Part shown: one piece after another, positions 1-64,000 of the stretch | Layout of the letters: each line of letters begins with the position of its first letter | How positions within the stretch are numbered: the stretch's first letter is position 1 | DNA from: Nannocystales bacterium | GTDB taxonomy: Bacteria; Myxococcota_A; Polyangia; Nannocystales; Nannocystaceae | NCBI GenBank assembly: GCA_050633305.1 | Contig: JBOEGF010000008.1 | Location: forward strand, 320,001-384,000 | Length of the DNA: 64,000 nucleotides | Direction: 5' to 3' | The notes under the pieces: model-generated | Told to the model about the DNA's origin: nothing | Seen by the model: the letters and a program-made list of their open reading frames with translations, nothing else | Databases searched by the model: none | Program-made: the position numbers and the translations under genes

Positions 1-826
1 CGGGCCGCTTGGCCAAGCACCGCCTGATGATCCGGTCTGCCTCCGCAGGGAGTTCGGCGTTGCGGGTGCGCGGAGCGGGCAACGGGTTGGAGATGGCCTT
101 GGCCAGGACGTCCAGTGGGCTGCTCCCCTTGAACGGGACCGTGCCGGTCGCCATCTTGTACATGAGCACCCCCACCGCATAGACCTCGCTGCGGACGTCG
201 GCCTTCTTGCCCCGCGCCACTTCCGGCGCCAGGTAGGCCGCGGTGCCGACGACCTCTTCAGCCCCGGTGAGCGCGGGCGAGCCACCATCAGCCCGAGACT
301 TGGCCAGGCCGAAGTCGAGCACCTTGATGAAGTCGCCGCGGATCCCTGCAGCTTGGTCGACGAGGAAGACGTTGCTGGGCTTGATGTCGCGGTGGATCAC
401 ACCGCAGGCGTGTGCGGCCTTGAGCGCCGCGACGACTTGCATGGCGATGTTCCGAACCCGAGGCCACGGCAGCCGCCGCTCCTGCCGCAGCAAGGCGCGC
501 AGGTCCATCCCCTCGAGCAGTTCCATCACCAGGTAGACGACGCCATGCTCCATCACCCCGACGTCGATGATCTCGATGACGTTGGGGTGCTTCACCAGCG
601 CGGTGGTCTGTGCTTCGCGGACGAGGCGACGAACCTGGACCTCGTGTTTCATGACCCCGGGCTTGACCACCTTGATCGCCACGGGCCGGCTCAAGGCCAG
701 CTGTTGGCCCTGGTAGACCGATCCCATCCCGCCGGTCGACAACGGCTTGTCGATCTCGTAACGGCCATCGAGCACGACTCCGCAGAGGTCCGCGAGGTCG
801 GGGCTCGGCGGTGCGGGGCTCGGCAT
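1..826 (-). CDS. Ser/Thr protein kinase (Pkn2-type), 3' end runs off the window
   Basis: Translated by hand from ATG at 826 (GAGGA RBS upstream): MPSPAPPSPDLADLCGVVLDGRYEIDKPLSTGGMGSVY...VAIKVVK, with HRDIKPSN, KVLDFGLAK and GTAAYLAPE. Absent from the ORF track because no stop lies in the window. Confidence 0.92.
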   Translation of the reverse strand, partial: MPSPAPPSPDLADLCGVVLDGRYEIDKPLSTGGMGSVYQGQQLALSRPVAIKVVKPGVMKHEVQVRRLVREAQTTALVKHPNVIEIIDVGVMEHGVVYLVMELLEGMDLRALLRQERRLPWPRVRNIAMQVVAALKAAHACGVIHRDIKPSNVFLVDQAAGIRGDFIKVLDFGLAKSRADGGSPALTGAEEVVGTAAYLAPEVARGKKADVRSEVYAVGVLMYKMATGTVPFKGSSPLDVLAKAISNPLPAPRTRNAELPAEADRIIRRCLAKRP

Positions 827-963
827 GGGTTCCTCTTTCATATGTGCACCTACGCCACCCGATGATTGCCCCAAGTTCGGACGTCGCGGGTCTGACAGCA
901 GCTGCGGGGCACCCGTCCGGGTTTCCCAAGTGTAGGCCCCCGGGAGCCTTCAACGCGAACACG

Positions 964-1000
964 AAAAAACCCCGGTCGGTCCACGAGGGCCGAGCCGGGG
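964..1000 (-). terminator. Rho-independent terminator after the lgt-like gene
   Basis: Minus strand reads CCCCGGCTCGG-loop-CCGACCGGGG then TTTTTT, about 25 nt downstream of the stop at 1025. Confidence 0.75.
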
Positions 1001-1024
1001 CTTCTGCCGGGAGAGAACGGCGCG

Positions 1025-2101
1025 CTACTCGTCCGCGGCGGCCTTGGCTTCCATCCGCTGCACAGCGCCCATGCTGAGTTCATCAACGTTGGGCTTCATG
1101 CCGCCGGAGGGGTTCTTCAGCCAGCTTCCGACCTTGCCGTAGTGGACGCCGTACGCGAATCCGAACACCGTGCCGAACAGCGCGATCCACGGGGCGATGG
1201 TGCCGTTGGTCAGCACGTGGACGAGGCGGTGGCTGAGGTCAACGGTGAGCACCGCGTCGCTCTGCGCGCCAACGACCCAGAAGCCAACGCCGACGAGGAT
1301 CATGGCGAAGGAGTAGACGTTGGTGTGCGTGATCTTGCCCCACAGCTTGCCGCGATCGTCTTGCCGGAAGAACTCGAGGCTGAGTCGCACGAGCGAGTGG
1401 AGAATGAAGTACAGACCCGCGAGCGCACCATCGAACGGAAGCAGCGGAAGGATCGCGTAGAACATCGCGAACATTCCGAGGTAGCTGACGAGGGCGTACA
1501 GCTGCGCGGGGTGAATCTTGACGTTGGTCAGGTGCGGCGCGGCGCGGAGAACCTTGGACTCCGGGTTCGTGTAGCGAACACCAAAGCGGCTCTGCGTCGG
1601 GCGACCCCAGCAACAGCCGTAGACGTAGCAACCGAGCCGCGCGATGGCTTCACCCAGCGGCAGGCACAGCGCCGGACCGTCGAGCAACCGAAGCAATGGG
1701 ACGCCGGTGATCTGGCTGATGATGACGAACCCCACGAGGCCGCCGGCGATGCCACCGTGCAGCATGTAGCCGGGCTTGATGATCGTCTGCAGCGGGTTGC
1801 GGAACAGCTCCCGCCACTCGAGCATGATGCTGAACGAGCGCAGCCCGATGAGGATCATCGGCACGAGGACGAAGAGGTACAGCTTCGCCATGTACACGAC
1901 GTCCATACCGATCATCGCCGTGTACCAGAGAGACACTGCACAGCCGGCGGCGAATGCCGACCCCGCCAAGAAGGCGTAAGTCGTGAACAGCCAGTTCCCG
2001 ACACGAAACAAAACCGTGCGGTTGTGAAAGTCGAGAATCCAGCGGCGGAAGAAGCCGCGCGGCTCCGCGGTCACGGAAGGGGATGTCGATTCGGACGCCA
2101 T
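1025..2101 (-). CDS. lgt: Prolipoprotein diacylglyceryl transferase (Lgt family)
   Basis: Multi-TM protein with GYMLHGG, LGEAIARLGCYVYGCCWGRPT, HPAQLY and RLSLEFFR motifs. Start set at MASEST (ATG 2101). Confidence 0.75.
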   Translation of the reverse strand: MASESTSPSVTAEPRGFFRRWILDFHNRTVLFRVGNWLFTTYAFLAGSAFAAGCAVSLWYTAMIGMDVVYMAKLYLFVLVPMILIGLRSFSIMLEWRELFRNPLQTIIKPGYMLHGGIAGGLVGFVIISQITGVPLLRLLDGPALCLPLGEAIARLGCYVYGCCWGRPTQSRFGVRYTNPESKVLRAAPHLTNVKIHPAQLYALVSYLGMFAMFYAILPLLPFDGALAGLYFILHSLVRLSLEFFRQDDRGKLWGKITHTNVYSFAMILVGVGFWVVGAQSDAVLTVDLSHRLVHVLTNGTIAPWIALFGTVFGFAYGVHYGKVGSWLKNPSGGMKPNVDELSMGAVQRMEAKAAADE

Positions 2102-2265
2102 CGCGCGGGCATCTAACGGCACGGAGGCACCTTTGCGCAAGTGGGGTACGACATTGGCCTGGTGCAACGCGCGCCATCGCACATTTCGTGAGCGGGCAAA
2201 CCTTTGGAAACCCGGCGGATCGCGCGCTTTTGCGCGACTTGTCGCGCCAGTGTTACGGTCGCGCC

Positions 2266-2442
2266 TTGGGCGGAGGGCATCAGTGTTCGCAACACGCAGA
2301 CCCATCGGACGAACAGCTCTCCACGGGCTTCTTGCCGATCTCGCTCGCGCTCACGCTTTTGCTCAGCGGACTGTTCGTTTTCGGGATCGTTCCCATGAGC
2401 TGCGACGCGTCGGGCACCGGCCCGACGAGCGACCGGCGATAG
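2266..2442 (+). CDS. Possible small single-pass membrane protein (~58 aa)
   Basis: 3' part of ORF 2083..2442 has GC-rich third codon positions and a hydrophobic stretch (FLPISLALTLLLSGLFVFGIVPM). Start uncertain (TTG 2266). Confidence 0.35.
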   Translation: MGGGHQCSQHADPSDEQLSTGFLPISLALTLLLSGLFVFGIVPMSCDASGTGPTSDRR

Positions 2443-2479
2443 AGCAGACCCGGGTCTGCGAAGCGGCCGGGCGATTCCA

Positions 2480-3502
2480 CTAGGGCGAATCGTCATCAGC
2501 GATCAACACGGGCACGTGGGAGGCCACCATCGTGTCTGAGATCGCCACGCCGTAGATCGCAACGTAGAAGAGGATGCCCTGCATCGCTCGGGCTTGGTCT
2601 CGGTTCCCCAACGCAAAGAACGCGTCGTTCGGCACACTCGCAGGCTCGCCGGGGTCGACCGCGCTGAGGATGGTCGGCGGAAGTTCATTGCCGTCGACCA
2701 GCAGCCGGAACCGCGATGCGTCGCTTCCGGCGTTGGTGTCCACGATGACGTGAAGCACATGAGCGACTCCATCACTGAACGGGGTGTAGTCCCATTCGCG
2801 CACGATGGTGTTGTTCCAAACGAACTGAAGTTGGTTTGGATCCTCGGAGCTCAACGTCGCGGCTCCGGAGTTCGGGCGGCCGAAGTGGACGAGTCTGGAG
2901 TCCGATCCAACCGCGTCGTCCAGCCGGACGACCACCTCGAACGTCAGCTCCGTGGCGCCCTCGAGGCCGTCGAACTTCGAGCCGGAGATCGGTGCGCGTG
3001 CACCATCGTCCGCGCCCGCCACGTCGAACGCCAGTCCGCGATGTCCGAACGCCGAAGCGTAGTGCATCGTGTTCTCGACGTACTCCAAGGCCAACGGAAA
3101 CGGCTCCTCCGCCGAGTCGAATGCCGCCTTCGGCACAGTGCCGCTCTCCGCCTCGTCGAGGTAGTAGCGAGCGACCAGCCCTTCGTCGGACAACGCTCCG
3201 GCCCGATCCCCTGAACTCGAGGCCGCACCTTCGGAGGTCGACGACGACGAACCGGTGGTCGTGCGACCCGTCTCAGGTTCCGTCTCCGACCCTGGTGTCT
3301 CGCCGGTCGAGACCGTGCCCGTGGTGAGACCCGAGGTCCCAGTCCCTCCTTGAGTTCCAACAGCGGTGCCGGTCGTGAGGTCGGTTGTGCTCGACGATGT
3401 CACCTCGCCCAACGCACTGTCGGTTGCCGAGTCTGCGCCGACGGAGGTTGTTTCGAACGAACACCCGAGCAGTACACATCCCCACAGCGCCCCTCTACGC
3501 AT
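2480..3502 (-). CDS. Lipoprotein with Thr/Ser/Gly linker and LamG/concanavalin-A-like domain
   Basis: Lipobox-like LLGC and a low-complexity linker, followed by GLVARYYLDE...LTFEVVVR...FALGN...MQGILFYVAIYGVAIS, typical of LamG-like jelly-roll domains. Confidence 0.65.
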   Translation of the reverse strand: MRRGALWGCVLLGCSFETTSVGADSATDSALGEVTSSSTTDLTTGTAVGTQGGTGTSGLTTGTVSTGETPGSETEPETGRTTTGSSSSTSEGAASSSGDRAGALSDEGLVARYYLDEAESGTVPKAAFDSAEEPFPLALEYVENTMHYASAFGHRGLAFDVAGADDGARAPISGSKFDGLEGATELTFEVVVRLDDAVGSDSRLVHFGRPNSGAATLSSEDPNQLQFVWNNTIVREWDYTPFSDGVAHVLHVIVDTNAGSDASRFRLLVDGNELPPTILSAVDPGEPASVPNDAFFALGNRDQARAMQGILFYVAIYGVAISDTMVASHVPVLIADDDSP

Positions 3503-3533
3503 CGAGGAACATCGTACCTGCTACCCTACGCGC

Positions 3534-4607
3534 ATGCGAGTTCCCGCCCTGCTCGCGATGCTGTCCCTGGGGGTCCTCGCCTGTCGGACCACCCCCGACG
3601 GCGTCCGTACCGAATCCTCCGACACCGCGGAAGCATCTCTCAGCACAAGCACCGCCTCGGCACCCCGCGCGCCAAGCCTGGATGCAGCGTTGGCCGACAT
3701 CACCGCAGCTCGACTCCGCGAGCACGTCACGTGGTTGGCAGCGGACTCGATGCGCGGACGTGCGACGCCCTCCATCGAACTCGACGAGGCCGCGAAGTAC
3801 CTCGCAACAACGCTCGCCAACAGCGGCATCGAACCTGGGCCCTCGGGCGACCGCATGGTCACCGTCGCGTGTGGCCCGGGTGGAGAGAACGCGTTCAACG
3901 TCCTTGGCATGCTGCCCGGCGCAACCGACGAGGTCGTGATGGTGACCGCCCACTACGACCACGTGGGCGAAGCGTCAGAGGGCGACGACCGCGTCTTCAA
4001 CGGCGCCAACGACAACGCCTCGGGGGTCGCCGCAATGCTCGCGGTCGCGCACGCGCTCGCACGGGCACCCGCGCAGCCCCGACGAACGCTCGCATTTGTC
4101 GCCTTCTGCGGAGAAGAACACCACTTCCGGGGTTCGGCTGCATTCGTCGCCGATCCGCCCTTCCCACTGTCCCAGGTCGTCGCGATGTTCAACCTCGAGA
4201 TGCTCGGCCACCCGGACCCCACGGACGCCAAGCGGGCGTGGGTCACAGGCCACGCGTACTCCTCACTGCACGACTGGCTGGATCGCGGCGGAGAGCCGGG
4301 CGGGGTGACCTTTGTCTCCGGCAAGGCGATCGGACCTGCCGAAGGCAACGCTTTCGAGCGCTCCGACAACCTCCCTTTTGCGCAACACGGCGTCGTCGCG
4401 CATACGATCGCTGCCGGTCCGCTCGACGAGCACTACCACGCCGTCAGCGACGAGACCTCGCGCGTGGACTTCGACGCGATGGTCCCCATCGTCCGTTCCA
4501 TCGCTCGAGCGGTCGACGAACTCGCGCGGGGTGAAACGTCCCCTGGTTGGACCAACGAGGCCCCTGAGCGCTTCACTCGTCGAGCATCGAGTACGTCTCG
4601 CCAGTAG
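3534..4607 (+). CDS. M28 family metallopeptidase, lipoprotein
   Basis: VLAC lipobox; TAHYDHVG, NGANDNASG, FCGEE, NLEMLG, RSDN and HYH motifs. Start at MRVPALL. Confidence 0.9.
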   Translation: MRVPALLAMLSLGVLACRTTPDGVRTESSDTAEASLSTSTASAPRAPSLDAALADITAARLREHVTWLAADSMRGRATPSIELDEAAKYLATTLANSGIEPGPSGDRMVTVACGPGGENAFNVLGMLPGATDEVVMVTAHYDHVGEASEGDDRVFNGANDNASGVAAMLAVAHALARAPAQPRRTLAFVAFCGEEHHFRGSAAFVADPPFPLSQVVAMFNLEMLGHPDPTDAKRAWVTGHAYSSLHDWLDRGGEPGGVTFVSGKAIGPAEGNAFERSDNLPFAQHGVVAHTIAAGPLDEHYHAVSDETSRVDFDAMVPIVRSIARAVDELARGETSPGWTNEAPERFTRRASSTSRQ

Positions 4608-5505
4608 CTTCGATCGACATCATCCAAAGGCGCTGCGCGGCGACTTCGTCGTGGGAGGCGCGGTTCGACTCGACACGAACTGGGTATCCGCGAACCTGTC
4701 CGAGCCCCTGAGGCCCAAAGAATCCTCCTCCGCCGACAGGCTCTCCGACCGCCGCGAAGACGCTGGGCATCGCCCCCATTCGGGCGGGCTGGGCCACGAG
4801 ACGGTTGGTGAACTCATAGAAACGCCCGGTGAGCTTGGCGCCCGCGAGCTTCGGACCGACCCCTTGCAGGTTGGTGGAGGAGTAGCCAGGGTGGGCCGCG
4901 ACCGAGCGAACATCGGCGTCGGCGTTCCGGAGCCGGCGGTCGAGTTCGTAGCAGAACAGCAGGTTGGCCAGTTTGCTCTGCGAGTAAGCGCGCCACTTGT
5001 CGTAGGCGCGTTTTCCATGCAGGTCCTCAAACCGCATCGAGCCAACCTTGTGCATGAGCGAACTGACGGTCACGACACGGGCGGCCGGTGTCTCGAGAAG
5101 CCTCGGCATGAGCGCTCCGGTCAGCGCGAAGTGGCCGAAGTGGTTGGTGCCCAACTGCATCTCAAACCCGTCCGCGGTCTCCGTCCTCGGCAGCGCCATG
5201 ACCCCGGCGTTGTTGATCAGGACATCCAGCTTCGCGTGCGCCTCTTGAAACGACGCAGCGAACGCCCGGACGGAAGCGAGGTCAGCGAGGTTGAGCGGGA
5301 TGAACTCGACCGAGGCCTTCGGGTGCTGTGCGCGGACCTGCTTCATCGCCGCTTCGGCCTTCGACTCGGTACGACACGCCATCACCACGTGGGCTCCGCG
5401 TCCGCTCAACATATGCGTCGTCTCGAGCCCCAAGCCGCTGTTCGCTCCGGTGATGACAATGGTCTTACCGGCCAGGTCGGGAATGTTTGCCTCGGTCCAG
5501 GACAT
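4573..5505 (-). CDS. Short-chain dehydrogenase/reductase (retinol-dehydrogenase-like)
   Basis: TGANSGLG, NNAG, TNHFGHF and catalytic YSQSK. Converges on the M28 gene with a 35-nt overlap. Confidence 0.93.
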   Translation of the reverse strand: MSWTEANIPDLAGKTIVITGANSGLGLETTHMLSGRGAHVVMACRTESKAEAAMKQVRAQHPKASVEFIPLNLADLASVRAFAASFQEAHAKLDVLINNAGVMALPRTETADGFEMQLGTNHFGHFALTGALMPRLLETPAARVVTVSSLMHKVGSMRFEDLHGKRAYDKWRAYSQSKLANLLFCYELDRRLRNADADVRSVAAHPGYSSTNLQGVGPKLAGAKLTGRFYEFTNRLVAQPARMGAMPSVFAAVGEPVGGGGFFGPQGLGQVRGYPVRVESNRASHDEVAAQRLWMMSIEATGETYSMLDE

Positions 5506-5752
5506 CGCGGCGCGAGTGTAGCGAGCACTCGCGAGGGCGTCACCGTCGCCGGACAGCAAGCGCTGTGTCGCCAGCCAACGGCGGGATCTCCCGTGTCAGA
5601 GCGCCAGGGCCCGCGGTTCAGCCCCCGCACGGGTCGGGCAAGACGCTCGGAGTCACGGAGCAGACCCCACTGGTCGCTCCGTGCCCGCACGTTCTGGCCC
5701 CGCCACCCGTCGAGGAGTCCCTGACGGTGGGGCCGAAGCATGGCCAGGCTCG

Positions 5753-8008
5753 CTACAGAACGATGACAAACGCGTCCTTCTCCCGGAGCGCCGCGTGAGC
5801 CGAAGAGTCTCGCACCACCACGTGGATCGTCTGACTCCGCATCGAACCCGCTGCGAGACGCACCGCGATCGGGCTCATCACATGTTCTTCGATCACCCGC
5901 TTGAGCGGCCGAGCCCCACGGGTGGGATGCCAGCCGAGTTCCGCGAGTCGGGCACGAGCCTGTGGATCGACCGACAGCACCAACTCGCGCTCGCGTAGCC
6001 CCTGACGTTTCCCAGTCTTGCTCAGCTCGAGATCGACGACGCGCAGGATGTCATCACGGGAGAGCAGACCGAACGGGACAACGTTGTCGATGCGGTTGAA
6101 GAACTCCGGTCGGAAGTGAGCTCGCACGGCCCCAAAGAGAGCGTCGTGGGATGCGTCCGGCGCTCCAAACCCCGCGCTCGCGGTCTTCTGCACCCCCAGG
6201 TTGCTCGTCATGACCACCAACGTCATTCGGAAGTCGACCAGGCGGCCCTCGCTGTCGGTCATCCGCCCTTCCCCAAGCATCGCAAGCAGAAGGTCAAACA
6301 CCTCAGGGTGTGCTTTTTCAATCTCGTCGAGCAGCACCAACGACAGCGGCTGTGCGCGGACCTGTTCGACCAGGCTCTGCACGCCCTGGCCGACCGACAG
6401 CAACCGTTGGCCGGACCCCGGAAGCATGTACTCGCTCATGTCCAGCCGAACCATGCGCTCACTGTCCGAGAACATGACCCGGGCCAGTTGCTTGGCGAGT
6501 TCCGTCTTGCCGACACCCGTCGGGCCCACCAAGAAGAGACTGCCGATGGGGCGATCCGGGTCGCACAAGCCAGCCTTGAAGCGCGTCAGGACGCCGGCTG
6601 CCGTGTGGCAAGCGTCGTCCTGTCCAACGACGCCGTTGCGAAGGCGCGAGGCGATCTGCTCCCGCCCAGCGACCTCGCGGTCGGAGATCAATGCCAACGG
6701 GAGGCCGGTCGAACGTGCAAACGCCTCGGTGACCGCCTGTGCGCTCATTTCCTGGGGCTCGTCGCTGGGCTCGGTCTGCGCGAGCCAGTCGAGAAAGCGA
6801 AACCCTTTTCCCGGAAACCCACGATCTCGAGCAAAGAACTCGAGCAGCTGGACCATGGTGCGCAGCGCCTCGCTGGAGAAGGTGCGGTCCGCATCCAACC
6901 GGGCCTGATACTCCGCGAGCCGGTGCGGCATCACGGAACTCGTGGTCGGCTCGACCCTCACCACGAGAAACTGCGAGACGAAGGCAGGGTGTTGAGCGCT
7001 GAGCCGTTCGTACTCCTCGACGTTGCACTCCGCGATCACCACGAGTTCGCCAACGCGCATCGAGGCAGACAACATGTCGGCGATCGACGTGCTGGTCTGT
7101 GTGGCGCAGATCGGAGCCAACCGGTCCACATACAACACGTCGCGCGAAGCCGAGAGCTCCTCGATCAGGTCGAGGCAGCGCTGCTCCCACTCGCCGAGGT
7201 ACTTCATCCCTGCAACGATGCGGTCCGCGCTTGTGGACCACACGCGCGGAGCATCGGCACCGCGGCGCCCCAACGAACGAGCCAGCGAGCGAACCCACGT
7301 GGACTTTCCCGCACCCGGAGGGCCGACCAGCAAGACGGAGCGAGGATGCTCGCCCGCCATGAGCTCGACATAGCGCGGCTCGACAACGTCGCCGATCACC
7401 GGTCGTCTGCGACTCTTGCGCTGCTCGGCCGTCATGTCCTGCGCGACCGCGTCGAGAGTGTTCTGCGCCTCGAAACCGGAGGACCAGCTCGAAGGCCGAG
7501 CTCGGGTCGCATACGGCGGCGTCCACGACACGATGCGTTCGTCTTCGAGCCCGCGGAAGTCGAACATCGAACGAGCCTCCTCCCCAAGCATCGACTGGCC
7601 GATCGCCTGCCGGATGACCGTGGGTGCCATGTCGACGTCCTCGAGCACGAACCACCATCCGAACCGAGGAAGCATGACCAGGGCGCCACCGTCGGCGTTC
7701 TGGGTCCAGGCATAGCTGACCTGCAGCGGGATGGTCTGCTTGCCGATGACGGTGCGCTTCTTGACCACCCGCTGGGGGTTGACCTGCACCTTGACTCGGC
7801 GGACCTGCAGCGTCTCTTCCCACAGGAACCCCTCCAGCCGCTCGTCCGTCTCTTCGAGCGCGAGCGAGAGCTGAGAGAGGACAACCTCTTCGCTCGGGCC
7901 GTGCCCGGCGAGCGGTGAGGACAGCGTGCCACTGCGCGAGAGCAACCTGCCGGTATGGCTCCCGTCGTGGTGGGTGACGAAGTGAACCCGGTACGTAGGC
8001 CGAGCCAT
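5753..8008 (-). CDS. ClpA/ClpB-like double AAA+ ATPase, shortest of three paralogues (no C-terminal extension)
   Basis: GPPGAGKS; GPTGVGKT, RLDMSEY, LLDEIEKAH, MTSNLG, RPEFFNRID, GARPLKR. ATG 8008 overlaps the upstream TAA (TAATG). Confidence 0.9.
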   Translation of the reverse strand: MARPTYRVHFVTHHDGSHTGRLLSRSGTLSSPLAGHGPSEEVVLSQLSLALEETDERLEGFLWEETLQVRRVKVQVNPQRVVKKRTVIGKQTIPLQVSYAWTQNADGGALVMLPRFGWWFVLEDVDMAPTVIRQAIGQSMLGEEARSMFDFRGLEDERIVSWTPPYATRARPSSWSSGFEAQNTLDAVAQDMTAEQRKSRRRPVIGDVVEPRYVELMAGEHPRSVLLVGPPGAGKSTWVRSLARSLGRRGADAPRVWSTSADRIVAGMKYLGEWEQRCLDLIEELSASRDVLYVDRLAPICATQTSTSIADMLSASMRVGELVVIAECNVEEYERLSAQHPAFVSQFLVVRVEPTTSSVMPHRLAEYQARLDADRTFSSEALRTMVQLLEFFARDRGFPGKGFRFLDWLAQTEPSDEPQEMSAQAVTEAFARSTGLPLALISDREVAGREQIASRLRNGVVGQDDACHTAAGVLTRFKAGLCDPDRPIGSLFLVGPTGVGKTELAKQLARVMFSDSERMVRLDMSEYMLPGSGQRLLSVGQGVQSLVEQVRAQPLSLVLLDEIEKAHPEVFDLLLAMLGEGRMTDSEGRLVDFRMTLVVMTSNLGVQKTASAGFGAPDASHDALFGAVRAHFRPEFFNRIDNVVPFGLLSRDDILRVVDLELSKTGKRQGLRERELVLSVDPQARARLAELGWHPTRGARPLKRVIEEHVMSPIAVRLAAGSMRSQTIHVVVRDSSAHAALREKDAFVIVL

Positions 8009-11000
8009 TAGTCTTGCTCCTTCGCGTTCATCGACGCGCCCATGCGCAGCAGCCAGACCGTGTCCAACGCCTCCCGAAGACTCGCGCTGCGACCCCGGTA
8101 GGCGTACATCAGCGGGTAGTCCTCGACGTCGATCCACGCGAGTGCGCCGGGTGTGGGGGGGTCGAACGCGTAGCGCCGCACGATAGGGAGTAAGCCGTCG
8201 GGGTTGGCCGGGGGGCTGTCCGCGGTCTCGATCGCGGTCGAGAACGCCTCTCGCCCCGCCTCCAAGCGATCGAGATGCTCCTCGAGTTCAACGCCGTAGC
8301 CAGGGAGCGCCCGCACCCGAACGACTTCGGTTCCCCCGCTGACCGAATCGCGAACATGCGAGCCTTCCTCAGGTCCATAGAACGCCTGGGCGCCCGGCCC
8401 CACGATCCGAAGCAGCGCTCGACGGGGGCCTGAGACGACGGCCTCCGGGTGCGAGTACCGACGACCAGCGTCGTCGATGATCAGGCTCGCTTCGACATCA
8501 CCGCGCCCGGCTCGATACGCCTGAAGTAGCCAGTCGAACAGACCTTGGGACGACTCACCAAACCGCGATGCCCGATGGACGCCACTGACCCGAGTCAGCT
8601 CGATCAGGACCACGTGCGCCGAAGGGTCCGCCCCGCGCTCGACCGCGCGTTCGAGGAATCGAAGGGTGCCCAGCGTTCGCAAGAAGTCCTGGCGCCCCTG
8701 CAGCGGAAGCGAAGGACCCGGCTGCCGCCCCAGCACCCGGACCTGCACCTCAATTCCCCCCCCTCCGAAAGGTTCGGTTCGGGCCTCGGTCGCGAACGAT
8801 TCGTGTTCCACAATCTCCCCTTCGTAGTCGGCCCGCTCATCGAGCGGACGCGAAGCAGCGAGCATGGGGTCGTACTCGAGTTGCATCCGTAGGTCGTCCG
8901 CGAGGCCGCGGACCTCCGCCCGCAACGCCTCCAGGTCGGCGGCGTCCGACTGGCCCTCGGCGCTCTGGCGGGCCACCTCGTCGCTGAGGGTGTCGCTGAG
9001 CCGCGCCAGAGCATCGGAGTCGGTCAGCGCTTCCGCACGCGCCAAGGCTTCGGGGACCTCGGCCCGAAGTTGCTTGCCCGAGAATGCCAGCGCCGCTTCG
9101 AGGGGACTGCTGGATCCAAAGGCTTCTGCCTCGGCCAGCGTTTCACTGTGGAGGCGAAGCGCCCCCTCTCGCTCGAACAACCACAACATCCGCATCGCGG
9201 AAGCCTCCGAAGCTGCCAGCGAGTCCGCCAGCAGGCTCCCCACATTCGACTCCAGATAACGTTTTAGGGATCGAGCCCCATCCTTGGCCGCGAATCCTTC
9301 TCGGACGACCCGCGCGACGACGCTGGGCGTGTAACGAACGAAGACGTTGCGGTCGACCAACCCACGGCGTGACACCAGCTTGTCGAGCTCGCGGCGAGCG
9401 ATACTCGATGCAGCCTCTCGACCGAGCGGTCCGTACTCCACCACATGATCGATCCGGTTGAACAGCTCGGGGGGAAAGAACGCTCGAACCGCGGCCCCCA
9501 CGTCGGAGATGTCCGCGTCCTCGCCTCCGAATCCGACCGAGGGCGTCTTCTTCGCGCCAAGGTTCGACGTCATGATCACGATGGTGTGCGTGAAGTCGAC
9601 GCGTTGTCCGGCGGCGTCGGTGAGGCGGCCGTCGTCGAAGAGCTGAAGCATCAGGTTCAGCACCGAGGGGTCCGCCTTCTCGATCTCATCGAGGAGCACA
9701 ACCGAGAACGGCTGCGCGCGGACCTTGGCGGTCAGGGTGCCCTCGGGGTTGAAGCGGTCTCCGATGAGCCGAGACGGCGCGTCCGGAGTCCCATACTCAC
9801 TCATATCGAACCGCAGCAGGCGCGCAGTCGTTCCGTAGAGGTAGTCCGCGAGGCACTTGGCCATCTCGGTCTTCCCGGTCCCGGTCGGGCCGGTGAACAG
9901 AAAGACCCCGAACGGCCGTGAAGGGTCACAGAGCCCGGCCTTGATGCGTACGACGACGTCGCGCATCGCGGCAACGGCCGCCTCCTGCCCCATGATCTGC
10001 GAACGCAGCTGCCGCGACACCGACTCCGGATCGAGCGGTCGCTTGGCGTCGAGGAGCACCGCGGGCATGCCCGTGCGTCCCGACAGGTGCCCGATGACTT
10101 CCTGAGCACCGATGTCGGGCCGTCGCGTGCTGCCCTCACTCTGCTCGTCAAGAAGCGAGCGCGCGACTTCGGGTCGACTCGAGGCCCGTTTGGGTGTCGG
10201 GCCCCAGTGCCCGGTGGCCATCCGCGCTTCGACTGCGGTCTTGGCCTCACGCAGCCCGCAGCCGACCTTGGCTCGGTACGCCTTGATCGCCAGGATCTTC
10301 TTTCCGAGCTTGAGAGCATCATCGGCCTCGCGCAGGTTGAGGGGCCCCTGCGAGTCTCCGGTCGCGAGCTGCCGCAGCAGGTCCAGCGCCTTGCCCGGTT
10401 GTGCCCCTGCCCCGCCCAGGCTCCCGCCCAGGTCGTGCAGCATGCGGAAGATCAGCGGGTCGAACGCAACGCCACGCTCGCGCTCATACCGCCTCGCCTC
10501 CTGCACCAGCATCCGCAATGTCTCGTCACGCTCGGTCGGCTCGACGAACACCGTGGTGAACGCGGCGGCGAATCCCGGCGCCTCGTCCTGGAGCTGCGCA
10601 AGGCCTTCAGGCGAGCACTCGGCGAATGCCATCAGCTCGTTGCGCATCATCGGGCCACGGAAGAACGTCGCGAGGGCGCGATCACTGCCTCGCGTTTGTC
10701 CGATCCGCCCCCAGCCCGCGATGTCTTCGATCCACAGCACGCCGCGATGCTTGCGACAGGCTTCCACGATGTTGACGCAGCGCTCTTCCCACTGGCCCAG
10801 GTAGGACATGCCCGCGATGACTCGCTGTCCACGGACCTTCCAGACCTTGTGGATCTTGTCCAGGTTGCGGTGGGAGGGGTAGTCGTCCGCGCTGAGTAGG
10901 TCCACCACCAGCTGTTGAAGCAGGCAGCTCTTGCCCGCCCCGGAAGGACCCACAAGGAGCACGGATTTCTTCTGCCGACCACATGCAAGCTGGGCCAAGG

Positions 11001-11679
11001 TGTCGCGATACGGCGCGCGTGCGATGACCGGGTCCGCGACGCCGTCGACAACATGCATCGTGGCGCATGAGCCCAACCGGGTGAGGAGCGCCTCACCGGT
11101 CGGCCCCGATCCCCCGCCTAGCAGCGCCGGCGGCTTGTCTTTCTTTTTCTCGAGCTTGGCCTCGAGCGGTTTGGGCGAGATGGAGAACGCGACCAGCTCC
11201 AGCTTGTCCTTCTTCTCGGACTCCAACGAGGATAGCTCGTCCTCGGGAAGGTCCGCCCAGTCCACCTGGAAGAACGCCTTGGCTTCATCGGCCAACTCCC
11301 GCTCCTCCTCGTGCACGAACCAGGCGCCGGGCCGCAACGGGTGATAGGCGACGAGAATCGGGCCGGGCACCGCGCCTCCCCGGGTTCTCGGCTCGACCAC
11401 GATCGGCACCGTCCCGTAGAACCGTGAGCGCGCACCGCCGTTGCGCATCGAGAGGTCCAGCCGCACCAAGTGCAGCCGCCGTCCGCGAACCGTCTCCAGG
11501 GGTTCGAGTTCGTGGGGGAAGAGTTTCGCGACCCGTTTGCGTACCCCGTCCATGAGCCGCTGGCGGGCCTTGGCGGCACTCGAGGCGGACACCGTCGTGC
11601 AGAATGGACCCACACCAACCGTGGTCCAATGCACACGGCGTCCGGAGACCCGGGAGAAAACCGAGAGTCTCACCTCCAT
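8008..11679 (-). CDS. ClpA/ClpB-like double AAA+ ATPase with L7/L12-CTD-like insert and release-factor-like C-terminus
   Basis: [48 protein letters not shown]. Insert [25 protein letters not shown]. Start MEVRLSV lies 1 nt from the upstream stop and has a GGAGG RBS. Confidence 0.88.
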   Translation of the reverse strand: [1223 protein letters not shown]

Positions 11680-11680
11680 C

Positions 11681-14600
11681 TCAGGCCTCCTCCTGATCCA
11701 GGGAGTCCGCAGCGCGCCCAGCAAACTGGACCCGCTCCAATGCCGCGGCGTAGTCGGTCAACGCCGAAAAACTAAACTGTGCACGAGGCTCTTCGTGCAC
11801 CACTTGCCACCGGCCATCCTGCACCGTCCAACCTCTCGCCGGCGTCTCCCGGAGGAGTTCATTCGTCTTGCGGGCTGCCGGGATCACGTACACATCGCCC
11901 TTGAACGGCTTCCGCGGGCACAACGTGGTCAAAGGAATGTCGTAGGTGTCGCTCATCGTCGACAGCTCCAGGACATCGACCCTGTCGCCGCTCTCCGCTT
12001 GAAAGTGCCACAAGCCCGTTTCGTGGCCGAGCAGCGGCTCGGCCAGACTTCCACGGACTCGAATCAAGACCTCCGACCACCGTGAACGCGCCTTTTCAGT
12101 CTCGGTCTCTCGTCGTTCCCGCCACCACCCGAGAGTCCGCGGAGGGCCGTATCGTCCCTTGGCTGGCCACCCTTCCTCAGACTCAGGGTCACCGACGCGA
12201 TGCAGTGTGACGTCCCAACCTCGGGCCCGTGCCGCCGCGTCGATGATCGACAGGACCTCATGGGTCCGACGTCCCCCCGGTGAGCGCGCGAACAGACAGA
12301 TGCGGTCGCCGCCCTGAAACGAGGCGAGCAGTCGGACGAACGCGCGTTCGAAACGTGCGAACGCCTCGAGTGCTTCGGTGACGAAGAGGTCGGCCCCCGC
12401 GCCTTCGAGCACGGCCGCCATCGCGAGTTCCTCCGCGTCCGCGATCGCGTCGGCATGTTCCGTTGCTTCTCCCATCACCCCCTGGAGCAGTCCGAGCTCA
12501 GCGGCGGTCTGGCCCGCGCCTGCGGTGGTGTCACTGGGCTTGGCACCCGCGAGATCCGCGATCAGATAATCCAGACGTTCGCGAATGGTCTGAACGCGGG
12601 GTCCGTACATGCATCGGTCGGCGGTCCGTCGAAGCGCCGCGACGGATCCGAGTTGATGCACCCCCTGCCGACGCTGAGTCCCTAGCGGACGCATCACGGA
12701 GATCGACAGATCCCTCGATTCCTCGAGCGCCTCACGGGTGAACCCTTCGGGGAGTTCCGGAGACTCGTCGCCCGGACGCGAGACCGCGAGCAAGGCACCA
12801 TCGAGAACCTCGGCGTGTGTCGCCATCGCAGCACAGACGGGTCCAACCAGTGCAGACTCGAGATGCCTTCGGAGCGCCCGCGCGCCGTACTCCGCCGAGT
12901 ATCCAGCCTCGGCGAGCCCATCGAGCGCTTGCTGCGAGACCTCCAGTTCGGTCGCACGTCCCAGCAGCCCATCGCGTTCGACGACCTTTCTCATGGCGAC
13001 CTCGGCGACCGCCGAGACCTCGCTTCGCTGCAGCGCTGAGAAGGGAATCACCCGGTCGATCCGCCCCACAAACTCCGGCCGAAAGTGCTTGTCGACCTGC
13101 TCCAAGTAGTAGGACGCGATCGCGTCCGGCTCATTGGTCGCGGTGGAGGCAAACCCCGCGTCAGGGCGCCTCAATGCGGCCCCAAGGTTGCTCGTCATGA
13201 TGATGATCGCGTTGTTGAACCAGGTCGTTCGGCCACGAGCATCCGACAGACGCCCCTCGCCACACACCTGCAGCAACAGATCGAACACAGCGCTGTGGGC
13301 CTTCTCGATTTCATCCAGCAGAATCACGCAAAACGGCTGCTGTCGGACCCTCCGGGTCAGCTCCCCCTCCTCTCGGAGCGTCCCACGGATGAGCCGGTCG
13401 GCGGCGAGCGGGTCCATGTACTCGGACATGTCAAAGCGGACCATCCGGTCGCCGCTGCCGAACAGGAACTGCGCCAGGGTCTTCGCGACCTCGGTCTTGC
13501 CGACTCCGGTTGGTCCGATGAACAAGAAGTTCGCCAGCGGTTTACCGGGCGGCTGGAGGTTCGCCTTCACCATGCAGACCGTCTCTGCCACCTTGCGCAC
13601 CGCCTCCTGCTGACCGATCACCCGGCGGGCGAAGAAGCGCTCGACCTCATCCAGCTTGACCGCCCGATCCTCCTTCAGCAGGAACAGCGGAATCCCCGAA
13701 CGAGCAGAAAAGGCGCGATACACCTCCGTCGGCCCGATCGATTTCGGCGAACCATCCTCGCTCACCTCGGCTTCATGAATCGCCCGCAACTCGTCGTGGA
13801 GCCGAATCGCCTTTCCGGGAAAGGCCTCGTACGCGAGGTAGCGCTCACACAGGTCGAGCAAGGGCGGAAGCGCCGCGCTCGCGAGGGAGGGTCGATGTGG
13901 TTCGTGCGCACGTGCGTGCGCGGCCCGAGCCTCGAGGACCGGGCGCGTCGCATCTTTGTCCAGCGGCTCGACCGTCACCCGAGACAACGCAGCGAAGAAA
14001 CCGACGTGCATCTTCTCGTAGTGCGAGACCTGCTCGGGCGTGAGTTCGCCGACCACCCGCACTCGGTCTTGGGTGACGTACGGAAGCATCCCCGACACCA
14101 TGTCGCCGATCTCCCCAGGACGCCCGGAGAGCAAGTCGCCGAGGTTGTCGAAGTACACGATCGCATCGAGTTCCTCGGCGGCCTTCATCACGTCGGCGAC
14201 GCGCTGCTCGAGTTCGCCGAACCCCGACTGACCAGCGACGAGCTGTGCCCCTGAAGTCGCGATGACCATGCGGCCACCGAGCGGGTCGGGTCCGCTCCCG
14301 TGCACCGCCCGAGAGACGAGACCGTGCATCAACGCCGACTTGCCCGCGAGCTCCCGCCCGATGAGCAGAACACTGAGCCGTTCGCCCCCGCCGAGCAGAC
14401 CCGTCAGGGCATCGATCTCGTCCGAACGCTCGAGCACGTCCGGCTGACGTTCCTTGCGATGCAACGACCGCAGCGGGGTGCCGATCTCCGAGAGAAGCTT
14501 CTCCCCTGCTCCACGCTCCCGACTCTTCGCCCGTTTGCGTCGGCTGTGCGCCCGGGCCCCCGCATCCGCCGCATCTTCGCGACTCACCGAGAGCTTGAGC

Positions 14601-15082
14601 TGGTGAAGCCCGTGCCGCGCGGCCGGCAACCGCGTGAGCATCTCGGTTGCGGAGAGACCCTGAACCTTCGCAGCTCTCTGTGCGGCCTCCGCAACAACAC
14701 GATGCAGGTCATCAGCCTGCTCCACGTAGACGAATGTCTCCAGCGGGAGAATCTGGACCCAGAAGGACCGGTCGTGCGGGATGATGACGCAGGCCATCGT
14801 GACTGGTTTCGTGACGGCGATCCGCCGAGGAAGATCCGAGCGAGACAACAACACCGGGACCTCCACCATCGTCGCGTCACTCGGCAGCGAAAACGTCGCC
14901 AAACTCGCCGCAGGGACCTTCTGGAGGTAGAGGGTGAGGAAACGCTCCTGTTGTTGGAGCGCCGCCTCCACCGAGGTCGTGCGGCTCGCCAACTTCGGGT
15001 CGACCAACGGGTAGGCGTACACGCCACCGCTCGTCATCTCCCTCACCACCATCGTCGCGTCGAGCTCGACTGCCGTCGCCAT
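11681..15082 (-). CDS. ClpA/ClpB-like double AAA+ ATPase with RF2/PCRF-like C-terminal region
   Basis: [49 protein letters not shown]. C-terminus contains [24 protein letters not shown]. Confidence 0.9.
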   Translation of the reverse strand: [1133 protein letters not shown]

Positions 15083-15137
15083 CGGCGCCGAGCGTACCTG
15101 AGTTTGGGCACCTCGTGCCGCCTGCTAGTCTCGCGCG

Positions 15138-16457
15138 ATGATGGCTCGGACTGCATTGAACTCGACCTCGGCACTTCTTCTGCTCACGATGTTCAGCGGT
15201 CCGGGCTGCGGCGACGACAGTCACGCTGACGAGACGATGGGCGAGGGCGGTACCGAAGTCGGCTCAACCGGAACCCCCGCAACGACCGGACCCGTCGCCT
15301 CGACCGGAGCCCTCGAAACGGACGGGGGGAGCGGGGACGAGAGCAGCACCGGGTCCGACAGCGAAGACGGGCCCCAGCCCTCGGGTCCCGACCACGCCAT
15401 CGACCCCGCGGTTCCAGGGCCCTACCCGGTCGGCGTGATGACCGTCGAGTTCGTCGACCCCACACGCGAGGGCGGACGCCCGCTCATCACGGAGATCTGG
15501 TACCCGGCGACCGACGATGCGATCGGCATGGACACTGTCACCTACACCCCGGAGGACATCTTCCGCCCGGACGCGATCGAAGTGTTGGGCAACGACCTGT
15601 CCTCGGAAATCGCCACCTCGGCGGTTCGAGATGCGCCCATGCGGGGCGACGATGGCCCATACCCCGTCGTGTTCTTCAGCCACGGTTCGGGTGGAATTCG
15701 CATGCAGTCCACCTACTACACGGTGGACATGGCGAGCCACGGGTACGTCGTCATCTCGCCTGATCACATCGGCAACACACTCAGCGACATCATCGTCACC
15801 GGTGACCTGACCACGGCCGACCTCGCTGAGAGTCTTGGAAACCGCCCTCTCGATCTCTCGTTCGTGCGGGAGGAGCTGGAACTTCTCGAGGCGGACGACC
15901 CGTTGTCCGCGCTCATGGACTTCGAGCATGTTGGCGTGACCGGGCACTCGTTCGGCGCTCTCACCTCGTTGCGGTGGATGGGACAAGGCGCGGACGTCGA
16001 TGCCGTCGTCGCCCAAACGCCGCCGAGCATGGAGCTGAACTGGCTCGCGATCTCGACCCCGCTCTCGGACTTCACCACCCCGATCCAGCTTCAGGTGGGT
16101 GGAGTGGACCTCACCCTTCCCGCGGAGACCAACGCGGACACGGTCTGGGAAGCCGCGTCCGAGCCCCGCTCACGAATGACCTTGAGCAACGCAGGTCACT
16201 TCACCTTCAGCGACATGTGCGGGCTCAACATCGCGGACATCGAGGCGGTCGCCAAGCTCGGCGTATCCTCGGCGCTCGAGGATGGCTGTACAAAGGAAAA
16301 CACCGACCCCGAGATCGCCGCCGCTGCGATCCGACACTACGGTATCGGCTTCTTCAACGTGTACCTGCGCGAATCCACGCCGACGCTCGATCTGCTGACC
16401 CAGGAGGCCGGAGAGGCCATTGCAGGCGATCTGCTGACCTGGGAAGCCGAGCTTTGA
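15138..16457 (+). CDS. Secreted/lipoprotein alpha/beta hydrolase (dienelactone hydrolase / PAF-acetylhydrolase-like)
   Basis: Signal with Cys (GPGC); PGPYPVG, YPVVFFSHG, nucleophile GHSFG, AGHFTF. Confidence 0.85.
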   Translation: MMARTALNSTSALLLLTMFSGPGCGDDSHADETMGEGGTEVGSTGTPATTGPVASTGALETDGGSGDESSTGSDSEDGPQPSGPDHAIDPAVPGPYPVGVMTVEFVDPTREGGRPLITEIWYPATDDAIGMDTVTYTPEDIFRPDAIEVLGNDLSSEIATSAVRDAPMRGDDGPYPVVFFSHGSGGIRMQSTYYTVDMASHGYVVISPDHIGNTLSDIIVTGDLTTADLAESLGNRPLDLSFVREELELLEADDPLSALMDFEHVGVTGHSFGALTSLRWMGQGADVDAVVAQTPPSMELNWLAISTPLSDFTTPIQLQVGGVDLTLPAETNADTVWEAASEPRSRMTLSNAGHFTFSDMCGLNIADIEAVAKLGVSSALEDGCTKENTDPEIAAAAIRHYGIGFFNVYLRESTPTLDLLTQEAGEAIAGDLLTWEAEL

Positions 16458-16524
16458 ATACCTAAGCATACACACCGTCTTTCACTCCAGCCACAGCTGG
16501 GGTGAAGGGATATCGTTCGCGAGG

Positions 16525-19428
16525 GTGTATTCGACGCAACACTACGGAGCCGACCGAGACGGCGTCGACACCAACGCCGACGCCGAGGTCACCCTCGCTG
16601 ATGGCGAATCCGGCCCGTCGCAGGCTCGATCTCCGTTCGAGCGCGGCGAGACGCTCGGCCGCTACGTGGCACTCGATACGCTGGGGTCCGGCGGAATGGG
16701 CATCGTGCTCTCGGCGTACGACTCGAAGCTCGACCGGCGCGTCGCCCTGAAACTTCTCCATCCCCACACCGGGGCCGACCCCGAAAACCACGCCCGGCTG
16801 ATCCGTGAGGCCCAGGCTCTGGCCAAGCTCTCCCACCCCGGCGTGGTCGCTGTCTACGACGTCGGTGAGCTTCGAGGCCAAGTCTTCATCGCGATGGAGT
16901 TCATCGACGGGCCAAACCTCCGCAGCTGGACCCACGAGGCGAAACGCAGCACGGCTGCGGTCCTCTCCGTGTTCCGCGACGCCGCCCGCGGGCTGATCGC
17001 GGCGCACGACGCCGGCATCGTTCACCGCGACTTCAAGCCAGACAATGTGCTGATCGACCCCAAGGGTCGTGCCCACGTCACGGACTTCGGCCTCGCCCTG
17101 GAGTCCCACGAAGTCGTGCAAAACCTGTCAGCCTCGTCGCGGTCTGACTCGTCACACTCCAGTTCGTCTCGACTGACCGAGACGGGCATGGTGATGGGCA
17201 CGCCCGCGTACATGCCCGTGGAGCAGCACGCAGGGAACCCAACCGATCATCGCTCCGACCAGTTTTCGTTCTGCGTATCGTTCTACGAAGCCCTGTATGG
17301 GGTACGCCCGTTCTCCGGAGCCAACGCGACCGAGCTGTGCCTGTCGATCAAGCGGGCAGAGATTCCCCCGCCCCCCGCAGGCGTCTCGGTCCCCCGACGA
17401 GTGCACCGCGCCATCGTCAAGGGCCTCGCGCTCAAGCCCGAAGGACGGCACGCCTCGATGCGCGCGCTGCTTCGCGCAATCACCCCGCCCACGCGAAACC
17501 GCCGCACGTGGGTCTTCGGAGGGCTTGGAGGACTCACCATCGGGGCCGGTGTTGTGGCCTTCGCGGAGCCCCCGGCCCGGCCTTGCTCGTCGTTCCGGGC
17601 ATCCATCGAGGACGTCTACGGGAGCGAGCAAGAGTCGAAGATTCAAGCCGCGTTCGAGTCCTCCAAACTCGCGTATGCGGGAGCGTCGTTCGAAGCGACG
17701 GACCGAACCCTCGACCGCTTCACCGACGCCTGGGCGACCGCTGCGACCGACGCATGCCTCGCCACCGAGCGAGGCGAGCAGTCCGACCATATGCTCGACC
17801 TCCGCATGCACTGCTTGGATCGGGCTCGGTCCCGCTTGAGCGCGACCGTTGAAGTCTTGAGCGAGGCCAGCCCGGAGATTGTCCACCAAGGCATGGCTCT
17901 GGCATCCAACCAGGTGGAGCTGGAACTGTGCGGGGACCTCGAGGCGTTGCAACGCACCGTGGTCCTGCCTGCGGATGCCGAGGAGGCCGCCGAGACAGAG
18001 CAACTGTTCACCGCGATCGACCGCATGGAAGCGATGCGTAGCGCAGGCAAGAAGGAGGACGCCAAGATGCTGTTCTCCGACTACGAAACCCGCCTGGCGA
18101 GCAGCGACTTCCCCCCCGTCGTCGCCTCCGCAGCCTGGATCCAAGGACGGCTGGTGGGAACCGACAACAGGGCGAGCGAAGCCATCACGCACTTCAGGCG
18201 CGCCTACTTGGTGTCCCTCGAACACGGTCTGGACGGACTCGCTGCCAACGCCGCGAGTTCTCTGGGCTTCTACTACAGCGAGTTCCAGCTCGACTTGGTG
18301 GAGGCGGAGCACTACCTCGATGTCGCTGCGGCGCTTGCGAAAGCCTCGGGCTCTGTTCAGGCCCAATCCGGGGTCGCCGGCAACCTGTCCACCCTCCGCA
18401 GACGGCAGTCCCGCTACGATGAAGCGGTCGCGTCCGCGCAAGAGGCTCTGAGCTTGGCGAAGACGCAGAAGGCCACCCGCCCCTTGCAGGTCGCCGAAGT
18501 CCACGTCCAGCTGGCGAACGTCCTACGACTACGCGATGGACCCAAAGCCGCGATCCCAACCCTGCTCGAAGCGCGCGACGATGTCCTGGCCGAGTTGGGG
18601 TCGGTCCACCCGGTCCTCGTCGGCATCTACCGCGAGCAGGCGGGGGTCGCCCGCGAACTCGGCAACTACGACGAAGCGTTTGTCCATGCGAGTGCCGCCC
18701 TCGAACAAGCGCGTGCAGCCTATGGAGAAGGCAGCCTCGACGAGGCCTATGAGCTCGCCAACCTTGCGACCATCGCCGGTTCGTTGGGCCGCAAACGGGA
18801 GTCCCTCGACATGCTCGCGCGCGTCGACGAGGTGTTCGCGCGCGAGCAGGGGGAAACCCACCCCGTCCGTGCGGCGGTGATGAACAACCGAGCGACGATT
18901 TTCACGGAGCTCGAGCAATGGGACGACGCCGAGGCATCGTTTCAGGACGCGCTGCGGATCGCCCAAGCGAACGCCGATGGCCCCGACGGTCTCTCGGTCA
19001 CTCTCAACCGAAACCTCGCACTCGTCGCCCTGTACGGGGCCGAGCTTTCCAAGGCAAAAAAATACGCAGATGCAGCCCTCGCCGGTGGGCTCGGTGTCCA
19101 TGGCGAGGACCACATGGACACCGGCATGACGCATGCCGTCCTCGGCCGGATCGCGCTCGCACACAACGAGTTCGAGGTCGCGCGTGCCTCCTTGCAACGT
19201 GCCGTCACGATCGGACACGACCTGTTCTCGGAGGAGGCCGCCACGCGCTTCTACCTCGCGCGTGCTTTGGTGGAAGACCCCGCCTCAACCCCGGAGGAAA
19301 CACGCAGGGGACTGTCCATGGCCCGAGCCGCCGAAAAGGAAATCGCAAAGGCGAGCGACGTCGAGCGTACGCACACCGAAATCCTTGAGTGGCTCGGCGA
19401 ACACGACAAGGGGTTCAGCCCAGGCTAA
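16525..19428 (+). CDS. Ser/Thr kinase with TM segment and C-terminal TPR region (array copy 1)
   Basis: LGSGGMG, VALK, HRDFKPDN, DFG, GTPAYMPVEQ; then a hydrophobic segment, a Cys-containing helical region and TPR-like repeats. Confidence 0.92.
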   Translation: MYSTQHYGADRDGVDTNADAEVTLADGESGPSQARSPFERGETLGRYVALDTLGSGGMGIVLSAYDSKLDRRVALKLLHPHTGADPENHARLIREAQALAKLSHPGVVAVYDVGELRGQVFIAMEFIDGPNLRSWTHEAKRSTAAVLSVFRDAARGLIAAHDAGIVHRDFKPDNVLIDPKGRAHVTDFGLALESHEVVQNLSASSRSDSSHSSSSRLTETGMVMGTPAYMPVEQHAGNPTDHRSDQFSFCVSFYEALYGVRPFSGANATELCLSIKRAEIPPPPAGVSVPRRVHRAIVKGLALKPEGRHASMRALLRAITPPTRNRRTWVFGGLGGLTIGAGVVAFAEPPARPCSSFRASIEDVYGSEQESKIQAAFESSKLAYAGASFEATDRTLDRFTDAWATAATDACLATERGEQSDHMLDLRMHCLDRARSRLSATVEVLSEASPEIVHQGMALASNQVELELCGDLEALQRTVVLPADAEEAAETEQLFTAIDRMEAMRSAGKKEDAKMLFSDYETRLASSDFPPVVASAAWIQGRLVGTDNRASEAITHFRRAYLVSLEHGLDGLAANAASSLGFYYSEFQLDLVEAEHYLDVAAALAKASGSVQAQSGVAGNLSTLRRRQSRYDEAVASAQEALSLAKTQKATRPLQVAEVHVQLANVLRLRDGPKAAIPTLLEARDDVLAELGSVHPVLVGIYREQAGVARELGNYDEAFVHASAALEQARAAYGEGSLDEAYELANLATIAGSLGRKRESLDMLARVDEVFAREQGETHPVRAAVMNNRATIFTELEQWDDAEASFQDALRIAQANADGPDGLSVTLNRNLALVALYGAELSKAKKYADAALAGGLGVHGEDHMDTGMTHAVLGRIALAHNEFEVARASLQRAVTIGHDLFSEEAATRFYLARALVEDPASTPEETRRGLSMARAAEKEIAKASDVERTHTEILEWLGEHDKGFSPG

Positions 19429-19440
19429 CGGGCGGCCGCG

Positions 19441-22308
19441 ATGGAGACGCACGGCTACGAGGGCCCCGAGCAAGCGACGCGTTCGGACGCTGAGGCCACG
19501 GTGACCGACGCGACGCGGGACGACGCCCCACGGCCTCCTTTCGCGCGGGGAGAGTCTCTGGGGCGCTACGTCGTCCTCGACACCCTCGGCGCGGGAGGCA
19601 TGGGCATCGTCTTGGCGGCGTACGACACCACCCTCGACCGGCGGGTCGCTCTGAAGCTGCTGCATGCCCACACCTCCGCCGATCCCGGAAACCACGCCCG
19701 CCTGCTCCGCGAGGCTCAAGCGCTGGCGAAGCTATCTCACCCGCGTGTCGTCTCGGTGTACGACGTCGGCGAGCTGCGAGGCCAGGTGTTCATCGCGATG
19801 GAATTCGTCGACGGCCCAAACCTGCGCCAGTGGCTCCGAGAGAAGGAACGAACGCCAGCCCAGATTCTCAAGGTCTTCCGCGGCGCTGGGAAAGGACTGC
19901 AAGCGGCGCATGACGCCGGCATCGTCCACCGCGACCTCAAACCAGACAACATTCTCATTGGGCCCAACGGCAAAGCCTACGTCACAGACTTCGGCCTGGC
20001 ACTCGAGGCCGACGTGGTCCCCAAGTCGTCCAGCACGCGCTCGTCGTCCGCCTGGTCGTCCTCCCGCCTGACCGAGACCGGTGCTGTGATGGGAACGCCC
20101 GCGTACATGCCGATCGAGCAACACGCCGGTCTCATGACCGACCACCGTTCCGACCAGTTCTCGTTTTGCGTGTCCCTATTCGAGGCTCTTCATGGCCTCC
20201 GACCGTTCTCCGGCACGAACGCGAGCGAACTGTGTCTGGCGATCGGGCGCGCCGACCTGCCGACGAGTCCGAACACCGTGGCGCGCAGGGTCCGACACGC
20301 GCTCGCCCGCGGGCTCTCGCCCAAGGCCGAAGACCGTTTTCCGTCAATGCGCGCCCTACTTCGGGCCCTCTCCCCACCGACCCGCAGCAGTCGCACGTGG
20401 GTGTTTGGCGGCGTAGGAGGACTCGTCCTCGGCGCAGCTCTCGTCGGTCTTGCCGACCCCTCGAGTCCCCCCTGTGCGTCACTGGGCGACCGCGTTTTGG
20501 GTGTCTACGGCCCACAGCAGCGAGAGCAGCTCGAGTCCGCGTTCGCGGCGACCGGGCTGCCGTATGCAAAGGCATCCTCCGTAGCGACGACCGCAGCACT
20601 CGATGCCTTCGCGACCCAGTGGACGTCCTCCGCACAGGAGGCCTGCCTGGCGTCCGAGCGCGGCGAGCAGTCTGGCGCGATGCTCGACCTCCGGATGCTC
20701 TGTCTCGATCGCGGGCTCCTCGCGTTGTCGGCGACGGTCGAGATCCTCGCGACGATCGAACCGAAGGAGCTTCGGCGATCCGCGAAGATCGCCTCCGGCC
20801 TGCCGAACCTCGCGCTGTGCGAGGACCTCGAAGCGCTCCCGAAACTCGCCATCCTTCCGGCGACACCCGAGCAGGCCCACGACGCCGAGACCCTGCTGCC
20901 GATCGTTGACCGCATCCGAGTGCTCGTCATCGCCGACCGACAAAAAGAAGCCCAGACGCTCCTCGACACCCATGCACAGGAACTCGAGCGAAGCACGTAC
21001 CCGTTTGTGCAGACGCTGCACCGGACCTGGCAAGGACGACTGCTCTTCTCGCGACGCGAACAAGCGACCCCCGAGGTCCTCCGTCAGGCACACCTGCTTG
21101 CCCTCGAGCACGGACTGGACGCGCAGGCCTCACGCACCGCCACCGCCCTGGGCACCTGGCATTCGGACAAGAAGCAGTTTGACGCCTCGATTCGATGGTT
21201 CGAATCCGCGGGGGCGCTGGCGCGAGCGGCCGGCTCGACACGACTCCAAGCCACCGTGGCCTCGACGTCGGCCGGGGTCTACTCCCAAGCAGGACGCCAC
21301 GATGACGCGATCGCCCGCACTCAACATGCACTCCAACTGACCGAGGACGACGAATCGTACCCCCCAAGAGCACGGGTCGAACTCCTGCTGTCCCACGCAA
21401 GGGCACTGCAGTACCGAGACGGTGAGCGAGCCGGACTCGAGGAGATTCACGAAGCCCGCGCGCTCATAGGGGAACTCGACGGCGACGCTCCGGTGATCGC
21501 ATCGATCGAGACCAAGCTGAGCGAGTTTGCGATGAACCGGGATGACGTTGCCGCGGCGCTCACCCATGCAGAAGAAGCCCAGCGCATTACGGAGCTCCAC
21601 TACGGACGCGACTCCCTGCGATACGCCGCTGCGCTGACCAACGTCGCCATTCCGATGAAGGAGCTGGGCATGGTCGACGACGCGCTCGGCCGACTCGCCG
21701 AGGCTCTCGACATCTTCCGAGGTCCCTCCAACTACGCACCGGGCACCGCACAAGTGCTGATCAACATGTCGGTCGTCCTGCTGGTCGACGGGAGAGACGA
21801 TCAGGTTCGGCGACGACTCGACGAGTTGACAACCCTCATTCACGAAGCGCACTTCGAAGGTACCGAGCTCCAAGCGCTCGAGTTTCAGCTCCGGGCCTCT
21901 GTCGAGCGTCAGGACGGGGAGATCGAGCGGTCGCGAACCCACGCGACTCAGGCGCTAAAACTCCTCGAGAAGCAGTTCGGCGAAAAGCACCATCGTCTTG
22001 CCGATGCGCGCACGCTCCTCGCGTACGCCGAGCTTGAAGCAGGCGAGTACGACACCGCGCGGCGGCTTGTCGAACGGGCTCGGGAGGCCCGCACAACGGT
22101 CCCCGCCGATCGGGCGCTGGGTTCGTTCGTCCTCGCGCGGATTCTCTGGGAGACCGAGGGCGCTTCACCGAGTGACCGAAAGCAAGCGGTTCAGCTCGCT
22201 CGTTCTGCCCTCGCCGACTACGAGCAGTCCCCGCCCTACGTTCGCCACCGCGCAGAGGTCCGTGCCTGGATCGAAGCCCACGAGAACGACGTCGAGCCGA
22301 CCCCGTGA
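19441..22308 (+). CDS. Ser/Thr kinase with TM segment and TPR region (array copy 2)
   Basis: LGAGGMG, HRDLKPDN, DFG, GTPAYMPIEQ; same architecture as copy 1. Confidence 0.92.
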   Translation: METHGYEGPEQATRSDAEATVTDATRDDAPRPPFARGESLGRYVVLDTLGAGGMGIVLAAYDTTLDRRVALKLLHAHTSADPGNHARLLREAQALAKLSHPRVVSVYDVGELRGQVFIAMEFVDGPNLRQWLREKERTPAQILKVFRGAGKGLQAAHDAGIVHRDLKPDNILIGPNGKAYVTDFGLALEADVVPKSSSTRSSSAWSSSRLTETGAVMGTPAYMPIEQHAGLMTDHRSDQFSFCVSLFEALHGLRPFSGTNASELCLAIGRADLPTSPNTVARRVRHALARGLSPKAEDRFPSMRALLRALSPPTRSSRTWVFGGVGGLVLGAALVGLADPSSPPCASLGDRVLGVYGPQQREQLESAFAATGLPYAKASSVATTAALDAFATQWTSSAQEACLASERGEQSGAMLDLRMLCLDRGLLALSATVEILATIEPKELRRSAKIASGLPNLALCEDLEALPKLAILPATPEQAHDAETLLPIVDRIRVLVIADRQKEAQTLLDTHAQELERSTYPFVQTLHRTWQGRLLFSRREQATPEVLRQAHLLALEHGLDAQASRTATALGTWHSDKKQFDASIRWFESAGALARAAGSTRLQATVASTSAGVYSQAGRHDDAIARTQHALQLTEDDESYPPRARVELLLSHARALQYRDGERAGLEEIHEARALIGELDGDAPVIASIETKLSEFAMNRDDVAAALTHAEEAQRITELHYGRDSLRYAAALTNVAIPMKELGMVDDALGRLAEALDIFRGPSNYAPGTAQVLINMSVVLLVDGRDDQVRRRLDELTTLIHEAHFEGTELQALEFQLRASVERQDGEIERSRTHATQALKLLEKQFGEKHHRLADARTLLAYAELEAGEYDTARRLVERAREARTTVPADRALGSFVLARILWETEGASPSDRKQAVQLARSALADYEQSPPYVRHRAEVRAWIEAHENDVEPTP

Positions 22309-25163
22309 GCGACCCGCAAGCCACCGTCACCTCCGACCCGGAGGCAGTCACTCGGCCCGAAGGCTCCCCGACCGACGGAGTCCACTCGGAGGCCTCCAGG
22401 GCCGTACGTGTGCCTTTTCGTCGCGGCGAAGCACTCGGACGATACGTCGTCCTCGAACCGCTGGGCGTCGGAGGCATGGGCATTGTCCTGGCAGCCTACG
22501 ACTCCAGACTCGACCGCCGAGTCGCTCTCAAACTCCTCCACCCCGACGAGTCCGAAGACGGAGCCAATCACGCGCGCCTGCTCCGCGAGGCTCAAGCGCT
22601 GGCCAAGCTCTCGCACCGCTGTGTCGTGTCTGTCTACGACGTCGGAGAGATTCGCGGCCACGTGTTCATGGCCATGGAGATCGTCGAAGGACCAGACCTC
22701 CGGCGCTGGCTCGCAGCGGGACCACGCACTCCCCGGGAGATTGTCGCGGTCTTCCGGGATGCGGGGCGCGGACTCCAGGCGGCGCACGAAAGTGGGATCG
22801 TGCACCGAGACTTCAAGCCCGACAACGTGTTGATCGGTCCCAATGGCCGCGCCCACGTCACAGACTTCGGCTTGGCGCTCGAGCAGCGCAGTGAGATTCC
22901 AGCTCTCCCGGCGTCCGCGTCGGCCTCCCACCTTCCCCCGTCGGCCCGCCTGACCCAAACCGGGATCGTCATGGGCACCCCGGCATACATGCCGATCGAG
23001 CAGCATGTGGGCCGGCCGGCGGACCACCGTAGCGACCAGTACTCCTTCGCCGTGTCGTTGTTCGAGGCGTTGTACGGTCGGCGCCCCTTCGCAGGCGCGA
23101 ACTCGACCGAGCTTTGTGTCGCAATCAAACGCGCGGAGGTCTCCGTCCCCTCGACACAACGGACAGCCCCCCGGCGAGTTCATCGCGCGGTGCTCCGAGG
23201 GCTCAGCGCCAAACCCGAGGACCGTTACCCCTCGATGCGGGCATTCGTCCGCGCCCTCACACCGCCGGTTCGAAACCGACGAACATGGGTGCTGGGAGGG
23301 CTCGGGGGACTGGCGGTCGGCGCTGGAGCTGTCATGGTCGCCGATCCCCCGCAGCGCCCGTGCTCGTCGTTCGAGGCACGGGTCGCACAGGCCTACACCC
23401 CCGACGACAAGCGGCAGCTTCTCTCCGCATTCACAGCCACCGGAGCGCCGTACGCTCAGTCCTCCTTCGACGCCGCGACCCGAAGTCTCGATGCATTCTC
23501 CGAGGACTGGGTCGAAGCCGCCAGCGATGCCTGCCTCGCCGCCGAACGCGGCGAGCAGTCCGGGCGAATGCTGGACCTTCGAATGGCCTGCCTCGATCGC
23601 GGACTCCGCCGACTCCAGGCCACCACGGAGGTCCTGGCGCTCGCCGACGCCCGAACTGTGGAGCGAGCGGCGGATCTTGCGGAGCAGTTGCCGCGGGTCG
23701 GACCATGCTCCGACAGCGAAGTCATCTCGAGGGGGGTGTTCATTCCCGAGACCGATGCCCAACATACCGATGCACGCGAGCTACTGCCAGTGTTGGAGAA
23801 AGCATCGGTGCTCATGTGGCAGGAGAACCGAGACTCGGTCCGTGCTGTCCTCGAGCCGTTCAAGGCGCGACTCACCTCCTCGACCCATCCGCGGGTCCGC
23901 GCGCAGTACAAGATCATCGAAGGCCGGACACTCCGAGGCCCCGAGAGACTGGCGCTTCTGCATGAAGCACTCGCGGTCGCTCTCGAGCACAACCTCGATG
24001 ATCTTGCGGCCAACGCATCAGTCTCCGCCGCCTATGCCTACAAGGACGAGCTCGCGGAGACGCGGGCCGTCTCGATGTTCGAGCAGGCACTTGCGCTTGG
24101 GCGCGCGAGCGGACAACCCCTCCCCGTCCTCGGTGCCCTGGCTGGACTCGCCAAGGTGGCCGAGGTCCAGCTTCGCTACGACGACGCGATCGAGCACGCT
24201 CGGGAAGCCGTCCGGGTGAGCAAGGACATCCCAACCTTTGGGACGCAGGCCTCCACCCTATTGCTGCTCTCCGAGCTCCTGCACAAGCGAGACGGCGCCA
24301 CCGCAGGGCTCGAAGAGCTCGAGGTCGCCCACGCATTGCTCGTCCGTGAAGTCGGTGCCAACCATCCAGCGCAGGAGGAATACCTCCAAGAGGTGCTCAC
24401 TCGGGCCAACGAGCGCGGCGACAGCAAGAAGGCGCTCGAGACGTCCAAGATCCTCATCACCCTGCTCCGTCGCAATCGAGGCCCCGGCAGCACCCGCGAA
24501 GCCGTCACCCTGGCCAACGTCGCCAGCGCGCAGATGGCCCTGGGTCTGTACGAAGATGCACTCGAGTCCGTCTCCAACTCCGACGAGTACTTCAGAAAGG
24601 ACCTCGGCGACGACTATGCGCACCGAGCGGGACTGCTGAACAACCGCGGCACCATTCTGATCGCGATCGGAAGGCTTGATGACGCTCGCACCGCGATGAA
24701 CCTGTCGCGGAGCCTCTTTGAGGCCCACCTCGGCCCAGGGACCGAGGCCACCGGCGTCACGCAACTCAACCTGTCCGAGATTGAACGACTCGCTGAGAAC
24801 CTCGAAGCCGCGCGCACGCACGCCCTCGAGGCACGTGCGATCTTCTCCAAACGCCTCGGCCCGGAGCACGTGCGGATCGCTCGTGCCGACGTTGCCTTGG
24901 CGCAGGTCGAGCTTGCGGACAACGAGCCAGACACCGCGTGGGCGTCCATCGCTCGAGCGTTGGCGATCGGCACTCCGAAGCCGGCCGAGCAGCGGCTGTG
25001 GGACCTTCTCCAAGCCGAAGCCATCCTTCGCTCGACAACCCGAACCGCCGCGGAGCGACGCCAAGCGTTGGCCACCGTCGACGCTGTGCGCAACGCTCCC
25101 GCGCTGAGGTCCGAGTACACCCGAAACACCCGTAGCGCGCTCACTCGGATCGACGCGCTGTAG
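22305..25163 (+). CDS. Ser/Thr kinase with TM segment and TPR region (array copy 3)
   Basis: LGVGGMG, HRDFKPDN, DFG, GTPAYMPIEQ; GTGA overlap with copy 2. Confidence 0.92.
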   Translation: MSDPQATVTSDPEAVTRPEGSPTDGVHSEASRAVRVPFRRGEALGRYVVLEPLGVGGMGIVLAAYDSRLDRRVALKLLHPDESEDGANHARLLREAQALAKLSHRCVVSVYDVGEIRGHVFMAMEIVEGPDLRRWLAAGPRTPREIVAVFRDAGRGLQAAHESGIVHRDFKPDNVLIGPNGRAHVTDFGLALEQRSEIPALPASASASHLPPSARLTQTGIVMGTPAYMPIEQHVGRPADHRSDQYSFAVSLFEALYGRRPFAGANSTELCVAIKRAEVSVPSTQRTAPRRVHRAVLRGLSAKPEDRYPSMRAFVRALTPPVRNRRTWVLGGLGGLAVGAGAVMVADPPQRPCSSFEARVAQAYTPDDKRQLLSAFTATGAPYAQSSFDAATRSLDAFSEDWVEAASDACLAAERGEQSGRMLDLRMACLDRGLRRLQATTEVLALADARTVERAADLAEQLPRVGPCSDSEVISRGVFIPETDAQHTDARELLPVLEKASVLMWQENRDSVRAVLEPFKARLTSSTHPRVRAQYKIIEGRTLRGPERLALLHEALAVALEHNLDDLAANASVSAAYAYKDELAETRAVSMFEQALALGRASGQPLPVLGALAGLAKVAEVQLRYDDAIEHAREAVRVSKDIPTFGTQASTLLLLSELLHKRDGATAGLEELEVAHALLVREVGANHPAQEEYLQEVLTRANERGDSKKALETSKILITLLRRNRGPGSTREAVTLANVASAQMALGLYEDALESVSNSDEYFRKDLGDDYAHRAGLLNNRGTILIAIGRLDDARTAMNLSRSLFEAHLGPGTEATGVTQLNLSEIERLAENLEAARTHALEARAIFSKRLGPEHVRIARADVALAQVELADNEPDTAWASIARALAIGTPKPAEQRLWDLLQAEAILRSTTRTAAERRQALATVDAVRNAPALRSEYTRNTRSALTRIDAL

Positions 25164-25827
25164 AGAAGCCCGAGTCCCCGAGGTCCTGCACGTCTACGCG
25201 TCCGCCACGCGGGTGTTCGAAGCACAGCCTCTGCGCATGCAGCATCAGGCGCGGACTCTTGTCGCCGCCGTAGAACCGGTCCCCAACGATGGGCCACCCG
25301 GCCTCCGCACAATGAACGCGGATTTGATGCGCGCGCCCGGTCACCGGCCTGGCTTCCACCAGGATTGTCCCGTCCGTCCGGCGCTCCAAGACCTCGAAGT
25401 TCGTGATCGCCTTTTTTCCACCGGAGCGAACCGCGCGATAGCGGGTGGCCTTGGACTCTTTGTCACGGCCCAGGAAGTTCTCCACCTTCCACGTGTCCGG
25501 GGGCGCCTGCCCGCTCGGCTGGACCACCGCGCGGTAGTGCTTGTCGACCGTGTGATTCGAGAACATCTCCGAGATCGCCCGGTTGAGCGCGGCGTCCGTC
25601 GCGAACAGAACCAGGCCCGAGGTGTCCACGTCCAGACGGTGATGCAGCGCGGCATCGGCTCCACCGCGCGCCTTGACCCACGACAACACCGCCCCGGCAA
25701 GGTGGGGCCGCGCCGGGTCGACCGTCGCGTGCACGGCGAGCCCCGCGGGCTTGGACACGACCAGCAGGCCCCCCGCATCGTGCCGCACAGCGGCCGAAGT
25801 CAGCTCGAACGCAGGCCAACTGCCCAT
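25141..25827 (-). CDS. RluA-family pseudouridine synthase
   Basis: VVSKPAGL, HRLDVDTSG (catalytic Asp), TGRAHQIRVH, PIVGDRFYG, LMLHA. No S4 domain. Start at MGSWPAF. Confidence 0.9.
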   Translation of the reverse strand: MGSWPAFELTSAAVRHDAGGLLVVSKPAGLAVHATVDPARPHLAGAVLSWVKARGGADAALHHRLDVDTSGLVLFATDAALNRAISEMFSNHTVDKHYRAVVQPSGQAPPDTWKVENFLGRDKESKATRYRAVRSGGKKAITNFEVLERRTDGTILVEARPVTGRAHQIRVHCAEAGWPIVGDRFYGGDKSPRLMLHAQRLCFEHPRGGRVDVQDLGDSGFSTARRSE

Positions 25828-25951
25828 GGAGCAACGATACGCGTCCTGCCTGCGTCGCGATACGGAACCGGAGCCCAGCCCGTTCTGTGCGAGAGCCCGG
25901 ACCCGCTTGACATCCCTACGTGGGTCACGAAAGCCTGCTCCCGGAGCCCTG

Positions 25952-27184
25952 GTGTCGAAGCCGCGTAACTTCACCGTCCCCCTCATCGCCCTGATCATCC
26001 TCTCGACCCTCGCGGTCGCGGACGGCATCTACTTGATGCGGGTGCACATCGACTACGTGACAGGCGTCAACACGGTCGCGGGGGCCTGCTACGAGTACGC
26101 CGAGAACGGATGCTCCGTCACCGCCGGGCGCTTCGGCTCGGTCCTTGGGGTTCCCGTCGCGGCGATTGGCTTCGCGGGGGCTCTGGCAACGCTGGCCTGC
26201 GCAGTCATGGCGTTTCGGCGCCGAGCCCAGCGACGCGACGGCTACCGTTCCCTGCTGCTGGCCCTCGCATCGTTCAGCCTCTTGGCGTCCGTCGTCATGG
26301 GCACGTTCTCGATCATCGAGGGGTCCTTCTGCCCGTTCTGCGTGATCTGGTACGGACTCAACACTGGCCTGTACATCGCCGCCTGGTCTGCACGGAATGT
26401 GGACACTGTCGCTGGCGACCTCTTCGACGACCTCGTCGGAAACGACGCGTTCGTTCCGCTCGGCGTGTTCGGGTTTGCCCTCGCCGGAGCGGTGTACTGG
26501 CATCACGCCTATCTCGCAGGACAGCAAGCCGAGCAGGACGCGGATGTTGCCGCCAACGCTCCCGAGCTCGCAGCGGCGATCCTCGAGAAGAACAAGACGT
26601 TCGACAGAGAGCCCGTCGATGTCTTGAAGATGCGCGACAACCCGACCAAGTTCGTGGGCGGAGCGACGAACGAGCAGGCTGAGGTCGTGATCGTCGAGTT
26701 CGGCGATTTCCAGTGTCCCTTCTGCAAGAAGCTGTGGACCGGGATGGAAGAGTACTTGGACACCACCGACCGCAACATCCGCCTGCACTTCGCCCACTAC
26801 CCGCTCAACGATGCTTGCAACCCGGGCATCAACGACCTGCACCCGTTCGCGTGCCAGGCCGCGGTCGCAGGCGTGTGTGCAGCCAAGCAAGAGGCATTCT
26901 GGAAGTTCGGCGACGTCGTGTTCGAAAACCAGGAGTCCCTGGAGCGCGGGGACCTGGTGGACTACGCCAAGGACTCCGGGCTCGATGTTGATGCGTTTGA
27001 GACGTGCCTGGACGACCCCAAGTCGATGGCGCAGGTGCGGTACGACATTGGGCTGGGGAACAAGGCCGACCTCAGCGGGACACCGACGTTCTTCATCAAC
27101 GGGTACTCGTTGGTTGGAGCGTTTCCGCCGCCGATCCTGGAAGAGCTGATCAAGCAGATTCTCGAACATGACGCGCAGAACTGA
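25952..27184 (+). CDS. VKOR-DsbA/thioredoxin fusion (disulfide-bond formation)
   Basis: VKOR part: loop Cys pair, FGSVLGVPVA and CPFC in a TM helix. DsbA part: EFGDFQCPFC and GTPTFFING. GTG start with GGAG RBS. Confidence 0.88.
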   Translation: MSKPRNFTVPLIALIILSTLAVADGIYLMRVHIDYVTGVNTVAGACYEYAENGCSVTAGRFGSVLGVPVAAIGFAGALATLACAVMAFRRRAQRRDGYRSLLLALASFSLLASVVMGTFSIIEGSFCPFCVIWYGLNTGLYIAAWSARNVDTVAGDLFDDLVGNDAFVPLGVFGFALAGAVYWHHAYLAGQQAEQDADVAANAPELAAAILEKNKTFDREPVDVLKMRDNPTKFVGGATNEQAEVVIVEFGDFQCPFCKKLWTGMEEYLDTTDRNIRLHFAHYPLNDACNPGINDLHPFACQAAVAGVCAAKQEAFWKFGDVVFENQESLERGDLVDYAKDSGLDVDAFETCLDDPKSMAQVRYDIGLGNKADLSGTPTFFINGYSLVGAFPPPILEELIKQILEHDAQN

Positions 27185-27326
27185 CAGCCACGCTCCAGGC
27201 CCTCCTCTCCTCGCCGAAAGAACCCGCCAAGCTGCAGGCCTGTCTCTCAGCCTGAACGCCAGCACTTCCCGCACAGTTTTTTCTCGCCCCCGAATCGTTC
27301 GCCCCCGAACTGGGGTGTAATGGGGT

Positions 27327-27905
27327 GTGACGGCTGCGCCCCACCTGCCCCCGTCCGGGGGTCGCCGAGAGCTCGATGAGCTCAGCCTGGCGCGAGCGCG
27401 GCGCGGTGATCGCGACGGATGTGCGCGCTTCGTGACCTTCCACCAACGCCTCGTCTTCGCCGCGATCGGCCGCATCGTGGGCCCAGGACAGGCGCAGACG
27501 AACGTCGAGGACCTCGCTCAGGAGACGTTCCTCAAGGCCCTGCGCGCCCTGCCCCGCTTCGACCCTGCCGGGCCAGCCAAGGTCTCGACCTGGCTACTCA
27601 CGATCGCGACCCGGGTCGCCTTGAGTCATCTGCGACGTCGCCGAATCGAGACCGAACCCCTGCACGACCTGGACGCGCGCGCGGTTCATCCGCACGACGC
27701 GCTCGATGCCCGCCAACGCATCCTCCAGGCGGCGGCGACGCTCACCCCCGAGCAACGCGCCGTGTTCGTCCTCAAAGACGTGCACGGGCTCACCGAGACA
27801 GAAGTTGCCGAAGTCCTCGAGCTGGACCTCTCGGCCGCGAAATCGAGACTGTACCGCGCCCGCGCCCGGATGCGACGCGCCCTGACGGAGGCCGATCATG
27901 ACTGA
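27327..27905 (+). CDS. ECF sigma-70 factor
   Basis: EDLAQETFLKA and STWLLTIA (region 2); LTPEQRAVFVL...EVAEVL...KSRLYRAR (region 4). Confidence 0.93.
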   Translation: MTAAPHLPPSGGRRELDELSLARARRGDRDGCARFVTFHQRLVFAAIGRIVGPGQAQTNVEDLAQETFLKALRALPRFDPAGPAKVSTWLLTIATRVALSHLRRRRIETEPLHDLDARAVHPHDALDARQRILQAAATLTPEQRAVFVLKDVHGLTETEVAEVLELDLSAAKSRLYRARARMRRALTEADHD

Positions 27906-29379
27906 CGAGAAACGCCCCCGCGCCGAGACCTCCATGGAGGGCATCGAAGCGGCTTGGCCGGTCCCTGAGCCAGATGTGGAGTTTGCAGCCGGCGTGCTCG
28001 CGGCCCACTTCTCGGACGCAGAGGCCGGCACGCGCACGGATACGAGAACACCTCGGCGACAATGGGCTTGGGGCGGGGCGGTCGCCGCTGTCTTGCTGGT
28101 CCTCGGGCTCGTTTGGGCGCTTCACGGCGGCGGAACCATCGAAGACCAGCTCGATGCGCATGAACTGGAGACGGTCGCTCTTGGAGACCGCGCAACCGCG
28201 GTGGCTCAGCCGGGCACGAAAATGAAGTGGTCGGTCGATTCCGACGGCACCACCCGAATCGATCAGAGGTCTGGCCGCGTGTTCTATCGGGTCGACCATG
28301 GTGAACGTTTCGACGTCGTGACCCCACGGGGCACGGTGACCGTGACCGGAACCTGCTTCGAGGTCGACCTGGAGCCCCCGACCATGAAAACCACCAACGT
28401 CCGCGCCGGCGCCCTCGGTGCCGCGCTCGCCTCCGCTCTTGTCGTCACCGTCTACGAAGGGGGTGTCGTTCTTGCCAATGACCACGGCAGCGTCGACCTC
28501 GCGGCTGGAGACTCTGGGCGGGTCTCCGATGCCCGAGCACCGGTTCGCTTTGACCCCGACGGCGACGACCACCGCGACTCGCAAGTCGCGGATACGCAGC
28601 TGGTCGGGAAGAAAGCTGGGGACATCGCCGGGGACCCGATGGCCCATATCGCCCGCCAGGCCAGGGACATCGACCGCATCCGAGAGGAGAAAAATGCCCA
28701 GGCCGCTCGCATTCAAGAGCTCGAAGGACAGGTCATCGAGCTCGGCGGTGCGATCGACCCCAAGAGCCCCCAGGCGGCCAAGGCTCGCGCCAAAATGTGT
28801 GCGAGCCAGAGCCGCGGCGGAACCTGTCCGTTCCTTGAGCCAGACCAGGACACGCTGATGGAGATGGCGCGGTGCGCCACGGTCAAGATCGACTCGCTCG
28901 GTTTCGTCGACAACCCCGAGCCGCCTTCGTCACGCATGGTCGCGGATCGACTCGGGGTCACCGATCCCGCGGAGGCCAAGAAGCTCCACGCGGCTGCCAC
29001 CGCGCAGTACGACAGATACAACGATGCACTGCGGGAGATGTACCTCGAACTGGGCGGTGACGAGACAACCGCCGAGGACGCGTCGGGGAAAACGCTCGAA
29101 TCGTTCATCTTCGATCAGCTGGACCAAGAGCTGGTCGGTGATATCCAACGCCGTATCGCCCAGGAGCGCGCCGGCGTTCTGCAGCCTCCAACCGACCGAT
29201 CGACGATGTCGATCGAAGAACGGGTGTCGAGGATGAGAGCCGAAACTGGGAACGATTTCGAGCGACTCGTCGGCGACAGCCTCGGAGAGGAGCGTGCTCG
29301 GGAGCTGCGTCGGAAGCACGACGGATGGCCAGGCAGTACAAGCGTCCACAGTGGGGACTGCGTGGACCCGGCGCCGTAG
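27898..29379 (+). CDS. FecR-domain anti-sigma/sensor protein
   Basis: Overlaps the ECF gene by 8 nt; single TM; FecR-like motifs FDVVTPRGTVTVTGTCFEV and VTVYEGGV. Confidence 0.8.
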   Translation: MTDEKRPRAETSMEGIEAAWPVPEPDVEFAAGVLAAHFSDAEAGTRTDTRTPRRQWAWGGAVAAVLLVLGLVWALHGGGTIEDQLDAHELETVALGDRATAVAQPGTKMKWSVDSDGTTRIDQRSGRVFYRVDHGERFDVVTPRGTVTVTGTCFEVDLEPPTMKTTNVRAGALGAALASALVVTVYEGGVVLANDHGSVDLAAGDSGRVSDARAPVRFDPDGDDHRDSQVADTQLVGKKAGDIAGDPMAHIARQARDIDRIREEKNAQAARIQELEGQVIELGGAIDPKSPQAAKARAKMCASQSRGGTCPFLEPDQDTLMEMARCATVKIDSLGFVDNPEPPSSRMVADRLGVTDPAEAKKLHAAATAQYDRYNDALREMYLELGGDETTAEDASGKTLESFIFDQLDQELVGDIQRRIAQERAGVLQPPTDRSTMSIEERVSRMRAETGNDFERLVGDSLGEERARELRRKHDGWPGSTSVHSGDCVDPAP

Positions 29380-29390
29380 GCTCCACGACA

Positions 29391-30413
29391 CTAGGCGGGG
29401 TCTTGGGCGTGCGGGGAGAGCAAGCCCTGGGCCCGCGCGCGGGACCGAAGCAGCTCCAGGAGTTCCGCCCGATCGGTGTTGTCGGCGGGGTGCTTCTTCC
29501 CCAACCGCGCCCGCTGATTCGCATCGAGGCCCAAGCGGCCCAACCGGGCAATGAACCCAGTCTGAGGATCGGGCTGCGCGCAGTGTCCCCGGCCCAATCT
29601 GCGATTGAGCACGTTGTAGGACCCGCCGATGCCCGCCGCTTCGCACTCACGCTGGTGCGCGCGGGCAGACCAGATCGCCGTCACGATCGCGGGAATCCCA
29701 TCGTCGTGGCAGAAGATCCACGGCGGCGCCTTCGAATCCCAGACTTGAACGAAGTACGCCGGGTTGAACCCGAACGGGCCGTACCCGAATGCCCACGCGG
29801 AGCCACGAGCCTCGGTGACTGTGCCGTCTGGCGTGATGCGATCGTATTGGACTTCGGCGTACAGGTGCTGGTTGCCCTTGAAGCGTCGCAGTCGCGCGAG
29901 CTTCCCCTTGAGCTTCCAATACCGAGGGTCCGTCGCGTCGGTCTGTGCGAGCGCGGTCTCGAGCTCCACTTCTTCGTCCGCATCGTAGGCGTACTTCCGC
30001 CACGCTTGGGTCGCCCCATTCACGTCGGGGTTGAGCACGTGCAACGCACTGGGTTGGTAGGTCGACTCGCGCATCGACCATGCGTGCAGCAACCGAGGCT
30101 CGGCGCCCATCTCCCGGGCGACCATCGTCACCAGGAGACGGAATCGGTCCCGGTCGGCCTTCGTCCACGGCTTGCGGATCCGGCGATGGCGAGGACGCCC
30201 GCTCTTGTCGACCACCACCCGGAACCCTTCACAAGAGTTGCGCTGAGCACCGTACGTGGACGTGAAGACCTGCTGCGGGAGATCGGCGTGCAAAGACACG
30301 ACGTGGGTGGCGGGCGACACGTCCGCGTTCGGTTTGGGCCACGCCTCGAACTGCGGAGGAGATCCGCACGCTCCGAGCAGCGCGAGCCCAAGGAGGAGCC
30401 CTCTGCGTTGCAT
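29391..30413 (-). CDS. Lipoprotein with lytic-transglycosylase-like motif
   Basis: LLGAC lipobox; LLHAWSMRESTYQPSA resembles SLT motif I (catalytic ES). The CDS is solid; the function is tentative. Confidence 0.55.
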   Translation of the reverse strand: MQRRGLLLGLALLGACGSPPQFEAWPKPNADVSPATHVVSLHADLPQQVFTSTYGAQRNSCEGFRVVVDKSGRPRHRRIRKPWTKADRDRFRLLVTMVAREMGAEPRLLHAWSMRESTYQPSALHVLNPDVNGATQAWRKYAYDADEEVELETALAQTDATDPRYWKLKGKLARLRRFKGNQHLYAEVQYDRITPDGTVTEARGSAWAFGYGPFGFNPAYFVQVWDSKAPPWIFCHDDGIPAIVTAIWSARAHQRECEAAGIGGSYNVLNRRLGRGHCAQPDPQTGFIARLGRLGLDANQRARLGKKHPADNTDRAELLELLRSRARAQGLLSPHAQDPA

Positions 30414-30460
30414 GGCCGGCGTGTTCTAGCCCGTCGTCTCCGGCCGTCAAGCCGGATTGT

Positions 30461-31714
30461 TCATGGACAATAGTCGAGACGGTCGGACAGTCCCTGACCT
30501 TGGGGTCCGGAGAAACCTGGGGGCGGCGTTTCGACGAAACAGGTCTGAAGGTCAGGACCCCCCACTGTGACCCTCAAATAGCCAAAGCGCGGTTCGCCCA
30601 GTCCCTGGTACGCACCACCGGTACCGGCAATGACTTGGCGCAATGTTGTGTCCCCAACACTAATGCCAGGAAAGTCACGCAACGCATGTGCGTGACCCGC
30701 GACGATCAAATCGACGTTCGCAATCGCAGCTTCGGCAAGAAGGCGCTGCGCCCGATCTTCGCGGGACCAACCTGCGCCGGTGAGTCCGGCGTACGGCGGA
30801 TGATGCATCACGACGATCACGTCGCGCGCATCCCCACGCTCGAACAGCTCGGGAAGGCGAGCTTCGACCGAACGCGCAATCGCACCGCTGCCCGTGTCCA
30901 GCATCACGAGCCTGAGACCGCAGACCTCCACGACGTGGTTACCCGGACCGAAGCGCCGGTTGAAGTGGGGCTGGCGTGGTCGGTAGATGTCGTGGTTGCC
31001 AGGCGTCACGACGACCGGCACCGGTGCATTCCTCAAGAGGCCCTCGACGAGGTCGAACTCGTCGTCACGCGATGACTCGGTGAGGTCGCCTGCGATCACC
31101 AACGCGACAAGGGGCTCGCCGACGATGTCCCCGTCGTCCCGCTCCCGTTCGAGTTGCTCGACGATGCGTTCGAACTGCGCAGGGTTGGTCTGAATGTCGC
31201 TCACGAACGCGACCCGGTAGCGCTCCGGACACCCACGTCGACCTCGAACGAAGACAGGCTCACCCGGGGTGATCGCGAGCTCGACGCTCCGGCGCAGAGA
31301 CTGGTCGGATGGTGCGAGCACCGGCGTCTCGGTCCCTGCTTGGTCGACCCAAACGTCTGCCGAGGGGTCAACGTTGTCGAGTTCCACGGTGACCATGTCC
31401 GGAGCTCCCTCTTCCGACTCGAGGCTGATCGCAAACCGGCCCGGCCCGGCCACACGAGCGCGTACGACCCCGTCTTCCAACTCGAGGCGACCTCGCGCAT
31501 CCCAGGTCGCGGTCGAGCGAGCAGCGGGGTCCTGAAACCGCACCTCGATCGAGGATGGCGTCCTGAGTCGAGCGAGTTCATTCTCGGCGATGACCCTGCA
31601 CTCAGGCTCCGAGTAGTCGGGGTTCGTGCACTCCGGGACGGCACACGACCCGATCGCGACGATGGACGCGAGCGCGCCAAGTCCCGCCACAGTGAAAAGA
31701 ATCTTGCGCATCAT
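30461..31714 (-). CDS. Calcineurin-like metallophosphoesterase, exported
   Basis: SDIQ, AGDL, PGNHD, MHHPP and AGHAH motifs; ATGA overlap with the upstream gene. Confidence 0.88.
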   Translation of the reverse strand: MMRKILFTVAGLGALASIVAIGSCAVPECTNPDYSEPECRVIAENELARLRTPSSIEVRFQDPAARSTATWDARGRLELEDGVVRARVAGPGRFAISLESEEGAPDMVTVELDNVDPSADVWVDQAGTETPVLAPSDQSLRRSVELAITPGEPVFVRGRRGCPERYRVAFVSDIQTNPAQFERIVEQLERERDDGDIVGEPLVALVIAGDLTESSRDDEFDLVEGLLRNAPVPVVVTPGNHDIYRPRQPHFNRRFGPGNHVVEVCGLRLVMLDTGSGAIARSVEARLPELFERGDARDVIVVMHHPPYAGLTGAGWSREDRAQRLLAEAAIANVDLIVAGHAHALRDFPGISVGDTTLRQVIAGTGGAYQGLGEPRFGYLRVTVGGPDLQTCFVETPPPGFSGPQGQGLSDRLDYCP

Positions 31715-32973
31715 CGTTGGTCTCCCGCCTCCCGTTGCCGGGCCCCGACGTCCGGCAGCACCACACCGACATTGGCCGCCGCGGACAACCCATTTCCGAC
31801 GGTGGCCCCTGCGCCGACCTGAATCGCGACCGGCCAGTCTCTCGGGCGGATCCGCGTGGCCCACCGAACATGAACCGGACCCAAGAACCCGATGACCGGG
31901 CCGAGGTTGAGACCACGCCCATCGAACCGGCTATGCACATAGCCCATGCTGAGTTGGCTGTTGACCTTGGCTCGGCGCACGGCTCCGTCCCTCCGCACCC
32001 GCTGGGTCATTGGAAAATCGACGTCATACCAAGCTTCGCCGTACAGCGGCCCGATCTGCGCCCCGCCGCGCTCGAGCCGATCTTGTCCCGGTTCGGCAAA
32101 CGAGATCGTGTCCAGTCTGGGACCGAAGTACACGGTGAACCGCTGTCGCTCCGAGAGCCGCCACCGTGCACCGATGGTGAGCGGCAACATCATGGTTCGC
32201 TCGATGACACGCTGGCTCGGGAGTCCGGGGTCGAGCGTTTCGCGGCGAATCTGAAACTCGGGCTTGTAGCGAAGCTCGGATGCGCCCAAGAACGAGGACC
32301 TGGAAAACACGGGATACGGCAGATTCACGGCCAGGTCCGCACCGACGCCGATCGACAGCCGGCGTTCGCGAAGGGACACCGGCGCTGTCCCGAGTTGCCC
32401 TTCGATGGGCTGTTGGAACTGCGGCCGCGGGTCGACATGCTGCTCCTGCCAGAGCGTGCCGCCAACGTGTCCGAACAACCGGATTCGTCCGCCACCATCG
32501 CGAAAGAAGAAGTTGGGGGCGAACGTCATCCGCATCTCGTGCGGGTTCGTCTCGTCGAGCGCGCCCGGCTGCGGCACGCTGTAATCCACGCCCAGGGTGC
32601 TGGGCCGAACACGATCCGCATCGCCCGGCGCGTCTCCTCCAAGGCGGCCGATCAGCGATCCCAGCAACGCGCCGGCCCCCGCGATCGCACCTCCACCCAC
32701 GAAGAAGGTTGCCGGGTCTCCAACGTTGCTCCGGTCGCCAATTGCGAATAGCATCGTCGCCGCGACCCCGCCGACCGCGGCACCGACCCCGAGCAAGGTC
32801 AGCCGTGCCATCGACGTACGAACACAAGGGCCTTCGGAGCCGGTGCAACACGAGAACTGCCGCTTGTCGTGACACACTCGATAGCGCGCTCCGGCGTCCT
32901 CGATTTCGATTGCGGGTTCCGGGGCGCGAGCTGCGGGAATCGCAACTGTCAGGCTCAACAGGACCGCATGCAC
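31711..32973 (-). CDS. Hypothetical exported protein, possibly outer-membrane beta-barrel
   Basis: Signal-like N-terminus and many amphipathic beta-strand-like segments with aromatic residues; coupled to the metallophosphoesterase gene. Confidence 0.55.
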   Translation of the reverse strand: MHAVLLSLTVAIPAARAPEPAIEIEDAGARYRVCHDKRQFSCCTGSEGPCVRTSMARLTLLGVGAAVGGVAATMLFAIGDRSNVGDPATFFVGGGAIAGAGALLGSLIGRLGGDAPGDADRVRPSTLGVDYSVPQPGALDETNPHEMRMTFAPNFFFRDGGGRIRLFGHVGGTLWQEQHVDPRPQFQQPIEGQLGTAPVSLRERRLSIGVGADLAVNLPYPVFSRSSFLGASELRYKPEFQIRRETLDPGLPSQRVIERTMMLPLTIGARWRLSERQRFTVYFGPRLDTISFAEPGQDRLERGGAQIGPLYGEAWYDVDFPMTQRVRRDGAVRRAKVNSQLSMGYVHSRFDGRGLNLGPVIGFLGPVHVRWATRIRPRDWPVAIQVGAGATVGNGLSAAANVGVVLPDVGARQREAGDQR

Positions 32974-33060
32974 CGCTGTTGCCGTACCACGCCGGCCGTC
33001 GTGGCGGGAAGCCGAGCCGACGACTTGCTCCGCCGGCGTCCATCCCGCAAGCTGCTCAGC

Positions 33061-34335
33061 ATGCTTGGCTTAAAGGGACAGTGGACGATGATGGGCGTGT
33101 TTGCGTCGATTCTGAGCGGTGGGTGCCAGATCGAAGACCCCGCACAGAAGGACGTTGAGCGGCTGCTGACGACGCTGTGCGAACAGACCGAGGCGTGCCG
33201 ATGTGCGGGTGAGGACGAGATGAACGCTTGTGACGTTCGGCGCTCGACGTGGAACGCTCGCCTCGAGTTCGGCCGCGCCAAGGGTCTGGTCTTCGACGCC
33301 GAATGTGTCGCGTCGGTTCAGGCCCGCGTCCAAGCGCACGGCTGCCTCGATGCCACGACCGACGATGGTCATCTGTGCGAGGGATTCTGCTCCGTGTTCC
33401 ACGGCAGCGTCGAACTTGGCGGGGACTGCGACGCCCACGACACGGTCACCAGCAACTGCATGCAGGGATCGACATGTGTCGACGGGACATGCGTCGACCC
33501 GTGCAACGCGCTCGCGGGGCTCCCCGAAGGAGCGCTGTGCAGAGACGAAAACGGAACGGACTTCGACGACTGCGCCGAGAATCTCGTCTGCGACTTCGAG
33601 TCCCGCAACTGCAGGGCACTGCCGGAGATTGGCGAGCGCTGCCTCAATGGGGACTGCGCACGCGATGCGTATTGCGACTGGAACACCGAGATCTGTCGAG
33701 CCGCGGCGCAGCTCGGTGAGCGCTGTGACCAGATCGACTGTGCCTCCGGGCTTTGGTGCGACAGGGAGGGCACGACAGCGTGTCAGGCCGATCGCGAGGA
33801 GGGTCAATCCTGTCGCAACGGTCGATGTGCGGAAGGCCTACGCTGTGACTACGCGCGCGACCGCTGCGAGACTCCTGCGGCCGAAGGGGAGCCCTGCGGA
33901 GAGGCGGGCTGCGTGGAGGGATTCGACTGCGCTCAAGGCACCTGTCTGCCGCCCGCCGAGGTCGGCGAGCGATGCGAGGGCCGCAACTGCGTGGAGGGAA
34001 GCTGGTGCGACTGGAACGTCGAACGCTGCGCTGCACTCCCTGACGGCGAGGGACAGCCCTGCCCGACGGGCGAGTGCGGCGGTCGGCTGTGGTGCGATAC
34101 GTCCAGTGTTCCCGAAGGAGAGTGTGCTCTTCGAGCCCCCTTTGGCGGGACCTGCACCGGCCACCGTCAGTGCGAATCCGGCTTCTGCCCGGCGGGGTAC
34201 TGCATCGACCTACCACTCGAAGGCGAGTCCTGCGCCAACGCAAACGCCTGCGCCAACGGACTGGTGTGCAACGGTGAGACCTGTGTGACGGCGCTCGGCC
34301 GCGGCTCCGCTGTCTGCTCCTTCGCCGGGTGGTAG
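33061..34335 (+). CDS. Cys-rich repeat lipoprotein (Dickkopf-like repeats)
   Basis: LSGGC lipobox; about 10 repeats of the form GExC...C..GL.C. Confidence 0.75.
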   Translation: MLGLKGQWTMMGVFASILSGGCQIEDPAQKDVERLLTTLCEQTEACRCAGEDEMNACDVRRSTWNARLEFGRAKGLVFDAECVASVQARVQAHGCLDATTDDGHLCEGFCSVFHGSVELGGDCDAHDTVTSNCMQGSTCVDGTCVDPCNALAGLPEGALCRDENGTDFDDCAENLVCDFESRNCRALPEIGERCLNGDCARDAYCDWNTEICRAAAQLGERCDQIDCASGLWCDREGTTACQADREEGQSCRNGRCAEGLRCDYARDRCETPAAEGEPCGEAGCVEGFDCAQGTCLPPAEVGERCEGRNCVEGSWCDWNVERCAALPDGEGQPCPTGECGGRLWCDTSSVPEGECALRAPFGGTCTGHRQCESGFCPAGYCIDLPLEGESCANANACANGLVCNGETCVTALGRGSAVCSFAGW

Positions 34336-34383
34336 CCCTCCGGCAGTTTGGAGTTTCCCCGGCCCCCGGTCCATACTCGGGGT

Positions 34384-34989
34384 GTGAAGCGATGCGGGTG
34401 GCTGCTTGCCGGGGTCTGGCTCGGGTGTGCGTCGGGGGACGAGCCCGCGACAAGTGCGGCAACGACCTTCGCCCCGATGAGTTCAGGCTCGGCAACGGCG
34501 ACCACGGCGACCCCCACCACGGCAACGTCCACCACCGCGTCCGACTCCACCGGCGGCTCCGGCGACACGGAACTGCCCACGGAGACCGCCGAGTCGACCG
34601 GCGAGACTTCGGCTGAAGCCTCCACCGACACCGACCCCCTCGGCTCCTCGGGGGGCGAGTCAACCTTCGGTGAGCCGCCCAGCGAACAACCGGAGGATGG
34701 CATGTACTCCTCGTGCGCCAGCATCGTCGACTGCATCGGCCTGACCGCCTGCCTCACGGCCACCGACACTGGCGGGCAACCGATCGATCCGTTTTGCACC
34801 GCCGGGGCTTGCAAGTCGCCCTTGGCACAATGCGACCCCACCCCGGGCGGCACGGCGGTTCCGATCTGCCTGCCCACGAAGACAGAGAGCGGCATGGACA
34901 CCGTCTGCGCCCTCGACTGTAGTCAGGGCCAAGAGTGCCCCGATGGCATGGACTGCCGGACCCTCGCGGCCGGTTCCATCTGTTCGTGA
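34384..34989 (+). CDS. Lipoprotein with Thr/Ser linker and Cys-rich C-terminal domain
   Basis: WLGC lipobox, T/S-rich linker, Cys-rich tail. Confidence 0.7.
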   Translation: MKRCGWLLAGVWLGCASGDEPATSAATTFAPMSSGSATATTATPTTATSTTASDSTGGSGDTELPTETAESTGETSAEASTDTDPLGSSGGESTFGEPPSEQPEDGMYSSCASIVDCIGLTACLTATDTGGQPIDPFCTAGACKSPLAQCDPTPGGTAVPICLPTKTESGMDTVCALDCSQGQECPDGMDCRTLAAGSICS

Positions 34990-35024
34990 CTCCGCCGCAA
35001 GACACCGATACCGTTCGGTGGCCC

Positions 35025-35474
35025 ATGTCCTGGTCCTTGCCGAAGAAGAAGGTTCTCGTCCCTTGGGATTTCTCAGCCGCCTCCCTCGAAGCGCTCGAGG
35101 CTGCGCTGACGATGGTTGAGCGGCCCGGCGACGTGACGGCCCTGCACGCCGTCGAGCCCAGCGGCGCGATCGCAACGATGAGCGAGCAACGCAACCGGGA
35201 TGCCCAGGAAGATCTTGCCGAGACCCTCGGCAAGGTGCGCGACTCGATCAACGGAGCCGGCCACGAGCACGTCGCCGCTGCCGTACGCATCGGAGGTGCC
35301 GCCGACGCCATCGCAGAGTACGCCAACGAGCACGACTTCGAGCTCATCGTCATGCCGTCGCGACGCCGCAAGGGCCTCAAGCGCTTGCTTCTGGGTTCGG
35401 TCTCCGAGCAGGTCGTGCGAAACGTGCCGGTCCCGGTCCTGTTGCTGCGGGCGTCCAACGAAGACGACGAGTAG
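35025..35474 (+). CDS. Universal stress protein (UspA family)
   Basis: KKVLVPWDFS...ELIVMPS...LLLGSVSEQVVRNVPVPVL. Confidence 0.92.
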   Translation: MSWSLPKKKVLVPWDFSAASLEALEAALTMVERPGDVTALHAVEPSGAIATMSEQRNRDAQEDLAETLGKVRDSINGAGHEHVAAAVRIGGAADAIAEYANEHDFELIVMPSRRRKGLKRLLLGSVSEQVVRNVPVPVLLLRASNEDDE

Positions 35475-35510
35475 CTCGGCAACCCGTCCCGGCCCCTTGT
35501 CTGGGATGAC

Positions 35511-36539
35511 ATGACGACCGACCCCTACCAACCCCCCGGCGGCGTGGTGGGACGCGGTCTCATGGCGGGCGCCGACGTGCTCCGCCTGCGATGGCTTCGA
35601 GCGCTGGGTCCGCTTGGAGCCCGGCTCGCGCGCGACCGAGAACTCCGGGTGTCCGTCATCTTCAGCGCGGTCGTGGTTTCGGCGCTGCTCGGTACCCTCG
35701 TGGCTCCGCTGTGGCTACTCGTCCTTGGTCCGCTCGTGTGGGGCGTCCCCCATATCGCCGCGGACATCCGATACCTGGTCGTGCGTACGGGGTTCGGGCA
35801 TCGGCGACTCCTATGGGTGCTGGGTGGGCTTCCCTTGCTGATGCTCGGAGCGGGCGTGGACCTCGTGTGGGGTTTCGTTGGGGCGGCAGGCGTCGCGCTG
35901 GTGGCCCGCGCTCCGCTGGCTCGGCGACTCCTCGCCGCGGCCGTCGTGCTCGGCATCGGCCTCGGACTCGACCACCTGGGCCCGAGCAGCGACATCGTGT
36001 TCGGCCACCTGCACAACTTCGGCGCCGTCGCATTCTGGTGGGCCTGGAGGGCACGGCGTGGTCGCATGCATTGGCTTCCTCTGGTTCTCCTCGTCGCCGC
36101 CTCCTGCTTGCTGCTGAGTCACCTTGGCGTGGAGTTGGTCGGGTCTGGGTTCGAGTGGCACGCGACTGGCGACAGCGCGGACCGTCAGCTCTGGCGCCTC
36201 GCCCAGGGTCTCGCGCCCATGCTCGGGATGCGGCTCGTCTTGCTGTTCTGCTTCATGCAGTCCGTCCACTACGCGATGTGGTTGCAGATGATCCCGGATG
36301 AGGAGCGCCGCCGCAGCACGGTGATGACGTTTCGCGCCAGCGCTCAAGATCTCGAGCGAGACTTCGACCGCGTCGCCCTGTGGGTGATCGCCGCGCTGGC
36401 GGCGGCGCTCATCGCCTGGGCGTGTTTCGACATGCTTGCGGCCGGCCAGGGCTACTTCCGGGTCGCACGGTTTCACGGGACCCTCGAAGTGATGGCTGCG
36501 GTGTTGTTGATCCTCGAGCGAGCCCCGCGGCGCGCATGA
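35511..36539 (+). CDS. Polytopic membrane protein with His motifs, function unknown
   Basis: About 8-9 hydrophobic segments; GVPH, GHLHN, QSVHY and FHG motifs. Confidence 0.7.
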   Translation: MTTDPYQPPGGVVGRGLMAGADVLRLRWLRALGPLGARLARDRELRVSVIFSAVVVSALLGTLVAPLWLLVLGPLVWGVPHIAADIRYLVVRTGFGHRRLLWVLGGLPLLMLGAGVDLVWGFVGAAGVALVARAPLARRLLAAAVVLGIGLGLDHLGPSSDIVFGHLHNFGAVAFWWAWRARRGRMHWLPLVLLVAASCLLLSHLGVELVGSGFEWHATGDSADRQLWRLAQGLAPMLGMRLVLLFCFMQSVHYAMWLQMIPDEERRRSTVMTFRASAQDLERDFDRVALWVIAALAAALIAWACFDMLAAGQGYFRVARFHGTLEVMAAVLLILERAPRRA

Positions 36540-37465
36540 TAGACAGCGGCATGCGGCAGCCCTGGCCCACGGACGTTCCGCGCCTGACGTACGGCATCAC
36601 ACCGCCCAAAGTCTCGTTCGACGCGGAGCGACGCAAGAGCCTCGCCGAGCAGCAGACGGCCCGGATCCAGGGTCTGCCCGTCGATGCGCTGGTCGTCTAC
36701 GACCTCCAAGACGAGAGCAGCCGCACCGATGCGGTCCGGCCGTTTCCGTACCTTCAGACCGTCGACCCGCTGGAGTACGCCACCGAGGATCTAGCGGGCC
36801 TGGGCGTGGACAAACTCGTCTACCGGTCCGTCGCCAAGCAAGACGAGGCCGAGATGCTCGCGTGGATGCAGCGCGCACAAGCCCACCGACTGGCCACGGT
36901 CTTTGTGGGGGCCCCCTCGCGCGACGCGACCGTCCGCCTGCGCCTCTCCGATGCGTACAGGCTGCGGCAAAAGCACTGCCCGGGCTTGTCCTTGGGGGGA
37001 GTGGTGATCGCCGAGCGCCACCGTGCCCGGGGTGAAGAAGACGCCCGTGTCGCCTTCAAGCAACACGCGGGCTGCTCGTTCTTCGTCAGCCAGGCGGTGT
37101 ACGACGTCACCGCAACCAAGGACCTGCTCAGCGACCTGTGGTTTCGTAGCGTGCGCGACGACAAGCCCATGCCTGCTGTGTTGGTGACCTTGAGTCCCTG
37201 CGGCTCCCCCAAGACGCTGGAGTTTCTCGATTGGCTTGGCGTCGTCGTACCGCGGTGGGTGCAGAACGAGCTCCGAGAGGCCGGCGACATTCTTCAGACC
37301 TCGGTCGAGACCGCGCTTGCAGCGTTCGAAGAACTGCACGCGTTCGCCGACGCGAAAGGGTTCGCGATTGGGTGCAACGTGGAGAGCGTCGCGCTTCGAC
37401 GGGCCGAGATCGATGCGTCGGTGGAGATGGTCCACCGCGTGGCAAAGGTGATCGGACGCAGCTGA
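36536..37465 (+). CDS. Methylenetetrahydrofolate-reductase-like (FAD-linked oxidoreductase) protein
   Basis: YGITPP, VYDLQDE, GGVVIAERH, GCSFFVSQAVYD, FLDWLGV; ATGA overlap with the membrane protein gene. Confidence 0.72.
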   Translation: MIDSGMRQPWPTDVPRLTYGITPPKVSFDAERRKSLAEQQTARIQGLPVDALVVYDLQDESSRTDAVRPFPYLQTVDPLEYATEDLAGLGVDKLVYRSVAKQDEAEMLAWMQRAQAHRLATVFVGAPSRDATVRLRLSDAYRLRQKHCPGLSLGGVVIAERHRARGEEDARVAFKQHAGCSFFVSQAVYDVTATKDLLSDLWFRSVRDDKPMPAVLVTLSPCGSPKTLEFLDWLGVVVPRWVQNELREAGDILQTSVETALAAFEELHAFADAKGFAIGCNVESVALRRAEIDASVEMVHRVAKVIGRS

Positions 37466-37647
37466 GCGTCGCTTGCTGCTCGCTTGCGCCCCGAACCGAA
37501 TCTCAGCCCAACGTGACGCGCCGATCCGATGGACTGTCATTCGCCGTCCCCGACTTTGAACGGGCAGACATTTCAGTTCTCCCCGAGCAGCGGGTGTCTC
37601 CACGGCTGCTCGCGCACGTCTGCCGGCGATGCCCGACTCGGTTGTTT

Positions 37648-38907
37648 TTAGCGGCACTTCGCGATCAGCGCTTCGATGCGGTCACACGCGGTGCTCAGCG
37701 TTTCCCACTCGGGGCCGAACGAAAAGCGGGTGTAGTGGCGGAAGCGCGAGGTGTTGTGCCTGCGCTTGCCGGGGTTCACGTCGAAGAACTCGCCGGGGAC
37801 GGTGATGACCTTTTCCTCGAGCGCGGCACGGAACAAGCCCATGCCGTCGTTGAGTGGAGGCGGGAGCTTGGAGAGATTGCCCCAGGCGTAGAAGGTGCCT
37901 TCGGGCATGTGGTCGAACTCGACGCCGAGATCCTGAAGGCGGGCGACGAACTTGTTGCGCTTACGCCGAAACGTAGTGTTGATCGAGATCGTCTCGGCGT
38001 CCACAACGCTGGGTTCCAACGCGGCCAGGGCTGCCCGTTGCAGCGGTCGGCTCCCGCCGCCGTCGAGGAAGGAGCCCGCACTCCCCATCACATCGATGAC
38101 CGACTTCGGCCCGACGGTCCAAGCCACACGCCAGCCTGGGTAGCGCCAGTTCTTTGTGAGCCCGTCGAACAGCACCACCGGATCGCGGTCGACGTCCTCG
38201 ACATAGCGGGCCGCACTCTCGACGGGGAGCTCCCCCGGTGTCTCCGCCCAGATGTAGTGCGAGTAGAACTCGTCCATCAGCAGCGTGCAGTCGAGCTCTC
38301 GCGCCACCTCGACGAAGCCCCGGAGGTCCTCTCCGCTGACGAGCTTTCCCGTGGGGTTGCATGGGTTGGACATCAGCAACGCGGACAGGCCGCGGCCTTG
38401 GACTTCCTTGCGGAGGTCGTCGGGGCTGAACGCGTAGCCACGCTCGGGTTGGAGCAGAATCGGGATCGAGGTGAACGCGCGGAAGATCTCGAGCAACTCC
38501 TCGTACGCCGTGTAGTCGGGGAGGAAATGCCCCAGGTGCACGGTGCCGATACTGGCGGCGGCGCGGGTCAGCGCGGCACGGCCGCCAGAGCTGATCGAGA
38601 CGTTCTCCGCGGTGTACTGCGACGGCATCCCTTGTCGGTAGAGCCGGTTGTACATCGCGGCCACCGACTCTCGGAGCTCGGTCAGGCCCGAAACAGGCGC
38701 GTAGTCCCGGTCAAACTCGGCGATCTCCACGGTATTGATGCGCGGGGGCGCGCCCTCGATCTCGCCCGTCTCCGGCTGGCCCTGGCCGAGGTTGCACCAG
38801 CTGGGATCCGAGGCGTCGTAGCCCCGCTTGACCGCTTCGGTCGTGACGTAGATGACGCCGGTCCGAGGGACAGCACGAAACGCAGACGGGATGGACGGGG
38901 CCTCCAC
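37648..38907 (-). CDS. PLP-dependent aminotransferase class I/II
   Basis: NLGQGQP, SNPCNPTG, DEFY, GLTKNWRYPGWRVAW (PLP Lys). Confidence 0.93.
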   Translation of the reverse strand: MEAPSIPSAFRAVPRTGVIYVTTEAVKRGYDASDPSWCNLGQGQPETGEIEGAPPRINTVEIAEFDRDYAPVSGLTELRESVAAMYNRLYRQGMPSQYTAENVSISSGGRAALTRAAASIGTVHLGHFLPDYTAYEELLEIFRAFTSIPILLQPERGYAFSPDDLRKEVQGRGLSALLMSNPCNPTGKLVSGEDLRGFVEVARELDCTLLMDEFYSHYIWAETPGELPVESAARYVEDVDRDPVVLFDGLTKNWRYPGWRVAWTVGPKSVIDVMGSAGSFLDGGGSRPLQRAALAALEPSVVDAETISINTTFRRKRNKFVARLQDLGVEFDHMPEGTFYAWGNLSKLPPPLNDGMGLFRAALEEKVITVPGEFFDVNPGKRRHNTSRFRHYTRFSFGPEWETLSTACDRIEALIAKCR

Positions 38908-39040
38908 GCGCGGAGCCTACACCGCCACGAAGCCAGCCTCCAAACACGCCTACAACGCACTCGCGTGAGCCGTGAGAGGCATTTGACCACGCCCGCAGGC
39001 GCCCGTAGGCTCGCCTCCCTGACGGGATTGGCCTGCGATC

Positions 39041-40447
39041 ATGAGCACCACCAAGCGTAAGAAGAAGGCGAAGCGATCCTCCTCCAAGACGAGCGCGAAG
39101 AAGACGCCCTCGACAAAGAAGAAGACCGCCAAGAAGACGGCCTCCAAGAAGAAGCCAGCCGCCAAGAAAGCTCCCGCAAAGAAGAAGCCCGCCGCCAAGA
39201 AGGCCGCTGCCAAGAAGGCCGCTGCTAAGAAAGCTCCCGCCAAGAAGGCCTCTGCCAAGAAAGCTCCCGCCAAGAAGGCCGCGCCCAAGAAGGCCGCTGC
39301 CAAGAAAGCTCCCCCCAAGAAGGCCGCGCCGCCTAAGCAGGCCGCTGCCAAGAAGGCCGCTACCAAGAAGGCTCCCCCCAAGAAAGCTCCCCCCAAGAAG
39401 GCCGCTGCCAAGAAGGCTCCCCCCAAGAAAGCCGCGCCCAAGAAAGCCGCGCCCAAGAAGGCCGCTGCCAAGAAGGCTCCCCCCAGGGTCGCTGCCAAGA
39501 AGGCCCCCGCCAAGCAGGCCCCCGCCAAGGTCGCGCCAAAAAAGGCTGCGAAGAAAGCTCCCAAGCCGGCCCCCGAGGGCGTCACCGCAGCGGTGCTCCC
39601 CGAGCGGAAGAAGCTCAACAACTACTTGATGATCACGCTCGACAGCTGCCGTTTCGACAGCTTCGTCGCCGGCAACACCAAGACGGTTGAGAAGCTCGGC
39701 GAGCTCGAGCGCCGCTACAGCTACGCCAGCTGGACCGCGCCGTCGCACTACAACCTGATGACCGGCCTGATGCCGCACAGCTCGCCCTCAAACGTGTACG
39801 CGAGCGAGTACTACAAAGAAGACTTCTTCAAGTACGGCGAGCGTCTGGGCACCGAGGACGCCTCGTTCCGCGAGCTGATCCCCAGCCTCTGCTTCCCGGT
39901 CTGGCTCAAGAAACTCGGCTACCACACGCATGCTCGAGTCTCGATGCCTGTGCTCAACTCGAAGACGGGCATCAACCGCGGCTTCGACACCTACAAGCTC
40001 ATGGACAAGCACAACGACATGCGGTCGATGTTCGAGACCATGCGGTTCTCAGAAGAGAAGCCCAACTTCTTCATGATGAACGTAGGCGAGACGCACTACC
40101 CCTACGCGCGCCCCACCGAGGAGAAGAACGACTGGCCCCGCATCAGCGGCGTGCATGGCGTCTTCAAGAAGCTCGATGGCAACATCAAGGACGGCAAAGT
40201 CGTCACCTCGGACGAGAAGTTCTTCGACGAGAAGAAGATGAAGGAGCTGCACGCGCGGCAGATCGACACGGTCAACTACCTCGACGACGTGTTCGAGGAG
40301 CTCTTCGACCTGGTCCCCGACAACACCTACATCACGGTCATGGCCGACCACGGCGAGCTCTTCGGCGAGGGTGGCTACTTCGGGCACGGCCCGATCAACC
40401 ATGACAAGGTGTTCGAGGTTCCCTTCCTCGAAGGCAAGATCCGATGA
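39041..40447 (+). CDS. Histone-H1-like Lys/Ala/Pro-rich N-terminus fused to a sulfatase/alkaline-phosphatase-superfamily domain
   Basis: About 175 aa of [12 protein letters not shown] repeats, then [27 protein letters not shown] and GHG in one uninterrupted frame. Confidence 0.85.
39050..39570 (+). repeat. Coding degenerate 15-nt tandem repeats (AAGAAGGCxxxxxxx) encoding KKA[AP][APK] pentapeptides
   Basis: Directly visible repeated aagaaggccgctgcc / aagaaagctcccgcc units. Confidence 0.9.
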
Positions 40448-42465
40448 TCCTCTACATTGGCCCCGGCGCTGGTTTCGTCTTTGGCGGCACCTTCCTGGCG
40501 CTCATCGCGGCGCTCTTCTCCGGCTTCGTTTCACTCTTCCTGTGGCCGATCCGGATGATTCGCCGGACGCTGTCGGGTTCGCGCGCCTACAAGGACGCGA
40601 AGGTCAAACGAGTCGTCTTCCTGGGTCTCGACGGCTTCGACCCCAAGCTTGCCGAGCGCTTCTTGGAAGAGGGCAAGCTGCCCAACCTCGCGAAGCTCAA
40701 AGGCCAGGGCAGCTACAACCGGCTGCGCACCACGTTCCCGTGCCTGTCTCCGGTCGCATGGTCCTGCTTCGCCACGGGCGGCAACCCGGCCAAGCACAAC
40801 ATCTTCGGGTTCATCAGCCGCAACCCCAAGAACTACACACCCGAGCTCTCCAGTTCCAAGGTTCGGCCGCCGTTGCGCACGCTGAAGATCCTCGGCATGG
40901 AGATCCCGCTGGGCAAACCGGTGGTCGAGATGCGCCGCAAGAGCGTGCCGTTTTGGAAGCTGTTGGGTGAGCACGACATCCACAGCACCATCCTGCGCAT
41001 CCCGATCACGTTCCCGCCTGAGAAGTTCAACGGCCACGTGCTCTCGGCGATGTGCACGCCCGACCTTCGCGGCACCCAAGGCAGCTTCAGCTTCTATTCG
41101 ACCGCCTACGAGGAGTCGAGCCAGAGCGAGGGCCTGCGCCTGCCGTTGGTGAAGACCGAGAGCGGCGTCATGGGCGAGGTGTGGGGACCCCCCGACCCTC
41201 GCAGCGACAAGGGCGAGCACCTCAAGCTGCCCTTCACGCTCGACAAGCAACCCGACGGCACCTACCTGTTCGAGGCCGGCTCCGAGAGCCATGTACTCAC
41301 GCCGGGCAAGTACAGCGAGTGGGTCTCGATGGCCTTCTCCAGCGGCATGATGGGTTCGGCCAAGGGCATCGCGCGGCTACTCATCACGGGTACCGACCCC
41401 CACCTCGAGCTGTACATGACGCCGATCAACATCGATCCGGCGTCCCCCGCCCTGCCCATCTCGCACCCGGCCTCCTACGCGATCTACCTGTCCAAGCTCA
41501 TGGGCAGCTACTCGACGCTGGGCCTGGCCGAGGACACCTGGGCGATGAACGAGCGCGTGCTCGACGAAGACGCGTTCTTGGATCAGGCGTATCTCAACCA
41601 CGAGGAGCGCGAGACCATGTTCTTCAACGCCCTGGAGAAGACCCCCAAGGGCGTGGTGGCCTGCGTGTTCGATGCCTCCGACCGCATCCAGCACATGTTC
41701 TACCGGACCTTCATTCCCGACCACCCGGGCAACAGGGACCGCGACATCGAGCCGTACAAGAACGTCATCGAGGACATGTACGTGAAGATGGACGGCCTCG
41801 TCGGTCGCGCCATGGAGAAGATCAACGAAGACGACCTCTTCTTCGTTCTCTCCGACCATGGGTTCGAGTCCTTCGTCCGGGGCGTCAACCTCAACGCGTG
41901 GCTGCGCGAAGAGGGCTACCTGGTCCTCAAGGACGACCGCAAAGTCAGCGGCGACTACTTCGAGCACGTCGACTGGTCCAAAACCAAGGCCTACACGGTC
42001 GGCATGGGCGGTATCTACCTCAACCGCAAAGGCCGCGAGGCTCGGGGCATCGTCAAGCCTGGCAAAGAGGCCGAGGCGCTCAAGAAAGAGCTCAAAGAAA
42101 AGCTCGAGGGCTACATGGACGAAGAGCGGGGCGAGATGGCCATCCAGAAGGTCGGCATCTCCTCCAGCCTCTACAAGGGCCCTTACCTGGGCGCCGGTCC
42201 GGACCTGCTCATCGGCTACTGCCGGGGCTATCGCGCCAGCTGGGCTGCGGCCACGGGCGGCATCGAAGAAACCATCTTCCAGGACAACGACAAGGCCTGG
42301 GGCGGCGACCATTGCATCGACCCCGAACTGGTTCCGGGCGTGATCTTCTCCAACCGCGAAGTGGGCGTGGATGACCCGGGTATCGAGGACTTGGCACCGA
42401 CGACCATGAGCATGTTCGGACTCAAGCCTCCGAGACACATGGAAGGGCGTCCGATCATCCAGTAG
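40444..42465 (+). CDS. Alkaline phosphatase superfamily, nucleotide pyrophosphatase/phosphodiesterase-like
   Basis: N-terminal YIGPGAG plus TM; LGLDG, SPVAWS, DRIQH, SDHGF and GDH motifs; ATGA overlap with the upstream gene. Confidence 0.88.
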   Translation: MILYIGPGAGFVFGGTFLALIAALFSGFVSLFLWPIRMIRRTLSGSRAYKDAKVKRVVFLGLDGFDPKLAERFLEEGKLPNLAKLKGQGSYNRLRTTFPCLSPVAWSCFATGGNPAKHNIFGFISRNPKNYTPELSSSKVRPPLRTLKILGMEIPLGKPVVEMRRKSVPFWKLLGEHDIHSTILRIPITFPPEKFNGHVLSAMCTPDLRGTQGSFSFYSTAYEESSQSEGLRLPLVKTESGVMGEVWGPPDPRSDKGEHLKLPFTLDKQPDGTYLFEAGSESHVLTPGKYSEWVSMAFSSGMMGSAKGIARLLITGTDPHLELYMTPINIDPASPALPISHPASYAIYLSKLMGSYSTLGLAEDTWAMNERVLDEDAFLDQAYLNHEERETMFFNALEKTPKGVVACVFDASDRIQHMFYRTFIPDHPGNRDRDIEPYKNVIEDMYVKMDGLVGRAMEKINEDDLFFVLSDHGFESFVRGVNLNAWLREEGYLVLKDDRKVSGDYFEHVDWSKTKAYTVGMGGIYLNRKGREARGIVKPGKEAEALKKELKEKLEGYMDEERGEMAIQKVGISSSLYKGPYLGAGPDLLIGYCRGYRASWAAATGGIEETIFQDNDKAWGGDHCIDPELVPGVIFSNREVGVDDPGIEDLAPTTMSMFGLKPPRHMEGRPIIQ

Positions 42466-42486
42466 GTGGTCGCACGTCGTGATGAG

Positions 42487-42522
42487 ACAAGCCCCGGCCA
42501 CGCAAGTGGACCGGGGCTTTGT
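42487..42522 (+). terminator. Intrinsic terminator between convergent genes
   Basis: AAGCCCCGG-CCAC-GCAA-GTGG-A-CCGGGGCTT-TGT: GC stem with a GNRA tetraloop. Confidence 0.75.
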
Positions 42523-42524
42523 CG

Positions 42525-43139
42525 TTAGCGGCGCAGACGCCGAGCGCGGCGAAGTGCCTTTCGTGCTGCTCTTCGGTCTCCGGCGAGCCGATACGCTTCG
42601 CCGAGCAACGTTTGGTGCGCAGCGTTCCTCGGCTGGGCTTCTACGGCTTCGAGTGCGTACTGAACGGCAAGCCCGTGCTCGTGCCGTTCGATATGGAGTT
42701 CGGCCATCGCGGCGGCCGAGGGCGCATCGAGAGAGTTGTCGAAGATGAGCACTTCGTCGTCATCCCCGTCATCTTCGATGATGATGATGACCTCCTCCTC
42801 GCCTTCGAGTCGGCCTGGCGCGTCGCTCACCTCGGGGGCGGCTTCGAAGCGGGCCTGGTCGAGCACGGGGGCGGCCGTGGTCATCGGCGTCATGATCGAC
42901 CGCGAGCCCGCACCGTGGGGCTCGATGCGTGCGGCCTCGGAGGGCAACGCGAAAAAGACGCAGACCCCAGCCACTGCGGCGACCGTGGCGGTCGCACCGG
43001 CCCAACGCACCACATCGGGGAGCATGCGGTCTCGCCAGCGCAGCGGCCGAACGCGAAGCGTGACGGCGTGTTCATCCACGACCCCACGGTTCCTGAAGGG
43101 CCGGAGAGACGGGGTGACGGATGACGCTTCGAGTTCCAT
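42525..43139 (-). CDS. Hypothetical membrane-anchored protein with acidic linker and C-terminal TPR-like repeat
   Basis: TM (ATATVAAVAGVCVFFAL), EEEVIIIIEDDGDDDE, and AVEAQPRNAAHQTLLGEAYRLAG. Start at MELEASS. Confidence 0.65.
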   Translation of the reverse strand: MELEASSVTPSLRPFRNRGVVDEHAVTLRVRPLRWRDRMLPDVVRWAGATATVAAVAGVCVFFALPSEAARIEPHGAGSRSIMTPMTTAAPVLDQARFEAAPEVSDAPGRLEGEEEVIIIIEDDGDDDEVLIFDNSLDAPSAAAMAELHIERHEHGLAVQYALEAVEAQPRNAAHQTLLGEAYRLAGDRRAARKALRRARRLRR

Positions 43140-43286
43140 GTAGGATAACGACCTACCTGCACCATGCACGCTGGCAGGCCACACGCCAAAAACTCCGCGC
43201 AACTCGGAGTGCACACCAGTCCGCGGGACGACCGAGGGCAGTCCCTGCGGGGCGTGGACAGGCCGACCCGTCCACACGGCTGATGC

Positions 43287-46200
43287 TCAGGGTTGGTGAT
43301 GGCTCGCCAGCCAATCCTCGATCGCGGGGAGACCGTCGGCGGATCCCTGCACGTCGTCTCGATAGCCGTCGCGCGCCTCGAGGGCAAGCGCATGAGCCCG
43401 AGAGCGTTGCGATCGCTTCGACCACAGAGCGCGGGCGAGCAAGAAGCGAGCGTCGGCCAGACCGGAGGCCGACGTCCCGGCTGACTCTCGGACCGAGACC
43501 GCTCGTTCGGCGTACACGCGAGCCGTCTCGGACTCCCCCTGCTCCAGCGCAACTTGGGCGAGTCCGACCATGGGATAGGTTGCCGTTGGATGCTTGGGGC
43601 CGAGCGTGTCCTCGAGGATCGCCAGTGCCCGGCGAAACTCGGACGCCGCTTCAGAGAGTTCCCCCTGCTTCTGCAGCACCTTGCCAATGCTCGAGCGTGC
43701 CTGCCCGACGGACGCGTGACCGGAGCCCAAGGTTTCCTCGCTGATGGCCAGTGCCCGGCGGTGGTGCTCCAGCGCTCGCGCGTGATCGCCCTGGACTTCG
43801 AAGACGGTGCCGATGTTTTGAAGTGCAGGAGCCAGGCTTCCGTGGCTCGGACCCAAGACCTCCTCGTTAATGCTCAGCGCGCGTTGGAAGTAGGTCAATG
43901 CCTCCGCGTACTCACCTGCACTCCCCACCACCATGCCCATGGTATTGAGCGTGGTCGCGACGTCGGGGTGACGGGGCCCGTGGGCGCGCTCCATGATGGG
44001 CAGCGCTCGCTCGAGGTTGGTGCGTGCCTCCTGAAACTCCTCTTGGCGCATGAGCACCTGAGCGGTGTTGTGAAGGGACCGGGCGACATGCGGGTGCTCC
44101 GCCCCCAACGCACCTTCGAAGATCGCCTGAGCCCGTCGGAACTCGACGAGCGCCTCATCGTATGCGCCCTGCCCCTGGAACACATTGCCAACGCTGTTGA
44201 ACGAAATGGCCAGATCGGGGTGACCCGGCCCGAGCGTCTGCTCCTGGATCGCCAGCGCACGGCGGTGGTGCTGCAGCGATTCCCCGTGCTTTCCCTGGCT
44301 CAAGAGCACGTTGCCGATGTTGCTCAGGACCCCCGCCACGGAAGGATGCTCCGAGCCCAGGGCGTGCTCCCGGATGGCCAGCGCATCTCGGTAGCGGTCC
44401 AATGACTCGTCGTACTTGCTCTGAGCGTTGCTCACGATCCCCAAGTTGTTGAGGACGAACGCCTCGGTCAGGGGCTCGACCCCGGGACCCCTGGACACCG
44501 ACAGCGCGGCCTTCCCCCACACGAGCCCCTGCTCGTTGTGGCCCTGCTGAGCCCCGACGACTCGCGTCAGCAGGCCGAGGCTCAGGGCTGTGACCCCGTC
44601 GAGCCCATGCTCTCCAGCCAGCCCGAGCGCCCGCTCGAGATCCACGACCGACTCCGCATACTCGCCAGCCTTGTCTCGTAGGCTCCCGCGGCGGAACAAC
44701 GCTTCGGCGAGCAACGGCCCATACGCCAGTGTCTCAGCCTGCGCAGCGACGCCCTCGGCGACCGCGAAGGCTTCGTAGTAGTCGCCAGCCAGCTCCAAGG
44801 TGAGGGCCCGCCGGAGGCGCTCTCGCTGGCCCTCAACGTCGGCGGCGACGTCAGGATCTTCCGGTGGCGGCAGCTCAGCCCTGAGTGCCTCAACGTCATC
44901 GCACCGAGAGATTCGCGGCAATCCTGCGACGACGCTCACCGCGTTTCGAACCCGCGCCTCGTCCGCTTCCGCGAGAACGGCGACCGCTTCGCGCAGCGCC
45001 ACACGACGGCTCCGAAGGCACTCCATCCGAAGGCCCATCACCTCCGCCGACTGCTCCTGCCGCACGCTCGTCGCCTCGCAAACCTCGGTGTGTTTTTCGA
45101 CCCAACTGTCGGCGTAGACGCGCAGTCGTTGTTCGACCCGGCCCCAGGTGTCGGGGGCGTACCCCACCCCGGTGCTGAGGATCGCGCCCTGGACCTCTCG
45201 CGTCCGCGCGTCGTCCCAGATCCCATCGAGCTTGTCCCTGGCCCCCTCACAACGCTGCCCCTGGCCAGCTCCGTAGGCGATGCTGAGGCTCACCAGGGAC
45301 AAGCCGCCAAACAGCCCGAGCGCCAGTGTCCCCCGACGCACGGGTGCCACCACCGCACGCAACTCGGCCAAGAGGGGCTCCATCGACGGCCACCGATCCT
45401 CAGGTTTGGTCGCCAGCCCTCGCAGGAGCACCCTGCGGAGTGCCACGGGGATCTTGGTCCCCTTCGGTGCCGCCCGCACCTTGCCTTCGAGCATCGCGAC
45501 CATCTGCGCTGCCATCGTCGCGGCGGAGAACGGTCGTATCCCATACAGCGCCTCAAACAGCGCGACGCAGTAGCTGAACTGGTCGGTCCGCGCGTCGGTC
45601 TCGATCCCCTTGAGCTGCTCCAGCGGCATGTAAGCGGGCGTGCCGACCACCGTCCCTGCGCGGGTGAGTGGAGTCCCCAACGCTGTATCGCGTAGCTCAG
45701 GCACGGCCCGCTCGCCAGCGGTGTCGGCCTGCGCATCGCTCGTCACCGACTGCCCATCGTTTTCGGCCCGCCGCGCAAGGCCAAAGTCCAGGACGCGCGG
45801 GCGGCCCTTTTCATCGATGACCGCATTGTCCGGCTTGAAGTCGCGGTGGATCAGACCCTCCTCATGCGCAGCGGCCAAGCCTGCTCCTGCGCCCAGAAAC
45901 ACCGTCACGCACTCCCGCCATCCAGGACTCGGGCTCTGCTCCATCCACTTGCGGAGCGACTTCCCCTCGACCAGCTCCATTGCCACGAAGGTCTGCCCCC
46001 CAACCTCGGCAACCTCGTACACCTGCACCACGTTGGGGTGCGACAGCTTCGCCATCGCCTGTGCCTCTCGTCGCAGTCGGATCGTGTGCTCTTGGTCGAG
46101 CTCCCGATGCAAAACCTTGAGCGCCACCGGACGATCCAGGGTGCGGTCGAAGGCCTTGAGCACAACCCCCATGCCCCCCTCCCCCAAGACACCCAGCACG

Positions 46201-46442
46201 ACATATCGACCCAGTTTTTCGAGATCGCGAGACCATCGAAACAGCGTCTCGCTTCCGTGTGTATTCGGAGCCGTGTGCCCCGGACCATCGACTCCGGGTA
46301 CGCGAACCGTCGGGGCGACTCCGGATGCGCGTGCCGTCACAGCGGCGGACGCAGCCTGAGCCCCGGGCAGCTTCGCCGTGAGGACGGGAGGCTGCATCGA
46401 GTCTTCACCCGTCTCGGCGGGTGGTTCCGGCTCCAATCTCAC
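43287..46442 (-). CDS. Ser/Thr kinase with TM segment and kinesin-light-chain-type TPR repeats
   Basis: LGEGGMG, HRDFKPDN, DFGLAR, GTPAYMPLEQ; about 8 repeats of the form ALAI.E..LG..HP.VA..L.N.G. Start could be ATG 46397. Confidence 0.93.
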   Translation of the reverse strand: MRLEPEPPAETGEDSMQPPVLTAKLPGAQAASAAVTARASGVAPTVRVPGVDGPGHTAPNTHGSETLFRWSRDLEKLGRYVVLGVLGEGGMGVVLKAFDRTLDRPVALKVLHRELDQEHTIRLRREAQAMAKLSHPNVVQVYEVAEVGGQTFVAMELVEGKSLRKWMEQSPSPGWRECVTVFLGAGAGLAAAHEEGLIHRDFKPDNAVIDEKGRPRVLDFGLARRAENDGQSVTSDAQADTAGERAVPELRDTALGTPLTRAGTVVGTPAYMPLEQLKGIETDARTDQFSYCVALFEALYGIRPFSAATMAAQMVAMLEGKVRAAPKGTKIPVALRRVLLRGLATKPEDRWPSMEPLLAELRAVVAPVRRGTLALGLFGGLSLVSLSIAYGAGQGQRCEGARDKLDGIWDDARTREVQGAILSTGVGYAPDTWGRVEQRLRVYADSWVEKHTEVCEATSVRQEQSAEVMGLRMECLRSRRVALREAVAVLAEADEARVRNAVSVVAGLPRISRCDDVEALRAELPPPEDPDVAADVEGQRERLRRALTLELAGDYYEAFAVAEGVAAQAETLAYGPLLAEALFRRGSLRDKAGEYAESVVDLERALGLAGEHGLDGVTALSLGLLTRVVGAQQGHNEQGLVWGKAALSVSRGPGVEPLTEAFVLNNLGIVSNAQSKYDESLDRYRDALAIREHALGSEHPSVAGVLSNIGNVLLSQGKHGESLQHHRRALAIQEQTLGPGHPDLAISFNSVGNVFQGQGAYDEALVEFRRAQAIFEGALGAEHPHVARSLHNTAQVLMRQEEFQEARTNLERALPIMERAHGPRHPDVATTLNTMGMVVGSAGEYAEALTYFQRALSINEEVLGPSHGSLAPALQNIGTVFEVQGDHARALEHHRRALAISEETLGSGHASVGQARSSIGKVLQKQGELSEAASEFRRALAILEDTLGPKHPTATYPMVGLAQVALEQGESETARVYAERAVSVRESAGTSASGLADARFLLARALWSKRSQRSRAHALALEARDGYRDDVQGSADGLPAIEDWLASHHQP

Positions 46443-46568
46443 GGGTGCATCTCAGTTCTCGCTCGGGTCTTCCGAGCATGGCCAGAGGGCTCCGATGCCA
46501 CAATGTCGCGGCCCTTTCATCTCCCGTGTCGTAGGCACGCCGAATGTACTGCCTGACGGCACACGGCT

Positions 46569-46605
46569 CCGGGACCGGCCCACGAATCCCGCGGTCCGGT
46601 CCCGG
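46569..46605 (-). terminator. GC-rich hairpin downstream of the DUF1835-type gene
   Basis: 10-bp inverted repeat CCGGGACCGG / CCGGTCCCGG with no U-tract. Confidence 0.4.
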
Positions 46606-46622
46606 GCTGGGGTCCGCCCGAG

Positions 46623-47909
46623 TTACCGACGGTCGGGCATCACGGGAGCGTGTGCGGTGGGGTCCCACCGCCATCCTCCCCGGGTGCCGCAACGAACCCC
46701 GCCGAGCCAGCGAGTCCGCCCGCTCTCCCGGATCCAATCCGCCCTGTTCTCCAGTAGACCGTGGCCCAGGTCCGTCAGCGCGATCCCCCAACCAGGCCAG
46801 GCCTCGTCGTTCCGCGTGAGGGAGAGGGCGCCTCCGGCCTCGAGCTCGCGAACTTCCCACCACCACATCGCGTCTCCGAGGAAGGGCAACGGCTCGACTG
46901 TCCGCAACGCTCGAAACAAGGAACCCGCGCGCCCGTGCCCCGCCCCGACCACCTCCAGGGTCAACCGCTGAGTCAGCGAGAGTCCGTCGGTCGTCCAAGG
47001 CAGCTCCATGAGGTGCCGTTTCACGGCCCCTGCCATCGGCTCGATCGCAGGCGTGCCACGCTCGGCGATCGCCCAGAGACCGCGAGGGTCCTCGCTTCGC
47101 AACGCGTTCCACACTTGGGTCGCCAGTTCGTACTCCTCGGCCTTCACCCTGCGTCGCTGGGACCACAAGTCGCGCAACTGCAAGCGCCCCAACTCTCCCA
47201 AGCCAACGAAACGGCGTCGTCCCGGATAGCGTTGGACACAGATCAGCTCGATGCACGGATGATCAAAACGACGCAAGCGGTCGAGCACGGCGGCCAGAAT
47301 CAACTGGTCGTAGCTGTCGTGTTCGAACCACAGAACGGCGCGCGGGGTCTCCTCCACCCGGTCCAACGCCTGTCGCTCGGCGTGTAGGCGCGCGAGGGTG
47401 TGCTTCGGTTGAAGCTCGAACGCATGGGCGAGGAAATCGGCCCGGGCCTGCAGCAAGACATCATCCGAACCCTGGGGAACCGGCCCCTGACAGTAAGGGT
47501 CCGCGAACTCGACGAACCGCCCGCTGTACCCCGCATCCGTGAGGGCCTGTTGAATGTCGCTCCCACAGCGGACGTGGAGCGTCTCCATCTCGTGATCAGG
47601 CGCGGGTGCCCCCTCATCGATCTCCCGCTGGGCAACCTCCATCGCGGTGCGGTGTTGCCTGAACTTCGGCCAGCTGTCGTAGCCCAGGATTCGCGCGATG
47701 ACGAGTTGCGCATCGGCGAGCTTGGGTTGCGAACCAACGCTCTTCGCACGCGGGTGGAACTGTTCCAGTGCCTGGAGCGCGGGAGCGCTGGACGCCTTGA
47801 GATCCCGCAGCAGCCGCTTCGCGTAGCGCTGAGGCAGGCGTTCGAGTTCGTTGGGGTCGAGCGCCTGGGGATCGAAAGGCGCAGCTGTCGTATCGTTTTT
47901 TTCGGTCAT
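46623..47909 (-). CDS. DUF1835-type protein with small helical N-terminal domain
   Basis: N-terminus AKRLLR...LADAQLVIARILGYDSWPKF; then LHVRCGSD, DPYCQGPV, VLWFEHDSYDQL and GLSLTQR...PFLGD. AGGAG RBS. Confidence 0.75.
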   Translation of the reverse strand: MTEKNDTTAAPFDPQALDPNELERLPQRYAKRLLRDLKASSAPALQALEQFHPRAKSVGSQPKLADAQLVIARILGYDSWPKFRQHRTAMEVAQREIDEGAPAPDHEMETLHVRCGSDIQQALTDAGYSGRFVEFADPYCQGPVPQGSDDVLLQARADFLAHAFELQPKHTLARLHAERQALDRVEETPRAVLWFEHDSYDQLILAAVLDRLRRFDHPCIELICVQRYPGRRRFVGLGELGRLQLRDLWSQRRRVKAEEYELATQVWNALRSEDPRGLWAIAERGTPAIEPMAGAVKRHLMELPWTTDGLSLTQRLTLEVVGAGHGRAGSLFRALRTVEPLPFLGDAMWWWEVRELEAGGALSLTRNDEAWPGWGIALTDLGHGLLENRADWIRESGRTRWLGGVRCGTRGGWRWDPTAHAPVMPDRR

Positions 47910-48030
47910 GCGGACATCTCCTGTGAAGGCAGGCCCGTGTCCGCATGAAGGCCAGGAGGTGTCGAAGTTGTCGTGTCTCGCCGAGGATGGTTGCGTCGGC
48001 TTCCCGCGGACCGGAGGCCCACCACCCTAG
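47906..48030 (-). promoter_or_regulatory. Structured 5' leader, candidate cis-regulatory RNA
   Basis: 11-bp perfect inverted repeat (47906-47916 / 47938-47948) covering the start codon, plus an alternative anti-SD pairing (47913-47923 / 47953-47963, 10 of 11 matches). Confidence 0.55.
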
Positions 48031-48200
48031 AGAGCCCTCGCCGAACAATAGCGCGTCGTCGCTCGCACGTCCCCCTGATGGAAGTTGGCCTCCGTGGCGC
48101 AAGCACCCCCAGGCGACCACACCTCCGACCACGCACGACGGAGGTGACCCGATTCAGGCCCGGCCACGACCCGGGGTGCACAGTGGTGTACATACCAACG

Positions 48201-49193
48201 GTGCGATGGATCGCCGAAGCGCTCCTGGGATGCACCCTCGTTGCCTGCGGGGGCAGCGAGATCCGCACGGTCCCGATTCGCTTTGGCGATGGTGCCGCCG
48301 AACGCATCGACGGGCTCACGCCATGCACGGTGACCAGCGCCCAACCGGGGCGGCTCGACCCGGACGCGCCGCTGACCCTCCTCGTTCATGGCTGCAACGA
48401 TTCGGCCGGACGCTTCACAACGCTCGCGGACGTCTTCGAGGCGCATGGGCAGCAGGCCATCTGCTTCACCTACGAGTCCCGCGACACCATCGAGACAGCG
48501 GCTCAACGTCTACGGGGCGCACTGGCCCAGCTCGAACAGCGGCTTCCTGAGCAGCCGATTACGGTCCTCGGACACAGCCAAGGTGGCCTCGTCGCTCGCC
48601 ACGCACTCACCGCCACCGTAGCCGAGCCGAACCTCACCGCTGAATACAAGCTCGGCACCATCTCGTCGCCGTTCGCAGGCATCGATGCGGCGCGGCATTG
48701 CAGCATCGAATGGCTGTACGTTCTGTCGCTGGGAATCACCCCGGCGATCTGCCGTGGCATCGCCGGAAAGAACTGGCCGGAGATTCACCGTGACGCGGAC
48801 CTGGTGACAGAGCCTGGCCAGCTATCAACCTCGGTTGCATCGTATCTGCAGATCCGGACGGACGAGCGCGGGACCTGCCGACGGCTCGACGCGAAAGGAC
48901 GGTGTGCCGAGGACGACTTCGTGTTCAGTTTGGACGAGCAACGCAACCCCAAGGCGACCGGTCCTGGTTTCCGAGCGCTCGAAGTCCAGGCCGGCCACGT
49001 ACAGATCGTGGGGTTCGAGGGTGAGGCCCCGACCCAACTCATTGCGCTCCTCCAAGCCGAGGGCGTCATGAACCCCACGCCGGTCGAGCAACAAGACGGC
49101 CTCGCTCGACTCCTCACTCGCCTCTATCGCGACGACGTCCCGCCACGACTGGCCTCTCGGCCCTCGGGTGCTCTGGTGGTGCCGCTCCCATAG
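48201..49193 (+). CDS. Lipoprotein alpha/beta hydrolase (lipase/esterase-like)
   Basis: LVAC lipobox; LLVHG, GHSQGG, TISSPFAG. Start at GTG 48201. Confidence 0.82.
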   Translation: MRWIAEALLGCTLVACGGSEIRTVPIRFGDGAAERIDGLTPCTVTSAQPGRLDPDAPLTLLVHGCNDSAGRFTTLADVFEAHGQQAICFTYESRDTIETAAQRLRGALAQLEQRLPEQPITVLGHSQGGLVARHALTATVAEPNLTAEYKLGTISSPFAGIDAARHCSIEWLYVLSLGITPAICRGIAGKNWPEIHRDADLVTEPGQLSTSVASYLQIRTDERGTCRRLDAKGRCAEDDFVFSLDEQRNPKATGPGFRALEVQAGHVQIVGFEGEAPTQLIALLQAEGVMNPTPVEQQDGLARLLTRLYRDDVPPRLASRPSGALVVPLP

Positions 49194-49315
49194 AGCCCCT
49201 CCGAAGACGCCGATGAGCGTGCTCAGAACGCTCTGCGGGGAAGCTCTCTCGAGGGAGGACGTCGGTCCGCCCAGAACCGTCAGGTTTCCTGTGGTCGGCG
49301 CAAAGGGGTGGAGGC

Positions 49316-51010
49316 ATGACCACCCGACGCAGATTCCTCAAGTATCTGGCAACGATCCCGGCGTGCGATGCTGCGAGGCCTTCGTCCAGCGCCGATGTGT
49401 CATCGGGCACTGCCGCACGGGCTGGGCTGTTCGACGACGGCCGACCCGACATCGTGTTCATCTCGGTCGATGACCTCAACGACTGGCCCACGCCGTTCGA
49501 AGGCCCAAAGCCCACCATCGACCCTCAGGACGTGCTGACCCCGAACCTGGAGGCGCTCGCGCAGCAAGGCACGGTGTTCCAGCGGGCGTACTGCGCCGCC
49601 CCGATGTGCGGGCCCTCGCGCTCCGCCACGCTGACCGGGCTTCCGCCCTATGTCTCCGGCGTGACCCAGGCGGAGAACATCATGGTGCCGAAGACCGACG
49701 ATTTCGGTCCGCTGTTGGAGGCTCCGACAACGACCCTCCCCAGGCTGCTCCATGAGTCGGGCTACCGCACCTACGGTGCGGGGAAGGTGTTTCACGGGGG
49801 GGGGTTCGGAAGCGCAGACCGAAAGTTCCCCACGTGCGGCGTGGACCCCGAAGACCCGTCGTACGACTCGTGCGCCTGGGATGACTATCTGTTCTTGAGC
49901 AAACTCGTGCCGAAGGGGGCCTGCACTCCGAGACCCAAGGAGCCGACCGACATCTCGGATTCCGCTCTCCCCTGCCCTGGTCCGTTCGATCCGGCCACGT
50001 CGATGTTGCCCGACGCTCGCGTCGCTCGGTACGGCATCGATCGATTGAATCAGGCAGACCTCACCGAGCCCATGTTCCTGGCGCTGGGCTTCTTCAAGCC
50101 CCACAAACAGTGGGAGGCCCCCCAGGAGTTCTACGACCTGTACCCCGATGACAGGCTCGCGGAGCTCGATGCCGCGGTCGAGCGGGCCGACCAGGACGAC
50201 CTCACGTTCACCGGCTGCGTGACCCTTCGGGACGCGAGAAACTCCCCCCCGGATGCCACCTGGGATTCCGCGACCCGGAAGGCGATTCGAGGATACCTGG
50301 CATGCGTCAGCTACGTCGACCATCTGCTCGGGACTGTTCTCGACGCCATCGCCCAGCGACCCCGTCGAACGGTGGTCGTCCTATGGAGCGACCACGGATA
50401 CTTCATGGGCGAGAAGCGTGGCTGGAAGAAGCCCTCCCTGTACGAGCGAGCAACCCGTGTCCCGTTGATCATCGCAGACACGGCCGCGCCGACGGCTCAG
50501 TCCACGTTCAAGATGGCAAGCCTGATGGACCTGCTGCCCACGGTGCTGGACTATGCGAACGTCCCCGACCCGCTCCAGTACGGAGTGAGTCTTCGGCCGC
50601 TGGTCGAGGATGCGGACACCCCCTGGTTGCAGACGAGCGTCTTGTCGACCTTCAACTTTCAAGGTGACCTCACTCGAAGGGAGGACCAGTCATTCAACGC
50701 AGATGTGGAGCGATGCATGACCGACCAGGACGTCGAAGCGTGTGGGCCCTTCGTGCTCGCGTGCCCGACTCATCCCCCCCGGCTCTCGGGCGCTTCGTTC
50801 GCGTTGCGGACCGACCGCTATCGCTTCATCCGCTACCACGACGCTGGCGGGTTCTCCACCCAGACCGGAGCCGATTTGCCCACGCTCGAACTCTACGACT
50901 TGCAGAACGACCCCAACGAGCGCGACAACCTGCTCGTCAACGGGATCCCCTACGGCATGGAGACGCTGGTGGGGAAACTGTCGGCCGAGCTCGACGCCAA
51001 GCTCGGGTGA
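49316..51010 (+). CDS. Cys-type sulfatase (iduronate-2-sulfatase-like), Tat-exported
   Basis: RRRFLK twin-arginine signal; ISVDDLND, CGPSR (CxPxR), GKVFH, KPH, SDHG, ELYDLQNDPNE. Confidence 0.92.
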   Translation: MTTRRRFLKYLATIPACDAARPSSSADVSSGTAARAGLFDDGRPDIVFISVDDLNDWPTPFEGPKPTIDPQDVLTPNLEALAQQGTVFQRAYCAAPMCGPSRSATLTGLPPYVSGVTQAENIMVPKTDDFGPLLEAPTTTLPRLLHESGYRTYGAGKVFHGGGFGSADRKFPTCGVDPEDPSYDSCAWDDYLFLSKLVPKGACTPRPKEPTDISDSALPCPGPFDPATSMLPDARVARYGIDRLNQADLTEPMFLALGFFKPHKQWEAPQEFYDLYPDDRLAELDAAVERADQDDLTFTGCVTLRDARNSPPDATWDSATRKAIRGYLACVSYVDHLLGTVLDAIAQRPRRTVVVLWSDHGYFMGEKRGWKKPSLYERATRVPLIIADTAAPTAQSTFKMASLMDLLPTVLDYANVPDPLQYGVSLRPLVEDADTPWLQTSVLSTFNFQGDLTRREDQSFNADVERCMTDQDVEACGPFVLACPTHPPRLSGASFALRTDRYRFIRYHDAGGFSTQTGADLPTLELYDLQNDPNERDNLLVNGIPYGMETLVGKLSAELDAKLG

Positions 51011-51138
51011 CGCGGGCCACACGTCCGAACCATCCGAAGGATCGCGTCGAAGAGGAATCGTTTTCTTTCCGTCGCAGGCGCGCGGAAGCCAGGAGCGTTT
51101 CGTCGAATCGGTAGTGCGAGTGGTGCCGACCCCTCGCA

Positions 51139-51633
51139 ATGCGAAAGGACGATATATTTCCCTCCGGGCCCCCACACGAGGCCAGCGCAAGAAGCCGGGG
51201 GCACCGACGCATCACCGCATGCGGCTTCGCCGACGCGACGTATACCTGGAACCTCGACGAGGGCACGCAATACGACAACTTCTCGTCCGTGTGCTTTTGC
51301 GAGACGTTTGTCGGTCTCCCTGAACCTGAACCCGAACCCGAACCCGAACCCGAGCCCGAACCCGAACCCTGCGGGACCATGTGGGAGCAGGCCTACCAAG
51401 ACATGGGCGGCTTCCTGACCGGCTTCGGCCCCTCCGGAGCCTGGCAGCACGGCTCTGGGAGGGGGGAGTTCCACGTCCCGTGGATCGTGACACCTTCTGA
51501 CGAGGGTTATCTCGGCGCCGCCTGTTCGGACTCTTGCACCGGCTGTGGCTACGGTTCGAATAGCGACTCCACGCAGGAGACGTTCGCGAACGGCGGTCCT
51601 GCCAGCCGCGTTCGCTGCGACTGCAGCAACTGA
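51139..51633 (+). CDS. Small Cys-containing protein with Pro-Glu linker, possibly 5'-truncated
   Basis: Coding-like codon usage in the 3' two-thirds, a (PE)8 tract and a Cys-rich tail, but no signal peptide. Confidence 0.45.
   Translation: MRKDDIFPSGPPHEASARSRGHRRITACGFADATYTWNLDEGTQYDNFSSVCFCETFVGLPEPEPEPEPEPEPEPEPCGTMWEQAYQDMGGFLTGFGPSGAWQHGSGRGEFHVPWIVTPSDEGYLGAACSDSCTGCGYGSNSDSTQETFANGGPASRVRCDCSN
51320..51369 (+). repeat. Hexanucleotide repeat (CCYGAR)8 encoding PEPEPE
   Basis: cctgaacctgaacccgaacccgaacccgaacccgagcccgaacccgaaccc. Confidence 0.9.
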
Positions 51634-51705
51634 GGCGGCGTCCTCACGACCGCGATCGGCGGCGGAGCCCCACCATGGCTCCCCCCGGCCGCGCCGCGTG
51701 GAGAG

Positions 51706-53070
51706 CTAGCGGTGGTACGCCTGTACGAACCCGTCCACATCCCCGGACTCCACACGTCGGCCGGCGACCACGACGAGGTCGTCGGCACTCAGCGCGATGG
51801 CTGTGTAGAGCAACGTCGAAGTCTCCGGGGAGACGATGTCGATGGCCCAGACTTCCTCTCCCGCGGGGTCTCGCTTCTCGATCCGAGCCTCGTCGGGGTC
51901 CGCGTCGCTGCCTGAACTGCTGAGACGCCGCATCAACGCCACGGCGTTGTTGACACTGTCGAGGTGTAGACCATGACCTCGCCGCAACCCGGATGTGGCG
52001 CTCGAGGTTTCCGCGAAGCCGTCGTCGATGCGCAGAGTCCTCAACTGGAAGGATGCGGAGCCGAACGGGTCGAAGGTACCCGTGCCCAGGTGCACGGCAT
52101 AGGCGCCGTCGTCCCCCACCGCGGCTCCGTAGAGTAGGCCGTCGGTGCGCAGCATGTGTGCTTCGAGTTGGCCGTCGAAACTCCACAAGACAGGATCGGA
52201 CAGACCACCACCTGGGGCCGTCGATCCACGGACAACCACCTCGGCCGAGCCGGTCGCAAAACCGAAGAAGCGCGTGTTGTCGGGGCCCGTCTCAAGGTCC
52301 GCATAGCTCCCGTCGCTCGGGTCGACCGCTCCCAGCCACCCCCGGACAGGCTCCGCATCTACGGTGCCCACCAGCAACCACCGCGCACCGTCCCACGTGA
52401 CATCCACCGGCGCCCGGTCGCCGGGAAGGTCGGACTCCCACAACAGCTCTCCAGACGCTCGGTCCACGGCGGAGAGCCGCAGCACTTGAACGCCGGGACT
52501 GGGGTTCCACAGGTCCGACACCATCAGCGCCGCATCCTCGTTGATCCCGAGGGCATCGACACTTCCACCCCCGCCAACCGTCGGCACCGTGGCCTCCCAT
52601 GCGACGGCGCCAGAGGGGTCAAGCCCGATGAGGAACTGTTCTTCGCCCGACCAGAGGAATCCCCCCACGACAATTCCCGCCTCGTCGGCCGCCAATACAG
52701 AAGGCGGTGCGGCACCGAGCCCCACATTCAGAGGGGTGTGCCATGCCATCGTCCCAGTAGGCCGGCAGTCCGTGTTGCAGCCGTCGAGATCCACGGTGTT
52801 GCCGTCGTCGCATTCCTCGTCCGGGTCGACGAATCCGTCACCACACCCTTCGACGACGGAGCCACTGCTCGAGCCGGATTCGTCGCTTCCACTCTCCACC
52901 CCTGTGGATGAACTGCCGATCCCCGTTTCTGTACCGCCCGTACTGCCCGTGCTTGCAACTTCGCCTGTCGAGCCAACACCATCCTCCTCGTCGCCGTTGC
53001 TCTGGCACCCCGCTAGCGCGATCCCGAACGCGACGGTCCACCACCCCAAGTTGATCCGCATCGTGGTCAT
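51706..53070 (-). CDS. Lipoprotein with myxobacterial Cys-rich repeat (DUF4215-like) and beta-propeller-like domain
   Basis: LAGC lipobox; CGDGFVDPDEECDDGNTVDLDGCNTDC; repeated D..G...W blades. Confidence 0.8.
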   Translation of the reverse strand: MTTMRINLGWWTVAFGIALAGCQSNGDEEDGVGSTGEVASTGSTGGTETGIGSSSTGVESGSDESGSSSGSVVEGCGDGFVDPDEECDDGNTVDLDGCNTDCRPTGTMAWHTPLNVGLGAAPPSVLAADEAGIVVGGFLWSGEEQFLIGLDPSGAVAWEATVPTVGGGGSVDALGINEDAALMVSDLWNPSPGVQVLRLSAVDRASGELLWESDLPGDRAPVDVTWDGARWLLVGTVDAEPVRGWLGAVDPSDGSYADLETGPDNTRFFGFATGSAEVVVRGSTAPGGGLSDPVLWSFDGQLEAHMLRTDGLLYGAAVGDDGAYAVHLGTGTFDPFGSASFQLRTLRIDDGFAETSSATSGLRRGHGLHLDSVNNAVALMRRLSSSGSDADPDEARIEKRDPAGEEVWAIDIVSPETSTLLYTAIALSADDLVVVAGRRVESGDVDGFVQAYHR

Positions 53071-53380
53071 GCTGGCAGGGACGCCCGGAAACCGACGGGA
53101 TTCAGCCACGTGTTCCGATTACGTAGAACTACGTCTTTCTCGAACCGCGCAGGCGCGGTTTCGTCACGCCAACGCGAGACGTGGGCACCCGAGCTTCCCA
53201 GCGAACACGATGAGGCCGCCCCCGAAACGCCGGGGGCGAGAGGCATTCGAGGCTCTCCCCGAGCTCAGCACACGGCTCGTCGCGGCGCCACCACGCCGCA
53301 GACGCGAGACCGGATGGCACCCATGCGCCCACGCATGAGCACAGGCAAAACAATCCTCGCCACGGCTTCGACTACGGGCC

Positions 53381-55063
53381 ATGACACCGAGAACAGCCCT
53401 ATGGGTCGCCTTGACCCTGAGCACGATCGCATGCGCCGAGGACCCCGAGGTCACGGCGACCGACACGAGCGGCTCTGATCCACAGACGGGATCGACAACC
53501 TCCGAGGCTTCGACGACGACCGGAGTCACCGGCGACACGGACATGCTCCTCACCTCATCCTCGGCATCGAGCGGCTCAGATCCAACCCTCCTGAGCCGCA
53601 CAGTCGAGGCCATGGGGGGGGAGACGGCCATCCTCGACCTTCGGTCGCTCCGATATTCGCTCGAGGGTCGCGTCGATGCACACAGCGAGACCTCGGACCC
53701 CAACGTAGGCCAACCCCGCCTCCAGCACGGGATCGCAGCCGAGGTCTCCTATGACATCGACGATGAGATGCTGCGCTACGAGTACGTCCGCAACCTGGAG
53801 ATCGTAGGAACGGTCGTTACGCAGTCCGAGGTCTTCGCCGACGACCGAGGTACGTTTCTTGGCGCGGACATCGTCGGCGTCCCCGCGGGTGTCATGACGG
53901 CAGATCGGGTGGCCTCGACCCTTCGACAACAGCAGTGGCTCACTCCGGCGACCCTGATCGCGGACGTCCTGCAGGGGACAAGAGGCTGGCACGGAGATGG
54001 CTCGACCCGGTTCGACGGTGTGGATGTGGACGTCCTTCGCGTCGACGACGAAGTCTCTCCGATCGATCTCTACATTGGGATGGACGGCACATTGCTGGGA
54101 CTGCGGGTCATGGAGAACGACATGCTTCTGCGCGACGTGGAAACGACCGTGCGGTACGAAGACTGGAGAGACGTCGCGCAAGGGCCCCGAGTGCCCTACG
54201 ACGTGACGATCGCCGTCGATGGCTACCCCGTGCGGGAGGAAACTCGAGCGGACATCGAAGCGAACGTCGACTTCGAGGCCGCCACGTTCGCAGAAGCTCA
54301 GGCTCTCGCCGGACCGATCGATGCCGCCCTGTTCGATCTCGGCACTCGGACCCCGCACGGCTACCAGATGATTCCTGCTCGGATCTCCGACGGCCGCCCC
54401 TCGTTCCTGATGCCGGAGCCCCTGGCCCCGGGCGTCACGGTCCTCCGGGGCACTTTCCACAACACCATCGTTGTCGAGCAGGAGGCAGGCCTTGTCGTGA
54501 TCGAGGCTGGAGGGTACCCGGAGCGTTCCGCCGCACTTCTCGCCTGGGTCGAGGCCACGTATCCCGATATGGACATCACGACGCTCGCCGTGACGCACCA
54601 CCACTATGACGTGGTCGCAGGAGTTCGCGGCGCACTGGCCAGCGGAGCGACCCTGCTCGCATCGGCGCGGGCACAAGAGTTCTGGGCACGCGTACTCGGG
54701 GCGGAGTCCACCATCGTCCCCGACGCATTCGCCCAACTGGAACGCACGGCCCAGGTCCAGTGGGTTCCCGACGGAGCCTCTACGATGCTCCCGGACCGGA
54801 CCCACCCGATTCAAGCGCACCACGTCGTCGCGCGACACGCCGAAGACTCCCTCATCTACTGGCTCCCCGCGCAAGACCTCGTCGTCGTGACGGACCTGTA
54901 CAGCCCAGGTTTTCCCTTCATCACGGAGGAGACCATCCACGGTGCCCAGGACTTCAACACCCTTCTCCTTGAACTCGAGATCCCGGAGACCACGCGCATC
55001 GTCACCGGCGTGGGGTTCGGCACACCGACCGTCGCTGAGTTCCGAGAGGAGTTCAACCTCTGA
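53381..55063 (+). CDS. Lipoprotein with C-terminal metallo-beta-lactamase fold (metal motif degenerate)
   Basis: TIAC lipobox; HNTIVVE, THHHYDV, HAED, DLYSP. Confidence 0.82.
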   Translation: MTPRTALWVALTLSTIACAEDPEVTATDTSGSDPQTGSTTSEASTTTGVTGDTDMLLTSSSASSGSDPTLLSRTVEAMGGETAILDLRSLRYSLEGRVDAHSETSDPNVGQPRLQHGIAAEVSYDIDDEMLRYEYVRNLEIVGTVVTQSEVFADDRGTFLGADIVGVPAGVMTADRVASTLRQQQWLTPATLIADVLQGTRGWHGDGSTRFDGVDVDVLRVDDEVSPIDLYIGMDGTLLGLRVMENDMLLRDVETTVRYEDWRDVAQGPRVPYDVTIAVDGYPVREETRADIEANVDFEAATFAEAQALAGPIDAALFDLGTRTPHGYQMIPARISDGRPSFLMPEPLAPGVTVLRGTFHNTIVVEQEAGLVVIEAGGYPERSAALLAWVEATYPDMDITTLAVTHHHYDVVAGVRGALASGATLLASARAQEFWARVLGAESTIVPDAFAQLERTAQVQWVPDGASTMLPDRTHPIQAHHVVARHAEDSLIYWLPAQDLVVVTDLYSPGFPFITEETIHGAQDFNTLLLELEIPETTRIVTGVGFGTPTVAEFREEFNL

Positions 55064-55128
55064 AACGCCTCCCGCGGGCAAGGAGGCTTCAGTAACGCCG
55101 GCAGTACCGTTGGCGTTCCCCGTGCCAC

Positions 55129-56763
55129 ATGTTGCATATACAACCTTCCGCAAGAACGAACGTCGGGGAACTCAAGACCCTAGCCGTGTGCACGGGGTTC
55201 GTCCTCGCCCTGGTTGGCGGCCAAGTCGGATGTGACGGCGACCCCCCTGCCGCCGAAGACCCGATTGCGCTGCTGTACGCGTCGGTGGGCGGCGCTGACG
55301 CCCTGGCGTCGTTTGAAACGGTGACCTACGAGGCTTCCGGCTCGCAGTTCGTCCATTCAGAAGCCCACAGGCCCGGCGAGCTGTTGCAGACGAACACGTT
55401 CGAGGCCGAGGTGGCCTATGAGTGGTCGAGCGGCCGCAGCCGTTCGTCGGAAGTCCGAGACACACAGTTTCCTTTCCCACTCCCGCGGCAGTTCACGCGT
55501 CTGCTGCAGGGTGGGTCGGGGTGGACCGACGGCTTGGAAGGCGTGCCGGTGTTGGCCCCTCCAGGGGACATCGACCCGGACAAGGCAGCCGGACACGCGC
55601 GGGTGCTGGAGTTGCTCGTGCCGCAGATCTTGCTCCGGAAGGTCGCGACAGGACAACTGAGCGCCGAGTACGAGGGGTTGGACGACTTCGAGAGCTCCCC
55701 CCACCATCGCTTCCGGCTCGGTGAGGGCGCAGAAGCGGTGGAGGTCTTCGTGGACCAGGACTCCGGGCGCCTCGACGGGATGCGGCTGGCGGTCCACGAC
55801 ACCCTGTTGTGCGATCAGGACCTCGAGGTCCATTTCGAATCGTGGTCAGATATCGGCGCGTTCCCCTTTCCCGGACACGCGGAGCTTCGTGGATTCGGAG
55901 GCGTGATTCACACCGAGGACCGGACGATGGTGGAGATCAACGAAGCGTTGGACCCCGACCTATTCGCCGTACCACCGGAGGCCCTCCTGCCCGAAGACGC
56001 GGCGCTGGCAAACCGAGGCCGACTCCAGTTCCCTTACTACCACTTCACCTCGGCGATGGGTGTCCCGTTCTCACTCAATCAAGACCAGATCGAGGCTATC
56101 CCGCTCGCCGAAGGGGTGACGATGTTGGTCGCGACTCACAATAGTTTGGTGATCGAGCAGGCCAACCGCATCGTCGTCATCGAGGCTCCGCTGGACGGGC
56201 GACGCTCGGAGGCGATCCTAGGCTGGGTTGAATCTGAGTATCCAAGCAAACCCGTTTCCCACGTGATCTCCACTCATCACCATCTCGACCACGCGGGTGG
56301 ACTCCGTCGGTTCGTCGCCGAAGGCGTCGCTGTCATCGTCGCCGAGTCAGGGACGGCGTTCCTCGAAAACGAAGTGGTCGGAGCAACGTGCTCCATCCTG
56401 CCGGACACGCTCGCCCTCTCTCCAACACCGGCGGAGCTCATCGGGGTCTCGGCCGGGTCCAGCCTGTCGCTCGACGACCCGCAGGTCCCCGTCATCGCCT
56501 ATCAGATCGACACCGAACACGCGGCCGATATGCTGATCGTGCACCTTCCGCAGCAAGGGATCACCTTCAACTCCGACCTCTACTCACCGCTACCGCCCGA
56601 GTTGAAGGGCCTGGTGACGCCGTACTTTCGCGACATCGAACTCTTGGACTTCAGCGCAGGGCTGGCGCAGCACGCCATCGTTCCGCAGGTCATCGTGGGC
56701 GGGCATGGAGCCGTCGCAACCGGAGAGGCCTTCGCAGCCGACGTCGCGGCGCTGGAGAGGTGA
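55129..56763 (+). CDS. Lipoprotein with C-terminal metallo-beta-lactamase fold
   Basis: QVGC lipobox; HNSLVIE, THHHLDHAGG, HAADM, SDLYSP, GGHG. Start codon uncertain. Confidence 0.85.
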   Translation: MLHIQPSARTNVGELKTLAVCTGFVLALVGGQVGCDGDPPAAEDPIALLYASVGGADALASFETVTYEASGSQFVHSEAHRPGELLQTNTFEAEVAYEWSSGRSRSSEVRDTQFPFPLPRQFTRLLQGGSGWTDGLEGVPVLAPPGDIDPDKAAGHARVLELLVPQILLRKVATGQLSAEYEGLDDFESSPHHRFRLGEGAEAVEVFVDQDSGRLDGMRLAVHDTLLCDQDLEVHFESWSDIGAFPFPGHAELRGFGGVIHTEDRTMVEINEALDPDLFAVPPEALLPEDAALANRGRLQFPYYHFTSAMGVPFSLNQDQIEAIPLAEGVTMLVATHNSLVIEQANRIVVIEAPLDGRRSEAILGWVESEYPSKPVSHVISTHHHLDHAGGLRRFVAEGVAVIVAESGTAFLENEVVGATCSILPDTLALSPTPAELIGVSAGSSLSLDDPQVPVIAYQIDTEHAADMLIVHLPQQGITFNSDLYSPLPPELKGLVTPYFRDIELLDFSAGLAQHAIVPQVIVGGHGAVATGEAFAADVAALER

Positions 56764-57022
56764 ACACGGCGGTCGAACCGTTGGAGGCCCTCGATTCATC
56801 CGGGCATCGCAAGCGGAGCACCGCGACGCGGTCCTGTTGCGAATCCGGGTCGGCGGAAATGCGGCAGATTGCGCGGTCGAACGGGTCGCCTCGCCCCCGC
56901 GGCAACAACCTGCAATGAGGCTCCGAGTCCCAAACACGCGCATCGGGCCACGGCTCGGGTATTTGCGCGACCAAAGCCCTGCTGGTATTGTCCGCGCGAA
57001 TTCGCGCAGGATAAAACAAACC

Positions 57023-57547
57023 GTGCAAGCAACACTCAAAGCATTTGTAGCCATCTCCGCATTTCTCGTGGCAACCCCCGCCCTTGCTAACAATGGGACC
57101 TGGGAACAGCTCTCCGGGGGCGCCACGTATTGGGGCAATGACGATTACGCCTGCTCGGGCAACAACTACGACATCTATTGGCACAACAGCCAGAGTGTGC
57201 AGGACCTGATCGGCGAGGACTGCGAATCCCCCGGCGAGAGTTTCTCGGTCCCGATCTACTCGCAGCAGGGCTGGGACTGCGACGAGATTTTCCTATTCAC
57301 CGACCTCGAGTGCGTCGCCCCCCAAACGACGGGGTCGTGGGAACGCGAAGGCGGCCAGTACTGGGGGAACGACGACTACGCCTGCTCCGGAAACAACTAC
57401 GAGTTCTTCGACTACGGGTCTCAGTACACCGAAGACCTGGTCGGCGAGGACTGCGTGTTGGGGGACGCGATTTCGATCCCCGTGTACTCGCAGCAGGGGT
57501 GGGACTGCGACGAGATCTTCCTGTTCGAAGACTTCGTCTGCGAGTAG
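57023..57547 (+). CDS. Small secreted acidic protein made of two ~72-aa tandem repeats
   Basis: Signal peptide ending PALA; YWGNDDYACSGNNY and YSQQGWDCDEIFLF each occur twice. Confidence 0.8.
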   Translation: MQATLKAFVAISAFLVATPALANNGTWEQLSGGATYWGNDDYACSGNNYDIYWHNSQSVQDLIGEDCESPGESFSVPIYSQQGWDCDEIFLFTDLECVAPQTTGSWEREGGQYWGNDDYACSGNNYEFFDYGSQYTEDLVGEDCVLGDAISIPVYSQQGWDCDEIFLFEDFVCE

Positions 57548-57720
57548 CGACCCCTCGCGCGCTCAGGCGCCGATAGGTTCCCGCGTTGGCGCGGGTTGGG
57601 GACCCCCCTTGGGGAGGTCGTCCCCGAGCGTGCCTTCGTCATCCGGCAGGCGAGGGCACCGTGGTGGAGACCGTGGACTGGGTACCGACACCGCGGGTTC
57701 GTTCGGCTATGCTCTCGCCG

Positions 57721-58230
57721 ATGTTCGAGCCCGATGTGGTCGCGTACACCGATGGAGGGTGCCGAGGGAATCCCGGGATCGGTGGCTGGGGCTTCGTGCT
57801 CATCCATCCAGGCTCGCGCACGGCATTGGAGCAGGCGGGCGGCCTGGGCGAGGCGACCAACAACCGTATGGAGCTGATGGCAGCCCTCGAGGCGTTGTCG
57901 AGTGTGCGCCGCCCCCAAAGCCGGGTGTTGGTGTGTACCGACAGCCGATACGTGATCGACTGCTGCTCCAAGTGGATGGCCGGCTGGAAGGCGCGAGGGT
58001 GGACACGCAAGGACGGGGCCCTCAAGAACGTGGAGCTGCTTCAGGCGTTGGACGCTGCCCTCGACAAACACGAGGTGCGCTGGCAGTGGGTCGCGGGGCA
58101 CAGCGGGGACATCGGGAACGAGCGCGCGGACGCGCTCGCGAACCTGGCGATGGATGCAATTGCGAGCAACCGTGAGCCCAGCTTCGAGCGCCGGACGCAG
58201 TGGACCGGACCGCTCCCCGCCTCGACGTAG
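57721..58230 (+). CDS. rnhA: Ribonuclease HI
   Basis: YTDGGCRGNPGIGGWG, TNNRMEL, TDSRY, WKARGW, KNVEL, WVAGHSG, NERADALA. Confidence 0.95.
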   Translation: MFEPDVVAYTDGGCRGNPGIGGWGFVLIHPGSRTALEQAGGLGEATNNRMELMAALEALSSVRRPQSRVLVCTDSRYVIDCCSKWMAGWKARGWTRKDGALKNVELLQALDAALDKHEVRWQWVAGHSGDIGNERADALANLAMDAIASNREPSFERRTQWTGPLPAST

Positions 58231-58257
58231 CGTGGCGCGGCTACGGCGTTTGCGGAG

Positions 58258-59109
58258 TCACTCCTGGGTGATGACCATCGGACCGTATGCCTCGCCCTGC
58301 AACCGATTGCGGGCAACCGGGCTGGGTCCGTAGCTCGTGTTGAATTCGTACCCCGCCGTCCAAGAGTCGCTGCTTGCGTCGTACTGAAACTCGCAGGCCC
58401 AGTCCCCGCGCTCCCAGTCTTCATCCAGCGAGAGGATCACCTCGCGATACAACCCGGTGTCATCCAGACGGCCACGCAGCTCTCGGAATCCGACAACCAC
58501 ATCGGGGTTGTGGTTCATTTCGTACCAACACGCGCCTTCGAGTTCGACTTCGCCGTTGGCCAGGTGCCGAATCTCGACGTCGGCGTGGGCGGTCAGATAG
58601 ACATACGGGTGGCAGTAGGAGTACCCGCGGGAGGCGTACCAGTCGCACCCCCTCCTCCGGCCGTGCGCATCCAACGTTCCATACTCGATACGAGGGGTCA
58701 GCACACCGCTCGCCTCGACATAGTCGACCATCCGCCCCAGCGCTCTCGGGCCGACATAGGGAACCGCGTCGAGCTCCGCCAGCGTTGCGAACGGCGTGTC
58801 ATCCTCGGTGCCTTCAACGCCGTCTGGACCCGCTCGACGGGCAACAATGCCATTCGCGGCGCGAACGTCCAGGCCGACGTTGCCGTTCGCGGCGGAGTCG
58901 TCCAACGTCGCGTGGCTCGCCGTGTTCGCGAGCTCGAGCACCGCCGCTTCCAGTGGACTTCCCGGCTCGGGCACGTTCGCTCCGTCCGCCTTGCCACCAC
59001 CAAAACTGGCATGCTCTGCATCACCGTCGTTGTCCCCACCAGGCTCCGACGCACAAGCCCCAACGAGCAGGGCGAGGGACAACACCAGGGACGAAACTCG
59101 TTCATTCAT
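58258..59109 (-). CDS. Lipoprotein with GKAD motif and helix-hairpin-helix-like domain
   Basis: VGAC lipobox; GGGKADG; GLDVRAANGIVARR...FATLAELDAVPYVGPRAL. Confidence 0.7.
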   Translation of the reverse strand: MNERVSSLVLSLALLVGACASEPGGDNDGDAEHASFGGGKADGANVPEPGSPLEAAVLELANTASHATLDDSAANGNVGLDVRAANGIVARRAGPDGVEGTEDDTPFATLAELDAVPYVGPRALGRMVDYVEASGVLTPRIEYGTLDAHGRRRGCDWYASRGYSYCHPYVYLTAHADVEIRHLANGEVELEGACWYEMNHNPDVVVGFRELRGRLDDTGLYREVILSLDEDWERGDWACEFQYDASSDSWTAGYEFNTSYGPSPVARNRLQGEAYGPMVITQE

Positions 59110-59233
59110 GTAGGGAGAGACGCGACCCACCCCCAACTGATCCCGTGCGTGCGCTCACGAGTCCGGTGCCAGCGCAGAGCGCCCCGGGCCGTATCTGCTC
59201 GACCGGGGCCTGCCTTCACCGATGCTGTCGCGC

Positions 59234-59881
59234 TCACTGGCCCAGCGGATACACCGTATCGAACCGAGCGACCTCATCCACTTCGATGATGAACTCCGTC
59301 GTCCGCCACCGCCCATCGTCGTCCAGGGAAACGACGTGGGTGTAGCGGGCCGTGATCAGGTCGATGAACGGAGCATCGAGGGTCGAGAGCGAGAAGTGCG
59401 GCGTCGAGCCCGAGGTTGTGACGATCGCATCGGTGCTCGAGAGCATCTCGACTTGCACGTTCCCCGGCATGTTCCGCGCGGTGTGATAGCCGGTGTCGAG
59501 GGCGAAGGTCTCGATGAAGGAGACGAGCGCGGGCAGCCCATCAAGCGGGACCGAGTCTCCGCCAAAAAAAACGAACTCGGACTGTACGTCGGCAGCAAAG
59601 CAGTCACCGAGAATGCTCAACGTCTCGGACTGGTCGCCACCGAGGGCGAAAAACACGGTGTCGTGGCCGACGCCATAACACGCCGCGATGTCTTCGAGGT
59701 CAGCGCGGGCACGGAGCGCATCGAGGTCCTCGAGCAGCCCGGCCGGCTCACCTTCAGCGTCGCCGATCGTCCCGCCGTCGTCGTCGCCGTCCGCATCACA
59801 CGCGGCAACGCCACAGGACAGGACGAGAGCAGACAAGACAACGCGTGCCCTCCAAAAAGTGTTGTTGTGGGTTCGATTCAT
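59234..59881 (-). CDS. Lipoprotein with SnoaL/NTF2-like domain
   Basis: VAAC lipobox; LRARADLEDIAACYGVGHD...ARYTHVV...DGRWR. Confidence 0.72.
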   Translation of the reverse strand: MNRTHNNTFWRARVVLSALVLSCGVAACDADGDDDGGTIGDAEGEPAGLLEDLDALRARADLEDIAACYGVGHDTVFFALGGDQSETLSILGDCFAADVQSEFVFFGGDSVPLDGLPALVSFIETFALDTGYHTARNMPGNVQVEMLSSTDAIVTTSGSTPHFSLSTLDAPFIDLITARYTHVVSLDDDGRWRTTEFIIEVDEVARFDTVYPLGQ

Positions 59882-60116
59882 GGTTCGTTCTCCTGGACGC
59901 GCACCCGCCCCAGCCAACTCGGCTGGGCACGACGAGTCGTCCCGGCCCAGCTCTCCGACCCCAGCCTCACAGCAGCGAGAGGGCGTGTCCGAGCGGGTGG
60001 CAACGAAGGTCTACGGGGTCATCCGGGACGGCACCATGCCCATTCTTCGATAAGACTTATGCTGCGAAGGAGGGCCTGCACGACGCCCACTCCACCCCGG
60101 AGGACAGCAGGCCCGT

Positions 60117-60863
60117 ATGATGCCTACGATGATGCCTCCAAGACCCTGCTCGAAGCTCCTTGTCCGTGGTGGTCTGATGCTCGCGCTCGCATGTGTGGGG
60201 ACAACGGCATGCGATGACAACCCCGGCCCGACGCCAGCGAGCGCCGACAAGACGCCAGCGAGCGCCGACAAGACGCCAGCGAGCGCCGACAAGGAGAAGC
60301 CGCAAGCAGGGAGGAAGGCCGCCGAGGCCGAGGGGAGCCCCGCTGCGGACGCGAAGGTTGCACCTGTGGGCGACGACAACGGCGAGGAGACCAACGCGGG
60401 TGTCGATGCCAAGACGCTCCTGAACGACAACGGTACCTATCACTACGGCAAGGATGCGTTCGGCGAACTCACGGACGGACTCGCCGACAAGGATGTCCTC
60501 GCCAAGCTCGGCGAGCCCAAGAACAAGGACGGCCGCATGGAGGAAGGCGCCACTGGAGACATCATCCAGCAGTGGTACTACCCAGACCAGGGCATCACGC
60601 TGACGATGCGCTCCCAGACGATGACCAGCGCTCAGTCGGTCGGCGGCATGACGATCAAGGCGCCCTGCGCGTTCAAGACCAAGCTGGGAATTGGCATCGG
60701 AAGTACGCGCGCGGATGTCCTGGCGACCTACGGGGCGTTCAAGGACCCCGAGTTCCCTGCCGGGCCCGATCAGTTCATCGCAGGCTCGGTCTACGGCGGA
60801 GTTTTCTTCGATTTTTCCAAGGACAAGGTCGTCTCCATGTTCATGGGTGCGGGCGCGGAGTAG
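60117..60863 (+). CDS. Hypothetical lipoprotein
   Basis: TTAC lipobox-like; TPASADK x3; KTKLGIGIGSTRADVLATYG. Several possible ATG starts. Confidence 0.72.
   Translation: MMPTMMPPRPCSKLLVRGGLMLALACVGTTACDDNPGPTPASADKTPASADKTPASADKEKPQAGRKAAEAEGSPAADAKVAPVGDDNGEETNAGVDAKTLLNDNGTYHYGKDAFGELTDGLADKDVLAKLGEPKNKDGRMEEGATGDIIQQWYYPDQGITLTMRSQTMTSAQSVGGMTIKAPCAFKTKLGIGIGSTRADVLATYGAFKDPEFPAGPDQFIAGSVYGGVFFDFSKDKVVSMFMGAGAE
60230..60292 (+). repeat. Perfect 3 x 21-nt tandem repeat (GACGCCAGCGAGCGCCGACAA)
   Basis: Three identical units, in frame. Confidence 0.95.
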
Positions 60864-60887
60864 GTGCGCAGCGGAGTGCGTGGCGCG

Positions 60888-61976
60888 ATGGTTGAAGAGC
60901 TTCGACGTTCGGCGGCGAAGACGGGACGGGTCGCCACATTCGCACTGCTGATGCTCGCCAGCTGTCGGGGTCCTCTGCTTGGGCCACGCGCATACGACAG
61001 TCGCCGGACACGCCCCGGCAAGACGACGCCGGAGGACATCGCTCGGGTGATGGTGGAGAAGGACACGTACATCGTGATCTCCACGAAACGGGACGAAGTC
61101 CTCGTGCGACGGTGCACCACCGAGGGCGAGGACGGCACCTGCGATGTCGCGTGGTTGGTCGGCCGTCAACTCGAGCACTCGTACACGGGAACAACGATGC
61201 GCGCGGGCCTGCCCACGGTCCTGGTCCACGAGCTCGCGGACCCGATCGCCGACCGCATCGCGAGCATGGACGGGCGCGTGCTCAACGCTCGACAACGGGA
61301 CGTCCGTGCGGGCGAACTCCATGGGCCGGAGGAGGGCTCGGCGTACCGGTTCCAGCTCGACGAAACACGCCTCAGCATCGTCTACCGCGCGGGCTCCGGA
61401 GCCCCATGGGGCACACGAGTCGCCGAGGTTCAGGTCGACAACTCGGCGGGGACCGTCACCTCGTACATCACCCACGACGAGTACGGCCTGTTCGCGCTCC
61501 AACTCCGGCACGGCGACGAGGCAGGAGGTTCGACGTCATGGCTGTTGTTCGAGCGCCAAGGCTCGGGGCCTGGCGGGAAGGTCTGGACCATCCCGAGTCC
61601 AAGCGGCGCCCAGGCCACCGTCATCTCCAACACGCCGACCCGCGTGCCTCTTCCTCGGTCCGCACCGTCGTCGGTCCCCACGAAGGACCCGCCGCCAGCC
61701 CAGCCCCCCGCACAACCAGAGGCCTCCACGACTGCGCGCGCGTGTCGTGACGTCAGCGACTGCGAACCGGGCGAGCGCTGCCAGAGCCCTCAGGCGCATC
61801 GGTGGAACAACTGCGGAGCACCGCGTAAGCCCAGCTGCGACGAAGGCTTCCTCGGTGACAGCTGCGGCAACTGCTTCGAGACGTGTACATCGGATGTCGA
61901 TTGCTCCGAGGGTCACTGCAACGGTGCGTGGTGCGAGTCAGCCTCGGTCTGCGGAAAAGCCGAACTCCACCAGTGA
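60888..61976 (+). CDS. Hypothetical lipoprotein with Pro-rich linker and Cys-rich C-terminus
   Basis: LASC lipobox; PPPAQPPAQP linker; Cys-rich tail. Start may be GTG 60864. Confidence 0.68.
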   Translation: MVEELRRSAAKTGRVATFALLMLASCRGPLLGPRAYDSRRTRPGKTTPEDIARVMVEKDTYIVISTKRDEVLVRRCTTEGEDGTCDVAWLVGRQLEHSYTGTTMRAGLPTVLVHELADPIADRIASMDGRVLNARQRDVRAGELHGPEEGSAYRFQLDETRLSIVYRAGSGAPWGTRVAEVQVDNSAGTVTSYITHDEYGLFALQLRHGDEAGGSTSWLLFERQGSGPGGKVWTIPSPSGAQATVISNTPTRVPLPRSAPSSVPTKDPPPAQPPAQPEASTTARACRDVSDCEPGERCQSPQAHRWNNCGAPRKPSCDEGFLGDSCGNCFETCTSDVDCSEGHCNGAWCESASVCGKAELHQ

Positions 61977-62080
61977 GCCCCACAGAACTCCCCGTCGGCG
62001 TGCCAACCCAGCCAGCGCGAGAAAAGAGGGCGGAAGCGTCGTCGTCTTCGCCAAGGACTGATAGTCTCCCGCTGCGACTC

Positions 62081-62167
62081 GCGGAAGTGGCGAAATTGGT
62101 AGACGCGCAGGATTTAGGTTCCTGTATTGGAGACAATGTGGAGGTTCAAGTCCTCTCTTCCGCACCA
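62081..62167 (+). tRNA. tRNA-Leu (anticodon TAG)
   Basis: Acceptor GCGGAAG/CTTCCGC, D-loop TTGGTAGA, anticodon arm CAGGA-TTTAGGT-TCCTG, long variable arm, GTTCAAGT T-loop, encoded ACCA end. Confidence 0.97.
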
Positions 62168-62168
62168 C

Positions 62169-62235
62169 GCCGTGGCCCCAGGCCACGGCACGGCCCTCCG
62201 GCTCGACAGCTCGCGTGGCCCTTGAGCCGAGGGCG
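62169..62235. terminator. Two GC hairpins between the tRNA and the convergent CDS
   Basis: GCCGTGGCC-CCA-GGCCACGGC, then GCCCTCCGGCTCGA...TTGAGCCGAGGGC. Confidence 0.45.
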
Positions 62236-62240
62236 ACCGC

Positions 62241-63653
62241 TCACCACACGGCGAAACCACGCCAGTCGGTCCCGTCCGCAATGAACACTTCGCCGTTCGC
62301 GTAACTCAAGGAGAGTTCGGCATCGAGGTTCTCCCCCGCGGCGGTCAGCGTCGCGGTGTCCACCCGCTGCCCGGCGACGTCCCACGAGGACAACACCCCG
62401 TCGGCGTAGGTCAGGTAGCAGCCGTCCGCCCACCCGAGGGACCGATTCGAGGGGAATTCGAGTTCGGCGGGCTCGTCGCCCAGGCCCTGCAGCGTGGTGA
62501 TCCCGACAAACGATCCGTCGGAGCTCCACCGCAGGACCACCCCCAACGTCAGCGCGACGAACTCGTCGGTGTCGTCGTTCCAAACAACCGCCGACTGCTC
62601 GTCGAGGTTTGGCTCCGCCGTCGCCAAGACCACATCGTTTGTGAACACCCCTGGGGCTCCCATGACCCGTAGCGTCGAGCTGTTGAAGCCGCGCGCGTAC
62701 ACGGTCGCGCTCCCATCCCCGAGCGTGAACACGGACCGAAAGTCGATGCCGGACGCGAACACGGCATTGACCGTCCCGTCGTTGGCGTACTGCGCAGAGC
62801 GGTCCCCGCCCGAGCCTCCTCCTCCGCTGACCGAGTAGAGGTTGCTCCCATCCCAGGCCATGCCAGCGGTGCTGCCGACCAGCGCAGCCACGGGAAATGT
62901 GGTGTTCGCGTCGAACGTGTCCGCGCTGAACGCCGCGCACGTGATCTCGCAGGCGTCGCTGCACCCGGGGCCACCTTCACACTCTTCGCCGGCCGACGCG
63001 TTGACGACCCCGTCTCCGCACTCTTGCGCACTGCAGTCGATGTCGCACGTCGCGGACTCGCCGCCATCATCACAAGTCTCGGACGCCGTCTCGTTGAGCA
63101 CACCGTCGCCGCATTCCGCTGTACTGCAGTCCGCGTTGCAGGCCGCGGTCTCCTCACCGTCGTCGCATGCCTCGCCTGCGGCGTCGTTGACTGTCATGTC
63201 TCCGCACTCCGCGGTCGTGCAGTCCGCGTCGCAGCTCTTCGAGTCTCCGGCGTCGTCACACGACTCGCCCGCGCTTTCGTTCACGACGCCGTCGCCACAC
63301 TCCGCCGCCGTGCAATCCGCGTTGCAGGTCTCGGACTCTCCGCGGTCGTCGCAGACTTCGCGCCCCTCGATGACCCCATCTCCACATACCGCGCCCCCGG
63401 GATCCGTGTCGGTCCCCGTCGCATCGGTCTCGCTCGCATCGGTGTTCGCTGTGTCGGAGCCAGTTCCCGTGGCCATACTCGTGGGTCCGGCTGTGCTGGA
63501 TCCGGTGCTTGGAACAACGCCAGTCGTCGGTTCTCCGCCGGATGAAGAAGCTCCGTCGGTGTCGGTCCCCCCGAGGCCTGGTGCATCGTCCCCGCATCCC
63601 ACCAGCGCCAACGCAACCAGCGCCGAGGCTCCCCATGCCAAACGATCGGTCAT
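62241..63653 (-). CDS. Lipoprotein with multiple myxobacterial Cys-rich repeats (DUF4215-like) and beta-propeller-like C-terminus
   Basis: LVGC lipobox; five CGDG...E.CDD...C..DC-type repeats. Start at MTDRLAW. Confidence 0.85.
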   Translation of the reverse strand: MTDRLAWGASALVALALVGCGDDAPGLGGTDTDGASSSGGEPTTGVVPSTGSSTAGPTSMATGTGSDTANTDASETDATGTDTDPGGAVCGDGVIEGREVCDDRGESETCNADCTAAECGDGVVNESAGESCDDAGDSKSCDADCTTAECGDMTVNDAAGEACDDGEETAACNADCSTAECGDGVLNETASETCDDGGESATCDIDCSAQECGDGVVNASAGEECEGGPGCSDACEITCAAFSADTFDANTTFPVAALVGSTAGMAWDGSNLYSVSGGGGSGGDRSAQYANDGTVNAVFASGIDFRSVFTLGDGSATVYARGFNSSTLRVMGAPGVFTNDVVLATAEPNLDEQSAVVWNDDTDEFVALTLGVVLRWSSDGSFVGITTLQGLGDEPAELEFPSNRSLGWADGCYLTYADGVLSSWDVAGQRVDTATLTAAGENLDAELSLSYANGEVFIADGTDWRGFAVW

Positions 63654-63735
63654 CACGGGACGCACGATTCCAGAGCTACCGGCCCACTGCAACGTCTCGG
63701 GAACCTCTGCGCCAGCGGAACGCACGTTGTACGAC

Positions 63736-64000
63736 ATGAAGTGGGGAACTCATGCCATCGCGTCGCTCGCGCTCCTTGCTGGTTGCGGCGACGTCGAGCG
63801 GGACTCGGCCGGAGGGGTCCCTGCCCTCACCGCAACCGCGAGTGCCGGAAGTGACCCGGGCGGCACGAGCGGTGCCGGAGACACGGCGAGCGAGCAAGGC
63901 GACAGCGGCAGCGAGGCGTCCGGCGACATCACAGGCGATGGACCCGGCGGGGTCTTCGACGTCGGCGGCCCGCCTCCCAACACCGGCGGGGACGCACCCC
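63736..64000 (+). CDS. Lipoprotein, partial (runs off the window)
   Basis: Hand translation MKWGTHAIASLALLAGCGDVERDS... followed by an S/G/T/D linker; no stop before the window end. Confidence 0.7.
   Translation, partial: MKWGTHAIASLALLAGCGDVERDSAGGVPALTATASAGSDPGGTSGAGDTASEQGDSGSEASGDITGDGPGGVFDVGGPPPNTGGDAP

Follow-up and report, generated by a model that had tools for sequence, protein, structure and literature searches.

Apart from the tails described here, the proteins of release-factor fold that the searches brought up (RF1, RF2, mtRF and PrfH) act on ribosomes. The release-factor paralogues covered in a review of the family either keep the hydrolase domain or are stand-alone proteins, and PrfH (RFH), with RtcB, and ArfB/ICT1 are paralogues that retain a subset of the domains and have a rescue role (PMC6514570). 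Contacts with the decoding site are made by the helix-5 tip and the recognition loop, the tip reading the first stop-codon bases together with the loop, according to the available part of bioRxiv 2021.03.10.434893. As for the Hsp100/Clp ATPases, substrate is bound by the pore tyrosines, and translocation suffers when these are mutated, as described in the accessible sections of bioRxiv 2023.02.02.526786. No prior description of a system joining Clp and release factor was found in the literature searched, subscription papers lying mostly outside it, and the string 'clp' occurs 0 times in the available text and supplement of PMC6514570.

Three consecutive genes on the minus strand of the window, by which is meant the whole stretch of 64,000 nucleotides analysed here (Nannocystales bacterium, assembly GCA_050633305.1, contig JBOEGF010000008.1, positions 320,001 to 384,000), encode Clp-like ATPases, and the last ~330 residues of the first of them, gene 1, form a module derived from a release factor (Table 1). 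The Pfam AAA_2 and ClpB D2-small domains of this protein end near residue 752, N-terminal to the tail. An earlier note, made by eye, had aligned the region with domains 1 and 2 of RF2; the five segments that it matched are all in frame and in order (residues 833-1027, positions 12586-12002) and lie inside the interval 11890..12590 that it gave, but the module reaches 11687, where it includes a domain-4-like part. The note had also proposed a profile search against PCRF and the PDB, and a structure prediction. Searches with the single sequence came back blank: the last 339 residues matched no Pfam family, a release factor was present in 0 of the 29 PDB matches at E<=10, NCBIfam gave nothing, the ESM Atlas returned no usable match for either tail or N-terminus, and a PCRF search of the source genome did not pick up gene 1, leaving the window protein without a PCRF match. 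A family profile, by contrast, built from 30 sequences (the window tail and the 29 other loci returned), brought up 22 PDB sequences at E<=1; RF1, RF2 or mtRF1 accounted for 21 of them, with RF2 at the top (E 3.2e-6), and PCRF itself gave weak matches in 9 of 30 members of the tail family. Against an alignment of 29 release factors from the same class (15 RF2 and 14 RF1), the tail profile attained a probability of 96 (E 1.8e-9). Domain 1 and domain 2, tested separately with the best 150 of 258 clusters of tail relatives, each matched release factors by themselves while the reversed controls failed, which bears out the resemblance to RF2 domains 1 and 2. The dN/dS values between gene 1 and two relatives range from 0.07 to 0.30 by region, and the 0.16 obtained for the tail in these two comparisons indicates purifying selection. 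The most conserved residues of the tail are novel ones (the insertion described below, R24, R25 and E90); its net charge is uninformative, with a median of -6 in 132 tails and similar values in release factors.

The AlphaFold model of the gene-1 tail (pLDDT 92) matches the RF1/RF2 fold, so that the structure prediction also came out in favour of the relationship. All Foldseek matches listed were RF1, RF2, mtRF or PrfH chains (best E 4.4e-7), with low whole-chain TM-scores of 0.2-0.43, and structural alignment superposed model residues 130-339 on RF1 residues 103-350 (161 residues, 3.2 A, Z 13.3). This alpha/beta part is diagnostic, whereas the helical part (residues 1-129) is not when taken alone, as unrelated bundles score up to Z 12.3 on it. 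Family profile and predicted fold together confirm that the tail descends from a class-I release factor, of which it keeps domains 1 and 2 and, as assigned by fold, probably a domain-4-like end; the domain-4 profile test was negative for the window family and weak (E 0.005) for the Myxococcus type. The earlier note was right about domains 1 and 2, but had missed domain 4, the release-factor tail of gene 2 and the conserved three-gene operon. GGQ occurs nowhere in the gene-1 protein and SPF nowhere in its tail, as had been noticed; among the best 150 relatives the letters GGQ appear in 8 and SPF in 5, at scattered positions. Anatomy shows the tail to be non-hydrolytic, the catalytic domain 3 being missing, and this upholds the proposal of a non-hydrolytic mimic. 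Anatomy likewise shows that it is unable to read a stop codon: the helix-5 tip and the SPF or PxT recognition loop are both lost. Because both codon-reading elements are gone, binding would be independent of the stop codon if the tail binds at all, and it is in this conditional form that the corresponding suggestion survives. The domain-2 hairpin of gene-1 tails carries a conserved insertion of ~30 residues. This hairpin presumably faces the small subunit. Ordinary docking in the A site is made less likely by the insertion, which is conserved and sits at the decoding end.

Table 1. Features of the three-gene locus (positions in the window).
Feature	Coordinates	Strand	Basis
Gene 1: 1133-aa Hsp100/Clp-like AAA+ protein (N-terminal domain, D1, D2, release-factor-derived tail)	11681..15082	-	ORF, Pfam
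Gene 2: 1223-aa paralogue, start one base past the gene 1 stop	8008..11679	-	ORF, Pfam
Gene 3: 751-aa paralogue without release-factor tail, ATG overlapping the gene 2 stop	5753..8008	-	ORF, Pfam
Gene 1, N-terminal domain, ~168 aa	14579..15082	-	homologous to the MXAN_4823 N-terminus, weakly to genes 2 and 3
Gene 1, D1 Walker A, kept; downstream D1 Walker B without catalytic glutamate	14336..14359	-	motif comparison
Gene 1, D2 Walker A; D2 Walker B, sensor 1, arginine finger and sensor 2 also intact	13493..13516	-	motif comparison
Gene 1, D2 pore-loop position, without GYVG and shortened by five residues relative to the genome's own ClpA/ClpB	13364..13396	-	motif comparison
Gene 1 tail, homologue of RF domain 1 (GTPase-interacting domain), helical bundle	12314..12679	-	profile (probability 91, reversed control 0.8), model
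Gene 1 tail, RF domain-2-like alpha/beta core, helix-5 tip glycine motif gone	11951..12313	-	profile (probability 94, reversed control 0.2), structural alignment
Gene 1 tail, family-specific insertion in domain-2 hairpin, W-P...G-P-P-R and two short helices	12083..12193	-	alignment, model
Gene 1 tail, short variable turn at the position of the RF2 SPF codon-recognition loop	11981..11998	-	model, alignment of tail relatives
Gene 1 tail, ~38-residue linker at the usual insertion point of RF domain 3 (GGQ hydrolase)	11837..11950	-	model, structural alignment
Gene 1 tail, probable RF domain-4-like part, three strands and terminal helix	11687..11836	-	fold only; sequence similarity undetectable
Gene 2, L7/L12 C-terminal-domain-like insert between D1 and D2, lineage-restricted	10228..10299	-	motif match
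Gene 2, second, more diverged release-factor-derived tail, no GGQ, no SPF	8011..9063	-	fold; weak by sequence alone

The window family alone cannot separate RF1 from RF2 as the source of the tail (95.5 each), and it is through bridging families that the choice can be narrowed. With a profile built from 97 Myxococcus-type tails, every one of the 15 RF2 sequences scores above all 14 RF1 sequences, and the window tail is found as well (E 8e-6). In a sister family (L060/L141:2629-5877 in genome G010, and P0171-P0177), the Clp core is followed by an RF2 that is almost complete, its domain 3 decayed and without GGQ; this tail lies above the PCRF cut-off and matches prfB best (E 2e-23, versus 4e-7 for prfA). 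By way of these families, comparison of sequences points to RF2 as the probable source, and the sister family appears to show the fusion at an earlier stage. One database entry bears the name 'ClpA/protein subunit release factor A', and the fusion is thus visible to automatic annotation. The N-terminal domain is missing from P0172-P0177 of the sister family, and no paralogue came to light within the 15 kb of G010 that were fetched. Frames of Clp size (>=1000 aa) gave no PCRF match in two sets of 71 genomes, one from the order (around G381) and one from the phylum (around G382), the family model used being one that misses the window gene too; weak matches below the cut-off, possibly due to chance, were seen in open frames of 560-910 aa in G391, G400, G422, G485 and G505. 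In four single genomes there was no match to the A2 query, which means not found with that query.

The tail of gene 2 was recognised by a different route. Its sequence profile found no release factor in the PDB and gave a probability of 3 against the release-factor alignment; its predicted fold matches RF1 with Z 14.8 (next unrelated chain 8.0; Foldseek E 3.8e-6) and it is homologous to the tail of gene 1, and it is on account of this fold and this match that it is assigned as release-factor-derived. Of 300 genomes of the class, 38 have relatives of the gene-1 tail, and 35 of these 38 have the gene-2 tail as well. The order 1-2-3 is found in 18 of 20 regions picked for diversity from the 38 genomes with gene 1, the other two being a region that ends at a contig edge and one with gene 1 alone; from the coupled reading frames and this fixed order we infer that the three products are subunits of one hetero-oligomer. 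Named records of the gene-1 family belong to Myxococcota. In the fetched regions neither a translation gene nor any other neighbour is conserved across lineages beyond the three genes. In the window they are flanked by Lgt-family, M28 peptidase, short-chain dehydrogenase and PAF-AH-like hydrolase genes (1025-2305, 3366-4607, 4573-5559 and 15138-16457, respectively), which are conserved beside the operon only in close kin; farther out, 16525-19428 reads by eye as a Ser/Thr kinase with a helical-repeat tail and is followed by open reading frames of similar length (19441-22308 and 22305-25163). The N-terminal domain of gene 1 has no match in Pfam, the PDB or the Atlas and belongs to no known family; for a HicB-like reading, made by eye, none of the three gave a supporting match. 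Several irregular members were met in the survey. In G212 (contig C5) the operon is clearly broken, the only such case met, with gene 1 and gene 2 (L099, L079) ~240 kb apart; two copies of gene 1 occur in G239; operon genes are split over frames in L122, L124 and L127, by frameshift or assembly error; and P0103 (1741 aa) and P0224 (1957 aa) have long added extensions, P0224 with PF13699.

The ATPase core is equally distinctive. A quick tree was made from 61 rows, with six others that could not be cut left out; in it genes 1, 2 and 3 have a clade apiece (SH 100) within a group separate from ClpA/B/C (SH 90). Scores of ~300-340 bits fall far short of the NCBIfam equivalog cut-offs for ClpA, ClpB, ClpG, ClpK and ClpV (885-1900). 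The D2 motifs are kept in most of the 83 gene-1 relatives (Walker A in 83, Walker B in 78, sensor 1 in 82, arginine finger in 72, sensor 2 in 75), and these motifs suggest that D2 is an active motor. GYVG, which the genome's own ClpA and ClpB retain, is found in none of 78 readable gene-1 relatives (83 examined), none of 13 gene-2 proteins (21 examined) and none of 19 gene-3 proteins (20 examined). Since the D2 loop of 7 of the 13 readable gene-2 proteins contains an aromatic residue, some grip by gene-2 subunits would still be possible; the D1 pore aromatic is also retained in most gene-2 and gene-3 rows. At the D1 Walker B position, 53 of the 83 gene-1 relatives are readable, and DE occurs in none and EE in 2; the glutamate is gone in the readable gene-2 and gene-3 rows as well. 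With the D2 GYVG loop deleted in all three subunits and this glutamate lost, the label 'unfoldase' under which the gene-1 protein was originally proposed appears doubtful for all of them. The loop after sensor 1, at the position of the ClpP-docking IGF/L, usually has a G-F or G-L motif, often with a non-aliphatic first residue; the motif is present in 21 of 21 gene-2 proteins examined and was not found in 19 of 82 gene-1 relatives. GYVG-less Clp proteins of ~750 aa from Planctomycetes and Acidobacteria (P0281, P0287, P0291) group with the clade.

A related three-gene operon occurs in a named Myxococcaceae record (L128), and relatives of its gene 1 include ABF91057.1, which is MXAN_4823 of Myxococcus xanthus, followed by MXAN_4824 and MXAN_4825 (PMC11423568, Table S1, in the part available). 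MXAN_4823-4825 are annotated as ClpA/B family, and the same GYVG-less triple is present in three genomes whose proteins are 71-97% identical to those of M. xanthus. MXAN_4823 resembles gene 1 in the N-terminal domain (E 1e-12) and in the tail (profile probability 98.8); the 61-row tree gives no clear pairing of MXAN_4823 with gene 1, and no release-factor tail was detected in MXAN_4824-type proteins. On the shared N-terminal domain and tail, MXAN_4823 is probably the M. xanthus counterpart of gene 1. According to the accessible part of PMC6617876, MXAN_4823-4825 are up after 8 h of chloramphenicol (log2FC 3.57, 2.67 and 2.61) and in chloramphenicol-adapted cells (1.47, 2.17 and 1.92), in a response of 625 genes up at 8 h, clpC among them, and 101 genes up in both conditions; on these figures, induction of the operon is suggestive and unspecific. 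The release-factor tail of MXAN_4823 is not mentioned in the available portions of PMC6617876 and PMC11423568. The M. xanthus operon resembles that of the window in having three genes, GYVG-less (in its close relatives), with an RF2-like tail and N-terminal domain on the first, and differs in its distant lineage and in having no second tail detected.

A further possible link to translation comes from inserts resembling the C-terminal domain of L7/L12. They occur at three sites, namely in gene 2 of the window, at the C-terminus of L018, where a similar insert is matched by Pfam L12, and, in a larger form, in the domain-2 hairpin of L128 (5841-9428), and the motif is present in 10 collected proteins; their recurrence leans towards a translation link. 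Small L7/L12-like domains are mobile in many bacteria. The source genome has intact canonical RF1 and RF2, and the tails would for this reason serve an extra function. In the RF2 frame (L032, contig C6) no start codon precedes domain 1, which is presumably what a programmed prfB frameshift would entail, and the genome encodes two more GGQ proteins (C20:145606-145791 and C18:355912-355968), perhaps PrfH- or ArfB-like.

The reading that we prefer, tentatively and at a little under an even chance, is that of a hetero-oligomeric, non-threading, ATP-driven remodeller that would dock on arrested ribosomes. The three genes would supply the subunits of a single Hsp100-derived ATPase, in which D1 binds ATP, probably without hydrolysing it, and D2 acts as the working motor, lacking the loop that grips and threads polypeptide. 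The RF2-derived body (domains 1, 2 and 4) on two subunits would be the ribosome-docking arm, sensing arrested ribosomes irrespective of codon; conformational changes in D2 would then pry open, reset or take apart the stalled complex or a factor bound to it, with ClpP perhaps docked through the G-F loop. This reading is favoured by release-factor homology, in profile and fold, on two subunits; by the clean loss of the inserted catalytic domain, with the sister family as intermediate; by the tail dN/dS of 0.16, the fixed order and the joint presence of both tails; by the rise of the M. xanthus operon in both chloramphenicol conditions, as given in the accessible part of PMC6617876; by the L7/L12-like inserts recurring at three places; and by the intact RF1 and RF2, to which the tails would be an addition, and the action on ribosomes of RF1, RF2, mtRF and PrfH, the proteins of like fold. 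It is weakened, however, by the loss of the helix-5 tip and recognition loop and the insertions in the domain-2 hairpin, by the lack of a translation gene among the conserved neighbours, by the breadth of the 625-gene response in that same source, and by the open pairing of MXAN_4823 in the tree and the MXAN_4824-type proteins without a detected tail. Its bolder form is a bacterial ribosome-remodelling machine in which a three-subunit, pore-loop-less Hsp100 ring uses RF2-derived arms to sense drug-arrested or damaged ribosomes codon-free and resets or splits them at the expense of ATP; this we regard as possible, with the probability clearly on the other side.

The loss of invariant release-factor surface motifs also fits a reading in which the fold was recruited for binding or assembling proteins, as substrate adaptor or subunit scaffold, within a stress-induced remodeller of some other complex and with no role at the ribosome. 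Conservation in the tail is highest at new residues, the decoding-end loop accepts large insertions, and chloramphenicol induction fits general proteotoxic stress, which is the authors' own reading in the accessible part of PMC6617876; yet all three non-catalytic domains are retained on two subunits over large distances, the hydrolase alone being dropped, and the L12-like inserts recur, so that we hold such a takeover to be unlikely, if worth keeping in view. Conflict-driven release-factor paralogues have been argued for (PMC6514570), and a catalytically dead mimic of patchy distribution (38 of 300 class genomes) could be a decoy or sensor, a bait for phage or rival proteins and peptides that target release factors or the A site, which sets off the ATPase. 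The operon is a fixed three-gene unit with no effector gene and no variable partner, however, and the PADLOC matches (2023 library) are confined to the common AAA core, with none on the tails; a decoy we consider fairly improbable. The proposal closest to the earlier note, an A-site mimic tethered to a threading unfoldase that extracts nascent chains or ribosomal proteins and feeds them to ClpP, is compatible with the D2 ATPase motifs, intact in most of the 83 full-length relatives, with the G-F/G-L loop of all gene-2 proteins examined and with the aromatic residues left in the D2 loop (7 of 13 gene-2 proteins) and, for genes 2 and 3, mostly in the D1 pore. Against it stand the absence of GYVG in every readable subunit (0 of 78, 0 of 13 and 0 of 19), whose tyrosines are needed for substrate binding and translocation (bioRxiv 2023.02.02.526786, in the sections available), and the lost D1 Walker B glutamate, and we judge it quite improbable. 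Blank single-sequence searches and the scores of unrelated helical bundles on residues 1-129 could be taken as signs of a chance likeness of helical, low-complexity sequence, or of a non-functional relic; this is largely refuted and only marginally credible, for the alpha/beta part matches alone by profile and fold, reversed controls fail, the tail is under purifying selection and bridging families exceed the PCRF cut-off.

Should the hetero-oligomeric remodeller act on ribosomes, it would represent a new route of bacterial quality control, and if ribosome remodelling is its function, the counterpart in logic of Pelota and Vms1-Cdc48 in bacteria. Even with no ribosome role, it would be a Clp clade minus its threading loop, probably hetero-oligomeric. 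The counterpart in the model organism M. xanthus responds to a ribosome-targeting drug, making the question directly testable.

Among known systems, the tail is closest to RF2 and RF1 (PrfB/PrfA; Pfam PCRF), with which it shares the domain 1 bundle and the domain 2/4 core in the same order, and from which it differs in the removal of domain 3 with its GGQ, the loss of the SPF/PxT loop and helix-5 tip, the domain-2 insertion, and its position behind an AAA+ ATPase. PrfH and ArfB/ICT1 keep the hydrolase domain and drop others, whereas in the tail the opposite has occurred, the hydrolase being dropped and the rest kept; no RtcB gene was seen near the operon in the fetched regions. Like ClpA, ClpB and ClpC, the proteins of genes 1-3 have two AAA+ modules, a D2-small domain, intact D2 motifs and in many cases the G-F loop, but they form a separate clade far below the NCBIfam cut-offs, with no GYVG, a degenerate D1, an unfamiliar N-terminal domain and coupled paralogues. 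Dom34/Pelota, a non-hydrolytic release-factor paralogue that splits ribosomes, and Vms1/ANKZF1-Cdc48, in which a release-factor-family protein is tied to an AAA+ motor, can be compared only in the way they work (PMC6514570), since they have the unrelated aeRF1 fold, are separate proteins and show no homology to the tail. The parts are known, the assembly apparently new: with the hydrolase excised, what is left of the release factor has been joined to an AAA+ motor in two genes of a single operon, and the result, failing the defining features of both parent families, fits neither release factors nor Clp.
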